Of a DNA stretch of 64,000 nt, positions 1 through 64,000 are shown in pieces. The stretch lies in assembly GCA_963717935.1 (NCBI GenBank), contig CAVQXP010000004.1:2016001-2080000 (forward strand). The letters are read 5' to 3'. How positions within the stretch are numbered: position 1 is the first letter of the stretch; the number at the start of each line of letters is the position of its first letter. The notes under the pieces are model-generated. The model was not told the origin of the DNA. It saw nothing but the letters and a program-made list of their open reading frames with translations, and searched no databases. The DNA is from Candidatus Eiseniibacteriota bacterium (GTDB taxonomy: Bacteria > Eisenbacteria > RBG-16-71-46). Position numbers and translations under genes: made by a program.

Positions 1-433
1 CGTCGAGATCGGCGCCAACAGCTGCGTGGACCGCGCGACCACCGACAGTACGCGCATCGGCGACGGCACGAAGGTCGACAACCTCGTGCAGATCGGCCAC
101 AACGTGAACATCGGCCGTCACTGCATCGTCGTCGCGCAGGTCGGCATCGCGGGCAGCACGGAGCTCGAGGACTACGTCACGCTGGGCGGGCAGGCGGGGA
201 TCGCAGGACACCTGCGCATCGAGAAGGGCGCGGTCGTGGCCGCGCAGAGCGGGGTGAGCCGGAACGTGAAGTCGAAGGAGGTCGTCTCGGGTTACCCGGC
301 CATCGCGCACGGGGCGTGGAAGCGCGTGAGCGTGCTGATGCAGAAGCTGCCGCAGCTCTTCCAGAAGACGAAGGAGCTCGAGCAGCGCGTCGAGACGCTC
401 GAGCACCAGCGGGAGCGCGAGGTGGCGCGATGA
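1..433 (+). CDS. lpxD: UDP-3-O-acylglucosamine N-acyltransferase (5' truncated by window)
   Basis: Hexapeptide repeats with [11 protein letters not shown]...[13 protein letters not shown] and a C-terminal SGYPA; sits upstream of lpxC/fabZ/lpxA. Confidence 0.95.
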
Positions 434-1752
434 GCGGGCGCCTGCAGCAGACGCTCGCCCGGCCCGTGAGCCTGGCCGGGGTCGGCCTGCACACCGGCGA
501 GCCGGGCCGCATCACGTTCCGCCCCGCGCCGGAGAACTCCGGCGTGCGCTTCGTTCGCACCGACCTGCCCGGTTCGCCGGCGGTGGACGTGCGCCCCGAG
601 AACGCCACCTTCGATCCGCGGGCCGGGCGGCGGACCATCCTCCAGCAGGACGGCGTGCAGATCCACAGCATGGAGCACGTGCTCGCGGCGGTGGTCGGGC
701 TGGGCGTCGACAACGTGGTGATCGAGAGCGACCGCATGGAGATCCCCGAGCCCGCCGACGGCAGCGCCCTGCCCATCGCGCAGACGCTGCTCTCCGCCGG
801 CCTCGAGGTGCAGACGCGGCGCAGGCGGCACATCAAGGTCACGAAGCCCGTGCGCTGGAGGGAGGGCGACGTCGAGCTGACGGCGGTGCCGTTCGACGGC
901 TGCCGCCTGAGCTTCACGATCGTCTACGACCACGCGCTGGTGGGCACGCAGAGCCTGACGCTGGACCTCGACCCCGAGACGTTCCTGCGGGAGATCGCTC
1001 CGGCGCGCACCTTCGTGCTGGAGCGGGATCTGGAGGAGTTGCGCCGCGCCGGGTGGATCAAGGGCGGCCGGCTCGAGAGCGCGCTGGTGATCGGCGCGGA
1101 CCGCATCCTGAATCCCGAGCCGCTGCGCTTCCCGGACGAGTTCGTGCGCCACAAGCTGCTCGACCTGCTGGGCGACCTCTTCCTGCTCGGCGCTCCCGTC
1201 CTCGGGCACGTCAGCGCCGTGCGCTCGGGACACGAGGGGCATGTCGCCTTCGTGAAGCTTCTCAAGGAGACGCTGCCGCTGCCGGGACGCCGGGAGGGCG
1301 GCCCCCCTGACGAGTGGGACATCACCTCCATCCTGGACCTCCTGCCGCACCGCTACCCGTTCCTGCTCGTGGACCGCATCACGACGCTCGAGGAAGGGTG
1401 CTTCATCGAGGGCGTGAAGAACGTCACCATCAACGAACCGTTCTTCCAGGGACATTTCCCCGGGCACCCCATCATGCCGGCGGTGCTCATCCTCGAGGCC
1501 ATGGCCCAGGTGGGCGGGCTGCTGCTGCTGCACTCGGTGGCTGATCCGAACGACAAGCTCATGTACTTCATGGCCATCGACGGCGCGAAGTTCCGGCGCC
1601 CGGTCACGCCCGGGGACCAGCTGCAGCTCAAGGTCACGATGGTCAAGCTCAAGAACCGCATCTCGAAGATGCGCGGGGAGGCCTACGTCGATGGGCAGCT
1701 CGTGGCGGAGGCGGAGCTGATGGCCACGGTCGTGGATCGGAGACGCGTGTGA
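430..1752 (+). CDS. lpxC/fabZ: Bifunctional LpxC deacetylase / FabZ dehydratase
   Basis: ATG overlaps the lpxD stop. N-terminal [12 protein letters not shown] and HKLLD (LpxC); C-terminal [11 protein letters not shown] and [12 protein letters not shown] (FabZ), in one uninterrupted frame. Confidence 0.95.
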
Positions 1753-2525
1753 GCGTGGCCGTCCATCCCTCCGCGATCGTCGAGGAGGGCGCGCGCCTGG
1801 GAGTGGATGTCACGATCGGTCCGGGCGCCATCATCGGGCCTCACGTGACCCTGGGGGATCGTACGCGCGTGGACAGCCACGCGCTGGTCACCGGGTGGAC
1901 GAGCGTGGGGCAGGACTCGCACGTGCACCACGGCGCGGTGCTGGGCACCGCACCCCAGGACCTGAAGTACGCCGGTGACGAGTCGTATCTCGAGGTGGGT
2001 GACCACGTCGTGGTGCGCGAGTTCGTGACCGCGAACCTCGCCTCCGACGCGGGGGCGACGACGCGGATCGGCAGCCACTGCATGCTCATGGCGTGCGCGC
2101 ACGTCGCCCACAACTGCGTGCTTGGCGAGCACGTCATCGTCGCCAACGCGGTGCTGTTCGCCGGTTACGTGACGGTCGAGGACTGGGCGATCGTGGGCGG
2201 CGGCACGCTCGTGCATCAGTTCACGCGCATCGGCCGCCACGCCATGCTCGGCGGCGGCACGCGCGTCACGCAGGACATCGCGCCGTTCATCAAGGTGGGC
2301 GGGTCGCCGCCGAGGCTGGGGGGGCTGAACCGCATCGGGCTCGAGCGGCGCGGTTTCACCCCGGCGACCTGTGACGCGCTCGACGGCGCGTACCGCCTGC
2401 TCTTCCGCCAGGGGCTCACCGTCGAGCGGGCGGCGGTCGAGATGCGCGCCGCCTTCCCGGGCGTGCCCGAGGTGGACTACCTGGCGCGTTTCGCCGAGAC
2501 GTCCGCGCGCGGGCTGACACGATGA
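1749..2525 (+). CDS. lpxA: Acyl-ACP--UDP-GlcNAc O-acyltransferase
   Basis: VHPSAIV, PQDLKY, HVAHNC, VHQF.RIG, GLNRIGLERRG. Confidence 0.95.
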   Translation: MSVAVHPSAIVEEGARLGVDVTIGPGAIIGPHVTLGDRTRVDSHALVTGWTSVGQDSHVHHGAVLGTAPQDLKYAGDESYLEVGDHVVVREFVTANLASDAGATTRIGSHCMLMACAHVAHNCVLGEHVIVANAVLFAGYVTVEDWAIVGGGTLVHQFTRIGRHAMLGGGTRVTQDIAPFIKVGGSPPRLGGLNRIGLERRGFTPATCDALDGAYRLLFRQGLTVERAAVEMRAAFPGVPEVDYLARFAETSARGLTR

Positions 2526-3532
2526 GCGCGGCTGCGGTCCGGGCCGGCGTCTGGGGCGTGGGGGTCTGGGGGGAGAAGCACGCACGCGTCTATCACGCGC
2601 TGCCCGAGGCCGAGCTGGCCGGCGTGTATGACCACGATCCCGTGCGGGCCCGGGAGGTCGCGGTGCGCTACGGATGCCGGGCCTTCGAGAGCGGGGAGGA
2701 ACTGCTCGCGGCCTGCGATGCGGTCTCGATCGCCGTCCCGACGGTGGAGCACCGCGCGGTGGCCGAGCGCGCCGCGGCCGCCGGTCGTCACGCGCTCGTG
2801 GAGAAGCCGATGGCGGTGACGGTCGACGAGGCCAGTGCGATGATCGCCGCCGCCCGCCGCGCGCAGGTCGTGCTCCAGGTGGGCCAGGTCGAGCGCTTCA
2901 ATCCCGCTCTGCTGGCGGCGCGCCCCTACGTGCGCAGGCCGAAGTTCATCGAGGCCCACCGGCTCGCCGTGTTCCAGCCGCGCTCGCTCGACGTGGACGT
3001 CGTGTTCGACCTGATGATCCATGACCTCGACGCGGTGCTGGACGTGGTGGGAGCCTCGCCGTCGTCGGTCTCGGCCGTCGGGGTGGCGGTGCTCTCCGGG
3101 AGCGAGGACATCGCCAACGCCCGGATCGAGTTCGAGAGCGGTTGCGTGGCCAACCTCACGGCGAGCCGGGTCTCCCAGGACCGGCTGCGGCGCATCCGCT
3201 TCTTCCAGGGCGACGCGTACCTCTCGGTGGACCTGTTCGAGAAGACCTGCGACCTGCTGCAGGTGGATGTGGGGCGGCTGCGCGCGGTCGTCCAGCAGGG
3301 TGGGCCGGCGGAGGCCGGGCTCGCCGCCATCGAACGGCGGAGGCTCGAGGTCGCCCCGGGCGAGCCGCTCACCCTGGAGCTCCGGGCGTTCCTGCGCTCG
3401 CTGCGCGGGGAGGGCGCCGGGGCAGCGTCGGCCGAGGCCGGGTGCGCTGCGCTTGCGGTCGCGGCCGAGGTGCGCTCGGCCATGAAGTTGCGGGCGAGGC
3501 AGTGGGCGGATCGGTCGAGCGCCGGTTCCTGA
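2522..3532 (+). CDS. Gfo/Idh/MocA NAD-dependent oxidoreductase, GnnA-like
   Basis: GVGVWG Rossmann motif, LVEKP, VGQVERFNP, DLMIHDLD, ANLTASRVS; positioned between lpxA and lpxB like gnnA. Confidence 0.85.
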   Translation: MSAAAVRAGVWGVGVWGEKHARVYHALPEAELAGVYDHDPVRAREVAVRYGCRAFESGEELLAACDAVSIAVPTVEHRAVAERAAAAGRHALVEKPMAVTVDEASAMIAAARRAQVVLQVGQVERFNPALLAARPYVRRPKFIEAHRLAVFQPRSLDVDVVFDLMIHDLDAVLDVVGASPSSVSAVGVAVLSGSEDIANARIEFESGCVANLTASRVSQDRLRRIRFFQGDAYLSVDLFEKTCDLLQVDVGRLRAVVQQGGPAEAGLAAIERRRLEVAPGEPLTLELRAFLRSLRGEGAGAASAEAGCAALAVAAEVRSAMKLRARQWADRSSAGS

Positions 3533-4639
3533 TCGTTGCCGGAGAGGCCTCGGGCGACGCCCACGCCGCCAGGCTCCTGACGGCACTCGGCAGTCTCGGG
3601 CCGTGCCGTGCCCGCGGCGTCGCGGGCCCCGCCCTCGTGGCCGCCGGGGCCGGCTGCGTGGTCCCGATGGAGGATCTGGCGGTGCTCGGTTTCTCCGGCG
3701 TGGTCGCGCGTCTGCCCCGCATCTGGTCCGCGTACCGGCGGCTGCTCGCCGAAGCCCGGTCGTTCCGGCCGCATGCGGCGCTGCTGGTGGACTCGCCCGG
3801 ATTCAACTTCCGCCTGGGACCCGCCCTGCGGAGGCTCGGCGTGCCGGTCTTCTACTACATCGCCCCCCAGGTCTGGGCCTGGCACCCGGAGCGCGCCGCG
3901 CAGATGGCGCGCTGGGTGGAGCGCCTCGCCGTGATCTTCCCGTTCGAGGAGGCGCTGTTCCACGATGCGGGGGTGCACACGCGTTTCGTCGGACACCCGT
4001 TGCTCGACGCGCTCGAGCCGGAGGTGGACGAGGCCGTGTTCCGGGCGGAGATCGGCGCCGCACCGGACGGACCGATCCTGGGGCTCCTGCCGGGGAGCCG
4101 TCCGCAGGAGCTGCGCGCCCACGCGCCGGTCATGGCCGCGGCGGCGCGAGCGGCTGCGCGCGAAGCGCCCCGAGCTCGCGGTGGTGCTGGCGCTGGCTCC
4201 GGGACTGGAGCGCGAAGGCCGGCGGCTGCGCGCCGCGCTCGGGGGCGTGCGGCTCGTCGAGGGACGCACGCGCGCGGTCCAGGCGCACGCCACCTGCTGC
4301 GCCGTCGCGTCGGGGACGGCAACGCTCGAGACCGCGCTCTTCGGCACGCCGGAGGTCATCGTCTACCGCACCGGGTGGCTCAACTACGAGATCGCGCGGC
4401 GCGTCGTGACGCTCGCGCGCATCGGACTGCCGAACATCGTGGCGGGCGAGGAGGTCGCCCCCGAGCTGCTCCAGGCCGACCTCACCGCCGAGCGTCTCGC
4501 CGCCACGCTCGCGCCGTGGTTGGACGACCCCGGGGTGCGCGAACGCCAGTGCGCGCGCCTTGCTGCGGTGCGCGCGCGCCTCGGCGGCCCAGGCGCCGCG
4601 CGCCGCGCTGCCGAGTGGCTGTGGGAGATGGTCGCGTGA
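3502..4639 (+). CDS. lpxB: Lipid-A-disaccharide synthase (one apparent frameshift near 4150)
   Basis: IVAGEASGD, DSPGFN, YYIAPQVWAW, FPFE, FVGHPL, LLPGSR in the first frame; ASGTATLE, GLPNIVAG, PELLQ in ORF 3965-4639. Confidence 0.92.
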
Positions 4640-5304
4640 GCCGCGCGCGGGAGCGCTCCTGGTGGTTCCCGCTGGCGACGGCGGCGGGAGCCGCCGCGCT
4701 GCGGCTCCAGGGACGGACGTGGACGCTGCGGCGCCTGGACACCGCGGATTTCGACCGGCGCCTGGCCGGGGGCGAGCGCTGCATCTTCGCCCTGTGGCAC
4801 GCCCGGATGCTGCCGCTCATCTACGCGTATCGCGGGCTCGGCGTGGCGGCGCTCGTGAGCCACAGCCGGGACGGGGAGCTGATCAGCGGGGTGGTCGAGC
4901 GCATCGGCTACGTCACCGCGCGCGGTTCGAGCAGCCGCGGCGGGCAGGAGGGCTTCAACGAGCTGGTGCGGTTCGCGGAGCAGGGCCGCTCGCTCACCGT
5001 GACCCCGGACGGTCCGCGTGGACCGCGCGAGGTCCTCAAGCCGGGGCTGGTGCGGCTGGCGAGCCGCACCGGACTGCCGGTGCTCCCGGTGGCGAGCGCG
5101 TCCCGCCGCGCCTGGGTCCTGCGCTCGTGGGACGGGTTCCGCGTCCCGCGCCCCTTCGCGCTCGTGTGGATCTCCTACGGCGATCCGGTGCACGTGCCAG
5201 CAGGGCTGGACGAGGCGGGCGTCGAGGTGTGGCGGCGGCGGCTGGAGGAGGCCCTGAAGACGACCACCGGACGCCTGGCTCACGAGGCGGGGGAGGACGC
5301 GTGA
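4636..5304 (+). CDS. DUF374 / lysophospholipid acyltransferase family, LpxJ-like late acyltransferase
   Basis: IFALWH, LVSHSRDGE, RGSSSRGG, TPDGPRGP, SWD.F.VP.PF are DUF374 motifs; lies between lpxB and waaA; GTG overlaps the lpxB stop. Confidence 0.85.
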   Translation: MSRARERSWWFPLATAAGAAALRLQGRTWTLRRLDTADFDRRLAGGERCIFALWHARMLPLIYAYRGLGVAALVSHSRDGELISGVVERIGYVTARGSSSRGGQEGFNELVRFAEQGRSLTVTPDGPRGPREVLKPGLVRLASRTGLPVLPVASASRRAWVLRSWDGFRVPRPFALVWISYGDPVHVPAGLDEAGVEVWRRRLEEALKTTTGRLAHEAGEDA

Positions 5305-6554
5305 GTCTGGCCTGGATGGCCTACCGGCTGGCGGCGCCCTGCCTCGGGGCGGTCCTGCCGGTGGCGCGGGCCTTCTTGCCGTCGCACGAACGGACGCGCT
5401 GGGACGAGCGCCTGGGCCGGACGAGCCTGCCGGGAGGGGCGGATGCCTGGATCCATGCCGCCTCGATGGGGGAGGCCACGGCCGTGGGGCCCCTCGTGCG
5501 TGAACTGCAGGCGCTGGCACCGCACTCGAGCTTCCTGCTCACGGCGACGACGCACGGCGGCAGCCTGCGGCTCGGCGCCCTGGGGCAACCCACGGCGGTC
5601 GCGCCCCTGGACTCGCCGCAGGCTGCCGCGGGCTTCTTCACCGGCGTGACGCCCCGGCGCTGCTTCCTGGTCGAGACGGAGCTCTGGCCACACTGGCTGC
5701 TGCGGGCGCGGGCCTCGCAGGTGCCGGTCGCGGTGGTGAGCGCGCGGCTGTCGAGCACCTCGGTGGCGCGGTACCGCCACCTGGGCGGGGCGTTGCGCGG
5801 GCTGGTCTCGGGCCTTGCGGCCGTGCTGTGCCAGAGCGAGAGCGACCTCGAGCGGTGGCGGTCTCTGGGCGCGCGCGCAGAGGTGAGCTCGGTCACGGGC
5901 AACCTGAAGGACGACGGCCTCCCGGCCGCCGCGCCGGAGCGACGCGTCGCCCGCGCGGCGCTCGGCCTGGACCCCGGGCGTCCGCTCCTCGTCCTGGGCA
6001 GCGTCCGTCCGGGCGAGGTGCTGGTGCTGGCGCGTGCCTGGCGGCGCCTCCCGGCGGTGCTGCGGGAGCCGTGGCAGGTGGTGGTGGTGCCGCGGCATCC
6101 GCAGGCCTCGGCCGAGCTCCGTGCCGAGGCCGCCCGCGCCGGGCAGGCCCTGGTCGGCCCCGGCGCTGCGGAGGATGGAGCGTGGTTCTGGGACGACCGC
6201 CTGGGCGTGCTGAAGGGATACTACGCCGTGGCTGATGCGGCCTTCGTAGGCGGGAGCCTGTCGCCGTACGGGGGCCACAACCCGCTCGAGCCGGCGGCCT
6301 GCGGGGTGGCGCTGCTCATGGGCCCTCACCACGCCAGCCAGCAGGCTGTGGTGGCGGAGCTGGAAGCCGCCGGCGCACTGCGCGTGGCCGGATCCGAGAC
6401 GGACGTGACGAGCGCGCTCGAGCGCCTGCTGGGGGACGCCGAAGCGCGCGCGGCGGCGGGGAGGGCGGCCCGCGGGATCGTCGAACGACGGCGGGGCGCG
6501 GCGCGACGGACGGTCGCCCGGCTGGTGGAATTGGGCCTGTGGGAGGCGGCGTGA
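5301..6554 (+). CDS. waaA: 3-deoxy-D-manno-octulosonate (Kdo) transferase
   Basis: WIHAASMGE, ETELWP, TGNLK, VPRHP, AFVGGSL, GGHNPLEPA. Confidence 0.93.
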   Translation: MSLAWMAYRLAAPCLGAVLPVARAFLPSHERTRWDERLGRTSLPGGADAWIHAASMGEATAVGPLVRELQALAPHSSFLLTATTHGGSLRLGALGQPTAVAPLDSPQAAAGFFTGVTPRRCFLVETELWPHWLLRARASQVPVAVVSARLSSTSVARYRHLGGALRGLVSGLAAVLCQSESDLERWRSLGARAEVSSVTGNLKDDGLPAAAPERRVARAALGLDPGRPLLVLGSVRPGEVLVLARAWRRLPAVLREPWQVVVVPRHPQASAELRAEAARAGQALVGPGAAEDGAWFWDDRLGVLKGYYAVADAAFVGGSLSPYGGHNPLEPAACGVALLMGPHHASQQAVVAELEAAGALRVAGSETDVTSALERLLGDAEARAAAGRAARGIVERRRGAARRTVARLVELGLWEAA

Positions 6555-7514
6555 CCGGGGCGTTGGGCTCCCTGGGCGCGGGCTCTACGGCGCCGCGTGG
6601 GAGCTGCGGCGCCGGGCGTATGCGCGCGGGCTGTTGCGGCCCCGGCGCGTGGGCGCGCGGGTGGTGAGCGTGGGGAACCTCACGGTCGGCGGGACGGGCA
6701 AGACCACGCTCACGCTCCGACTGGCCCGACGCGCGCTCGAGCGCGGCCTCGCCCCGGCGGTGGTGTGCCGGCGGTATCGTCCGGGACCGGGGGGCCGCGG
6801 GGACGAAGAGCTGATGTACCGTGCGGCGCTCGGTGCGGGGTGCGTGTTCGCGGGCAGCGAGCAAGCTGGAGTCGGCGGGCGCAGCCGCGCGGGCGGGATA
6901 CGAGCTGCTGATCGTGGACGACGGCCTGTCGCACTGGGCCCTCGCGCGGGACGTGGACATCGTCCTGCTCGACGCGAGCGACCTCGCGGGGGGGCGGCGG
7001 TTGCTTCCGGCCGGGCGCCTGCGTGAGCCGCTGCGCGCGCTGCAGCGCGCCCGCGCGGTCGTGGTGTCGAGGCTGGATGCGGGCGAGGATCCCGCACCCT
7101 GGCTGGAGCGGGCCCGGGCGCTGGCGCCAGGGGCCATGCTCGCGGCCGGGCGACACCGCCTCAAGGGGGTGCGCGCGCTGGGGAGCGGGGACGTGCCGCC
7201 CGGGGCCCGCGTGCGGGTCGTGTCGGCGACCGGCAACCCGGCCGCGGTCGAGGCCAGCGCACGGGAGGCGGGGCTCGAGGTCGCATCGGCCTCGCGGTGG
7301 CGCGATCACCACTGGTTCACGCCGCGCGAGGCGCAGCAGGAACTGACCCTCGCCGACAACGAGGGAGCGCTGGGTGCTCCTGACGGCGAAGGACGCGGTC
7401 CGCTGGCCGGAGTCGGCAGTGCGGGGCCGGGTGGCGGTGCTGGAGGTGGAATGGGAGTGGGTCGCGGGCGGCGGGGCCGTCGAGGGGCTGGCGCTGGACG
7501 GGCAGGGGGCATGA
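6551..7514 (+). CDS. lpxK: Tetraacyldisaccharide 4'-kinase (several apparent frameshifts)
   Basis: VVSVGNLTVGGTGKT Walker A; DDGLSH..LARD; LLPAGRLREP; DHHWF, spread over frames; stop TGA 7512-7514. Confidence 0.88.
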
Positions 7515-9258
7515 TGGAAACGGACGTGCTGGTGCTCGGGAGCGGGCTCGCGGGCCTCATGCTGGCACTCAGGTGCGCGGATCGCGGCGCGGACGTGCTG
7601 GTGTTGACGAAGCGTCGCGCGGACGACTCGAGCACCAACTGGGCGCAGGGGGGCATCGCGGCGGTCTTCGACGCGAAGGACAGCTTCGCGCGCCACGGAC
7701 GCGACACGCTTCGTTGCGGCGCCGGGCTCTCGGACCCGGAGGTCGTCCGCCGCGTGGTCGCAGAGGCCCCGGAGCGCGTGCGGGAGCTGGAGGCCCTCGG
7801 CGTCGAGTTCACCCGCACGTCGCGCGGTCTCTCGCTCGGGCGCGAGGGCGGGCACTCGGGGCGCCGGATCGTGCACGCGAAGGACTTCACGGGCAGGGCC
7901 ATCGAGCACGCGCTGCTGCTCCACGTCCGCGGCCACCGGCGCATCCGCCTGGTCGAGGACCAGCTTGGCGGTGGACCTGATCCTGGAGTCGCGCATGCGG
8001 GCCCCGCGTCCACCACGGGCCGCCGGGGGCCGGGCCGAGCGCTGCTGGGGTGCGTACGTCATGGACTGTCGTGCGGGCCTGCCGGGCGCCGGACGCATCC
8101 GGCCCGTGACCGCGAAGGTCACCGCACTGGCCACCGGGCGGCTGCGGGAAGGTCTACCTCTACACCACCAACCCCGACGTGGCCACGGGCGACGGCATCG
8201 CCATGGCGTACCGGGCGGGGGCCGCAGTCGAGAACCTCGAGTTCGTCCAGTTTCACCCCACCTGCCTGTACCACCCCGAGGCCAAGTCGTTCCTGCTCAC
8301 CGAGGCCCTGCGCGGCGAGGGGGCGGTGCTGCGGACGCTCGACGGCGAGCGCTTCATGCCCCGCGTGCATCCCATGGCGGAACTGGCCCCGCGCGACGTG
8401 GTGGCGTTGGCCATCGACCGCGAACTGAAGCGACGCGGAGAGACCCACGTCACCCTCGACATCAGCCACCTTCCGCCCGCCCGGGTGCGGGCGCGCTTCC
8501 CGAACGTGTACGCCTCGCTCCGGCGCTTCGGCTTCGATCTGACGCGGGGGCCGATCCCGGTCGTGCCCGCCGCGCACTACATGTGCGGGGGCGTCAAGGC
8601 GACGCTGGCGGGGCGAACGTCGCTGCGGGGCCTGCTCGCGCTGGGCGAGGTGGCGTCCACCGGCCTGCACGGGGCGAACCGCCTGGCCAGCAACTCGCTG
8701 CTCGAGGCGCTGGTCGGCGCCCATCACGGCTGCCGCGGAGGCCTGGCGGCGTCGTGCGCCGCGCGCCGCGGGGGCCGCAGGCCGAGCCCTGGCACGCGCA
8801 GGGCACGCACCCGCCGCTCGAGACCGTGGTCTTCGACCACAACTGGGACGCGGTGCGGCGGCTGATGTGGGACCTCGTGGGAATCGTGCGCAGCGACCAG
8901 CGCCTGCTCTACGCGGAGCGGCTGCTGGCCCTGCTGCGCGAGGAGATCGAGCTCGACTACGTGCGCCTGCGCCTGTCGCGCGACCTGGTCGAACTGCGGA
9001 ACATCGCGCTGGTCGGCGGACTCATCGTGGAATGCGCACGCCGCCGGAGCGAGAGCCGGGGGCTGCACTTCAACCTCGATCACCCGCGGCGCGAGCGGCG
9101 CTACGACGGGCGGGCCACGGTGGTGCGTGCGCCCGCGCCGCCTTGCCGCTCCGGCGGCCCGCAGCCTATAGTCTGCCGAGCGCCGCAGCCAGGAGCGTCC
9201 GCGCGCTGCCGACGGCGGCGCGGGCCTCGGGCGCGGCCCGGGGAGGGAGGGGCGTTGA
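7511..9258 (+). CDS. nadB: L-aspartate oxidase (several apparent frameshifts; 3' end uncertain)
   Basis: [83 protein letters not shown]. Confidence 0.9.
9143..9172 (+). promoter_or_regulatory. Putative sigma70 promoter for Minf_1886-like gene/msbA
   Basis: TTGCCG-N18-TATAGT, an AT-rich hexamer in GC-rich DNA about 80 bp upstream of the TTG at 9255. Confidence 0.4.
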
Positions 9259-9716
9259 GCTCGAGCGACCTGCTGTTCTGGGACACGGTGGACGGGATCC
9301 GCGAGACGGAGTCGCGCTATCGCCGGGAGGCCTACGGCTTCGTGGTGGCCGCGCTCGGCACCACCGTGCAGGCCCTGCCGCCGGAGCGGCTCGCGGACCC
9401 CGCCCTGCGCCATCTCACGGGTGGGGAGCTGCTGCGCGGTGTGGTCCGGCTCGCGCGCCAGGAGTTCGGCGTGCTCGCGCCGACGGTCTTCCGCGAGTGG
9501 GGGGTGCTCACGGGCGAGGACGTCGGACGCATCGTCTTCCGTCTGGTGGAGTGCGGTGAGCTGAGCGCCCGCCCGGAGGACACCCTCGACGATTTCCGCG
9601 ATTTCGACCTGTTCGCCGGGCTGACCGCCAACCTCGAGATCGGCCGCCCGTGCGCGCCCCGGGAACGCCGGCCGCGCCCGCGGCGCCCGGCCGGCGATCC
9701 CGGGGCCGCGCACTAG
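9255..9716 (+). CDS. Minf_1886-like conserved protein of unknown function
   Basis: RY.REAY.FV..AL, RHLTG.EL, FG.LA.TVF.EWG....EDVG.IVF.LVE, EDTLDDF pattern; GGAGG RBS before TTG. Confidence 0.75.
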   Translation: MSSSDLLFWDTVDGIRETESRYRREAYGFVVAALGTTVQALPPERLADPALRHLTGGELLRGVVRLARQEFGVLAPTVFREWGVLTGEDVGRIVFRLVECGELSARPEDTLDDFRDFDLFAGLTANLEIGRPCAPRERRPRPRRPAGDPGAAH

Positions 9717-9768
9717 CGTGGACCGGCACCCAGGGACCGCCCCGGAGCCGCGGCCCCGGATCCCTTCG

Positions 9769-11612
9769 ATGAGAGTCCTACCTCCGGCTGCTGCGCTACC
9801 TGCGACCGTACCTGCGCGCGCCTCGTCGTGGCGCTGGCCTGCATGGCGGATCTTCGCGGCCACGAACTTCGTCTCGCTCGGCATGATCTCGCCGCTCATG
9901 AGCGTGCTCTTCCGCCCGGGCGCCGGCGCGCAGGTGACCACGACGGCGCCCGCGCCGATGACCGTCGTCACGGGCGGCGTGCAGCTGCCAGCGCGGCTCT
10001 CGGAGCTGGGCGAGCGCTGGATCGTGCGGGCCAGTCCGCTCGTGGCGCTCGAGCGGATCTGCGTCGTCCTGATCGTGGTCTTCGTGGTGAAGAACCTGGC
10101 CGACTACCTGCAGTCCTTCCTCATGGTCTCGGTCGAGCAGGGGGTGATCCGCGACCTGCGCTCGGCCCTCTACGGCCACCTGCAGGAGCTCTCGCTCTCG
10201 TTCTATCACGGCCGCCGCACCGGGATGCTGGTCTCGCGCGTCACGAACGACATGGAGTACCTGCGCGCGGCGCTGGCGTCGAGCATCAGCAACCTGGTGA
10301 AGCAGGGGCTCACGCTGGCGGGCGCGCTCACGTGGGTATTCGTGACCTCGTGGCAGCTGGCGCTGCTCTCGCTGCTGGTCGTGCCGCCGCTGGGGCTGAC
10401 GCTCGCGGCCGTGGGGCGCAAGATGCGCAAGCGCTCGGGACGCGCGCAGGAGCGCATGGCGGACATGACCGCCATCCTGCAGGAGTCGATCGCCGGGGTG
10501 CGGGTGGTGAAGGCCTTCCGGATGGAGGCCTTCGAGCGGCGCCGCTTCGACCGGGCGAACCAGGGCTTCTACGGGGCCTTCGTGCACCTGCGCCGGGTCT
10601 CGGCGGCGGCCCAGCCGCTGACCGAGCTGGCGATCGTGCTCGGTGGCGGTGGCGATGCTCTGGTTCGGCGGGCGGCAGATCTTCGCGAACCACGGCCTCG
10701 CCCCGCAGGCGTTCATGCTCTTCGTCGGCGCGCTGCTCACCACGCTCTCGCCGATCAAGAGCCTGGCCGAGGTGAACGCGAACATCCAGCAGGGCGTGGC
10801 CGCGGCCCAGCGGGTCTTCTCCATGCTCGATACGGCGCCGGCGATCACGGACCGCCCCGGGGCCGGGGCCCTGCCGGTGCTCGCGGACCGCATCCGCTAC
10901 GAGCGCGTCTCGTTCGCCTACGAGCCCGGCCGGCCGGTGCTCGAGGACGTCTCCTTCGAGCTGCGCCGCGGCGAGGTCGTGGCCCTGGTGGGATCGAGCG
11001 GGGCGGGGAAGAGCACCGTGATGGACCTGCTGGCGCGGTTCTACGAGCCGACGGCGGGGCGTATCACCCTGGACGGCGTGGACCTGCGGGATGGCACCAT
11101 GGCGTCGCTGCGGGCCCAGCTGGGCATCGTGACGCAGGAGACCATCCTGTTCCACGACACGGTGCGCGCGAACATCGCCTACGGGCTGGCGGACGCGAGC
11201 GACGAGTCCGTGCGCGCGGCCGCGGCCGCGGCCCACGCCGACGACTTCATCCGCGGCCTCGCCCACGGCTACGAGACGGTGATCGGGGAGCGCGGCGCTG
11301 AAGCTGTCGGGCGGGGAGCGGCAGCGGCTGGCCATCGCGCGGGCGCTGCTCAAGAACCCGCCCATCCTGCTGCTCGACGAGGCGACCTCGTCGCTCGACA
11401 CGGAGAGCGAGCGGCTGGTCCAGGAGGCGCTCGAGCGACTGATGCACGACCGCACCGTGCTGGTCATCGCGCACCGGCTGTCCACCGTGCAGCACGCGGA
11501 CCGCATCCTGGTGCTGGAGCAGGGCCGCGTCGCGGAGTCCGGCACGCATCGGGAGCTGATGGAGCGGGACGGGATCTACCGCCGGCTCTATGAGCTCCAG
11601 TTCGCGGGCTGA
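9769..11612 (+). CDS. msbA: MsbA-like lipid A ABC exporter (apparent frameshifts)
   Basis: TM domain with G.LVSRVTND and LQESIAG.RVVKAF; NBD with GSSGAGKST, then [15 protein letters not shown] and LDEATSSLD in the next frame; context is the lipid A cluster. Confidence 0.85.
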
Positions 11613-11613
11613 G

Positions 11614-12673
11614 GTGAAGCCGGCTGCGCGTCCCGCCCGGGGGCTTCCGCCGCATCGCCGTGCTGCGGCTCTCGTCGCTGGGCGACGTCGTCCTGGCGCT
11701 GCCGGTCGCGCACGAGCTGGCCCGGGCGTTCCCCGGGGCGCGGATCGACCTTCTGGACGAAGGAGGAGTACGCCGACGTCGCTGCGCTTCGACCCGGCGA
11801 TCGCGCACGTGCGCAGCCTGGAGCGGGACGCGCGCCGCTCGAGGACCTGGTCTCGATGAGCGCCGAGCTCGAGGACTGCGACCTGATCGTGGACCTGCAC
11901 GGCAGCCTGCGCACGCGCCTGCTCACCTTCCGGCAGCGGGCGCCGGTGCTGCGCGCGCCCGTCGTACCGGCTGCGGCGCGCCCGCTGGGTGCGGGCGCGC
12001 TGGACGCGGCCCGGCGCCCGTGCCGCACGCGCTCGAGCGCTACGCCCGCTCGCTGCGGCCGATCGGGCTTGACGAGCACGGAGGCTGCCGCGCGGAGTCG
12101 CGGGGACGCGGGGGCCGAGGCGTGGATGGAGGAGTGGCTGCGGCGCGTGGCCGGGTGCCGGAAGTCGCGGTGGCGCTCTGCCCGGGAGCGCGGCACGCGA
12201 CGAAGCGCTGGCCGGAGGAGCACTGGCTGGCAGCTGCACCGCTCGCTCCGCGGCGCGGGGCGCGCGGTTGCTGTACCTCTCGCTCGAGGCGGAGCGCCGG
12301 TCGCTGCCTGCGCTTGGCGACGTGCGCCGAAGGGGATCCGCAGGTCCGCTGGTGCACCGAGCCGCTGGGCCGCATGGCCGCGGCGCTCAGCGCTGCCGCG
12401 GCCGCGGTCACGCACGACAGCGGCCTGATGCACCTGGCCGCGGCGCGCGGGACGCGCGTGGTCGCGCTCTTCGGCAGCACGTCGCCCGCGCTGGGCTTCG
12501 CGCCGACGGGCGACGGGCACGTCGTGCTGTGCCGGAACGAGCCGCTGCCAGCCCTGCACGCTCCACGGCCGCGCGAGCGTTGTCCGGAGGGCCACTTCGA
12601 CTGCATGCGCAAGCTCGAGCCGGAGCAGGTCGTGGACGCGCTGCGTCGCGCGTGGAGGCGCTCGCGGGCCTGA
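11614..12673 (+). CDS. Glycosyltransferase family 9, heptosyltransferase-like (apparent frameshifts)
   Basis: LRLSSLGDVVL, DLIVDLH, ALCPGARHATKRWP, THDSGLMHLAAA, LFGST. Confidence 0.85.
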
Positions 12674-16428
<3,755 letters not shown>

Positions 16429-16448
16429 GGAACCGCGGCTGCGGGTCG

Positions 16449-17535
16449 CTACGGCGCGGCGGTGAGGTCGATTTGGTAGTCCTGCCGGCCTGGCTGGCTG
16501 CGGTAGCGCAGCTCGTGCCCCGCGACCTGGAGCCGGTCGTGAGAGAGCCAGCCGTCCGCGACCAGCTCCTGAAGCCCGCCGGGGTAGACGCCGTGCTCCC
16601 GCCGGTACAGGTCCAGAGCCATGCGCAGGTCGCGGACCTGGGCGGCCGCGAAGATGTCGATGCCGCCGGGCCGCGCGGCCGTTGGCGCAGCGACGTGCGA
16701 GGTCATCCGCAGGGCGACGACGGCAGCGATCAGCAGGACCGCCACGGCGAGGTCCCGCTCCCAGCGGATCCGGGCGGGGCGCGCCGCCGTCGGCAGTGCC
16801 GATACGGACGGGGAGATCCCGGGCTCGCGACGTCCGACCGGCTCGACCCATCCTGCCTCGACCATGCCGCTGCAGCGCTTCGCAGGTCTCGTACTCGGAC
16901 AGCGGCGCGGCGGCCACCACCTCGTCGAGGGTGTGACGGCCGTCGATGATGCCGAAGAGTTCACGCTCCTCGTCGCCGAGGTCCACGTCCGGGGTCGGGC
17001 AGGTCGCGCAGACCGAGGACCTGATGCCGATCGGGGAACATCGCGCCGTAGCGCTTCTGCTCGTCGGAGCGGCGCGCCACCTCCATGAGGATGCCGTCGA
17101 TGCTGAGGCGGACGAGCAGGGGCTGGGTCCAGCGCAGGTGCGGGTCGAAACGGTAGGTGCCGTCTCTCCCAGCGCGCCAGACGCATGAGGTCGTCGAGGA
17201 TCTGCCGTTCGACGAAGCTCGCCAGTTCCTCGGCGTCGAGGTAGCGGCCGTTCAGGAGCAGGTCCTCGAGGTCGCGGGACGATTCGCGCTGGATGGTGAG
17301 GATGCCCGCGGTGCTGCTCGTCGGACAGCCGGTGCGCCTGCTTCAGGAAGCGCATCAGCGGGTCGTCCTTCGCCAGGCCGGGAGTGCGCGTCGAGACCAC
17401 GCGGCCGTCCTGCACGTAGATCACCACATGCTGTCCGCCCTGCTCGAGCGTGAGGCAGCCGGTCTTCTTCTGCGTGCCGAGGAGCTGCAGGATCTCGCTG
17501 GCGGAGAAGTCGCGGAGGTTCCCCTGGAGGGCCAT
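16449..17535 (-). CDS. DUF4388 (PATAN-like) domain protein with TM helix and GspG-like C-terminal domain (apparent frameshifts)
   Basis: N-terminal MALQGNLRDFSASEILQLLGTQKKTGCL; C-terminal TM then LRMALDLYRREHGVYP..LQELV. Confidence 0.75.
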
Positions 17536-17543
17536 GGTGACTC

Positions 17544-19610
17544 CTACGCAGCCAGCGCCGAATGGTCGCGGCCGGAGAGGCGGATGCGACTCCGGACCGG
17601 CGCGGCCTGCGCGGCTTCCACCGCATCGGCGCGGATCACGTTGCCGAAGTAGCCCAGGATCGAGATGGCGTAGATGGCCAACCAGGCGCCGACCTGCACC
17701 GCGAACGGGATCTCCTGGACCGGGACCGCGAGCCCGGTCTCGTAGGAGAACGGCGCGCCGAACCCCGCCGCGATCGCCACGAGCGCTGCACTCGCGGCCA
17801 GCAGCAGGACGGCGGGCATCACGCGGCGGAAGGAGAGCAGGCCGTAGCCGGGGATCAGCATCGCCAGCGCGGTGCGCAGCAGGCGCCGTGAGCGGCGCAC
17901 CTGGACGCGGTGTTGGACCAGCAGGACGCGCCCGAAGTCGGGGGTCTCGGCGCGGGCCTCGACCGCGGCGCACGCCGGGCACAGCGCCGTCTCGCGCCGC
18001 CGGCAGGCGCAGCGCCGACAGATGACGGCGCCGCAGTTGTTGCAGGTGCGCAGGGGCACGGCCCGCTGCGCTCGGCCACCCGCGGCGAGCGCGAGCAGCG
18101 CGAGCAGGAGCGCGGCGGCGCTGACGCCCCAGCCCGACGCTTCGATGCTCGACCGCCAGGCCGGTGGCGGCACTCCGCGGCCGGACGCCACGCCGCGCTG
18201 CCCGGAGAGGACGGCCCAGAACGAGCGCGGCGCGATCCACTGGTCGACGAGCGGCAGGACGCCGTCGTCACTCGCGACGGACTGGTAGGTCTTCACCAGA
18301 TCGAAGTTGAGCGCCGCGGCGCGCGAGAGCGCGTCGGTGGCGGCGCGGAACTCAAAGCGCTGCGTGTAGATCTGCGAGGCGTTGAACGCGGCCGCGGCAT
18401 TCGCGTGGTTCACCGCCCCCGCGTGCCGGTAGGCTTCAAGGGCCTCGTCGGTGCGTCCCTGCATGGCCAGGACGTTCCCGAGGTTGTTCAGGGCGCGGTC
18501 ATCGTCCGGGCTCAGTTCGAGGGCGCGGCGGTACCCGGCCTCCGCGGCCTGCAGGTCGCCGTCGCGACGGGCCGTCCACGCCGCGGCGAACTGCAGGAAG
18601 GGGTCCTCGGGATGGCGGCTGCCGAGCGTGGTGAGCTCCGGCTGACGCCCCTGCGCGGGCGACTCGGTCGCCAGCAGCGGAACGCCGTGGAAGGGTGGCT
18701 GGCCCTCGCGCAGAGGCGTGCCGAGATGATCGAGTGAGCCGACGACCCACGGTGCAGCCACCAGGAGGCCGACGAGGCACACGAAGACCGCGCGCTCGGC
18801 AGCCTTGAGAGACGGCCACAGCAGGCCGAGGAAGATCACCGTCGGGAGTGCGAGGCCGAAGCCCGTGGCGAATGGCAGGACAAGGATGGCCCACGCCCAC
18901 CAGCGCGCGGTGGCGGGGCTGGCGAAGCGCGCGAGGCGTTCGGTCAAGGCGTGCCGCAACTCGCGGTTGCGCAGGCCCAGCACGATGAGCCCGGCCGCGA
19001 GGACCCCAAGGAAGAGCGACTGGAACGCGAGGTAGAGCGCATTGCCGAGCAAGGCGAGCTGGAGGAGGAAGTTCTCGCGCCCGAGCTCGATCACGCTGGC
19101 GTATTGCAGCAGGGCCTGGCTCGGCTCGCGCAGCAGGAGCCAGGAAGCCAGCGTCAGGTGCGGGGCGATGAACGCCGGGTCCAACTCGGCGGCGCCACGC
19201 ACCAGGCGGATGGCATCGTCACGGCTCCCCGACTGGGCCAGCATGAGGCCGCGCCGGTAGAAGAGCCGGGCCTCGAGCGGCAAGCCGACGAGGTGGTTGC
19301 GGGCCCTGTACTCCAGCCACGCCGGCAGGTCGTTCAGGTCCTGGGGCGGCGGCACGATGGCCACGGCCCCGGGGACGTGCTTCGCCTGCGCGGTGGCGAG
19401 CACGGAAACAGTCGCGGGCGTCGTCCCGTAGGCGGCGGTCAGCCCCTGGGCGGAGGCGGGTGCCTGGGCACCGGCCGAGACGCCAGCCGTCAGAGCCGAA
19501 AGCGCGAGCGCGCACGCCAGACCACGGGCTGGACGCAGGGCGGGAAGGCGATGCGGCCATGGGGTCCAGCGCCGGCTGGCGGGGAGACGTCGTCCGTCGG
19601 ATTCGTGCAT
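17544..19610 (-). CDS. Multi-pass membrane TPR protein with Cys-rich Zn-finger-like segment
   Basis: Signal-like N-terminus, TPRs (ALNNLGNVL...EALEAYR), several hydrophobic helices, CNNC..IC.RC......LCPAC. Confidence 0.8.
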
Positions 19611-19624
19611 TCAGTCGCAGTCCC

Positions 19625-19653
19625 TTGACAGTCCCAGAAGGCGACCCTAACGT
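19625..19653 (+). promoter_or_regulatory. Putative sigma70 promoter for asnS
   Basis: TTGACA-N17-TAACGT. Confidence 0.55.
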
Positions 19654-19744
19654 GCCTCGCTTCAACGTGGTTATCGGCGCCGGTTGCGGTCCCCTTGAGG
19701 GGTTTCTGCCCCGGCCCGGGGCGGGAGACGTGCGGGAGGGAAGG

Positions 19745-21061
19745 ATGATCGGAGCGTCGGGCGCTGGTTCGCCCTGGGTGCGGATTTGCGAGGCCGGGGC
19801 CCACGTGGGCTCGGTCGTGGAGGTGCGTGGGTGGCTGGTCCACCACCGCTCCAGCGGCAAGGTCCAGTTCCTGGTCCTGCGGGACGGCTCAGGGATCCTG
19901 CAGTGCGTGGCGGCGCGAAGCGATCTCCCGGCGGAGCAGTGGGATGCCCTCGGCGCGCTCACGCTGGAATCCGCGCTGGTCGTCCAGGGGAGTCTGCGGG
20001 CCGACGCGCGCGCCCCGGGCGGCGTCGAGATGGGCCTGCACTCGGTGAGCGTCGTGTCGGTGGCCGAGGCCTACCCGATCACGCCCAAGGAGCATGGCAC
20101 CGACTTCCTCATGGACCACCGGCACCTGTGGCTGCGCTCGTCTCGGCAGCAGGCCATCCTGCGACTCCGGGCGGAGCTCGTCAGCGCCCTGCGTGACTTC
20201 ATGGATGGAGAGGGATTCCTGCTGGTGGACTCGCCGATCTTCACGCCGAGCGCGTGCGAGGGCACGAGCACGCTCTTCGAAACCGAGTACTTCGACGAGA
20301 AGGCCTATCTGACGCAGAGTGGCCAACTGTATCAGGAGGCCGCGGCCCTGGCGTTCGGGCGCGCGTACTGCTTCGGGCCGGTGTTCCGGGCCGAGAAGAG
20401 CAAGACGCGCCGGCACCTGATCGAGTTCTGGATGATGGAGCCGGAGTGGGCCTTCGCGACGCTCGAGGACGTGATCGCCCTCGAGGAGCGCCTGCTCGTC
20501 TCGGTGGTGGGACGCATCCTCGAGCGAAGGACCGAGGAGTTGAAGATCCTCGAACGCGACACGTCGGCGCTGGAGCGGGTGCAGGCTCCTTTCGCCCGCA
20601 TGCACTACACCGAGGCCGTCGAGCGCCTGCACGCCGCTGGCAAGACCTTCGAGTGGGGCAGCGACTTCGGCGCGCCGGACGAGACGGCGCTCTCGGAGCA
20701 GTTCGCAACGCCGCTGTTCGTGACGAACTACCCCGCGGCAGTCAAGGCGTTCTACATGGAGCCGGATCCCGCGGATCCCGCGCTCAGCCTCTCGTGCGAC
20801 TGCCTTGCCCCCGAGGGCTACGGCGAGATCATCGGCGGCGGACAGCGCATGGCCTCGCTCGAGTTGCTGACGCGCCGGATCGAGGAACAGGGCCTGCCGC
20901 AGGAGGCCTTCGAGTGGTACAAGGACCTGCGCCGCTACGGCAGCGTGCCACATTCCGGCTTCGGGATCGGCGTCGAGCGCACGCTCGCGTGGATCGCCGG
21001 ACTGGACCACCTGCGCGAGACGATTCCCTTCCCGCGGATGCTCAACCGGCTGAAGCCGTAG
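19745..21061 (+). CDS. asnS: Asparagine--tRNA ligase
   Basis: OB-fold RGW...[69 protein letters not shown]. Confidence 0.95.
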
Positions 21062-21451
21062 CCCGCGCCAGCGGCCCCGTAGCCCGCGCACGACGCTCAC
21101 GCCCACGCGGCCCGCAGGCGGGGGCGTGCCGACTCGACGGGGAACTCTGCCGCGGGAATCGTCAGGCGCGAAGGGCAGTCCTTCGTCGTGCCTCACGGGG
21201 GCAGGGGGGCCGGCAGAAGTCACCCGGAGAGGGAAAGGGGAGTCCGCATTCACCCCAGCGAGAGGCGTGACGTGTCCGCGTCGCTGCACATGTTGCTGAC
21301 TTCGCCTGGAAGCGGGACGCGAAACAGTCGGGGACTCCCCACTTCATCCGGTGCCTGGGCCGCGCTTGACGCTGGCGCGACCGGTGCCGGGAGTCTAGCG
21401 AATCGGCGCGACTCCGGGCAAGAACAAAGGTGCGGCGCGGAGGGGGAGGCC

Positions 21452-21480
21452 TTGACACCCCCGCCCCGCCCTCCTAGTCT
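21452..21480 (+). promoter_or_regulatory. Putative sigma70 promoter (distal) for the PstS-like/TonB operon
   Basis: TTGACA-N17-TAGTCT. Confidence 0.55.
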
Positions 21481-21529
21481 GGCCAACTGGAGTTTCTCGA
21501 GGTGGCAGCCAGGCGGCCGGAAGTAGAGG

Positions 21530-22519
21530 GTGTGGCAGGCTTTGATTGACAAGGTGCGACTCCGCTTCCTAAACTCTGGGGGCTTCGGCGTCCGGGTTTG
21601 CCGTGGCCCGAAGGGGTCACGGTGGGCGGTTGCTTTCCTGCTGGTGCTGGCAGCGTCGGCAGGTTGCGCCTCCCAGCGACGCCCTGGCGTCGTGGAAGAC
21701 TCCCTGACGAGCGGGCGTATTGTGATCGTGTGTGCTCCAGAGGCCCGCGACCTCATCCTCCGGGAACGGGATGCCTTCCAGGCGCTCTATCCCCAGGCGA
21801 GCATCGAGGTTCGGACGGGCACCTCCCGGGACGCGGTGAGCGCGCTGTTCGCTGCGCGTTGCGGAGCTGGGGTGATCACCCGGGAGCTGGCCCCCGAGGA
21901 GCGGGAGGCGGCGGTCCGGGGTGGGCTGGAGTTGGAGGGTTACCGTTTTGCCCGGGACGCGCTGGTGGCGGTCGTGCATCCGTCGAACCCCGTGCAGAAC
22001 ATTTCGTTGCCGAAGTTGCGGGCTGTCTACGCCGGAGACGTGCGGGAGTGGTCGCAGTTGGCGGGCGTGCGACAGGGCATCCGCCCGGTCGTACAATCGA
22101 TGGAGTCCGATGTGACGGCATTCTTCATCGAAGAGGTCATGCAGGGAGAGCCGATTCGGGCGCGGGTCTTCACGGAGGACTCGGACTCCGCCGTGGTCGC
22201 ACACGTCTTGCGGGATCCGCAGGCGGTGGGCTACGTGACCCTGGCGTGGGCGGAGCGCGGGGCGCGAGCCCTGCAGGTCTCGCCGCTGACCGGGTTGGCC
22301 TACACGCGGCCGGACGCCGAGACCGTCTACGCGGGGAAGTACCCCCTCAACCGTCTCTTCAACTACTACGTGAGGGCGGGGGGCCCCCTGCTCGCTAACG
22401 GATTCGTCACGTTCATCACCAGTACGAGCGGGCAGAGGATCGTCCACGAGTCCGGCTTCGTGCCGACCTCGGTGCCGGTGCGCTTCGTACGCCGCTCCCC
22501 GATGCTCAAGAGCCATTGA
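21530..22519 (+). CDS. PstS-like (PBP2) substrate-binding lipoprotein; start codon uncertain
   Basis: Lipobox LAASAG-C; A.DALVAVVHP.NPV, L..VY.G....W, GKYPL.R are PstS-family patterns. Confidence 0.8.
   Translation: MWQALIDKVRLRFLNSGGFGVRVCRGPKGSRWAVAFLLVLAASAGCASQRRPGVVEDSLTSGRIVIVCAPEARDLILRERDAFQALYPQASIEVRTGTSRDAVSALFAARCGAGVITRELAPEEREAAVRGGLELEGYRFARDALVAVVHPSNPVQNISLPKLRAVYAGDVREWSQLAGVRQGIRPVVQSMESDVTAFFIEEVMQGEPIRARVFTEDSDSAVVAHVLRDPQAVGYVTLAWAERGARALQVSPLTGLAYTRPDAETVYAGKYPLNRLFNYYVRAGGPLLANGFVTFITSTSGQRIVHESGFVPTSVPVRFVRRSPMLKSH
21546..21575 (+). promoter_or_regulatory. Putative second sigma70 promoter (proximal)
   Basis: TTGACA-N18-TAAACT; lies inside the 5' end of the long ORF, so the true start may be downstream of 21530. 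Confidence 0.4.
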
Positions 22520-22541
22520 CAGGAGAACGGACCCGAACGCC

Positions 22542-24395
22542 ATGAGAATCTCGAGCGCTTTTCGAACGGACCTCTGGCTACTGGCTGCGCTGGTTGGCTT
22601 GACGCTCACGATGCTGCCTGGAACGTCCAGGGCGGACGCGCTCCGGGACGGACGAAGCGCGCTGCAGGCGGGCCGGCTGGACGACGCGCTCCGCTTCTTC
22701 GAGCAGGCGGCCATGCAGGGCGTCGCCGAAGGACGTGCGGGAGTCGGCCTCGTCCGGCTCAAGCGGCACCAGCTGGCCAGCGCCAACGAGGCGTTCCAGC
22801 TCGCCGAGCGGATGGACAACCAGCTGGCCATGGCCCACTACGGGCAGGCCGAGGTGTTGCGGCAGCAGGAGAAGTGCGAGGAGGCGGTGCCCAAGTTCGA
22901 GCGCGCGGTGGAGCTGGACCGCCGCTACCCGGAGGCGCAACTCGGCCTGAGCGCGTGTCTCACGCAGCTCGGCCGGTACGCCGAGGCGGTCGCTGCGGCG
23001 TACCGCGGGCTCAACTGGGGTTCGAAATGGCGGCCCCGGTTCCTGATCGCGCTCGGCAACACCGCGGCAGCCCGCGACTCTCTGCGGGACGCCGGCATCT
23101 GGTACACGACCGCCGCGCAGGAATCGCCCGATGACCCGGCCACCCACCGCGCGCTCGGCGACTTCTACGTCAAGCGCGGCACGTTCGACCTGGCGTATCC
23201 GGAATACCAGTCGGCCGTGGCGCGCGACTCGGGCGACGTCGAGCTGCACTTCGCGCTGGGCCAGGCGCTCTACTACGGGCAGCGCTACGTGTCGGCGCTC
23301 GAGGAGTTCCAGTGGGTGGTCGCCCGCGACCCCGAGTTCCCGGCGGCCCAGTTCGCCCTGGGCAACCTGCTCTACCTCTCGGGCAAGGCCGAGACCTGGC
23401 GCTACGCCTCGGCCCGCGCCCCGCTCGAGAAGTACGTGCAACTCAGGCCCGAAGACCCCAAGGGGTGGAGCGTGCTCGGGCGCACGTACTACTATGTTGG
23501 GCTCTCCGACACGGACTCCACGCTCAAGGACAAGGCGCTCGAGGCCCTGGACAGGGCGGAGCGGCTCGGCGACAAGTCGAAGGAGATGTACACGATCCGT
23601 GCGCGACTCCACATCGACCGACGGGAGTTCGACCTGGCGACGCAGGACTACGACCGGGCGGGGAACGACCTGTCGCCGGAAGACGTCTACCGGCAGGCCC
23701 GCCTGCTGACCATCCAGAAGAACCCCGCTCGGGCGGAGTCGCTCTACCTGGCCATCGTCGACCGTGACTCGACCTCACGGATGGCCGGGGTGGCCCTGAA
23801 CGAGATCGGGAAGATGCGTTTCGGGCAGGCGGCGGACGCCGCGAAGGTGGACAAGCAGGCCGCGGCGCCGTTCTACCGGCAGACCATCGGCATCTTCGAG
23901 CGTCGGATCTCGCTTGACCCGGACAACGACGAGGCCTACTACTACGTCGGTTTGTCCCACCGGGAGCTGGGGCAGTACCCGGAAGCGATCGCCGCGATGC
24001 GCGAGTCCGCGAGTCTCGCCGATGGCAGGGCGGACCGCCACTTCTGGCTCGGACTCCTGTACGTCCAGGCGGATTCTGCCGGCCAGGCGGAGCAGGAGTT
24101 CCAGCGCGTGGTCGATCTCGACACCGGAAATTCGAACAACAAGGCCATCGCACTGCGGCAGCTCGGGTACTACCGCCTGCTGCGGAAGGAGTACGGGGCG
24201 GCGATCGATCTTCTGGAAGAGTCCGCCAGCATCAATCCCAGGGACGCCGGGACACTCCTGTGGCTGGCGCAGGGCTACCAGAACTCGGGCAATCGCGGGC
24301 GAGCCGCGGAGAACTACCGGCGGGTGCTGACGCTGGACCCGGGCAATGCCGACGCACGAAACGGCCTGAAGATCCTCGAGGGCGGAGCCAGGTAG
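22542..24395 (+). CDS. Exported TPR protein
   Basis: Signal peptide ending SRA-D, followed by more than 10 TPR-like repeats. Confidence 0.88.
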   Translation: MRISSAFRTDLWLLAALVGLTLTMLPGTSRADALRDGRSALQAGRLDDALRFFEQAAMQGVAEGRAGVGLVRLKRHQLASANEAFQLAERMDNQLAMAHYGQAEVLRQQEKCEEAVPKFERAVELDRRYPEAQLGLSACLTQLGRYAEAVAAAYRGLNWGSKWRPRFLIALGNTAAARDSLRDAGIWYTTAAQESPDDPATHRALGDFYVKRGTFDLAYPEYQSAVARDSGDVELHFALGQALYYGQRYVSALEEFQWVVARDPEFPAAQFALGNLLYLSGKAETWRYASARAPLEKYVQLRPEDPKGWSVLGRTYYYVGLSDTDSTLKDKALEALDRAERLGDKSKEMYTIRARLHIDRREFDLATQDYDRAGNDLSPEDVYRQARLLTIQKNPARAESLYLAIVDRDSTSRMAGVALNEIGKMRFGQAADAAKVDKQAAAPFYRQTIGIFERRISLDPDNDEAYYYVGLSHRELGQYPEAIAAMRESASLADGRADRHFWLGLLYVQADSAGQAEQEFQRVVDLDTGNSNNKAIALRQLGYYRLLRKEYGAAIDLLEESASINPRDAGTLLWLAQGYQNSGNRGRAAENYRRVLTLDPGNADARNGLKILEGGAR

Positions 24396-24406
24396 GGAGG
24401 AGTCCC

Positions 24407-24748
24407 ATGAAGCAACGCCAGGTGGGCAGCATCTACATCGTCACGCCGAAAGGGTACCTCACCGGCGGCACCGAGACGGACGAACTGGAGCAGGCCATCA
24501 AGCAGCTCGGCGAGATCGATTGCAAGCATCTCGTCATCAATCTGGCCGAGGCCCAGCACCTCAATTCGACCGCGCTCGGCGTGCTCATCTCGGCGCATTC
24601 CAACTTCGTCCGCCGTGGCGGGCAGATGAAGCTCTGCTCGGTGGACAAGCGCATCGAGAATATCTTCGTCATCACGAAGCTGTCGCTCGTGTTCGACGTC
24701 TACGCGAGCGAGGAGCAGGCGATCGCCAGCTTCGCCGAGAAGGAATGA
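24407..24748 (+). CDS. STAS domain anti-sigma factor antagonist
   Basis: LVINL....LNSTALGVLI...GGQMKL...IF.ITKL..VF; GGAGGAG RBS. Confidence 0.88.
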   Translation: MKQRQVGSIYIVTPKGYLTGGTETDELEQAIKQLGEIDCKHLVINLAEAQHLNSTALGVLISAHSNFVRRGGQMKLCSVDKRIENIFVITKLSLVFDVYASEEQAIASFAEKE

Positions 24749-24803
24749 GCCTGGCCGGGGAGCCCGCCCTGCCGATGGCAGGGGGCCGCAGGATCGGGAA
24801 GGA

Positions 24804-25151
24804 GTGAACGTGTCCGTACACCGCAGGCAGGTCCGGAGCATCGTCGTGGTGTCCATGAAGGGCAGCTTCTTCGGGGACCGCGAGACGGACGATCTGCAGA
24901 AGGCCATCCTGGACGAGGCCGCCAGCGGGAACATCCGGCTCGTGCTCAACATGAGCGAGTGTCAGTCGCTGAACTCGACCGCGCTCGGGGTGCTGATCCG
25001 CGGGCACGCGAACTACCGGGGCCGCGGCGGCGAGGTCAAGCTCTGTGGCCTGGGCAAGCGAATCAAGGATCTTTTCACCATGACGAAGCTCATCATGGTG
25101 TTCGACCACCACGAGACCGAGAACGAGGCGATCGCGGCGTTCGCGGAGTAG
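24804..25151 (+). CDS. STAS domain anti-sigma factor antagonist (paralog)
   Basis: LVLNM....LNSTALGVLI...GGEVKL...LF.MTKL..VF; AAGGAG RBS. Confidence 0.88.
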   Translation: MNVSVHRRQVRSIVVVSMKGSFFGDRETDDLQKAILDEAASGNIRLVLNMSECQSLNSTALGVLIRGHANYRGRGGEVKLCGLGKRIKDLFTMTKLIMVFDHHETENEAIAAFAE

Positions 25152-25329
25152 GGTGGAGTTCCGGCCCGCTGACCGGGCGGGTACGTCAGTCGTCATCACG
25201 GGAAGCGGGGTGTCTCGAAGGAGGCCCGCCGCCTCCGGTTCGACGGGAAAGGCCTGTTCGAACGCAAAGGACCAGCCTGCTGAGGCGTCTTAGCGACCTC
25301 CGCGGGGGTTGGAGGAAGGAAGTCCAAGC

Positions 25330-26070
25330 ATGAGCCGTTTCATCGTCCCTCTCGGATTCACCCTGGCCCTGGCAGTCTCCGTTGCAATCTGGTGGAACCT
25401 CCCGGCCATCGGCCCGATCGGCGAGCAGATGAAGCAGGGCGGACCGCTCGTCTCGCTGCTGATCATGCTCCTCATCCTGGAGACCGCCTTCGTCATCGAG
25501 CGGATCTGGAGCCTGAAGAAGGCCCAGGGCACGGGCAGCATGCCCGAGTTCCTGAACAACGTCCGCAAGAAGCTGCACGAGGGTGACGTGGACGGCGCGA
25601 TCCAGCTGTGTGGGCAGCAGCGCGGCTCGGCGGCCAACGTCATCCGCGCAGGCCTCGAGCGCTACCAGCGCGTCCGGACCGAAGGCGCGACGCGGGAGAA
25701 GATCGTCGCCGACACGCAGGCTGCGATCCAGGAGGCCAACGGCCTCGAAGTGCCGCTCCTCGAGCGCAACCTGATCGCCCTCTCGACGATCGCGTCGATC
25801 GGGACCATGGTGGGGCTGCTCGGGACCACGGTCGGGATGATCCGGTCGTTCGCGGCGCTCGGTCACAGCGGCGCTGTCGACGCGCAGAAGCTGGCGATCG
25901 GCATCTCGGAGGCGCTCATCAACACGGCGGGCGGCCTCTTCATCGCCATCGTGGGCATCGTCATGTACAACGTCTTCGTGACGCGCGTGGACAACTTCAA
26001 CTACATGATGGACGAGGCCTCGTACGAGGCTGTCCAGCTGCTCGCCTCAGCGACGCACGAGCGGAAGTAG
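25330..26070 (+). CDS. exbB: MotA/TolQ/ExbB proton channel
   Basis: LSTIASIGTMVGLLGTTVGMIRSF, GISEALINTA.GL. Confidence 0.92.
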   Translation: MSRFIVPLGFTLALAVSVAIWWNLPAIGPIGEQMKQGGPLVSLLIMLLILETAFVIERIWSLKKAQGTGSMPEFLNNVRKKLHEGDVDGAIQLCGQQRGSAANVIRAGLERYQRVRTEGATREKIVADTQAAIQEANGLEVPLLERNLIALSTIASIGTMVGLLGTTVGMIRSFAALGHSGAVDAQKLAIGISEALINTAGGLFIAIVGIVMYNVFVTRVDNFNYMMDEASYEAVQLLASATHERK

Positions 26071-26082
26071 GGGAGCGCCGGG

Positions 26083-26574
26083 ATGCTCAAGAAGAAGCAT
26101 CGTATCGGCATCAGCATCGACATGACGCCGATGGTGGACATCGCGTTCCTCCTGCTCATCTTCTTCATGACGACGACGCAGTTCAAGCCGCCGGACCAGG
26201 ACAAGATCACCCTGCCGGAGTCGAACTCGGAGCTGAAGGTGCCGGAGACCGGGGTCATCACGATCGTCGTCACCGCGCCCAAGCCGCCGATTGACCCCGT
26301 CTCGCACGTCAAGCTCGTCTACCGGAAGGGCGGCGAGAAGGTCGAGCAGCCGGTGAACATCGACAACCTGACCGAGGACCTCACAAACTGGCTCAAGGAC
26401 GCACGTCGTGCCCAGCCCACGGCACGCATGATCATCAAGATGGACAAGGACGCGCAGTTCGGCGCCATGGCCGACATGATGGATGCCCTGCAGGCCGCCA
26501 ACGCTCCGCGCTTCAACGTCATGACGGAGCTGGGCATGAAGGGCGGCCTGATGGGCAAGAAGGAAGCCAAATGA
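26083..26574 (+). CDS. exbD: ExbD/TolR protein
   Basis: IDMTPMVDIAFLLLIFFM, with the conserved TM Asp. Confidence 0.92.
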   Translation: MLKKKHRIGISIDMTPMVDIAFLLLIFFMTTTQFKPPDQDKITLPESNSELKVPETGVITIVVTAPKPPIDPVSHVKLVYRKGGEKVEQPVNIDNLTEDLTNWLKDARRAQPTARMIIKMDKDAQFGAMADMMDALQAANAPRFNVMTELGMKGGLMGKKEAK

Positions 26575-26602
26575 TCGCGAACCCCCGAGGAGGTGAGACT
26601 CC

Positions 26603-27085
26603 ATGGGCGCTGTAGACGCCCCACAGCCGCGCGGCGGCAAGAAGAAGGGCAAGCGCGCCAAGCGCCGTGTCGGCATCCGCATCGACATGACGCCCATGGT
26701 GGACATCGCCTTCCTGCTGCTGATTTTCTTCATGGTGACCACGGTCTTCCGCACGCCCCAGGCGCTCGAGATCAACCTGCCTCCGGACAACAAGTCGACC
26801 GTGTCCGTCGCGCAGTCGAAGGTGCTCGAGGTCCGGGTCCTGCCGGACCGGGCCTTCTGGCGCAATTCGACCGACCCCTGGACTCGCTCGCCGGTCGTGG
26901 ATCTGACGACGGTCTTCGAGAAGTACAGCGCTGACGCCGCGAAGATCGTGCTCGTCAAGGTGGACCGGGAGGCGAAGTTCAACGACATGGTCCGGATCAT
27001 CGACGAGCTCGACCTCGCCAAGCTCACGCGCTTCTCGCTGCAGACCCTGAAGGCGGACGAGAGGAAGGAGGTCGAGACGCTATGA
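26603..27085 (+). CDS. exbD: ExbD/TolR protein (second copy)
   Basis: IDMTPMVDIAFLLLIFFMVTT. Confidence 0.92.
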   Translation: MGAVDAPQPRGGKKKGKRAKRRVGIRIDMTPMVDIAFLLLIFFMVTTVFRTPQALEINLPPDNKSTVSVAQSKVLEVRVLPDRAFWRNSTDPWTRSPVVDLTTVFEKYSADAAKIVLVKVDREAKFNDMVRIIDELDLAKLTRFSLQTLKADERKEVETL

Positions 27086-27813
27086 CGACCCCCGACGTTC
27101 GCGTCTCGCTCTTCGAGTTCATGCCCTACGGGGCGCCCGAGCTCAAGGAAGTCGCGAAGAAGTACATGGTCCGGGCGATCCTCGTGGCGTGCGGGGCATG
27201 GGTCACGCTGTACGCGCTGGGCATCGGCGGGCGCGTGCTGGTCGCGCGCCAGCCGAAGGAGACGAGCGTGATCGTGGTGCCGTACCGCGAGGTCACCGCG
27301 CCGCCGCCGCTCTCGAACGACACGCCCCCGCCTCAGGTGGCGGTGGCTACGGCCGTTGCCGCGCCCGCCGCGGCGATACCGGTGCCTGTGCCGGACGCCG
27401 AGGCTCCGATGGAGCAGACCATCAAGTCCCAGGAGGAGATCGCGGCGGCGACCCCCAGCATGACGACTCAGGACGAGAAGGGGGCGTCGATCATCGTCGC
27501 TCCGCAGTCCGAGGACGAGCTGCCGAAGTACGGCGAGTACGTCTACGTCGAGGAGTTGCCGGAGGCCATCACGAAGGTGACGCCTCAGTATCCGGACATC
27601 GCCCGCGAGGCGAGCGTGGACGGCACCGTGATGATCCAGGCGCTGGTGGGCAGGGACGGGCAGGTCAAGGACACTCGCATCGTCAAGTCCATCCCGATGC
27701 TCGATGCCGCGGCCGTCGCTGCGGTCCGGCAGTGGGTCTTCAAGCCGGCGCTCTCGAACAACAAGCCGGTCGCGGTGTGGGTCGCCGTGCCGATGAAGTT
27801 CACGCTGCACTAG
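27082..27813 (+). CDS. tonB: TonB family energy transducer
   Basis: YGAPELK N-terminus, TM helix, Pro/Ala-rich linker, TonB_C (PQYPDIAR...GTV...G.DG.V...LDAAAV.AV.QW.FKPA). Confidence 0.92.
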   Translation: MTTPDVRVSLFEFMPYGAPELKEVAKKYMVRAILVACGAWVTLYALGIGGRVLVARQPKETSVIVVPYREVTAPPPLSNDTPPPQVAVATAVAAPAAAIPVPVPDAEAPMEQTIKSQEEIAAATPSMTTQDEKGASIIVAPQSEDELPKYGEYVYVEELPEAITKVTPQYPDIAREASVDGTVMIQALVGRDGQVKDTRIVKSIPMLDAAAVAAVRQWVFKPALSNNKPVAVWVAVPMKFTLH

Positions 27814-27856
27814 GGTTTTCGAAGACGAGGGGCTGCGGTCGGCCCCCAGGACGCGG

Positions 27857-27890
27857 ACGGGGGGCCGATTCCCGGCCCCCCGTTTCCTTT
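27857..27890 (+). terminator. Rho-independent terminator after tonB
   Basis: Perfect 11-bp stem ACGGGGGGCCG/CGGCCCCCCGT, 5-nt loop, followed by TTCCTTT. Confidence 0.7.
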
Positions 27891-28048
27891 GCCCCGGCAG
27901 CCGGAGGAGGGCGTCCTTCCGCCCTTCTTGACGCACCCGGAGCGGTTTTGCCCGCGCCCGTGGGCGCCCGTTTGCCTTGCGGGGAAGGACTCCATACTCT
28001 TCCGTGCGTCCGCAAGCCCGTCCGTGTCACCCCCTCCGGGAGGCAAGC

Positions 28049-28817
28049 ATGGAGACGACGACGCAGCCCCTGACGGCCCCCGCTGTGCCCGAGCCTGAGC
28101 CCCGGTTGTCGGCCTGGGGCCGTTCCGTGGCGGTCTTCGCCCGGCCCGCGCAGGCATGGGCCGGACTCGAGCGCAGGGGGCAGTGGTGGTTTCCGCTGGT
28201 CCTCTGCACGCTGGTCTCCGTGCTGGGCACGGGGCTGACGTACCAGCGGGCCATCGTGCCCACCATGCTCGCCCAGTTCGACCGCCAGGTGGAGGCGGGG
28301 CAGATCCCCCCGACCGCGCTCGACCGGATCGAGCGGCAGGTGTCCGGCCCGGCAGCCCTGGCGATGAACCTCGCCTCGGTCGTCGTCGTCCTGCCCCTCA
28401 TGAGCATGGCGTTCGCCGTGCTGCCGTGGCTGGCCGCGGGTTTCATGCTCGGCCACCGCTTCCGGTATCGGGACGCCTTCGTCGTCACGGCCTGGGCGGG
28501 ACTGGTGACCATCCCGGCGCAGATCCTGACGTCCGCGCTGGCCTGGACCAACGAGACCATGACCAACCTCCACGTCGGCTTCGGCGTGCTCCTGCCGATC
28601 GAGGAACCGCCGTCCAAGCTGATGGTGGGACTGGGCACCTTCCTCGACCAGGGCATCGGACCGTTCGCCCTCTGGTACCTGGTGGTGCTGGCTCTCGGGG
28701 CCGCAGCGCTCTCCGGAGGGAAGCCGCCGGTCCGTGATTCTCGCGCTGGGTGGCATCTGGCTGGTCGTCTTCGCGATCATCTCCGTCCTGGCCGCCGTTT
28801 TCGCCCCGGGAGCCTGA
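28049..28817 (+). CDS. YIP1 family membrane protein (apparent frameshift near 3' end)
   Basis: VFARP.QAW..L....QWWFPL, five or more TM segments, PF.LWYLVVL.LG. Confidence 0.75.
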
Positions 28818-28834
28818 CCCCCGCGGGCGCTTTC

Positions 28835-28860
28835 TGCAACTCATTCGTCGCCATCCCGTA
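28835..28860 (+). promoter_or_regulatory. Putative ECF-sigma promoter upstream of tolC
   Basis: TGCAAC-N16-CGTA, close to the TGAAAC-N16-CGTA SigW-type consensus. Confidence 0.45.
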
Positions 28861-28911
28861 TAGGAGAACAGGTGCGCCCGCGTGCACGGGCGCCATCCAA
28901 GGAGGATGCGC

Positions 28912-30287
28912 ATGAGAAGTACGGGCCGGAGCATCGCCAGCCTTGCCCTGGCGGGAATCGTCTGCTTCTCGACGGGGGCCGGCGGCACAGCCGCTGCTGA
29001 CCGCCGACCGGGCGGCGCAGCTGGCGCTGGAGCACAACAGCCAGATCATCAACGCGAACGCCGGGGTCCTGGACGCCAGGAGCGGCCTCTACGGGGCGTA
29101 TTCGTCGCTCTTGCCGCCACCTCTCGGCCGACCTGACCCGCTCCGGCTCGATGACCACGAATCAGCGCGGCGTGCAGGTGTACGGCGGCCGAGTGGCCGT
29201 CCCCTCCACGACGGACGAGTACGTCGTCTACTCCACGGCACCCCCGATCGAGCGGGACCTGGTCGGTGCTGAACCTCTCGTCGCTGTCGAGTCTCTCGTC
29301 CGCCCGTTCGGGTCTGCAAGGGCGCCCAGTGGCGCCGGCTCGCGACCCGCGGGGACGTGGCGCTCGAGGCGCGGCGGCAGTTCTACGAGGTCGTCAAGGC
29401 GGCCAAGATGATGGGGGTGACCGAGAACGCGCTCCAGCTCGCGCGTGACAGACGAGCGCCGCGTACACGCGCTCTTCGAGGTGGGTTCCGTCTCGCGGAG
29501 CGACGTGCTGAAGGCGCGGTGCGGACGGCCCAGAGCCAGCTCGACTCGATCGCCGCCCGGCAGTCGGTGCTGGTCCAACGCGACCTGCTGGCCTCGTTCA
29601 TCGGCCTCGAGGAGGCGCGGTTGGGCGAGGTGGACACCGTCCTGACGGTCACGCCGCGCGAATACGACGAGTCGTCGGTGCTGCGAGAGGCCGAGGCGAA
29701 CCGGCCCGACCTGAAGGCGGCGGAGGCGGACGTGAAGGCGGCGCGTGCCGGGCTGACGGCCGCGCGGCTGAGCTGGCTGCCCTACGTGTCCGTTTCCGGC
29801 AGCGCCACGTACGACCCGGTCTCCACTTCCACCAGCACCGTCCCGGACTCGAACGGCACGCTCACCACGATCAGCGGCCGGAACGAGGCCGACCGGCAGG
29901 TCAGCGGACGGGTGGCGCTCAGCTGGGACTTCTTCGACGGGCTCGCGACGAGTTCGCGGAACGCCAGCGCCCGTGCCCGGCTGGCGCGGGCCCAGGCCGC
30001 CTACGACGTGCTGCGCCGCAACCTGGCCGGGCGAGGTGCACGAGGCGCTCCTGACGTACCAGCAGGCCCTCGGCGGCCGAGGCGGTCGCGCGCAGCGGCG
30101 TCGAATCCGCCGGCGGAGAGCATGAAGCTCACGCAGCAGAAGTACAACGTCGGGTCCGCGACCATCCTCGACCTCATCGACGCGCAGGTGCAGTTGCAGC
30201 GTGCCCAGAGCCAGTTCGTCTCGGCGCTCGCGGGGATCCGCGTCGCCGAAGCCCGGATCGACACAGGTGCGCGGCAGCGGCGTCTGA
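28912..30287 (+). CDS. TolC family outer membrane protein (several apparent frameshifts)
   Basis: A.QLALEHN, LFEVGSVS.SDVL, A.ANRPDL, LSW.FFDG, KYNVGSATILDLIDAQ. Confidence 0.85.
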
Positions 30288-30313
30288 CCGCGCGGGAAGA
30301 AGGAGTCCCTCAG

Positions 30314-31608
30314 GTGAAGAAGAAGAAGTGGTTGTGGATCGGCGTCGCCGTGGCGCTGGTCGCCGCCGTCGTGGTCGCGAACGTCGTCCGCGGCAGGGCG
30401 GGCAAGGTCGAGGCCGTGCAGCTGGCGCGCGTGCGCCTGGAAGACATCACCTCGCGGGTGCGCGCCCCGGGAAAGATCGAGGCGAAGACCCAGGTCAAGG
30501 TGAGCGCGGACATCATGGGCAAGATCGTCGTGCTGGCCGTCAAGGAGGGGGACCGCGTCCGCAAGGGGCAGCTCATGCTGCAGCTCGACGATACGCAGTA
30601 CCGCGCGTACGACGGGCAGGCACGCGCCACCGCCGCGAGCGCGCGGGCGCGTGCGCGCGAGGCGGAGCAGACCTTGAAGGGGGCCGAGGCCACGTACCGG
30701 CGGCAGCAGGCGCTGTTCGAGCAGAGGCTGCTCTCCGAGGCGGAGAAGGACCAGGCCGACAGCGCGATCCAGGCCGCCCGCAGCGCCGCGCAGGCCGCGC
30801 GGCAGGAGGTCCTCCGCGCCGACGCCACCGTCGTCGCCGCGGCCGACAACCTGCGCAAGACGCGCTTCGATCGCCCCGTTCGACGGCGTGGTGAGCGCGC
30901 TGAACGTCGAGGCGGGGGAGAACGTGATCACCGGCACCATGAACAACCCCGGCACGGAGATCCTGGTCGTCTCGGATCTCTCGCGGATGCTCGTGAAGGC
31001 CGACGTGGACGAGACGGACGTCGTGGACATGAAGCTCGGGCAGAAGGCGAAGATCACCGTGGATGCCCTGCCCGACACGTCGTTCCCCGGAACCGTCACC
31101 GAGGTCGGCAACACGGCGAAGCGCTCGCTCACCTCGGCGGTCGAAGGGCAGACCAACTTCGAGGTCAAGGTCGTCTTCGACGCGGACGTGCCCGCAGGTG
31201 CGGCCGGGGATGACGGCCGACGTCGAGATCGAGACCGGGACCCATGCGAAGGCGCTGGGCGTGCCCATCCAGGCGGTCGTCGTGCGCACCGAGCGCGAGC
31301 TCGAGCGCGCCGCCCGCAAGCCCGGCGCCCGCCCGAGGCGTCCGGCCAGCACGGCGCTGGCCGCCGAGGACGACACCGTGGGACGCAAGGACAAGGAGAT
31401 CACCGGTGTCTTCGTGGTCGGGAAGGACAACATCGCGAAGTTCGTCCCGGTCCGCACCGGGATCGCGAGCGAGTCTGCGATCGAGCTCTACGGCGCGGTC
31501 AAGGGCGGGGACGTGGTCGTGGCGGGGCCGTACAAGGCGCTGCGCGACCTCAAGCCCGGCGCCAAGGTGAAGCGCGAGAAGGCGCCCGCCGCCCGCGAGC
31601 GCAGGTAG
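30314..31608 (+). CDS. Efflux periplasmic adaptor (MFP) (apparent frameshifts)
   Basis: N-terminal [25 protein letters not shown], coiled coil, [15 protein letters not shown]. Confidence 0.88.
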
Positions 31609-31613
31609 CCGGC

Positions 31614-32309
31614 ATGCTCATCGCGATCCGCGACCTGCACCGCGTCTACCAGGTCGGTACCGAGGAGGTACACGCCCTCAACGGCGTGAGCCTCGACATC
31701 GAGCGCAACGAGTACCTCGCGATCATGGGCCCTTCGGGCTCGGGGAAGTCGACGCTCATGAACATCGTCGGCTGCCTCGACACGCCGTCCGCGGGCTCCT
31801 ACAAGCTCAACGACCGTGAGATCGGGGCGCTGTCGGACGACGAGCTCGCCGGCATCCGCAACCAGGAGATCGGGTTCGTGTTCCAGACCTTCAACCTGCT
31901 CCCCCGGGCGGACGCGCTCCACAACGTCGAGCTGCCGCTCATCTACGCCGGGTACAAGCACGAGGAGCGGCGGCGGCGCGCGAAGGAGGCGCTCGAGCTG
32001 GTCGGCCTGGGAGACCGCATGAAGCATCGGCCGAACGAGCTCTCGGGGGGGCAGCGGCAGCGCGTGGCCATCGCCCGGGCGCTGGTGAACCGTCCCAGCA
32101 TCATCCTGGCCGACGAGCCCACCGGCAACCTGGACAGCGTGACCGGCGAGGAGATCATGGCCGCGTTCGAGCGCATCTGGGAGCAGGGCAACACCGTGAT
32201 CCTCGTCACCCACGAAGCCGACATCGCCGCTCACGCGCGGCGCGTGGTGCGCATGCGTGACGGACACATCGAGAGCGACGGCCCGGCCCCCGCCCACCCT
32301 GCCCCATGA
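31614..32309 (+). CDS. ABC transporter ATP-binding protein (MacB/LolD-like)
   Basis: [43 protein letters not shown]. Confidence 0.95.
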
Positions 32310-33523
32310 ACCTCCGCGAGAGCATGGGCATCGCCCTGCGGGCCCTTCGGGCGAACAAGCTCCGGTCTTTTCTGACCCTGCTGGGCACCATCATCGGGGT
32401 CGGCTCGGTCATCTTCGTGCTCTCGGTGGTCGAGGGGCTCAACCGCTACGTCTCGGAGAAGATCCTCAACGCCGGGGCGAACGTCTTCTGGATCGACAAG
32501 TACGGCCTCATCACCAGCGAGGATGCCTTCCAGGAGGCGCAGAAGCGGCCCGACATCACGCTCGACGACGCCGATGCGCTCCGGCTCACACTGCGGCACG
32601 CCCGCATGGTCGTGGCCATGGCCGACGCCACGGCTCCCGTGCGCCAGGGCAACAAGGTCGTCCGGGGCGTGGGGGTCCGGGGCCGCGGAGCGGGCTACGA
32701 CGTGGTGGATGACCTGACCATCGACCAGGGGCGCCACCTGACCGAGTTCGACGACCGCCGCCGCCAGATGGTGTGCGTCATCGGGCCGGAGATCGCCGAG
32801 GAGCTCTTCCCGGGACTGCAGGCGGTCGGGCGCATGGTCCGCGTCCGGGACTGGACCTTCGAGGTCGTGGGGGTGACGAAGGCGAAGGGCAAGTTGCTGG
32901 GCCAGTCGCAGGACCGCTTCGTGGCCATCCCGATCCACACGTTCCAGAAGTACTGGCAGGCGCGCGGAAGCTTCTACGTTTCCATCAAGAGCGTGGACCA
33001 GCCCTCGCTGCCGGTGGCGGAACAGGAGGCGCGCAACCTCATGCGCGCGCGCCACCACCTGCCGCCGGGCCGCCCGGACGACTTCGGCCTCAGCACGGCC
33101 GACACGTTCCTCGAGCTCTACCGGAACATCACCGGGGGCGTCTTCGCTCTCACGATCGGGGTGGCGGTCATCTCGCTCCTCGTGGGCGGCATCGTGATCA
33201 TGAACATCATGCTGGTCTCGGTGACCGAGCGGACGCGGGAGATCGGGGTGCGCAAGGCGCTCGGCGCACGACGCCGCGACATCCTCATGCAATTCCTCGC
33301 CGAGGCCTCGACGCTCTCGCTCGCCGGGGGGCTGGTCGGGATCGGGTCGGGCGTGGCGTTCGCCCTGCTGGTCGGTCTGGTGAGCCCCCTGCCCTCGGCC
33401 GTGAGCGTGCCGTCCCTGTTCCTGGGCCTTGCGATGTCGTGCCTGGTGGGTGTGTTCTTCGGGTCGTACCCGGCCTGGCGAGCCTCCCGTCTCGACCCCA
33501 TCGAAGCACTGCGCTACGAGTGA
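32306..33523 (+). CDS. MacB/FtsX-type ABC permease
   Basis: [47 protein letters not shown]. Confidence 0.95.
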
Positions 33524-33525
33524 CC

Positions 33526-34794
33526 ATGGACCTCCCGCTGCTGTTCGAGACATTCGCCATCGCGGGCCGGGCGCTGGCCGCCAACCGCATGCGCTCGCTG
33601 CTCGCCCTCCTGGGCATCGTCATCGGCGTGGCCACGGTGATCGGGATGGCCTCGCTGGTGAACGGCTTCCAGCGCTCCTTCGAGCAGAGCATCCGCTCGA
33701 TGGGCTCCAACACGATCTACATCCGGCGCATCCGCCCCGGGGTGCGCGTCGGCGGCGACATCCCCGACAGCCTCCGCCAGCGCAGGGCGTTCACGATGGA
33801 GGACGGGCGCGCCATCCTCGACCAGGCGCCCGCCGTCCGCGCCGTCGCCCCGGTGAAGTACCCGTTCAACGGCGTGCGCATCGGCTTCCGGGACAAGCTG
33901 ACCAAGGCCACGTTCGTCTTCGGAACGAACTCTGACTACACGCTCGTCCACGGTTATGAACTCGGACGCGGCCGCTACTTCACCGCGCAGGAGATCGAAC
34001 GACGCGCCAACGTGGCGGTGCTCGGCTCCGACACGCGTGAGGCGCTCTTCGGCAACCGGGATCCGCTGGGTCACACCATCCACATGGCCGGCATCCCGTT
34101 CACCGTGATCGGCGAGTACACGCCCAAGGGGAAGCTGCTCGGGAACAACTTCGACGAGGTGGCGACCATCCCGTACACGGTGGTGGACAAGTATTTCCCC
34201 GCGCCCCTGGACGCGCCTCCCTGGTTCCCCGGCGCGGGGAGCTGTTCCTGCGACGCGATCGCCGTCTCGCCCGAGTTGAACGCCGAGGCGCAGCGCCAGA
34301 TCATGGACGTGCTGCGCATCCGGCGGAACCTGCCCAGCAACAAGCCCAACGACTTCGTGGTGATCACCGACGACGCCTTCATGACGCTCTACAACACGGT
34401 CACGGGCGGGATCGTGGCGGTGATGCTGCTCATCTCGGGCGTGTCGCTGCTGGTGGGCGGCATCGGCGTGATGAACATCATGCTGGTGGCGGTGACGGAG
34501 CGCACCCGCGAGATCGGCCTGCGCAAGGCGGTCGGGGCCCCGCGCCGCGCGATCCTCACGCAGTTCCTGGCGGAGGCGGTCGCGCTCACGGCGCTGGGGG
34601 GCGCGATCGGCGTCCTGCTGGGCGCGGCGATCGCGGTGGTCGTGAAGGCGCTCTCGCCGCTGCCGACCTTCGTGTCGCCATGGTCCGTGGTGGTCGGGCT
34701 TCTGTTCTCGGCGTCCGTGGGCGTCTTCTTCGGCCTGTATCCGGCGCTGCGCGCCTCACGGCTGGACCCGGTGGACGCCCTGCGCTACGAGTAG
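33526..34794 (+). CDS. MacB/FtsX-type ABC permease (second)
   Basis: [47 protein letters not shown]. Confidence 0.95.
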   Translation: MDLPLLFETFAIAGRALAANRMRSLLALLGIVIGVATVIGMASLVNGFQRSFEQSIRSMGSNTIYIRRIRPGVRVGGDIPDSLRQRRAFTMEDGRAILDQAPAVRAVAPVKYPFNGVRIGFRDKLTKATFVFGTNSDYTLVHGYELGRGRYFTAQEIERRANVAVLGSDTREALFGNRDPLGHTIHMAGIPFTVIGEYTPKGKLLGNNFDEVATIPYTVVDKYFPAPLDAPPWFPGAGSCSCDAIAVSPELNAEAQRQIMDVLRIRRNLPSNKPNDFVVITDDAFMTLYNTVTGGIVAVMLLISGVSLLVGGIGVMNIMLVAVTERTREIGLRKAVGAPRRAILTQFLAEAVALTALGGAIGVLLGAAIAVVVKALSPLPTFVSPWSVVVGLLFSASVGVFFGLYPALRASRLDPVDALRYE

Positions 34795-34830
34795 GCCCGC
34801 GGCGGCGGGCCGGCGTTCCCGCACGACTCC

Positions 34831-34839
34831 TGCTATATT
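34831..34839 (+). promoter_or_regulatory. Extended -10 element directly upstream of the uvrA ATG
   Basis: TGcTATATT ending 6 nt before ATG 34846; no SD sequence. Confidence 0.45.
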
Positions 34840-34845
34840 CCGGGC

Positions 34846-37764
<2,919 letters not shown>

Positions 37765-37768
<4 letters not shown>

Positions 37769-38875
37769 ATCCGACCACCACCACTCCCCGCGAGACACCG
37801 CGAACGTCCGGCGCCATTCCCACCGGCACGATGAGAGCCGTCCTCAAGACGAAGGCCGGCACCGGCGTCGAGATCCGCGAGGTGCCCATCCCCGTGGCGG
37901 GACCGGGGCAACTGCTCCTCCGGGTGCTGCGCGCCGGCATCTGCGGCACCGACCTGCACATCTTCGAGTGGGACGCCTGGAGCCAGAACCGCATCCGTCC
38001 CCCCGTCACGATCGGGCACGAGTTCGTGGGTGAGATCATCGCCCTGGGTCCGGGGGTCACGGAGTTCCAGCTCGGCGAGCGGGTCTCGTTCGAGAGCCAC
38101 ATCGTCTGCGGGCACTGCACCGCGTGCCGCACCGGGAACGCGCACGTCTGCCAGAACACCCGGATCCTCGGGGTGGACGTGGACGGCGGCTTCGCGGAGT
38201 ACGCGGTCGCACCGGCGGTCAATGCCTGGCGTGCACCCGGCGAACGTGCCGCTCGAGGTGCAGAGCATCATGGAGCCGCTCGGCAACGCGGTGCACACGG
38301 CCTTCTCCGGAGACCTTTCCGCCTGCCGCATCGCCGTGACCGGCTGCGGCCCCATCGGGCTCTTCGCGATCGGCGTGGCGCGCGCGGCGGGCGCCTGCCA
38401 GGTGATCGCCAGCGACGTCTCGCCTTACCGGCTGGACCTCGCGCGCAAGATGAGAGCCGACGCCGTCATCGACGTGTCGAAGGAGGACTTCGTCCAGCGC
38501 GTGACGGAGCTCACGGACGGCCGCGGGCTGGACGGCGTGCTGGAGATGTCCGGCAACGCGAAGGCCATCCGCGACGGTCTCGCGGCGCTCCGCAACGGCG
38601 GGCGGCTCTCGCTGCTGGGGCTGCCGCGTGAGGAGTTCGGCCTGGACTGGAACAAGCTGCTCGTCTTCAAGGGAGTGACGATCCACGGCATCGCCGGGCG
38701 GCGCATGTACGAGAGCTGGTACCAGATGGACAACCTGCTGCGCACCGGCAGCCTCGACGTGCGGCCCGCCATCTCGCACGTGATGCCCATGGAGAGGGTG
38801 ACCGAAGGCATCGAGTTGCTGCGTTCCGGCAATGCCGGCAAGATCGTGCTCATCCCCTGGGGGCAGGAGGCGTAG
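37765..38875 (+). CDS. tdh: L-threonine 3-dehydrogenase (one apparent frameshift near 38230; start may be 37831)
   Basis: [18 protein letters not shown]...GHEF, C..C..C......C Zn site, [30 protein letters not shown]. Confidence 0.92.
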
Positions 38876-39133
38876 CTTCGGGGGACGTCCGCCGCCAGCC
38901 TGAAGGCGCACGCGCGGGCCGTCATCCGGCGACGGTGAACGGGACCACGGTCGCTCGCTCGGCGCCGGCGGGGATCTGCTCCGGTCGCAGGCACACCGCG
39001 AGCGCGCCTCACCCGGAGACCGGGCGTGCCCCGCTGGCATCGGACGGCGGCTTGGAACGGCTCCGCCAGCTTGCGAGCGCCTGGCGTCGATCAGCCGTGG
39101 GGCATCGCGCCGCGGCGTCCGACGGCGTGCTCC

Positions 39134-39162
39134 TTGACCGTCTCGGGGCCCTTCGGTACCTT
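39134..39162 (+). promoter_or_regulatory. Putative sigma70 promoter for the gcv operon
   Basis: TTGACC-N17-TACCTT, followed by AAGGAG RBS and ATG 39195. Confidence 0.55.
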
Positions 39163-39194
39163 GCAAATGTCCGCTCATCCGCAAGGAGATAGTC

Positions 39195-40304
39195 ATGTCC
39201 ACGCTCGGCGCTGCAAGGCCTACCCCGTTCACCGTCTACCACCGCGCCCTCGACGCGAAGCTCGTGGAGTTCGCGGGGTTCGAGCTTCCCCTGCGGTACA
39301 CCGGCGACCTGCGCGAGCACCAGTGCGTGCGCAACGCGGTGGGCGTCTTCGACATCACCCACATGGGCGAGTACCACGTTTCGGGCCCCGGAGCGGGCGA
39401 TTTCATCCACCGCATGGTCACGAACGACGTGCTGGGCATGCAGGTCGGCCAGGCGATCTACACGGCCATGTGCCGCCCGGACGGGGGCATCGTGGACGAC
39501 CTGCTCGTCTACCGTCTGCCGGACCGCTGGATGATGGTCGTGAACGGGGCCACCAACGCCAAGGACTGGGCGTGGCTGAAGGAACAGGTGCCGACGGGCG
39601 TCGAGTTCCGGGACATCAGCGACGAGACGGCGCTGCTCGCCGTGCAGGGGCCGAAGGCCGAGCTCGTGCTCCGTGGCCACGTGCCCGACGCGGCGCTCGA
39701 CCTGGGCTTCTACCGCCTCATGGAGGGTGCGGCCTTCGGCGCCCCGGCGGTCATCTCGCGCACCGGCTACACCGGCGAGGATGGCTTCGAGCTCTACTTC
39801 GCTCCGCGCCACGCCGCGCAAGTGTGGGAGGGGCTGATGGCGGCGGGCCGCCCCCACGGTCTACAGCCCGTGGGGCTCGCGGCCCGGGACTCGTTGCGGC
39901 TCGAGATGGGCTACATGCTCTACGGGAACGACATCGACGACACCACCACGCCGCTGGAGGCCGGGATCGGCTGGACGGTGAAACTGAAGAAGGACGCATT
40001 CAACGGGCGCGAGGCTCTGCTCCGGCAGAAGGAGGCGGGGCTCGTCCGCAAGCTCGTGGGCTTCGAGCTCGACGGACGCCGGGTCGCTCGGCACGACATG
40101 ACGATCGAGTCCGGCGGGCGCGCGGTGGGCCGGGTCACGAGTGGCACGTTCAGCCCGAGCCTCGAGCGCCCGATCGGCATGGGCTACGTGGAAAGCGCGC
40201 TGGACCGCCCGGGTGGCACCCTCGAGGTGCTGGCCGGCGGGACGCGCCTCAATGTGCGCATCGCTCCGCGCCCCTTCTGGACGCGGGGCTCGCGCCGCTC
40301 CTGA
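39195..40304 (+). CDS. gcvT: Glycine cleavage aminomethyltransferase
   Basis: FAGFELP..Y, FDITHMGE, DDL.VY, VQGP, SRTGYTGEDGFE, GL.ARD.LRLEMG..LYG. Confidence 0.96.
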   Translation: MSTLGAARPTPFTVYHRALDAKLVEFAGFELPLRYTGDLREHQCVRNAVGVFDITHMGEYHVSGPGAGDFIHRMVTNDVLGMQVGQAIYTAMCRPDGGIVDDLLVYRLPDRWMMVVNGATNAKDWAWLKEQVPTGVEFRDISDETALLAVQGPKAELVLRGHVPDAALDLGFYRLMEGAAFGAPAVISRTGYTGEDGFELYFAPRHAAQVWEGLMAAGRPHGLQPVGLAARDSLRLEMGYMLYGNDIDDTTTPLEAGIGWTVKLKKDAFNGREALLRQKEAGLVRKLVGFELDGRRVARHDMTIESGGRAVGRVTSGTFSPSLERPIGMGYVESALDRPGGTLEVLAGGTRLNVRIAPRPFWTRGSRRS

Positions 40305-40314
40305 GGAGGATGCC

Positions 40315-40704
40315 GTGGGCTACCCCGATGACGTCCGCTACACCGCCGAGCACGAGTGGGCCCGGCTCGAGAAGGGCATCGTCACCATCGGCGTCACGTC
40401 CTACGCCACCGAGCAGCTCGGCGACGTGGTCTTCGTCGAGTTGCCGGAAACCGGCGCCCGGCTGGAGGCGCTGAAGGCCTTCGGCGTGATCGAGGCCGTG
40501 AAGACCGTCAGCGACCTCTTCGCGCCGGTGTCCGGCGAGGTGATCGAGCGCAACGGTGCGCTCGCCGACAACCCCGCGCTCGTGAACCAGGATCCGTTCG
40601 GCGAGGGCTGGATCCTGCGCATCCGGCCCTCCGACCCGGCCGAGCACGCGAAGCTGATGTCCAACGTGGACTACGAGAAGCACGTGGAGGGGCAGCACGC
40701 ATGA
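40315..40704 (+). CDS. gcvH: Glycine cleavage H protein
   Basis: YT.EHEW, QLGDVVFVELP, IEAVKTVSDL with the lipoyl Lys, VNQDP.GEGW. Confidence 0.96.
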   Translation: MGYPDDVRYTAEHEWARLEKGIVTIGVTSYATEQLGDVVFVELPETGARLEALKAFGVIEAVKTVSDLFAPVSGEVIERNGALADNPALVNQDPFGEGWILRIRPSDPAEHAKLMSNVDYEKHVEGQHA

Positions 40705-42041
40705 GCTTCGTCGGCCTGACGCGTGACGAGGAGCAGCGCATGCTGCAGGAGATCGGCGTCGCGCGCTTCGAGGACTTGCTCGCGGCGATCCCGAAGGACG
40801 TGCTGCTCGAGCATCCGCCCGTGATCCCCGGGCCGCTCTCGGAGATCGACCTTCGCCGCCTGCTGGGCAAGTGGTCCAGCGAGAACCACGCCGCCGAGAT
40901 GGTCTCCTTCCAGGGCGGCGGGGTCTACGACCACTGGATCCCGGCGGCGGTGGACGCGCTCGCGAACCGCTCGGAATTCGTCACGGCCTACACGCCCTAC
41001 CAGCCCGAGGTCGCGCAGGGCACTTTGACGGCCATCTTCGAGTTCCAGAGCATGATGGCGGAGCTGACGGGCTGCGACGTGGCCAACGCGTCGATGTATG
41101 ACGGCGCCACCGCCACGGTCGAGGCCGCGCTGCTCGCGCGCCGCCAGACCGGACGCAAGCGCGTGGTCGTGGCGGGGATGGTCCATCCGCACACGCTCGC
41201 GGTACTGCGCACGTACCTCGACCCGGTCGAGGTCACGCAGGTCGGGGACATCGCGGGACTCGCGGCCCCCGCCGCCCTGAAGGCGGCCCTCGGGCTCGAC
41301 ACGGCCTGCCTCATCTACCAGCACCCGAACTTCTTCGGCCTGCTCGAGAGCCCCGCGCCCCTGCACGCGCTCGCCCACGACGCGGGTGCGCTCGCCATCG
41401 CGGTCTGCGATCCCATCGCGCTCGCCCTGCTCGAGCCGCCCGGCCGCACCGGCGCCGACCTCGTGGTGGGGGAGGCGCAGTGCCTCGGGAACCCGATGTC
41501 CTTCGGCGGCCCGCTGCTGGGCTACTTCGCCGCGAAGCAGAGCCTGCTCCGCGGGCTGCCCGGCCGGCTCGTCGCAGAGACCGCCGACCGCCAGGGTCGC
41601 CGCGGATTCGTCCTGACGCTGCAGACCCGCGAGCAGCACATCCGGCGCGAGAAGGCCACGTCCAACATCTGCACGAACCAGGGACTGATGGCGCTGCGCG
41701 CCACGATCCACATGGGCCTGCTGGGCCGCCTGGGGATGCGCGAGGTCGCGGAGTTGTGCGTCCAGAAGAGCCACCACGCCGCGCGGCTCGCCGCCGGGAT
41801 CCCGGGCTACGCGCTCGCCTACGAGGCCCCCTTCTTCCGGGAGTTCGTGCTGCGCTGCCCGGTCGAGGCGCGCCGGGTGATCGAGGCCGGCCTCGAGTTC
41901 GGGGTGAGTCCCGGGATCAACCTCGGGCGCTTCCGGCCCGAATGGAAGGACCTCCTGCTGGTCGCCGTGACGGAGCTGCGGGACGCGAGCGAGATCGACC
42001 TCTGGGTCCAGGCCCTGCGCAAGGCAGGGGGTGCGCGATGA
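40701..42041 (+). CDS. gcvPA: Glycine dehydrogenase subunit 1
   Basis: TAYTPYQPE.AQG, NASMYDG, FGGP, LQTREQHIRREKATSNICTN. Confidence 0.96.
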   Translation: MSFVGLTRDEEQRMLQEIGVARFEDLLAAIPKDVLLEHPPVIPGPLSEIDLRRLLGKWSSENHAAEMVSFQGGGVYDHWIPAAVDALANRSEFVTAYTPYQPEVAQGTLTAIFEFQSMMAELTGCDVANASMYDGATATVEAALLARRQTGRKRVVVAGMVHPHTLAVLRTYLDPVEVTQVGDIAGLAAPAALKAALGLDTACLIYQHPNFFGLLESPAPLHALAHDAGALAIAVCDPIALALLEPPGRTGADLVVGEAQCLGNPMSFGGPLLGYFAAKQSLLRGLPGRLVAETADRQGRRGFVLTLQTREQHIRREKATSNICTNQGLMALRATIHMGLLGRLGMREVAELCVQKSHHAARLAAGIPGYALAYEAPFFREFVLRCPVEARRVIEAGLEFGVSPGINLGRFRPEWKDLLLVAVTELRDASEIDLWVQALRKAGGAR

Positions 42042-43498
42042 TCATGCCCCGCCGGCTGTTGATCGAGCAGGGTGGCGCGGGCCACCGGGGCCCGGCGCTG
42101 CCCGCGTGCGACGTGCCGCAGCGGCCGCTCGCCGAGTTGTTCCCGGGCGTGGCCCTGCGGGCCGAGCTGGCGTTCCCGCAGGTCAGCGAGCCCGAGGTGG
42201 TGCGGCACTTCACCGAGCTCTCGACGCTCAACCACCACGTGGATCGTGGCTTCTACCCGCTCGGTTCGTGCACGATGAAGCACAACCCGAAGATCGACGA
42301 GGAACTCGCCGGCCTGGCGGGCTTCGCGAAGGCGCATCCCCTGGCGGGCGACGACGCGACCCAGGGCGCACTGCGGGTCATGGCGTCGGTGCAGCGCCTG
42401 CTCGCCGACATCACCGGCTTTGCCGCGGTGACGACGCAACCCGCCGCGGGCGCGCACGGCGAGTTGACCGGCCTGCTGCTGATCCGTGCGTATCACCGGG
42501 CGAAGGGCGATGGCGAGAAGCGCCGCCGCGTGATCGTGCCCGATTCGGCGCACGGCACCAACCCGGCGAGCGCGAGCCTGGTCGGCTACGAGACCGTGGT
42601 GATCCCCTCCGGCCCCGATGCGACCGTGGACCTCGAGGCGCTGGCGCGGGCTCTGGACGAGCGCACGGCGGCGGTGATGCTCACCGTGCCGAACACGGTC
42701 GGCCTGTTCGAGCCGCGCGTGCTCGACGTGACCAGGCTGGCGCACCAGGCCGGGGCGCAGTGCTACATGGACGGAGCCAACCTGAACGCTCTCGTGGGAA
42801 GGGTGCGGCCGGGTGACCTGGGCTTCGACGTCATGCACATCAACGTGCACAAGACGTTCTCGACCCCGCACGGCGGGGGCGGCCCGGGAGCCGGGCCCGT
42901 GGCCGTGGCCAGCCACCTCGAGCCATTCCTGCCGATGCCGATCGCCGTGGTCGAGCAGGGCGGACGGGTGCGCCTCGATTGGGAGCGCCCGCAGTCGATC
43001 GGCCGCGTGCACTCCTTCAACGGCAACTTCGGCATCCTGCTGAGAGCCCTGGCCTACATGCTCACGCTCGGGCCCGAGGGACTCGCCGAGGTGAGCCGGG
43101 TCGCCATCCTGAATGCCAACTACCTCATGCGGCGGCTGGCGAAGACGTACGACCTGCCGAATCCGCAACACTGCATGCACGAGTTCGTGCTCTCGGGCCG
43201 GGGGCTCAAGAAGCACGGCGTGAAGACCCTCGACGTGGCGAAGCGCCTGCTGGATTTCGGCGTGCACGCGCCGACGGTCTACTTCCCGCTCATCGTCGAG
43301 GAGGCCCTGATGATCGAGCCCACCGAGACGGAGACGCTCGACCGGCTCGACCACTTCGCCTCGGCGATGGAGCGCATCGCCACCGAGGCGGCAGAGAACG
43401 CCGAACTGCTGCAGCAGGCCCCTCACACCACACCCGTGGGCCGCCTCGACGAGGCTCGCGCCAGCCGTGAGCCCAAGCTCCGATGGAGCCTCCCGTAG
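42038..43498 (+). CDS. gcvPB: Glycine dehydrogenase subunit 2
   Basis: YPLGSCTMK, QPAAGAHGE, DSAHGTNPASA, YMDGAN, HKTFSTPHGGGGPG with the PLP Lys, MIEPTETE. Confidence 0.96.
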   Translation: MIMPRRLLIEQGGAGHRGPALPACDVPQRPLAELFPGVALRAELAFPQVSEPEVVRHFTELSTLNHHVDRGFYPLGSCTMKHNPKIDEELAGLAGFAKAHPLAGDDATQGALRVMASVQRLLADITGFAAVTTQPAAGAHGELTGLLLIRAYHRAKGDGEKRRRVIVPDSAHGTNPASASLVGYETVVIPSGPDATVDLEALARALDERTAAVMLTVPNTVGLFEPRVLDVTRLAHQAGAQCYMDGANLNALVGRVRPGDLGFDVMHINVHKTFSTPHGGGGPGAGPVAVASHLEPFLPMPIAVVEQGGRVRLDWERPQSIGRVHSFNGNFGILLRALAYMLTLGPEGLAEVSRVAILNANYLMRRLAKTYDLPNPQHCMHEFVLSGRGLKKHGVKTLDVAKRLLDFGVHAPTVYFPLIVEEALMIEPTETETLDRLDHFASAMERIATEAAENAELLQQAPHTTPVGRLDEARASREPKLRWSLP

Positions 43499-43589
43499 GG
43501 TCGAGACCCACCAGGTGGGAAGGAAGGGAGATTTGGGGCTGAGCGCAGGACGCGCTTCGCAGGAGGCTCGGTCCATCGAGCCGGGCACG

Positions 43590-44039
43590 ATGCCGCCCGA
43601 TGTCCGCGTGGGCTCTCCGGCCACGGTGGAGTGGACCGTCAGCCCATGGCGGGAGGACCCCGCCCGAGCAGCGCTCGCGGTGCTCGCGGCCCTGCTCCTG
43701 GGGTTGTTGGCAGCGTGGCTGCTGGCGGGGGAACGCTTCCTCGCCACGCTCATGGGTCTGGCCGTGCTCGGCGTGCTGGCGCCGGGAATGACCCCGATCG
43801 CGTGCCGGGTGGACGACGATGGTGTGGCGCGCCGCGTGCTCTTCGCCTGGCACCGCAGGACCTGGCCGGAGATCCGGCGGGCCCGGCTGAGTGCCAACGG
43901 GCTCTTCGTCTCGCCGTTCGCGCGGCGCAGCCGGCTCGACCGTTTCCGGGGCCTGTACCTCCCCGTGCCGCGCCGCACGGCGCGTGCCGAGGCGTTGCTC
44001 GAGGCCCTGCGGCAGGAGGTGCAGCGTCATGGCCTCTGA
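43590..44039 (+). CDS. Hypothetical membrane protein (2 TM plus soluble tail; start uncertain)
   Basis: W.V.PWRE.P, hydrophobic hairpin, LSPF..RSRLDRFRG-like tail; overlaps the next gene. Confidence 0.65.
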   Translation: MPPDVRVGSPATVEWTVSPWREDPARAALAVLAALLLGLLAAWLLAGERFLATLMGLAVLGVLAPGMTPIACRVDDDGVARRVLFAWHRRTWPEIRRARLSANGLFVSPFARRSRLDRFRGLYLPVPRRTARAEALLEALRQEVQRHGL

Positions 44040-44400
44040 GACGCCCCCGCTGGCCGCCGAGGATCTGGCGCTGCTCGAGCGCGTGGCCGGGCGTGTGGTG
44101 GAGTTGCGCCTCGAGGTACCGGCGATCCTGACGCTGGAGTCCGTGCGGCCTCTCTCGTTCGTGGCAAGCCAGGCCATGCTCTTCTTCCAGCCGCTGGTGC
44201 AGGCGCTCCTGCGCTTCGGTGACTACCAGCGTTTCGCAGCGCTGGCCGAGCGCCGCGACGCGCTCGAAGCGTTGACCGCGTGCATCGAGCGCCGCGCGGA
44301 GGAGTCCCGGGCCGCGCGCAGGGCGGCACGCGCGGGGGCCGCGAAGGGCCCGGCGGCGGCCTCCGGAGGACCCGGTGGGCGCGCCGGGAAGACGACATGA
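44029..44400 (+). CDS. Hypothetical small helical protein
   Basis: LLERVA.RVV...LEVPAIL.LES.RPLSFV.SQ...FF.P; GGAGG RBS; translationally coupled on both sides. Confidence 0.7.
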   Translation: MASETPPLAAEDLALLERVAGRVVELRLEVPAILTLESVRPLSFVASQAMLFFQPLVQALLRFGDYQRFAALAERRDALEALTACIERRAEESRAARRAARAGAAKGPAAASGGPGGRAGKTT

Positions 44401-46240
44401 GCGGCCGCACGACGCCTCCCCGCCCGGAGGACGTCCATTCGATCCTCGCCACCGACTGCGGGTCCACGACCACCAAGGCCATCCTCATCGAGCGTCGGGG
44501 CACCGCGTACCGGCTCATCGCGCGCGGCGAAGCGCCCACCACGGTCGAGGCCCCGTTCGAGGACGTGACGCGCGGCGTGCTGAACGCGGTGCGCGAGGTG
44601 GAGGAGCTGGCCGGCCGGCGCCTGCTGGATGGGGATGTCATCCTCACGCCGATGCAGCAGGGCGCGGGCGTGGACCTCTACGTCACGACCTCGAGCGCGG
44701 GCGGCGGGCTCCAGATGATGGTCTCGGGCCTGGTGCTGCAGATGACGGGGGAGAGCGCCCAGCGGGCGGCGCTGGGTGCCGGGGCGATCGTGATGGACGT
44801 CATCGCCCTGAACGACGGCCGACGGCCGCACGAGAAGATCCAGCTCCTGCGGCAGTTGCGCCCCGACATGATCCTCCTCTCGGGGGGCACGGACGGCGGG
44901 GACGTGCGGCGCGTCGCCGAACTCGCCGAGTTGCTCGTCGCGGCCGGTCCGACGGCCCGGCTCGGCGCCGGCTACCAGCTCCCGGTGGTCTACGCGGGCA
45001 ACCACGACGCGGCGGGCGTGGTGCGCGATCTGCTCGAGCCCCATGCGGCCATGAAGGTGGTCGCGAATCTGCGGCCCGCACTCGAGCGCGAGAACCTGCG
45101 CCCCGCTCGCGACGCCATCCACGAGCTCTTCATGCAGCACGTCATGGCGCACGCCCCGGGCTACCGCCGGCTCATGAGCTGGTCGCCGGTGCCCGTCATG
45201 CCCACGCCCGCTGCGGTGGGTCTCATGATCGAGCGCCTGGCGCGGCGCGACCACCTCTCCGTGCTGGGCGTGGACATCGGCGGAGCCACCACCGACGTGT
45301 TCTCGGTGTTCCAGGGGAGCGGCGGCGAGGCGGTCTTCCACCGGACCGTCTCCGCCAACCTCGGCATGAGCTACTCGATCGCGAATGTCATGGCCGAGGC
45401 CGGCCTCGAGAACATCCTGCGCTGGGTGCCGTTCCCGGTGGAGGAGGCGGTGCTGCGGAACCGCGATCCGCAACAAGATGATCCGCCCCACCACCATTCC
45501 GCAGACCCTCGAGGACCTGCTGATCGAGCAGGCCATCGCGCGCGAGGCGCTGCGGCTGGCGTTCGAGCAGCACCGGGCGCTGGCGGTGGAGCTCAAGGGC
45601 GTGCAGCAGGAGCGCACGATCTCCGAGGCGCTCCGCCAGTCGGCGGGGGGGGCCTCGGTCGTGGACCTGCTGGAAGTCGGGCTCATCGTGGGCTCGGGCG
45701 GCGTGCTCTCGCACGCCCCGCGCCGCGTGCAGGCAGCGCTCATGATGGTGGATGCGTTCCTGCCGGAGGGGCTCACGCTGCTGGCGGTGGACAGCATCTT
45801 CATGGCGCCCCAGCTCGGCGTCCTCTCGACCGTGCACGAGCAGGCCGCCAGCGAGGTCTTCGATCACGACTGTCTGGTGCGGCTCGGCGCGGTGCTCGCG
45901 CCTATCGGCACGGGGCGTCCCGGACAGGCCTGCGTGACCGTCGAGGTGAGCGGCCCCGACATGACGCCCGTGAGCCGGCGCGTGGCCTTCGGGGAGATGG
46001 CCCTGCTCCCGCTGCCCCCGGCCAACGCGTTCGGCCGCGTGAGCGCGGTGCCCGAGCACGGCTTCGACCTCGGAGCCGGGCGGGGGCGCCCGGTGAGCGC
46101 CCGCGTCCCCGGCGGCAGCGTGGGACTCATCGTGGACGCACGCGGACGTCGGCCCTTCGAGCTGCCCGTCGCCACAGCCCGCATCGAGCGCCTGCGCGCC
46201 TGGCACCGCGCGCTCGCGCTCTATCCCCGGGAGGTCGTGA
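44397..46240 (+). CDS. GlmL (glutamate mutase L)-like ASKHA-superfamily ATPase (apparent frameshift near 45460; 3' end approximate)
   Basis: ATDCGSTTTKA (phosphate-1), TSSAGGGL, LLSGGTDGG, MPTP.AV, GVDIGGATTDVFS (phosphate-2), RTVSANLGMSYS, VGSGGVLSHAP. Confidence 0.82.
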
Positions 46241-46242
46241 GC

Positions 46243-47375
46243 ATGGCGCACGCCTACACGCCCGGGACTCCGGGTGACCGCGCGCACCGTCGTGCGCCGC
46301 GAGCGACGGCTGCCGCTGAAGGGGCACGTCCTGGTCAAGGCTCGGCGACGCCGTCGGCCCCCAGGACGTCGTGGCGCGCACCGAGCTGCCCGGGAACGTG
46401 CAGACCATGAACCTGGCCTCGCGGCTGGATGTCGATCCCGCCCGGGTCCCGCAGGCCCTCCGCAAGCCGCTCGGCTCGGACGTGCGCGCCGGGCGAGGTG
46501 CTGGCCGGGACGCGGGGATTCTTCGGGTTCGCCCGGCGCAGCGTCGTGGCGCCGGCCGACGGCTTCCTCGAGAGCGTCTCGTCCGTGACCGGGCAGCTCG
46601 TCCTGCGCGAGCCGCCGATCCCGGTCGAGGTCAGCGCCTACGTACGCGGCATCGTGGTCGAGGTGCTGCCGGACGAGGGCGTGATCGTGGAGGCGCGCGG
46701 CGCTCTCCTGCAGGGCATCTTCGGTGTGGGGGGCGAGACCTGGGGCGCGGTGGCGCTGGCGGTGGACTCGCCCGATGCCGAGCTGACGCCGGGGCGCCTG
46801 CGGCCCGAACACCGCGGGCACGTGGTCGTCGGCGGCGCGCTACGTCAGCCTACGAGGCCCTCATGCGCGCACGCGCGCTGGGCGTCGCGCGCGGTGGTGG
46901 CGGGCGGCATCGACGACCTCGGACCTGCGGCAGTTGCTGGGGCACGAGCTGGGGGTGGCCATCACCGGCTCGGAGAACCTCGGCCTCACGCTGGTGCTGA
47001 CCGAGGGCTTCGGACGGATCCGCATGTCGGACCGCGCCTGGGACCTGCTCGGCGCTCGTGCCGGCCGCCTGGCATCGGTCAGCGGCGCGACGCAGATCCG
47101 TGCCGGGGTGCTGCGCCCCGAGGTGCTGATCCCCGAGTCCGACCCCGGCACGGCGCCCGTCGAGCGCGACACGGGCGCGGGGCTCGCACTCGGATCGCTG
47201 GTGCGCGTGATCCGCGCGCCGCACTTCGGACGCGTCGGCCAGGTGGTGGAACTCCCATCCGAGCTCAGGAAGCTCGAGACCGAGGCCATGGTGCGCGTGC
47301 TGGTCGTCGCCTTCCGGGAGGACGGGGCGCGCGCCGCTGGTCCCTCGCGCCAACGTGGAGATCATCGCCTCGTGA
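46243..47375 (+). CDS. Conserved hypothetical cytoplasmic protein 'MAHAYTPG' (several apparent frameshifts)
   Basis: Rebuilt across frames: MAHAYTPG, RRLPLKG, VVAPADG...SSVTGQ..LREPP, QGIFGVGGE, LGVAITGSE, LTEGFG, GATQIRAGV.RPE, VR.IR.P.FG, VPRANVEII-stop. Confidence 0.75.
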
Positions 47376-47395
47376 GCCGGGCATCCCCGAAATCG

Positions 47396-47424
47396 TTGAC
47401 AGGGCGGGCGGGGCGTCTTAGGCT
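47396..47424 (+). promoter_or_regulatory. Putative sigma70 promoter for the DUF6754 membrane module
   Basis: TTGACA-N17-TAGGCT; GGAGG RBS before ATG 47494. Confidence 0.55.
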
Positions 47425-47493
47425 TTCCGCACCCGCGTGCCCATTCGCTGCCGGCCGCGGCCTGGGCCCCGCACGTGCAACACGGAGGTCGCC

Positions 47494-48773
47494 ATGACGG
47501 GAGGGACGGCGTGCAACACCGCGCGGGCCTGACGGCCGTGGTCGTGCTGGTGGCGCTGCTCGCGCCGCCCGCCGCGCGCCCAGGTAACCGCCATGAGCGG
47601 AGCGCCGCCGATCATCGTCCCCGAGGCCGCGATCGCGAGCCCTCCTGCGCCGGCGCTCCTCCCGGGCGAGTTGCAGGCCCCCCATCCCGCCCGCAGCCTC
47701 ACCTGGACGGACGCCCCGGACGACGCCGGACGCGCCGTGGACCTGTCCTGGGAGCCGTCGCCCGACGACGACGGGCTTCACGTGCTCGTGGACGGCTATT
47801 ACCTGATGCGCTCGGAGAGTCCGGGCGGGCCCTGGACCCTCGTGGACTCGGTCGCCGCCGGGGTGGCCACCTCCCGGGACCAGTCGGCGAGCCTCCGCCG
47901 CGACGTGGCCTACTTCTACCGCGTGGACACGCACGGCCCGGGCGGCGTCACCCCGGCCGGGAGCGTGACCGGGCCGGCCTTCGCGAGCGTCGCAGTGGTT
48001 CAACCACACGCGCTGGAGCGTGCTGCTGCTGACCATGTTCTTCTTCGGCTTCGTGCTGTTCTTCATCCAGAGCGCGCAGGGCGAGGGAAAGAAGCCCGTT
48101 CCTCCGGCGCATCCCCGGCATCGACGCCATCGAGGAGGCCATCGGCCGGGCGACGGAGATGGGGCGCCCGGTGCTCTACGTGCCCGGCGTGCAGGACATC
48201 GAGGACATGCAGACCGTGCAGGCGCTGATCATCCTCGAGAGCGTCGCGAAGACCACCGCCCGTTATCGAGACGCCGATCAAGGTGCCGGTCTCGTACCCC
48301 ATCCCGTTCACGATCGCGCAGGAGATGGTGAAGAGCGGCTACGTGCACGCCGGGCGCGCGGAACAGTACGACCCGGACAGCGTTCAGTTCGTCTCGCCCG
48401 AGCAGTTCGCCTACGTCGCGGCGAATCACCGGCGTGATGACGCGCGACAAGCCGGCCGCGCACATCTTCCTGGGGGCGTTCTTCGCGGAGTCCCTGCTGC
48501 TGGCCGAGAGCGGGCCACGCGACCGGGGCCATCCAGGTCGCGGGCACGGCGAACGCGAACCAGCTGCCCTTCTTCGTCGTGGCCTGCGACTACACGCTCA
48601 TGGGCGAGGAGTTGTTCGCGGCCAGCGCCTATCTCTCGGGCGAACCGAAGCTCGTGGGCAGCCTCAAGGGCGCCGACCTCATGAAGATCACCATCATCGT
48701 CCTGCTGGTGGTCGGCTGCGTGCTCGAGACGTTCGGGCAGCACGGCCTCACGCAGTGGCTGGCAACGCAATAG
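47494..48773 (+). CDS. FN3-like plus DUF6754-like membrane protein (several apparent frameshifts)
   Basis: Signal peptide; FN3-like L.W..SPDD...GY...RS....Y.YRV; TM; RRIPGIDAIEEAIGRATEMGRP; QFAY; FFAESL.LAE; QLPFFV.ACDYTLMGEE.FAASAYLS. Confidence 0.75.
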
Positions 48774-48783
48774 GAGGCGAGGC

Positions 48784-49434
48784 GTGAAGCGCGAGATCCC
48801 GCTGTTCGTGACCGCCACGATCGGCCTCTTCATGATCCTGTCGTTCTTCGTGCCCCATCAACTGGTGAGCGTGCCCGCGGACTTCCTCCAGCAGAGCGCG
48901 ATCATCATCGTGGCCTTCGGCATCGTGCTGGGCGGGGCGAACCTGCTGCGCGTGAACCTCGAGGCGGTGGTCCGGCGCCAGCCCGACTGGCCGTACAAGC
49001 TCGTGCTCATCGCGGGGCTGGTCGTGACGGTCGCCCTCGGTCTCATCGAGGGCCGCGACTTCCAGGCGCCCGGCACCCGCTCGACCTGGATCTACGACCA
49101 CGTGTACTCCTCGATGAGCAGCGCGATGTTCGCCCTGCTGGCCTTCTTCATCGCGTCGGCGGCGTTCCGCGCGTTCCGGATCCGCACCGTGGAGGCCGCG
49201 CTGCTGGCGGCGGCCGCCTTCATCCTGATGATGGGGCGCGTGCCGCTCGGGGGCGTGCTCACGGCCGGGCTCCCGCGCGAGCTGCGGATCGAGACCCTCG
49301 CGCAGTGGATCCTGGACGTCCCGCAGAACGCCGCCAACCGCGCCATCCTCATCGGCGCGGCGCTGGGCGTGATGGCCACCGGCCTGCGCGTGATCCTCGG
49401 GATCGAGCGCAGCTACCTGAGCGGGGAGGATTGA
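48784..49434 (+). CDS. Conserved hypothetical multi-pass membrane protein
   Basis: About 6 TM; MFALLAFFIASAAFRAFR.R; RAILIGAALG...GLRVILGIERSYL; intact ORF with AGGAGG RBS. Confidence 0.8.
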   Translation: MKREIPLFVTATIGLFMILSFFVPHQLVSVPADFLQQSAIIIVAFGIVLGGANLLRVNLEAVVRRQPDWPYKLVLIAGLVVTVALGLIEGRDFQAPGTRSTWIYDHVYSSMSSAMFALLAFFIASAAFRAFRIRTVEAALLAAAAFILMMGRVPLGGVLTAGLPRELRIETLAQWILDVPQNAANRAILIGAALGVMATGLRVILGIERSYLSGED

Positions 49435-49437
49435 GCC

Positions 49438-50273
49438 GTGAGCCTGGCCGCTTCCTTCGAGCGTCTGGACCGCCGCTGGATCTATCGGCATCATGGCGCT
49501 GCTCGTCCTCCTGCCGCTGCTCTGGCCCCTGAACCTGCCCGCTGGAGCCCTCGCCGCCGGTGCGCGCCTACCACGACGCGATCGCCGCATTGCCTCCCGG
49601 CAGCACCGTGCTGATGTCCTGCGACTTCGACCCGGCGTCGCGGCCCGAGCTCGAGCCCATGGCCCGCACGACCCTGCGGCAGCTCTTCCGCAGGCACTGC
49701 AAGGTCGTCGTGGTGGTGCTGTACCCGGGTGGCGCGCGCATCGTGGACGCGATCGTCCAGGACGTGGCGCAGAGAGTGCCGCCAGGTCGACGGCGTCGAC
49801 TACGTCAACCTCGGCTACAAGGCCGGGCAACGAGGCGGTCATGGTGCTCATGGGGCAGAGCATCGCGCAGACCTTCCCGCGCGACCACAACGGCCGCGAC
49901 GTGACGCGCCTGCCCGATCATGCGGTTGCTGCGAAACTACTCCAGCTGCGCCCTGCTGGTGAGCCTCTCCGTGGGCTACCCGGGCACCAAGGAGTACGTG
50001 CAGCAGGTGCAGGGACGCTTCCACATCCCCATCATCGCCGGCGTGACCGCGGTGTCCGCGCCGCACGCTCTACCCGTACCTGCAGAGCGGGCAGTTGCGC
50101 GGGCTGCTCGGCGGCATGGCCGGGGCTGCCGAGTACGAGGACCTGCGTTACGAGCGCGGCATGGCATCGCGGGGCATGGACGCGCAGTCGCTCGCGCACA
50201 TGTTCATCGCGCTGTGCATCGTGCTCGGCAACGTGGCGCAGTGGGAGCGCAAGCGGAAGGAGACGCGCGATGA
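49438..50273 (+). CDS. Conserved hypothetical membrane-anchored protein (several apparent frameshifts)
   Basis: LDRRWIY + TM; DFDP.S.PEL.PM; DYVNLGY; TAVSAP..YPY..SGQ..GLLGGM.GAAEYE; GMDAQS.AH + C-terminal TM. Confidence 0.72.
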
Positions 50274-50947
50274 GCCCGCACCCGAGTCCCGACCCTGCGG
50301 CGTGTGGGTGGCGGCCGCGCTCACGCTCTGCGTCTTCAGCTTCCTCTACCGGGAGAATCCGTTCTATCGCTTCGCCGAGCACCTGTTCGTGGGCGTCTCG
50401 GCCGGGTACTACATCGTTCTGAACTTCTGGACCGTGCTCGTGGCGAACCTCTGGGATCCGCTCGTCGCCGCGTTCGACGGCCGGCAGGGCTCGCCGTTCG
50501 CCGCGCACCTCGGGGACTACCGCGCGTTCCTGCTGCTGCCCGCCCTGCTCGGCTTGCTGCTGTTCTCGCGCTTCCTGCCGCGCTACGCCTGGATGGCGCG
50601 CTGGTCGCTGGCGGTCATCATCGGGGTCTACGCCGGCCTCAAGACCACGGGCTTCGCCCAGGGCGACTTCGTGGCGCAGGTCCACGGCAGCATCCAGCCG
50701 CTCTGGACCGGCCACTGGGGCTCGAGCGTGAACGCGTGGATCTTCACCATCGGGCTCGTGACGTCGCTGCTCTTCTTCTACTTCAGCCGCGAGCAGAAGG
50801 GGGCGCTGGGCTCGGCTTCGCGTCGTCGGCGTCTTCTTCCTGATGGTCTCCTTCGGCGCGGGCTACGGCTACACGGTGATGTCCCGCATCTCGCTCCTCA
50901 TCGGGCGCTTCCAGTTCCTGCTGTTCGACTGGCTGGGCCTGCGCTGA
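50270..50947 (+). CDS. Conserved hypothetical multi-pass membrane protein (apparent frameshifts)
   Basis: LTLCVFSFLYRENPFYRFAEHLFVGVSAGY; FFYFSRE; FLMVSFGAGYGYTVMSRISLLIGR.QFL..DWL-stop. Confidence 0.75.
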
Positions 50948-50966
50948 GCGCCGACCTCCGCCCGCG

Positions 50967-51756
50967 ATGATCCTCTGGTGCGACGGGGGCCACGATCCCG
51001 CCGAGAACATGCGGCGTGACACGGCACTCCTCGAGGCCGCAGCCGCGGGGGCAGAGCCGGTCCTGCAGGCTCTTCACGCTTCGTCCCCCCGGGCATCACC
51101 CTGGGCCGCGCGCAGGATCCCGGGCGCGAGCTCGACCTCGACCGGTGCCGCGCAGCCGGGGTCCCCTGGGCCGTGCGTCCCACCGGAGGCCGCGCCATCT
51201 ACCACGACGAGGAGTGGACCTACTCGCTGGCCGCCGCGGCTGGCCGACCCATCGTGGGGCGGCGGGCTGGAGGCGGCGTACGGAAAGGCCTCCGGCCTCC
51301 TGGTGGCCTCGCTCACGCGCCTGGGCGTGCCCGCCACGCTCACGCCCGGGGCGGCGCGCGGCGGACCTCGCGCCGCGCTCCGCCCGGGGCGCCGCAGCAC
51401 CGTGCTTCGCCTCGACGGCGCGCCACGAGATCGTGCTGGAGAGCGGCAAGCTCGTGGGCAGCGCGCAGCGGCGGACGGCGCGGGCATTGTTGCAGCAGGG
51501 AAGCGTGCTGCTCGGCCCCGCCCACCTGAGGCTGGCGGACTTCCTCGCGATCCCGGATTGCGCGCGGGAGCGCGTGCGCGCCGGCCTCGATCAGGCCTCG
51601 GCGCACGCCGGTCCGTGGCTGGGGCCACGGCCGCCGCTCGCGCGCTGGGCGGACGCCTTGCAGCCGGACCTGCCCGCGGGCACCCGCCGGATCGACGGCG
51701 AGAGCGGGCTGGCCTTGACGGGCGCCGGCATCCCGACACCGTCCCTGCTCGGTTGA
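50967..51756 (+). CDS. Lipoate-protein ligase / octanoyltransferase (LplA/LipM family; apparent frameshifts)
   Basis: ENM..D..LL, ITLGR.Q, RPTGGRAIYH..EWTYS, CF......EI....KLVGSAQRR, LLQQGS. Confidence 0.85.
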
Positions 51757-51825
51757 CCCCCGACCCGGAGCGGTCGGATACTCGGGTTGCCTCACGCGCT
51801 CCCGCTCCTCCTGGAGGGCAGGAAG

Positions 51826-53614
51826 ATGGCCCACCGGCATGCGATCCGGATGGGACTGGCCGCGGCGCTCGTCGTGAGCTGCGGTGGCCGCTCCGGCCTG
51901 CGCCCAGCCCCTGCGCACCCCCATGCGCGAGGCGGGCGTCCCCGGGCGGCCGCTTCGTGATCGGCGTGACCAACGACGCCAGGACCTTCAATCCGATCAT
52001 GTCGAACGAGACCAACTCGAGCGACGGTGAGCGACCGGCTCTTCACGGCGCTGACCGAGTTCGACAACATCGCGCAGAAGCCGTCCCCGGCGCTCGCCCG
52101 GAGCTGGGAGGTGAGCCGCGGACGGGCTCACCTGGACGTGGCACCTGCGGCGGGGCGCGCGGTTCTCCGACGGGCATCCGATCACCGCGGAGGACGTCCT
52201 CTTCAGCTTCGCGGTGGCCTACGATTCGACCCTGCACCAGTCCATCTACGATCTGCTCACGCCGTACGGGCAGAAGCTGCAGGTCTCGGCCCCGGACTCC
52301 TACACCGTCGTGACGCGCGTCGCCCGGCCGCACGCCCTCCTGGTGCCGGCGGTGGGGGCCCTGCGCATCCTTCCCCGGCACGTGCTCGAGCCCGCCTGGC
52401 GGGCAGGCCGCTTCGCCTCGTCCTACGGCGTGACCACGCCCACCCGAGAGCCTGGTGACGAGCGGGCCCTGGAAGCTCAAGCAGTTCGTCCCGCGGGAGA
52501 AGACCGTCCTGACGCGCAACCCGTACTGGTTCGGCGTGGACGCCCGCGGGCGGCGGCTCCCGTACCTGGACGAGCTGGTCTTCCTCGTGGTCCCGGACCA
52601 GAACACCGCGGCCCTCAAGTTCCAGGCCGGCGAGGTCGACGGCATCGACAACGTGAAGGCGGAGGACTACGGGACCTTCGCCCGGAGGCAGACGCGCGGC
52701 GGCTACACGCTCCACGACCTGGGTGCCGCGCTGACGAGCAACTTCTTCTGGTTCAACCTCAATACGGTCAAGCAGCCGGGCGGGCAGGAAGCCGGTGGGC
52801 GCGCCGTTCGCGGACCCGGTCAAGCTACGCCTGGTTCTCCAGCCGCGACTTCCGTCGCGCGGTCTCCATGGCCATCGACCGCGATGCCATCATCCGCAGC
52901 GTCTTCTTCGGCGAGGGCGTGAAGAACTGGTCCCTCATGACCCCGGGCTACCGGCTCGTTCCACGACTGCGCGGTCACGGCCGCCTGCGACTACGACCCG
53001 CCGCGGGCGATGCGCCTGCTCGCCCGGCTCGGCTTCCGCGACCGCGACGGCGACGGCGTGATCGAGGACTCGAAGGGCAACCCCGTGCGCTTCACCCTCA
53101 AGACCAACGCGGGCAACGTGCGCGTCCAGATGGCCAACTTCGTGCGGGACGACCTGGCCCGGGTCGGCATCCAGTGCAGCGTGGCCGCGGTCGACTTCAA
53201 CACCTGATCGACAACATGCGCGAGGACTTCGACTACGACGCCATCCTGGCCGGCCTGGGCGCCGCGGTCCCGCCCGACCCGGCGATGTGCGGCAACTTCT
53301 ACCGCTCCAGCGGGCTCTCGCACTTCTGGAACGTCCGGCAGAGCGCGCCCGGAGACCGCCGGCAGAGGCTCGGCTCGACTGCCCTCTTCGGCGAGCTGCT
53401 CCTGCCCGCGCACTTGTCCGACCCGCCGGCAGCCTGAGCGCGCAGCATGGACCGGATCCTGGACGATCGAGTGCTGGCTCATCTGGCTGCCGACCATGAA
53501 GGTCAGAGCTGCCGGTGCGCGAACCGCTTCGGGAACGTGCACCCCACGATCCTGCCGCACCGCCTGCTCTGGAACATCGAGACGGTGTTCGTCAAGCCAC
53601 GGGGCCGGAGCTAG
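51826..53614 (+). CDS. Peptide/nickel ABC transporter substrate-binding lipoprotein (many apparent frameshifts)
   Basis: Lipobox LVVS-C; TFNP; PALA.SW; FSDGHPITAEDV.FS; SGPWKL; RNPYW; LPYLDE; FRRAVS.AIDR; D.DGDGVIED. Confidence 0.82.
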
Positions 53615-53652
53615 GGCCCGGGCCCTTGCGACCGCGGCCGACGCACCGGAGC

Positions 53653-54631
53653 ATGCGAACCTACGTCCTGCGCAGGCTGCTGCAACTCGATCCCGCTGCT
53701 GCTCGCCGTCGTCGTGCTCACCTTCGCTGCTCCTGAAGCTCGCGCCCGGGCGACTACCTCACGACCCTCGTCGGCGAATCCCCAGGTGCTCGGCCGCGAC
53801 GCTCGAGGCCATGCGGCACCGCTTCGGCCTCGACCGGCCCTGGACCGTGCAGCTCGCTCTCTACCTGAAGAACCTCGTCCTGCGCCTCGACCTCGGCGAG
53901 TCCTTCTCGCGCCACCGCCGGTGTTCGCGGTGCTGCGCGAGGGGCTGCTCGAACACGCTGCTGCTGGCCGCTGGCGGGCGCGCTGGTGACCTGGGGCGCT
54001 GGCCATCCCGCTGGGCGCCTGGGCGGCCGCGCGACAGGGCACCGCCGTGGACCGCACGCTCTCGCTGGTGGCCTTCATCGGTCTCTCGGTGCCGGAGGTG
54101 CTCTCGGGGCTGCTGCTGCTCATGCTCGCCGCGCACACCGGGTGGTTCCCGGTGGGAGGGATGCGCTCGCTCGACTGGGAGATCGCTGCCGCTCGCGGGC
54201 CGGGCGCTGGACGTGCTGCGGCACCTCGCGCTGCCCGGCGCTGGTCGTGGGGCTCGTGCCGCTCGCCGAGCCGCATGCGGCAGATGCGCTGCCAGCCTGC
54301 TCGACGTGCTGCGCCTCGAGTACGTCACGACCGCCCGGGCGAAGGGCCTCGACGAGCGCACGGTGGTGATGAAGCACGCGCTGAGGAACGCCTCAATCCG
54401 CTCATCACGCTCTTCGGCTACACGCTCGGGTCGCTGCTGTCGGGCTCGCTCGTCGCCGAGATCGTCTTCTCGTGGCCCGGCCTGGGACGCGTCACCTACG
54501 AGGCCATCCTGTCGCGCGACCAGTACCTGGTCGTCGGCTCGGTCCTGATGGCCGCGGTGGTGCTGGTGCTCGGCAACCTCGTCGCGGACCTGCTGCTCGC
54601 CGCGGCGGACCCGCGGATCCGCCATGAGTGA
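53653..54631 (+). CDS. Opp/Dpp ABC permease B (apparent frameshifts)
   Basis: MRTYVLRRLL, FGLDRP, DLGESF, EYVTTARAKGL, KHALRN, EIVFSWPGLG, NLVADLL..ADPRIR. Confidence 0.85.
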
Positions 54632-55737
54632 GCCCGCCGCCGGCCGCCGCCACAATCGCCCGGGCGCGTGTTCTGGCGCCAGTTCCGCGCGCAACCCGCT
54701 CGCGCTCACCGGCGGCGCGCTGCTCGCGCTGTTCTACGCGCTCGCGCTCCTCGCGCCCTTCGTCGCCCCCTACCCCCAGGACGAGCTGGACCGCAGCCGC
54801 TTCTACCACCCGCCCGCAGGCGCCGCACTGGCGGGACGCCGGCGGGCCGGCTGCACCTGCGCCCGTTCGTGTACGCGACCGTGCCGGGTCCCGGCATCTT
54901 CGAGTACCGCGAGGACCGTTCACGCCGCTGCCGCTGCGCTTCTTCGTGCGCGGCTCGCCGCTACCGGCTGCTCGGGCTCGTGCCCACCGACCGGCACCTC
55001 TTCGGCGTGGACGCGCCCGGAGCGCGTGAACCTGCTCGGCACCGACCCGGCGGGCCGCGACGAGCTCTCGCGGCTGCTCTTCGGGGCGCGCGTCTCGCTG
55101 ACCGTCGGGCTCGTGGGCATCGCTCATCTCCTTCGCCCTCGGGCTGCTCCTGGGCGGCGTGTCGGGCTACCTCGGCGGCTGGGTGGACGGACTCATCATG
55201 CGCGTCGAGCGAGGTCCTGCTCAGCATCCCCGGGCTCTACCTGATCATCGCCCTGCGCTCGGTGTTCCCGGCCGAGCCTGCCGAGCCGGCAGGTCTACCT
55301 CGCCATCGTGGCCATCCTGGCGCTCATCGGCTGGGCCGGGCTGGCCCGCGTCATCCGCGGCATGGTGCTCTCCATCCGGCGCTCCGACTTCGTGACCGCC
55401 GCCGAGGCCCTGGGCATGAGCCGCATGCGCATCATCGTGCGCCACGTGCTGCCCAACACGCTGTCCTTCGTCATCGTGGCGGCGACGGTCTGGCCGTGCC
55501 GGGCTACATCCTGGGCGAGGTCTTTCTGTCCTTCCTCGGCGTCGGCGTGCAGGAGCCCAGCGCTTCGTGGGGGAACATGCTGCAGCAGGCGCGCAGTCTC
55601 ACCGTGCTCACGGACTTCCCCTGGCTGCTGTACGCTCCCGGCGTGGCGATCTTCCTGACGGTGATGGCCTTCAACTTCCTCGGCGACGGGCTGCGCGACG
55701 CGCTCGACCCGCGCCGGACCGGCGCAGGCAGGGCGGG

Positions 55738-55741
<4 letters not shown>
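54624..55741 (+). CDS. Opp/Dpp ABC permease C (apparent frameshifts)
   Basis: [20 protein letters not shown]...[40 protein letters not shown]. Confidence 0.85.
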
Positions 55742-57798
<2,057 letters not shown>

Positions 57799-58037
57799 CG
57801 CTCCGCCCGTCCCGGCAGGTTCCGTGAGCGGCGCCCGACACCGCCTCCCAGCCGAATTGCGGGTTCCGCCCCATCCGGAGGCCCCGACCCGGGGCTAAAC
57901 CCCCGCGGCCTCCCGGTCGCCCGAACACGATCCATCGGCGCCCCCCCCGCAGCCCACGTCGGGACCCACCGTAACGGATTGCTGCGAGGCGGCATGCGCC
58001 GAGCGCTGCGCGCCCGAGGGCGCAGCCCGGCACACGA

Positions 58038-58052
58038 CGGCACCGCCCTTGC
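58038..58052 (+). promoter_or_regulatory. Possible sigma54 (-24/-12) promoter
   Basis: CGGCAC-N5-TTGC with correct GG/GC spacing, in a 750-bp intergenic region. Confidence 0.35.
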
Positions 58053-58256
58053 GAACAGCTATCCATTGAGGCCGCCGACTCGACGGGGCCAGATGAGCGC
58101 CAGAGGGCGCGAGGTCCCGGGAAGCGGACGCCGACAACCGAATACGGTGTGTTCCCTGTGCGACTCGTGCTTCGCCGCCCCCATGGCTGATCCCCCTATC
58201 GCGAGCGAAGGAGTCTTGAGGACCGGCACACGGTCGATACGGGGAACCAATCTGAA

Positions 58257-58320
58257 GGGCCCTGGCCCGCGGGGACCACGCTTCGACCTCCGCCCGCGCC
58301 GCCAGGGCCCGCCTCTTCTA
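58257..58320 (+). terminator. Long GC-rich hairpin, possible terminator
   Basis: GGGCCCTGGC (58257-58266) / GCCAGGGCCC (58301-58310) with inner CGCGGG/CCCGCG pairing, then CCTCTTCT. Confidence 0.35.
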
Positions 58321-58447
58321 TCGCCGCTCGCGGTTTCGCTCTCCCGGCTCGCCCGCCACCCTTCCCGGCGGGCCCGCGCAGGCCCGCCCACCGGTCATTC
58401 CCGCGCAGCGCCGGTACTTGCGGTCCTCCGCAGAGCTCTGCGACCCG

Positions 58448-58476
58448 TTGACCGCCCCACCCATCCCTGATAGCGT
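58448..58476 (+). promoter_or_regulatory. Putative sigma70 promoter for the BMC operon
   Basis: TTGACC-N17-TAGCGT, about 70 bp upstream of the first BMC gene. Confidence 0.5.
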
Positions 58477-58547
58477 TCCGCCCTCGGAGTGGGTCGAACG
58501 ACGCGCGGGCCGGCCTCTCAGCCCGCCAGGGAGGAGCCTCAGGGCTC

Positions 58548-58862
58548 GTGCCACGTGAAGCGTTCGGTCTGGTCGAGACGCGCGGGCTGGTCCCTGCCAT
58601 CGAGGCCGCCGACGCCATGTGCAAGACGGCCCGGGTCCGCCTGACGCGCTTCGAGATCACGCGCGACGCCCTGGTCACGGTCACCGTTCGCGGTGCGCTC
58701 GCCGAGGTCGAGGCAGCAGTGGCCGCCGGGGCTGCCGCGGCGGCGGGCAAGGGCACGGTGCTCGCGCGCCATGTGATTCCGGCGCCCGAGCGACAACTCG
58801 AAGAACCGATCGCGGGACCCCCGCCGGGTGCGGCGGCCCCCGGGAACGACACAACCCCCTAA
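58548..58862 (+). CDS. BMC shell hexamer (BMC-H), divergent
   Basis: [22 protein letters not shown]...V.VRG...V.AAV.AG...HVIP.P. Confidence 0.9.
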
Positions 58863-58872
58863 GGAGAGTCCC

Positions 58873-59172
58873 ATGCAGGAAGAGGCTCTGGGCCTGATCG
58901 AGACGCGCGGCTTCGTCGCGATGGTCGAGGCATCCGACGCGATGGTGAAGGCTGCGCGGGTGCAGTTGGTGCACTACGAGAAGATCGGCGGCGGGTACGT
59001 GACCACGATCGTCCGCGGCGACGTGGCCGCGGTGCGCGCGGCCACCGAGGCCGGCTCGGCGGCGGCGGCCAAGGTGGGAGAGGTGGTCTCGGTCCACGTC
59101 ATCCCGCGCCCGCACGCGATGCTCGAGGACGTGCTGCCCATCCGGCGGCCCGAGAGCAGCGGCAAGAAGTAG
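58873..59172 (+). CDS. BMC shell hexamer (BMC-H), canonical EutM/PduA-like
   Basis: [23 protein letters not shown]....EKIGGGYV...[12 protein letters not shown]...[16 protein letters not shown]. Confidence 0.95.
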
Positions 59173-59174
59173 CG

Positions 59175-59480
59175 ATGATCCTGGCGCGCGTGCAGGGCAC
59201 CGTGGTCTCGACGCGCAAGGACCACGGGTTGCTGGGCCTGAAGCTCCTTCTCGTCCGCGAGGTGGACGGGCAGTTCAAGCCCGCCGGCAGCCATGTCGTG
59301 GCCGCCGACGCGGTGGGCGCGGGTGAGGGCGAGATCGTCATGGTCGCCGCGGGCTCCTCGGCGCGCCTCACCGAGGTCTCCCGCGACAAGCCGGTGGATG
59401 CGGTCATCGTCGGGATCGTGGATGCCGTCGAGGTGGCCGGGAAGGACGTCTACCTCAAGAGCTCCGGCGTGGCGGGCTGA
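59175..59480 (+). CDS. BMC vertex pentamer (EutN/CcmL, BMC-P)
   Basis: MILARV.GTVVSTRK...L.G.KLLLV...VAAD.VGAG.GE.V....GSSAR...PVDAVIVGIVD. Confidence 0.95.
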   Translation: MILARVQGTVVSTRKDHGLLGLKLLLVREVDGQFKPAGSHVVAADAVGAGEGEIVMVAAGSSARLTEVSRDKPVDAVIVGIVDAVEVAGKDVYLKSSGVAG

Positions 59481-59490
59481 GGCGCTTCCC

Positions 59491-60928
59491 ATGGCGCTCG
59501 ACGAGCAGCGGATCGCCTCCATCGTGACCGAGGTGCTGGAGCGCCTCGAATCCGGGCAGCAGGCGTCCGGCGGGCCTGCGCCGGCGGGAGGGCGGGGCGC
59601 GCTGCTGGGCGTGCATCCCGACCTCGACCGCGCGGTGGACGCCGCGCGCGCGGCCTTCACGGCCTACGACCGGACCCCGCTCGAGACCCGCCGCCGCATC
59701 ATCGCCGCAGCGCGCGAGGCGCTCTCCTCCCAGTACGAGACGCTGGCCGCCCTGGCGGTCGAGGAGAGCGGCCTGGGACGGGTCGAGGACAAGATCCAGA
59801 AGAACCGCCTGGTCACCGAGCGCACGCCGGGGACCGAGGACCTCGAGCCCGTCACCTGGACCGGCGACCACGGCCTGACGCTGATGGAGCGGGCACCCTA
59901 CGGCGTGATCGCCGTCATCACGCCCGTCACGAATCCCAGCGAGACCATCATCAACAATGGCCTTTCGATGATCGCGGGCGGCAATACCGCGGTCTTCTGC
60001 CCGCACCCGTCCGCCCGCAAGGTCTCGATGCCTCACGATCGACCTGATCAATCGAGCGGCCCTGAGCGCGGGGGCCCCGTTGCCGCTGCTGCACACGGTG
60101 GAGCAGCCCAGCATCGAGGTCGCGAAGGCGCTGCTCAACTACCAGGGCATCCGCCTGAACGTCGTGACCGGGGGGCCCGGGGTGGTCAAGGAGGCGCTCG
60201 CGGCCGGCAAGAAGGCCATCACCGCCGGGCCCGGCAACCCGCCCGCCGTGGTGGACGAGACCGCCGACCTCGAGCGGGCTGCGCGCGATCTCGTGGCCGG
60301 GGCGTCCTTCGACAACAACATCATCTGCACCGACGAGAAGGAGGTCGTGGCGGTCGCGCTGATCGCGGACGGGCTCAAGGAGGCGTTCGCGCGCGCCGGG
60401 GCGGTCGTACTGCCGCCGCACCAGACCGAGAAGCTGCGACGGCTGCTGCTCGAGAAGGAGCACGGTCCGCGCCACCACGCCGAGATCAACCGCCGCTACG
60501 TCGGCAAGGACGCGGGGCTCATCCTGCGCGACGCGGGGATCCCGTGCGACCCTCGCGCCCGCCTGGCCGTGTGCGAGGTGGAGGCGGACCATCCCTTCCT
60601 CTGGACCGAGATGATGATGCCCGTCCTGCCTCTGACGCGCGCGCGAACCGTCGACGAGGCCATCGAATTCGCCCTGCTCGTGGAGCAGGGCTATCGCCAC
60701 ACCGCCTCCATGCACTCGCGCAACATCGAAAAGCTCTCGAAGATGGCGCGGCAGTGCGATTGCTCGATCTTCGTGAAGAACGGCCCCAACTACGCCGGCC
60801 TCGGCTTCGGCGGTGAGGGGCCCACGAGCTTCACGATCGCGAGTCCCACGGGAGAGGGCATGACCACCGCACGCAGCTTCACCCGGGTGCGCCGCTGCAC
60901 CCTGGTGGACCATTTCCGGATCGTCTGA
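59491..60928 (+). CDS. CoA-acylating aldehyde dehydrogenase (EutE/PduP family; one apparent frameshift near 60028)
   Basis: EESGLGR.EDK..KN, TPGTEDL, TGDHGLTL.E.APYGVI, P.TNPSET, VTGGPGVV, AGPGNPP.VVDETAD, SFDNNIIC..EK (catalytic Cys), SPTGEG.T. Confidence 0.93.
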
Positions 60929-61476
60929 TGCACGTCGCCATCGCCGCCGTCGAGACCAGCAGCATCGCCCAGGGAACGGTCGCGGCTGACGCCATCCTGA
61001 AGACCGCCGAAGTGGAGATCCTCGAGCTCGGGCCGCTCTCGCCGGGGAAGTTCTGGATCCTGATCGGCGGGGAGGTCGCGACCGTCCGGGCCTCCTTCCA
61101 ACGCGGCCTCGAGGTCGCGGGCGAGACCCTGCTCGACTCGCTCTTCATCCCGCAGCTCCACGAGCTGGTGATCCCGGCCCTGAGGGGCACGTGTCCACCC
61201 CGGGACCATGACGCCCTGGGCGTCATCGAGACCCTGACGGCCGCCTCCGCCATCGTCGCGGCCGACCGTGCCGCCAAGGCGGCCGAGGTCGTGCTGCGCG
61301 ACCTCAGACTCTCGAACGGCCTCGGAGGCAAGGGCGTGCTGTGGTTGAGCGGGGCGGTGGGCGACGTCCAGGCCGCCGTCGAGGCCGGGCGGGCGGAGGC
61401 GCTCCAGAAGGGCCTGCTGGCCCGCTCGGTCGTGATCCCCAGGCTGCATCCGCAGCTGAAGGCGAGGCTCTTCTAG
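60928..61476 (+). CDS. BMC tandem-domain shell protein (BMC-T, PduT-like)
   Basis: Two BMC domains: E..SIA.G..AADAILK.A.V...PGKF and ALGVIET....AI.AAD.A.KAA.V...GLGGKG...VIPR.H. Confidence 0.92.
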   Translation: MHVAIAAVETSSIAQGTVAADAILKTAEVEILELGPLSPGKFWILIGGEVATVRASFQRGLEVAGETLLDSLFIPQLHELVIPALRGTCPPRDHDALGVIETLTAASAIVAADRAAKAAEVVLRDLRLSNGLGGKGVLWLSGAVGDVQAAVEAGRAEALQKGLLARSVVIPRLHPQLKARLF

Positions 61477-61766
61477 TGTTCTTCGCGCGCGTCGTCGGGA
61501 CCGTGGTCTGCTCGACGCGCGTCCCCGCCTGGACCGGCCAGCGCACGCTGCTGCTGCAGCCCACCGATCCCGAGGGCAATGACCAGGGCCGCTGGGTGGT
61601 GGCGGTGGACCTGGTGTCCGCGGCGCAGGGCCAGCGGGTCTTCTACGTTCGCGGACGCGAGGCCGCGAACGCACTCGCGGACCCGGACAACCCGGCCGAC
61701 GCCGCCATCGTGGGCATCGTGGACGAGGTCCGGGCGCGCGCCTGGACCACCCCCGGAGATGCTTGA
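61476..61766 (+). CDS. BMC vertex pentamer (EutN/CcmL, BMC-P) 2
   Basis: MFFARVVGTVV.S.R...G...LLLQP...VAVD.V.A..GQ.V.Y..GREA...DAAIVGIVD. Confidence 0.92.
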   Translation: MFFARVVGTVVCSTRVPAWTGQRTLLLQPTDPEGNDQGRWVVAVDLVSAAQGQRVFYVRGREAANALADPDNPADAAIVGIVDEVRARAWTTPGDA

Positions 61767-62047
61767 TGTTCCTGGCCCGCGTGATCGGTGACGTGGTGGC
61801 CACCATCAAGCACGACCACCTTGCGGGGCAGAAGCTGCTCCTGGTCCAGCCGGTCACGCCCGCGGACGCACCCACGGGCAAGCCGGTCATCGCCGTGGAC
61901 GCGGCGGACTCCGGTCCGGGCGACCTGGTGCTGGTCGCCGATGAAGGAAACATGGCCGCCCAGGTGCTGCGGCGCTCGCGCGGGCCGATCCGGACGGTGA
62001 TCGTGGGGGTGGTGGACAGGGTGGAGGTCGGGGACACGGCCGGGTAG
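61763..62047 (+). CDS. BMC vertex pentamer (EutN/CcmL, BMC-P) 3
   Basis: MFLARVIG.VVATIKH..L.G.KLLLVQP...IAVD..DSG.GD.VLV..EG..A...PIR..IVGVVD. Confidence 0.92.
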   Translation: MMFLARVIGDVVATIKHDHLAGQKLLLVQPVTPADAPTGKPVIAVDAADSGPGDLVLVADEGNMAAQVLRRSRGPIRTVIVGVVDRVEVGDTAG

Positions 62048-62139
62048 GTCCGGGGGTCCCCGGGCCGTCCGGCGAGGAAAGGGCTGCGCAAATCGCCCTG
62101 TTAGTGTAGATTACGCGCGTCCGGCGCCGAGAGGCGAGC

Positions 62140-62346
62140 GTGCCGATCCACGAACTCCGCTGGAGGGCATGCGCGCATCGCTGCAAGGCTCTGCTGAAGC
62201 GCAGGGACGAGGCCGCCCCGAAGTGTCCGAAGTGCGGGGCGTCGCAGTCGGAGAAGTCGCTGTCCGCGTTCGTCATGACCGGAGGGGGCCGCCAGGCCTC
62301 GCCGGTGGTGTGCGCTTCTGCGGACCGCGCATGTCGCAGACACTAG
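62140..62346 (+). CDS. FmdB family zinc-ribbon protein
   Basis: MPIHE..(W)..C.H......CPKCG....EK.LSAF; first Cys reads as Trp. Confidence 0.7.
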   Translation: MPIHELRWRACAHRCKALLKRRDEAAPKCPKCGASQSEKSLSAFVMTGGGRQASPVVCASADRACRRH

Positions 62347-62428
62347 CCGCCGGGAGAAGTGGCGCCCGGCGGGCAGGGAACCTGTCGACCCCGGTCGATG
62401 GGACGGGCAGGCACACGGAGGACCAGCC

Positions 62429-62737
62429 ATGACCAAGGCGGACCTGGTGGAAGAGATCGCGGCGCAGACCGGGATCTCGCGCAACCAAACCGCGGTCATC
62501 GTGGATCAACTGCTGGACGCGATGTCCCGGGCACTGAGCGAGGGCAGGCATCTCGAGATCCGTGGCTTCGGCACGTTCAAGGTGCGCGAGCGCCGCGCGC
62601 GGCGGGCCCGGAACCCACGCAGCGGCTCCGAGGTCATGGTACCCGCGAAGCTCGTGCCGGTGTTCAAGCCGAGCAAGGAGCTCAAGGCCGTGGTGCTGGG
62701 AGAGGTCGCCGAAGTCGCCGAGCCCGTACTGAGCTGA
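62429..62737 (+). CDS. HU/IHF family DNA-binding protein
   Basis: MTKADLV, EIRGFGTF, ARNPRSG, P.FKPSKELK. Confidence 0.95.
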   Translation: MTKADLVEEIAAQTGISRNQTAVIVDQLLDAMSRALSEGRHLEIRGFGTFKVRERRARRARNPRSGSEVMVPAKLVPVFKPSKELKAVVLGEVAEVAEPVLS

Positions 62738-62786
62738 ATGACGCCGATCGCGGAATGCCATCGGGCAAGGGCATGGAGGATGAGGA

Positions 62787-62882
62787 ATGGGGTCAGGCAA
62801 GAAGCGCAAGCGTAAGAAGATCGCAACGCACAAGCGCAAGAAGCGGCTTCGCAAGAACCGGCACAAGAAGCGGATCCGTTAG
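62787..62882 (+). CDS. Small basic ribosomal protein bS22-like (AURKAIP1/COX24 family), 31 aa, absent from the ORF track
   Basis: Hand translation: MGSGKKRKRKKIATHKRKKRLRKNRHKKRIR-stop; purine-rich GGAGGATGAGGA upstream. Confidence 0.85.
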   Translation: MGSGKKRKRKKIATHKRKKRLRKNRHKKRIR

Positions 62883-62925
62883 CCCCGCGGAGTCGCCCGC
62901 CAGACGCCTGATCGGCCGCGCGTAT

Positions 62926-64000
62926 GTGACGCGCGGCCGCTGGGTGTTCGACCCGGCACGGCGCTGGCGGGGGGGCCGCAGGGAGTTGGTGTGGCGCGGC
63001 GAGCACGAGCCGCTCGACGGCGACTGGTGCATCGCGGAGGTACCCGACGAGGGCCCGGCTTCCCTTGTCGAGGTCCTCGGGGCGGATGACCGTCCGGAGT
63101 GGGACGACGCGGGTGTCGCCTCGCAGTTCCGGCTGCGCACCCGGTTCCCTGGGGCCGTCGAGCGTGAGGTGCTGGGGCATCGCGAGCCCGGCGCCCGCGA
63201 GCGTCACGGGCGGCTCGACCTGCGTGAAGAACTGGTCTTCACGATCGATCCCGAGGACGCGCGTGACCACGACGACGCTCTCTCGGTTCGTCCGCTGGGG
63301 GAGGGCCGCTTCCTGATCGGCATCCACATCGCCGACGTCTCCCACTACGTGACCCCGGGCTCGGCCGTCGACCACGAGGCCCGGGCGCGGGGCACGAGTT
63401 GTTACCTGCCCGGCGGGGTCGTCCCGATGCTCCCCGAGGCCCTCTCAGGCGACCTGTGCTCACTGCGCCCGGACCGCGACCGGCTCGCCCTGTCGGCCCT
63501 CGCCGAAGTCGACCTGGAAGGACGCCTCCTCGGCTGCAGGTTTGCCGAAACCGTGGTGCGCAGCCGCCACCGGCTGCACTACGGCGAGGTCCAGGCGGCG
63601 CTCGACCACCGGGAGGCCGCGGACCCACCCCTCCAGCAGGCGCTGCGGACGCTCCTTCAACTCGCCCGGGCGCTGCGACGCCGGCGCGTCGCGGCAGGGA
63701 CCCTCGAACTGGACGTGCCCGAGGTCAAGGCCTGGGTGGATGAGCGCGGAGCACCCTGGAAGGTCGAGCGCCGCCCCCACTTCGAGAGCCACGAGCTGGT
63801 CGAGGAGTTCATGCTCCTCGCCAACCGCTGCGTCGGGCAGGAGGGCGCCAGACGTAAGGCTGGGCTCCTCTACCGTGTGCACGAGCCGCCCTCGCCGCTG
63901 AAGCTGGAAGCGCTGGACTCGATGCTCGGGACGCTGGGCCTGCCCCGCCTCGCCGTCCCCGGACCCGGGCGACGCGCCGGCGCGTTCACCGACCCGGCCA
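62926..64000 (+). CDS. RNB-domain exoribonuclease (RNase R/II family); 3' truncated, start uncertain (frame is open upstream through ATG 62773)
   Basis: Hand translation: RLDLR..LVFTIDPEDARDHDDALS, GIHIADVSHYV, RGTSCYLP..V.PMLP..LS.DLCSL.P..DRL, HELVEEFMLLAN, LYRVHE.P; no stop before the window end. Confidence 0.9.
   Translation, partial: MTRGRWVFDPARRWRGGRRELVWRGEHEPLDGDWCIAEVPDEGPASLVEVLGADDRPEWDDAGVASQFRLRTRFPGAVEREVLGHREPGARERHGRLDLREELVFTIDPEDARDHDDALSVRPLGEGRFLIGIHIADVSHYVTPGSAVDHEARARGTSCYLPGGVVPMLPEALSGDLCSLRPDRDRLALSALAEVDLEGRLLGCRFAETVVRSRHRLHYGEVQAALDHREAADPPLQQALRTLLQLARALRRRRVAAGTLELDVPEVKAWVDERGAPWKVERRPHFESHELVEEFMLLANRCVGQEGARRKAGLLYRVHEPPSPLKLEALDSMLGTLGLPRLAVPGPGRRAGAFTDPA

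Follow-up and report, generated by a model that had tools for sequence, protein, structure and literature searches.

What kind of system is encoded by eight co-oriented genes that sit between a glycine-cleavage gene and a lipoate ligase and that include a relative of the GlmL ATPases? We addressed this question in a 64,000-nt window of genomic DNA from a Candidatus Eiseniibacteriota bacterium, fixing the gene order (denoted g1–g8) by tblastn with intact orthologues from locus L016 and by Pfam matches (Table 1). All eight gene types proposed in a first-pass annotation were found on the forward strand between gcvPB and the ligase, and the proposed flanks were in place: a Zn-dehydrogenase gene (tdh-like), gcvT, gcvH, gcvPA and gcvPB upstream, and the ligase followed by an Opp-type binding protein, permease and ATPases downstream. 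Two details changed. The anchored protein that had been placed last is the seventh gene, with polytopic g8 behind it, and position 51756, given as the end of the cassette, belongs to the ligase stop codon; the last cassette gene, g8, stops near 50947. Dozens of loci in several phyla share this gene order, far more than chance would produce. The cassette comprises two modules, g1–g4 (the ATPase side) and g5–g8 (a four-protein membrane unit).

Table 1. Features of the cassette and its immediate flanks (window coordinates)
Feature	Position	Strand	Description	Evidence
g1–g8 cassette	43590–50947	+	Eight co-oriented genes between gcvPB and lipoate-ligase gene	
gcvT, gcvH, gcvPA, gcvPB	39195–43498	+	Upstream flank	Pfam GCV_T, GCV_H, GDC-P, GcvP2_C
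g1	43590–44039	+	149-aa membrane protein	ORF, ATG at 43590; tblastn to L016 g1 (43620–44036); hydropathy
g2	44029–44400	+	123-aa small helical protein	ORF, tblastn, hydropathy
g3	44397–46240	+	~610-aa GlmL/MutL-family ASKHA ATPase	PF13941, tblastn
g4	46243–47375	+	~374-aa partner protein ("MAHAYTPG")	tblastn; AF2 model of orthologue
g5	47475–48773	+	FN3–DUF6754 protein	PF20539; FN3 by profile against PDB
g6	48784–49434	+	216-aa polytopic membrane protein, intact in window	ORF, tblastn, hydropathy
g7	49434–50270	+	~277-aa doubly anchored protein	tblastn, hydropathy, locus alignment
g8	50275–50947	+	~227-aa polytopic membrane protein	tblastn, hydropathy, locus alignment
Ligase	50950–51756	+	LplA/LipB-type lipoyl/octanoyl ligase, flank outside module	PF21948 (3.1e-25) and PF03099 (2.8e-13) in orthologue; window pieces

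The window shows broken frames in five cassette genes (g3, g4, g5, g7 and g8) and in the ligase, as would be seen if the cassette consisted of pseudogenes and this genome had no working system, a reading to which we give almost no credence. Alignment of positions 43000–53000 to the same-genus locus L015 opened 50 gaps. At about 45 of these the window has a +1 insertion; almost all lie beyond 45464, and they affect the ligase, the Opp genes and every other gene equally. The g3 gene carries a single insertion (at 45464), g4 and g7 several each, and g8 one at 50823; the start of g5 is uncertain because of insertions. Third-position GC remains high in the shifted frames. We also compared the window with short-read contigs from four other runs in three studies: at 11 of the 12 indel rows listed (out of 47), these had exactly one base fewer at the same place, and one contig without the insertion at 47989 differed from the window there at only 3 of 252 letters. 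Since the insertions are absent from both the same-genus genome and the independent short-read contigs, the frame breaks are assembly errors and not decay.

A survey of 80 loci anchored on g4 placed g3 in the same locus in 59 and at least one full g5–g8 set in 37, with loci labeled Eisenbacteria, Fermentibacteria, Zixibacteria, Marinimicrobia, Latescibacterota, Synergistia, Bacillota and others. Of 151 genomes of the phylum, 136 yielded both MutL and DUF6754 and 13 neither (seven of these are 93%–96% complete), with two discordant; the genomes counted are kin, and these counts overstate independence. Co-occurrence extends beyond operons. We detected MutL in 80 of 81 genomes of a second phylum, in which as much as megabases can separate the genes, and DUF6754 in all 81; five genomes in which g4 stands alone had MutL in four cases and DUF6754 in all five. 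The expectation that the GlmL-like protein would co-occur with its partner and DUF6754 genes was thus borne out both in operons and across scattered genes. The gene set is very conserved, widespread and unstudied: Pfam, NCBIfam and a literature search gave no assigned function for the module, as the first-pass annotation had supposed.

The g3 product belongs to the GlmL/MutL family (PF13941; 1.6e-96 and 4e-20 on its two frame pieces). An intact orthologue matches the whole profile over residues 11–482 of 603 (9e-124), with a C-terminal extension of ~120 aa. The motifs DCGSTTTK, DIGGATTD and GSGG are present as first annotated; in an alignment of 55 orthologues, 204 of 603 positions reach 95% conservation or more, including all three ASKHA nucleotide motifs, so g3 is likely an active ATPase. 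Against the NCBIfam GlmL/Or-4 models (NF040745, NF040744 and TIGR01319), g3 scored 210.7, 203.8 and 155.2 bits, below cut-offs of 475, 600 and 204. We found GlmE neither in the window nor elsewhere in the genome (93% complete), and glutamate mutase E (PF06368) was above cut-off in none of the 151 phylum genomes, which upholds the suggestion that g3 is independent of glutamate mutase. Its label as a vitamin-B12 enzyme helper is a mislabeling.

Its partner g4, whose relatives form 2488 clusters at 50% identity, is modeled (AF2 of an orthologue, pLDDT 90.5) as three domains that fold searches identify as a barrel-sandwich hybrid of the RnfC/NqrA type (Z 7.2–7.7), a swiveling beta/beta/alpha domain (Z 9.6–10.2 to PTS enzyme I, rifampin phosphotransferase and RraA) and a KOW-like domain (Z about 8–9). 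Weak Biotin_lipoyl matches were present, and an alignment of relatives contained no conserved lysine anywhere in g4. Natural fusions (P0272 and P0362) join MutL and g4 on one chain, and several families have a second MutL copy with an 865- to 1019-aa open frame. The other two members of this module had no match in Pfam or NCBIfam. By hydropathy, g1 would be a TM hairpin with a small cytoplasmic domain; it is poorly conserved (six positions at or above 95% in 27 sequences). The g2 protein has no predicted TM segment, accompanies g3–g4 or in some loci the membrane module instead, and varies in position in L062 and L077.

In the membrane module, g5 (PF20539; 6.7e-36 for the window piece, 7.1e-114 for the orthologue) is predicted to consist of a signal peptide and FN3 ectodomain, a TM segment, a cytoplasmic DUF6754 domain and a C-terminal TM segment, with the FN3 near the membrane. 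The DUF6754 fold in its AF2 model (pLDDT 75.5) resembles generic Rossmann-like sandwiches only (best Z 9.2). Across paralogues, this domain keeps 380–414 bits while the ectodomains vary from 225 to 765 aa with no family match. Such lengths are unusual for the substrate-binding parts of importers. Neither g6 (68.5% identical to L016 g6 over 216 aa) nor g8 has a family in Pfam or NCBIfam. In g7, N- and C-terminal TM segments flank a soluble domain of ~210 aa that is probably periplasmic, judging by the charge of the termini, and that had no match in Pfam, NCBIfam, the ESM Atlas or the PDB. Membrane modules are multiplied within genomes: a g6 homologue lies directly 3′ of 18 of the 20 DUF6754 paralogues, four loci (L052, L059, L064 and L082) carry tandem membrane modules behind one g3–g4 pair, and genomes have one to nine DUF6754 matches against one to three intact MutL matches.

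These observations make it very probable that g1–g8 form one ATPase-plus-membrane system, and the first-pass proposal of an actin/Hsp70-fold ATPase acting with a partner and membrane subunits is supported by co-occurrence and operons; to call it a transporter is interpretation. The explanation we favor, by a little over even chances, is that a shared g3–g4 pair energizes exchangeable membrane modules, perhaps in nutrient uptake. Module 1 would be cytoplasmic or membrane-tethered, with g4 as the fixed partner of g3, and module 2 an inner-membrane unit with the g5 ectodomain outside and DUF6754 inside. Judging from its motifs, g3 would bind and hydrolyze ATP, and the g4 swivel domain may relay the movement to the membrane unit on its cytoplasmic side, with the DUF6754 domain as the most plausible docking site. 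One pair would serve between one and about nine membrane modules, whose chief difference would be the ectodomain. As for its job, the best candidate seems to be ATP-powered import of nutrients of the peptide or amino-acid type over the cytoplasmic membrane, and we put the importer assignment itself at less than even odds. The uptake context (gcvTHP and Opp here, a SusC-type TonB-dependent receptor directly downstream in L040, L060, L072 and L100, and adjoining peptidases in L062, L077 and L085) is suggestive only, because about half of the 18 flanks surveyed in non-Eisenbacteria-labeled loci are unrelated housekeeping genes. Searches of Pfam, NCBIfam, PADLOC, PDB sequences and the ESM Atlas linked none of the subunits to a family for transport, secretion or energy coupling. 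To our knowledge there is no ASKHA-driven transporter, and the proposed mechanism is therefore without precedent; the system may represent a novel type of membrane machine powered by ATP.

An ATPase pair acting through single-pass g5 on a long ectodomain could instead form a machine that spans the envelope or works at the surface (in adhesion, gliding or tethering, or to energize an outer-membrane process), much as actin-fold organizers such as MreB, FtsA and PilM operate. The variable ectodomains and membrane-near FN3 on an extremely conserved cytoplasmic anchor, the cytoskeleton-like conservation of g3, and the TonB-dependent receptors and ExbB that adjoin the cassette in some loci fit this reading, and most labeled carriers are candidate phyla that we take to be diderm. 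We nevertheless consider it unlikely: the system is dispensable, as it was not found in 13 phylum genomes, several of them 93%–96% complete; two polytopic subunits with a doubly anchored soluble domain better fit a translocation path; and no motility, pilus or secretion family was matched in Pfam or NCBIfam. A reactivase-type chaperone, in which g3 and g4 spend ATP on replacing a damaged cofactor or subunit, whether of a soluble enzyme or of the membrane complex, would account for the shared PF13941 family and for the swivel fold, domain types that are also paired in the glycerol dehydratase reactivase. It is highly improbable given the missing GlmE, the tight co-occurrence with four membrane proteins and not with any enzyme, and a cassette devoid of cofactor-binding families in Pfam.

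The genomic neighborhood led the first-pass annotation to suggest a role in glycine/threonine, amino-acid or lipoate metabolism. One form of this would be an accessory of glycine cleavage or lipoate metabolism, for instance in lipoate or octanoate scavenging or delivery or in H protein handling, with the lipoyl-like domain of g4 as carrier or mimic. Indeed, gcvPB lies directly upstream in 26 of the 80 loci (Fermentibacteria and one from WOR-3 among them), MutL and gcvP are no more than about 4.5 kb apart in about 76 of about 117 phylum genomes (positions matched by hand), and a lipoyl ligase follows directly here and in L040, L052, L055, L056 and L082. But 11 of the 13 genomes without the module keep gcvP, and so the adjacency, strongly conserved in this phylum, is conserved gene order and not dependence. 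Genera with a single-chain P protein hold the module elsewhere in the genome; loci from Zixibacteria, Marinimicrobia, Latescibacterota, Bacillota and Poribacteria have no gcv link; g4 offers no conserved lysine; and a genome with as many as nine membrane modules is hard to square with one cofactor. A required role is not supported, and an accessory one appears improbable.

How does the proposed energizing g3–g4 pair with exchangeable membrane modules compare with known systems? With GlmL/MutL (accessory to B12 glutamate/methylaspartate mutase) and Or-4 (ornithine degradation), g3 shares its Pfam family and ASKHA motifs, but it falls under the NCBIfam cut-offs, is ~600 aa long with its C-terminal extension, and is tied to g4 and four membrane proteins in place of GlmE. 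According to an excerpt of PMC7674605, the alpha subunit of the glycerol dehydratase reactivase combines an Hsp70-like ATPase with a swiveling domain, and ATP hydrolysis releases the beta subunit. Diol and glycerol dehydratase reactivases thus also unite an ASKHA ATPase with a swiveling beta/beta/alpha domain, which here are two chains, fused in some organisms; in contrast, the cassette has no dehydratase, beta-subunit mimic or B12 context, and the likeness is by domain type, with reactivase chains absent among the matches listed for g4. Residues about 130–297 of the g4 model resemble phosphohistidine swivel domains (Z 8.5–10.2, rmsd 2.7–3.9 Å, 101–130 residues aligned), with matches to PTS enzyme I, rifampin phosphotransferase, the pyruvate kinase C-terminal domain, RraA and the aconitase X small subunit. 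Unlike in PEP-utilizing enzymes, the corresponding histidine varies among g4 relatives, and the orthologue had no PF00391 match at E ≤ 0.1; we therefore rejected g4 as a phosphorelay domain by sequence. Residues about 49–123 resemble the N-terminal barrel-sandwich of RnfC and NqrA (Z 7.7 and 7.2, where a Z near 7 is background level), a g4 relative, P0347, scores above the RnfC_N cut-off, and two others have weaker RnfC_N or NQRA_N matches. As in Rnf/Nqr, a soluble g4-type protein stands alongside small polytopic membrane subunits, whereas no Rnf/Nqr membrane-subunit, flavin- or Fe-S-binding family was matched in g4–g8 (Pfam, NCBIfam). With ECF transporters, the PTS and TonB–ExbBD, to which it has no sequence or fold relation, the system has its layout in common: one conserved energizer for several specificity-bearing membrane units.

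We modelled the locus on L016, an intact relative whose source genome, G021, is 99% complete; the L016 proteins were placed on the window by tblastn. At the window's G+C of 72%, raw ORF lists are uninformative. Third-position GC indicated that the + strand codes without a break between 43.0 and 52.6 kb, the frame changing many times. The organism is labelled Candidatus Eisenbacteria after the names borne by close homologues. All eight genes claimed by the first-pass annotation (denoted g1–g8) were located in the window. Its interval for them, 43590..51756, begins correctly with g1, but its end is that of the ligase gene, g8 having ended at about 50947. Three internal terminators were seen in g1–g8 (3.6 expected by chance), every one inside a gene.

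Features of the g1–g8 locus in the window and of g4-anchored loci (L numbers) in other genomes
Feature	Sequence	Position	Strand	Remark
MacB/FtsX-type permease	window	32261-33523		ordinary gene upstream of the g1–g8 region
Fragment with UvrA interaction and DNA-binding domains	window	34795-36072		ordinary gene upstream of the g1–g8 region
Upstream flank	window			Zn-dehydrogenase, gcvT, gcvH, gcvPA, gcvPB
g1	window	43590-44039	+	tblastn with L016 protein
g2	window	44029-44400	+	tblastn with L016 protein
g3	window	44397-46240	+	tblastn with L016 protein
g4	window	46243-47375	+	tblastn with L016 protein
g5	window	about 47475-48773	+	tblastn with L016 protein
g6	window	48784-49434	+	tblastn with L016 protein
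g7	window	about 49434-50270	+	tblastn with L016 protein
g8	window	about 50275-50947	+	tblastn with L016 protein
LplA/LipB-type ligase	window	to 51756	+	directly after g8
Downstream flank	window			Opp-type binding protein, permease, ATPases
SusC-like receptor	L060	16401-18914		after g8; Fermentibacteria/Aegiribacteria-labelled
SusC-like receptor	L072	14744-17503		after g8; Fermentibacteria/Aegiribacteria-labelled
SusC-like receptor	L100	14799-18460		after g8; Fermentibacteria/Aegiribacteria-labelled
SusC-like receptor	L040	15385-18084		downstream of ligase
Two ABC-2-type permease genes with DUF3526	L051	4437-7459		before stand-alone g4; Poribacteria-labelled
Two ABC-2-type permease genes with DUF3526	L065	5763-8798		before stand-alone g4; Poribacteria-labelled

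The frame breaks of the window copy are assembly errors. The window aligned to L015, a locus from the same genus, with 87.7% identity over 10 kb. This alignment opened 50 gaps, of which about 45 are insertions of one base in the window. These insertions lie outside homopolymers and nearly all beyond 45464, where they set in abruptly and continue to 53000 at roughly one per 150–200 bases, so that no gene is spared, the ligase and Opp genes being hit as well. Short-read contigs from four runs in three studies had one base fewer at 11 of the 12 indel rows listed, with 35 more rows beyond the listing. Their single-base differences fell at 45465, 46342, 46841, 46848, 47989, 48266, 48509, 50266, 50269 and more positions, and one contig across 47989 differed from the window by three letters in 252. 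The sampled words were present in any one run to a fraction of at most 0.18, and the runs served for the indel check only. The contig appears unpolished from 45464 to 53000, where gene calls therefore need frame correction, and also at 37765–38875. A tdh-like dehydrogenase at 37765–38875 is likewise split across two frames. In G004, a single-contig genome of the same genus, the MutL gene (the PF13941 match corresponding to g3) was likewise matched as a number of fragments and contains in-frame TGA codons; G004 is probably a further case of a long-read assembly containing indel errors.

An orthologue of g3 passed the gathering score of PF13941 (Pfam MutL) with 414 bits (9e-124; profile 1–450, residues 11–482), and the window's g3 pieces scored 324 and 72.5 bits. 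The protein is 600 aa long, including an extension of roughly 120 aa beyond the MutL/GlmL match. It falls far under the NCBIfam cut-offs for GlmL, Or-4 and the GlmL family, reaching 210.7 bits on NF040745 (GlmL, methylaspartate mutase accessory protein; cut-off 475) and 155.2 bits on TIGR01319 (GlmL family; cut-off 204.05), and it had no match among PDB sequences. Across 55 sequences, 204 of 603 positions were ≥95% identical, including all three ASKHA nucleotide motifs (phosphate-1, ATDCGSTTTK; phosphate-2, GVDIGGATTD; adenosine, GSGGVLSHAPRR), each of them ≥95% conserved. Judged by its sequence, g3 belongs to the ASKHA (actin/Hsp70/sugar-kinase) ATPase superfamily and is predicted to hydrolyse ATP.

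The partner protein g4 (374 aa) falls into no family. Its AF2 model (pLDDT 90.5) has three parts: an N-terminal barrel-sandwich hybrid (RnfC, Z 7.7; NqrA, Z 7.2), a central swivelling beta/beta/alpha domain, and a C-terminal KOW-like barrel (Z about 8–9). The swivel matched RraA (Z 10.2 over 130 residues), the aconitase-X small-subunit family (Z 9.8), PTS enzyme I (Z 9.6), rifampin phosphotransferase (Z 9.4–9.6) and the pyruvate kinase C-domain (Z 8.6–8.7); no reactivase chain was among the 50 matches listed in either VIA list for g4. Foldseek found no whole-chain relative (best TMq 0.2), and among PDB sequences the profile of g4 had no more than marginal KOW/lipoyl matches. A phosphohistidine relay was considered and rejected: g4 has only the fold in common with the PEP-utiliser mobile domain (PF00391), which had no match at E ≤ 0.1, and H202 lies outside the conserved columns of 45 sequences. 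The lipoyl/biotinyl carrier family (PF00364) stayed below threshold (17.7 vs. 22.1 bits), and neither the invariant nor the ≥90% columns contain a lysine; g4 is therefore not a lipoyl carrier.

The g5 protein consists of a signal peptide, an FN3 domain, a TM helix, DUF6754 and a C-terminal TM segment. Its FN3 domain was identified by profile comparison with titin FN3 from the PDB (down to 1e-27), and DUF6754 (PF20539) passed its gathering score in the orthologue (379.7 bits, 7e-114) and in the window's C-terminal piece (124.2 bits). Structure models cover g4 and the DUF6754 domain only. The latter (pLDDT 75.5) is a Rossmann-like alpha/beta sandwich flanked by membrane helices, with generic Rossmann-like folds as its only structural neighbours (VIA) and nothing from Foldseek at E ≤ 0.001. 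Two proteins, g6 and g8, are polytopic; in g7 a soluble domain of roughly 210 aa is flanked on both sides by a TM segment; g1 has a TM hairpin, and g2 has no TM segment. These five proteins had no match in Pfam, NCBIfam or PADLOC; in the ESM Atlas, g7 matched unnamed clusters only and g6 had no usable named match, and the g7 profile found no PDB sequence. No curated Pfam or NCBIfam family assigns a function to g1–g8. We discarded two further ideas: a defence system (PADLOC, anti-phage, 0 families for the eight proteins at E ≤ 0.01) and a pseudo-symmetric complex with the g5 cytoplasmic and g7 soluble domains as paralogues (hhalign among g1, g2 and g5–g8, at most 3.4% probability).

The g4 family comprises 2,488 clusters at 50% identity, and g4 anchors at least 574 loci in species-representative genomes. 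Among the best 80 of these, labelled as about a dozen mostly candidate phyla, g3 was in the same locus in 59, at least one complete g5–g8 set in 37, and gcvPB directly upstream in 26. In 21 of the 80, g4 was alone (eight on contigs <10 kb). Stand-alone copies have unrelated neighbours, yet MutL and DUF6754 were present elsewhere in four and five, respectively, of five such genomes. The ABC-2-type permease genes beside g4 in L051 and L065 may reflect lineage-specific synteny or a link.

Co-occurrence across genomes had been left to be checked by the first-pass annotation. In a sample of 151 genomes of the window's phylum, MutL and DUF6754 occurred together in 136, neither was found in 13, and one occurred without the other in two (G014 and G103). 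Seven of the double-negative genomes are 93%–96% complete; the genes are therefore lost together, and the system is dispensable. Of 81 genomes from a second phylum, to which a Poribacteria-labelled genome belongs, 80 contained MutL and all 81 DUF6754; in single-contig genomes the two are up to megabases apart. Sequence conservation of the system is cytoskeleton-grade. The genomes are kin, so presence/absence counts are not independent events. The tallies include an unpublished genome (G026), one among many, and no claim depends on it alone. We conclude that g1–g8 very probably form one ATPase-plus-membrane system.

The system has two modules, module 1 (g1–g4) and module 2 (g5–g8). Natural MutL+g4 fusions occur (proteins P0272 and P0362), and several families have a second MutL copy of fusion size (open frame 865–1019 aa, about 330–340 bits; genomes G080, G070, G149, G099, G147, G122, G125, G136, G110, G126, G047, G049, G120, G139, G075). 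These families are also the richest in DUF6754 paralogues, and the additional copy may represent another type of energiser, one in fused form. Membrane modules multiply: DUF6754 matches number one to nine per genome, tandem g5–g8 sets were seen in four loci (L052, L059, L064, L082), and a g6 homologue directly follows 18 of 20 DUF6754 paralogues. Their ectodomains vary from 225 to 765 aa, while DUF6754 itself is constant at 380–414 bits. The long ectodomains had no family match in 15 proteins scanned, bar one weak fn3, and two of them had no match among PDB sequences. Gaps in some cassettes were considered as sites of extra conserved components and dismissed, since the genes inserted there are unrelated and many of them are encoded on the other strand. 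Three Bacillota-labelled loci (L085, L086, L093) have two tandem g3–g4 pairs with g2 between and no g1; in L093 a g5–g8 module lies upstream.

A reactivase-type chaperone is very improbable. As to glutamate mutase, a search of the window's genome (93% complete) yielded no GlmE (PF06368), and GlmE was over cut-off in none of the 151 phylum genomes, six weak sub-threshold matches lying in longer open frames. The orphan status that the first-pass annotation saw in the window, a GlmL-like ATPase with no mutase, thus extends to the genome, and the independence from glmS/glmE that it wished to see verified extends, judged by GlmE, across the phylum sample. We conclude that g3 is not a glutamate mutase helper. 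Its family name annotates it as the helper of a B12 enzyme absent from these genomes; at the least, glutamate fermentation should not be deduced where such genes are annotated as "GlmL / glutamate mutase".

A glycine or lipoate role had been proposed from the flanking genes, and a gcv/lipoate accessory would fit the closeness of MutL to gcvP: in about 76 of about 117 genomes the two share a contig and are no more than about 4.5 kb apart (distances matched by hand; the denominator is genomes with both positions among the matches listed). The adjacency is genuine and old, and is seen also in loci labelled Fermentibacteria and in a single WOR-3 locus. It is not dependence, however, because gcvP is kept in 11 of the 13 module-less genomes (the other two are 82%–85% complete), because the module is located elsewhere in genera with a single-chain P protein, and because Zixibacteria, Marinimicrobia, Latescibacterota, Bacillota and Poribacteria loci have no gcv link. 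With g4 also devoid of a conserved lysine, an accessory role is improbable, and a required role of the kind proposed from the flanks is not supported. The single-chain P protein (open frames about 820–1180 aa, E about 1e-170) replaces split gcvPA/gcvPB in the genera labelled g2, g28, g33 and g34 and in some of families f13 and f14, with the module not adjoining; four of the 13 module-less genomes belong to genera g2 and g28.

We surveyed 53 flanking proteins from 18 non-Eisenbacteria-labelled loci. A SusC-type TonB-dependent receptor (CarboxypepD_reg, Plug and barrel) lies directly downstream on the same strand in L040, L060, L072 and L100, followed by ExbB in L100, and peptidases adjoin L062, L077 and L085; the remaining flanks are housekeeping genes. 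Together with gcv and Opp here, these receptors and peptidases lean, weakly, toward peptide and amino-acid acquisition. That the g1–g8 system is an importer is a fair possibility, short of an even chance; a trans-envelope or surface machine seems rather unlikely.

From the observed parts, their coupling and their folds, we tentatively propose a primary active membrane machine of a new class, in which an actin/Hsp70-fold ATPase and a swivel-domain adaptor would power a four-subunit inner-membrane translocator, the ATPase pair being common to up to about nine substrate-specific modules. In such a machine g3 would hydrolyse ATP, and g4, its fixed and sometimes fused partner, would pass the motion on through the swivel domain. 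The barrel-sandwich and KOW modules of g4 would serve for docking, and every membrane module would be docked at its conserved cytoplasmic DUF6754 domain; the path would consist of g6 and g8, with specificity conferred by g7 and the g5 ectodomain. Should the system prove to be an ATP-coupled transporter or an envelope machine, it would represent a new energy-coupling principle for membranes, apart from ABC, P-type and rotary ATPases, for transport or trans-envelope work. Such a machine would be near-universal in several mostly uncultured phyla, and knowing it would close a considerable gap in the reconstructed metabolism of Eisenbacteria, Poribacteria, Zixibacteria, Fermentibacteria and related groups. 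No papers on DUF6754 or PF13941 were found in the literature searched, subscription-only literature lying outside the search; GlmL in connection with glutamate mutase led to a paper on mesaconase.

Among known systems, ABC transporters have no counterpart here: Pfam and NCBIfam detected no P-loop ABC ATPase or ABC-type permease in g1–g8, and the ABC genes of the window belong to the separate downstream Opp system. Likeness to the Rnf/Nqr complexes is limited to the N-terminal barrel-sandwich of g4 (RnfC/NqrA), with no RnfA/E-NqrD/E, RnfD-NqrB or RnfG-NqrC type subunits in g5–g8 by Pfam and NCBIfam. The shared-energiser layout of ECF, PTS and TonB systems resembles g1–g8 in logic only. According to PMC7674605, B12-dehydratase reactivases unite an ATPase of the Hsp70 kind with a swiveling domain, which releases a bound subunit when ATP is hydrolysed. 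Reactivases of the DdrAB/GdrAB type further have a beta subunit mimicking that of the client; for g3 and g4 neither a client nor such a mimic was identified. On the published description g3 and g4 have the same two elements, ATPase and swivel fold, here on separate chains, and the reactivases would offer a precedent for ATP-driven clamp-and-release.
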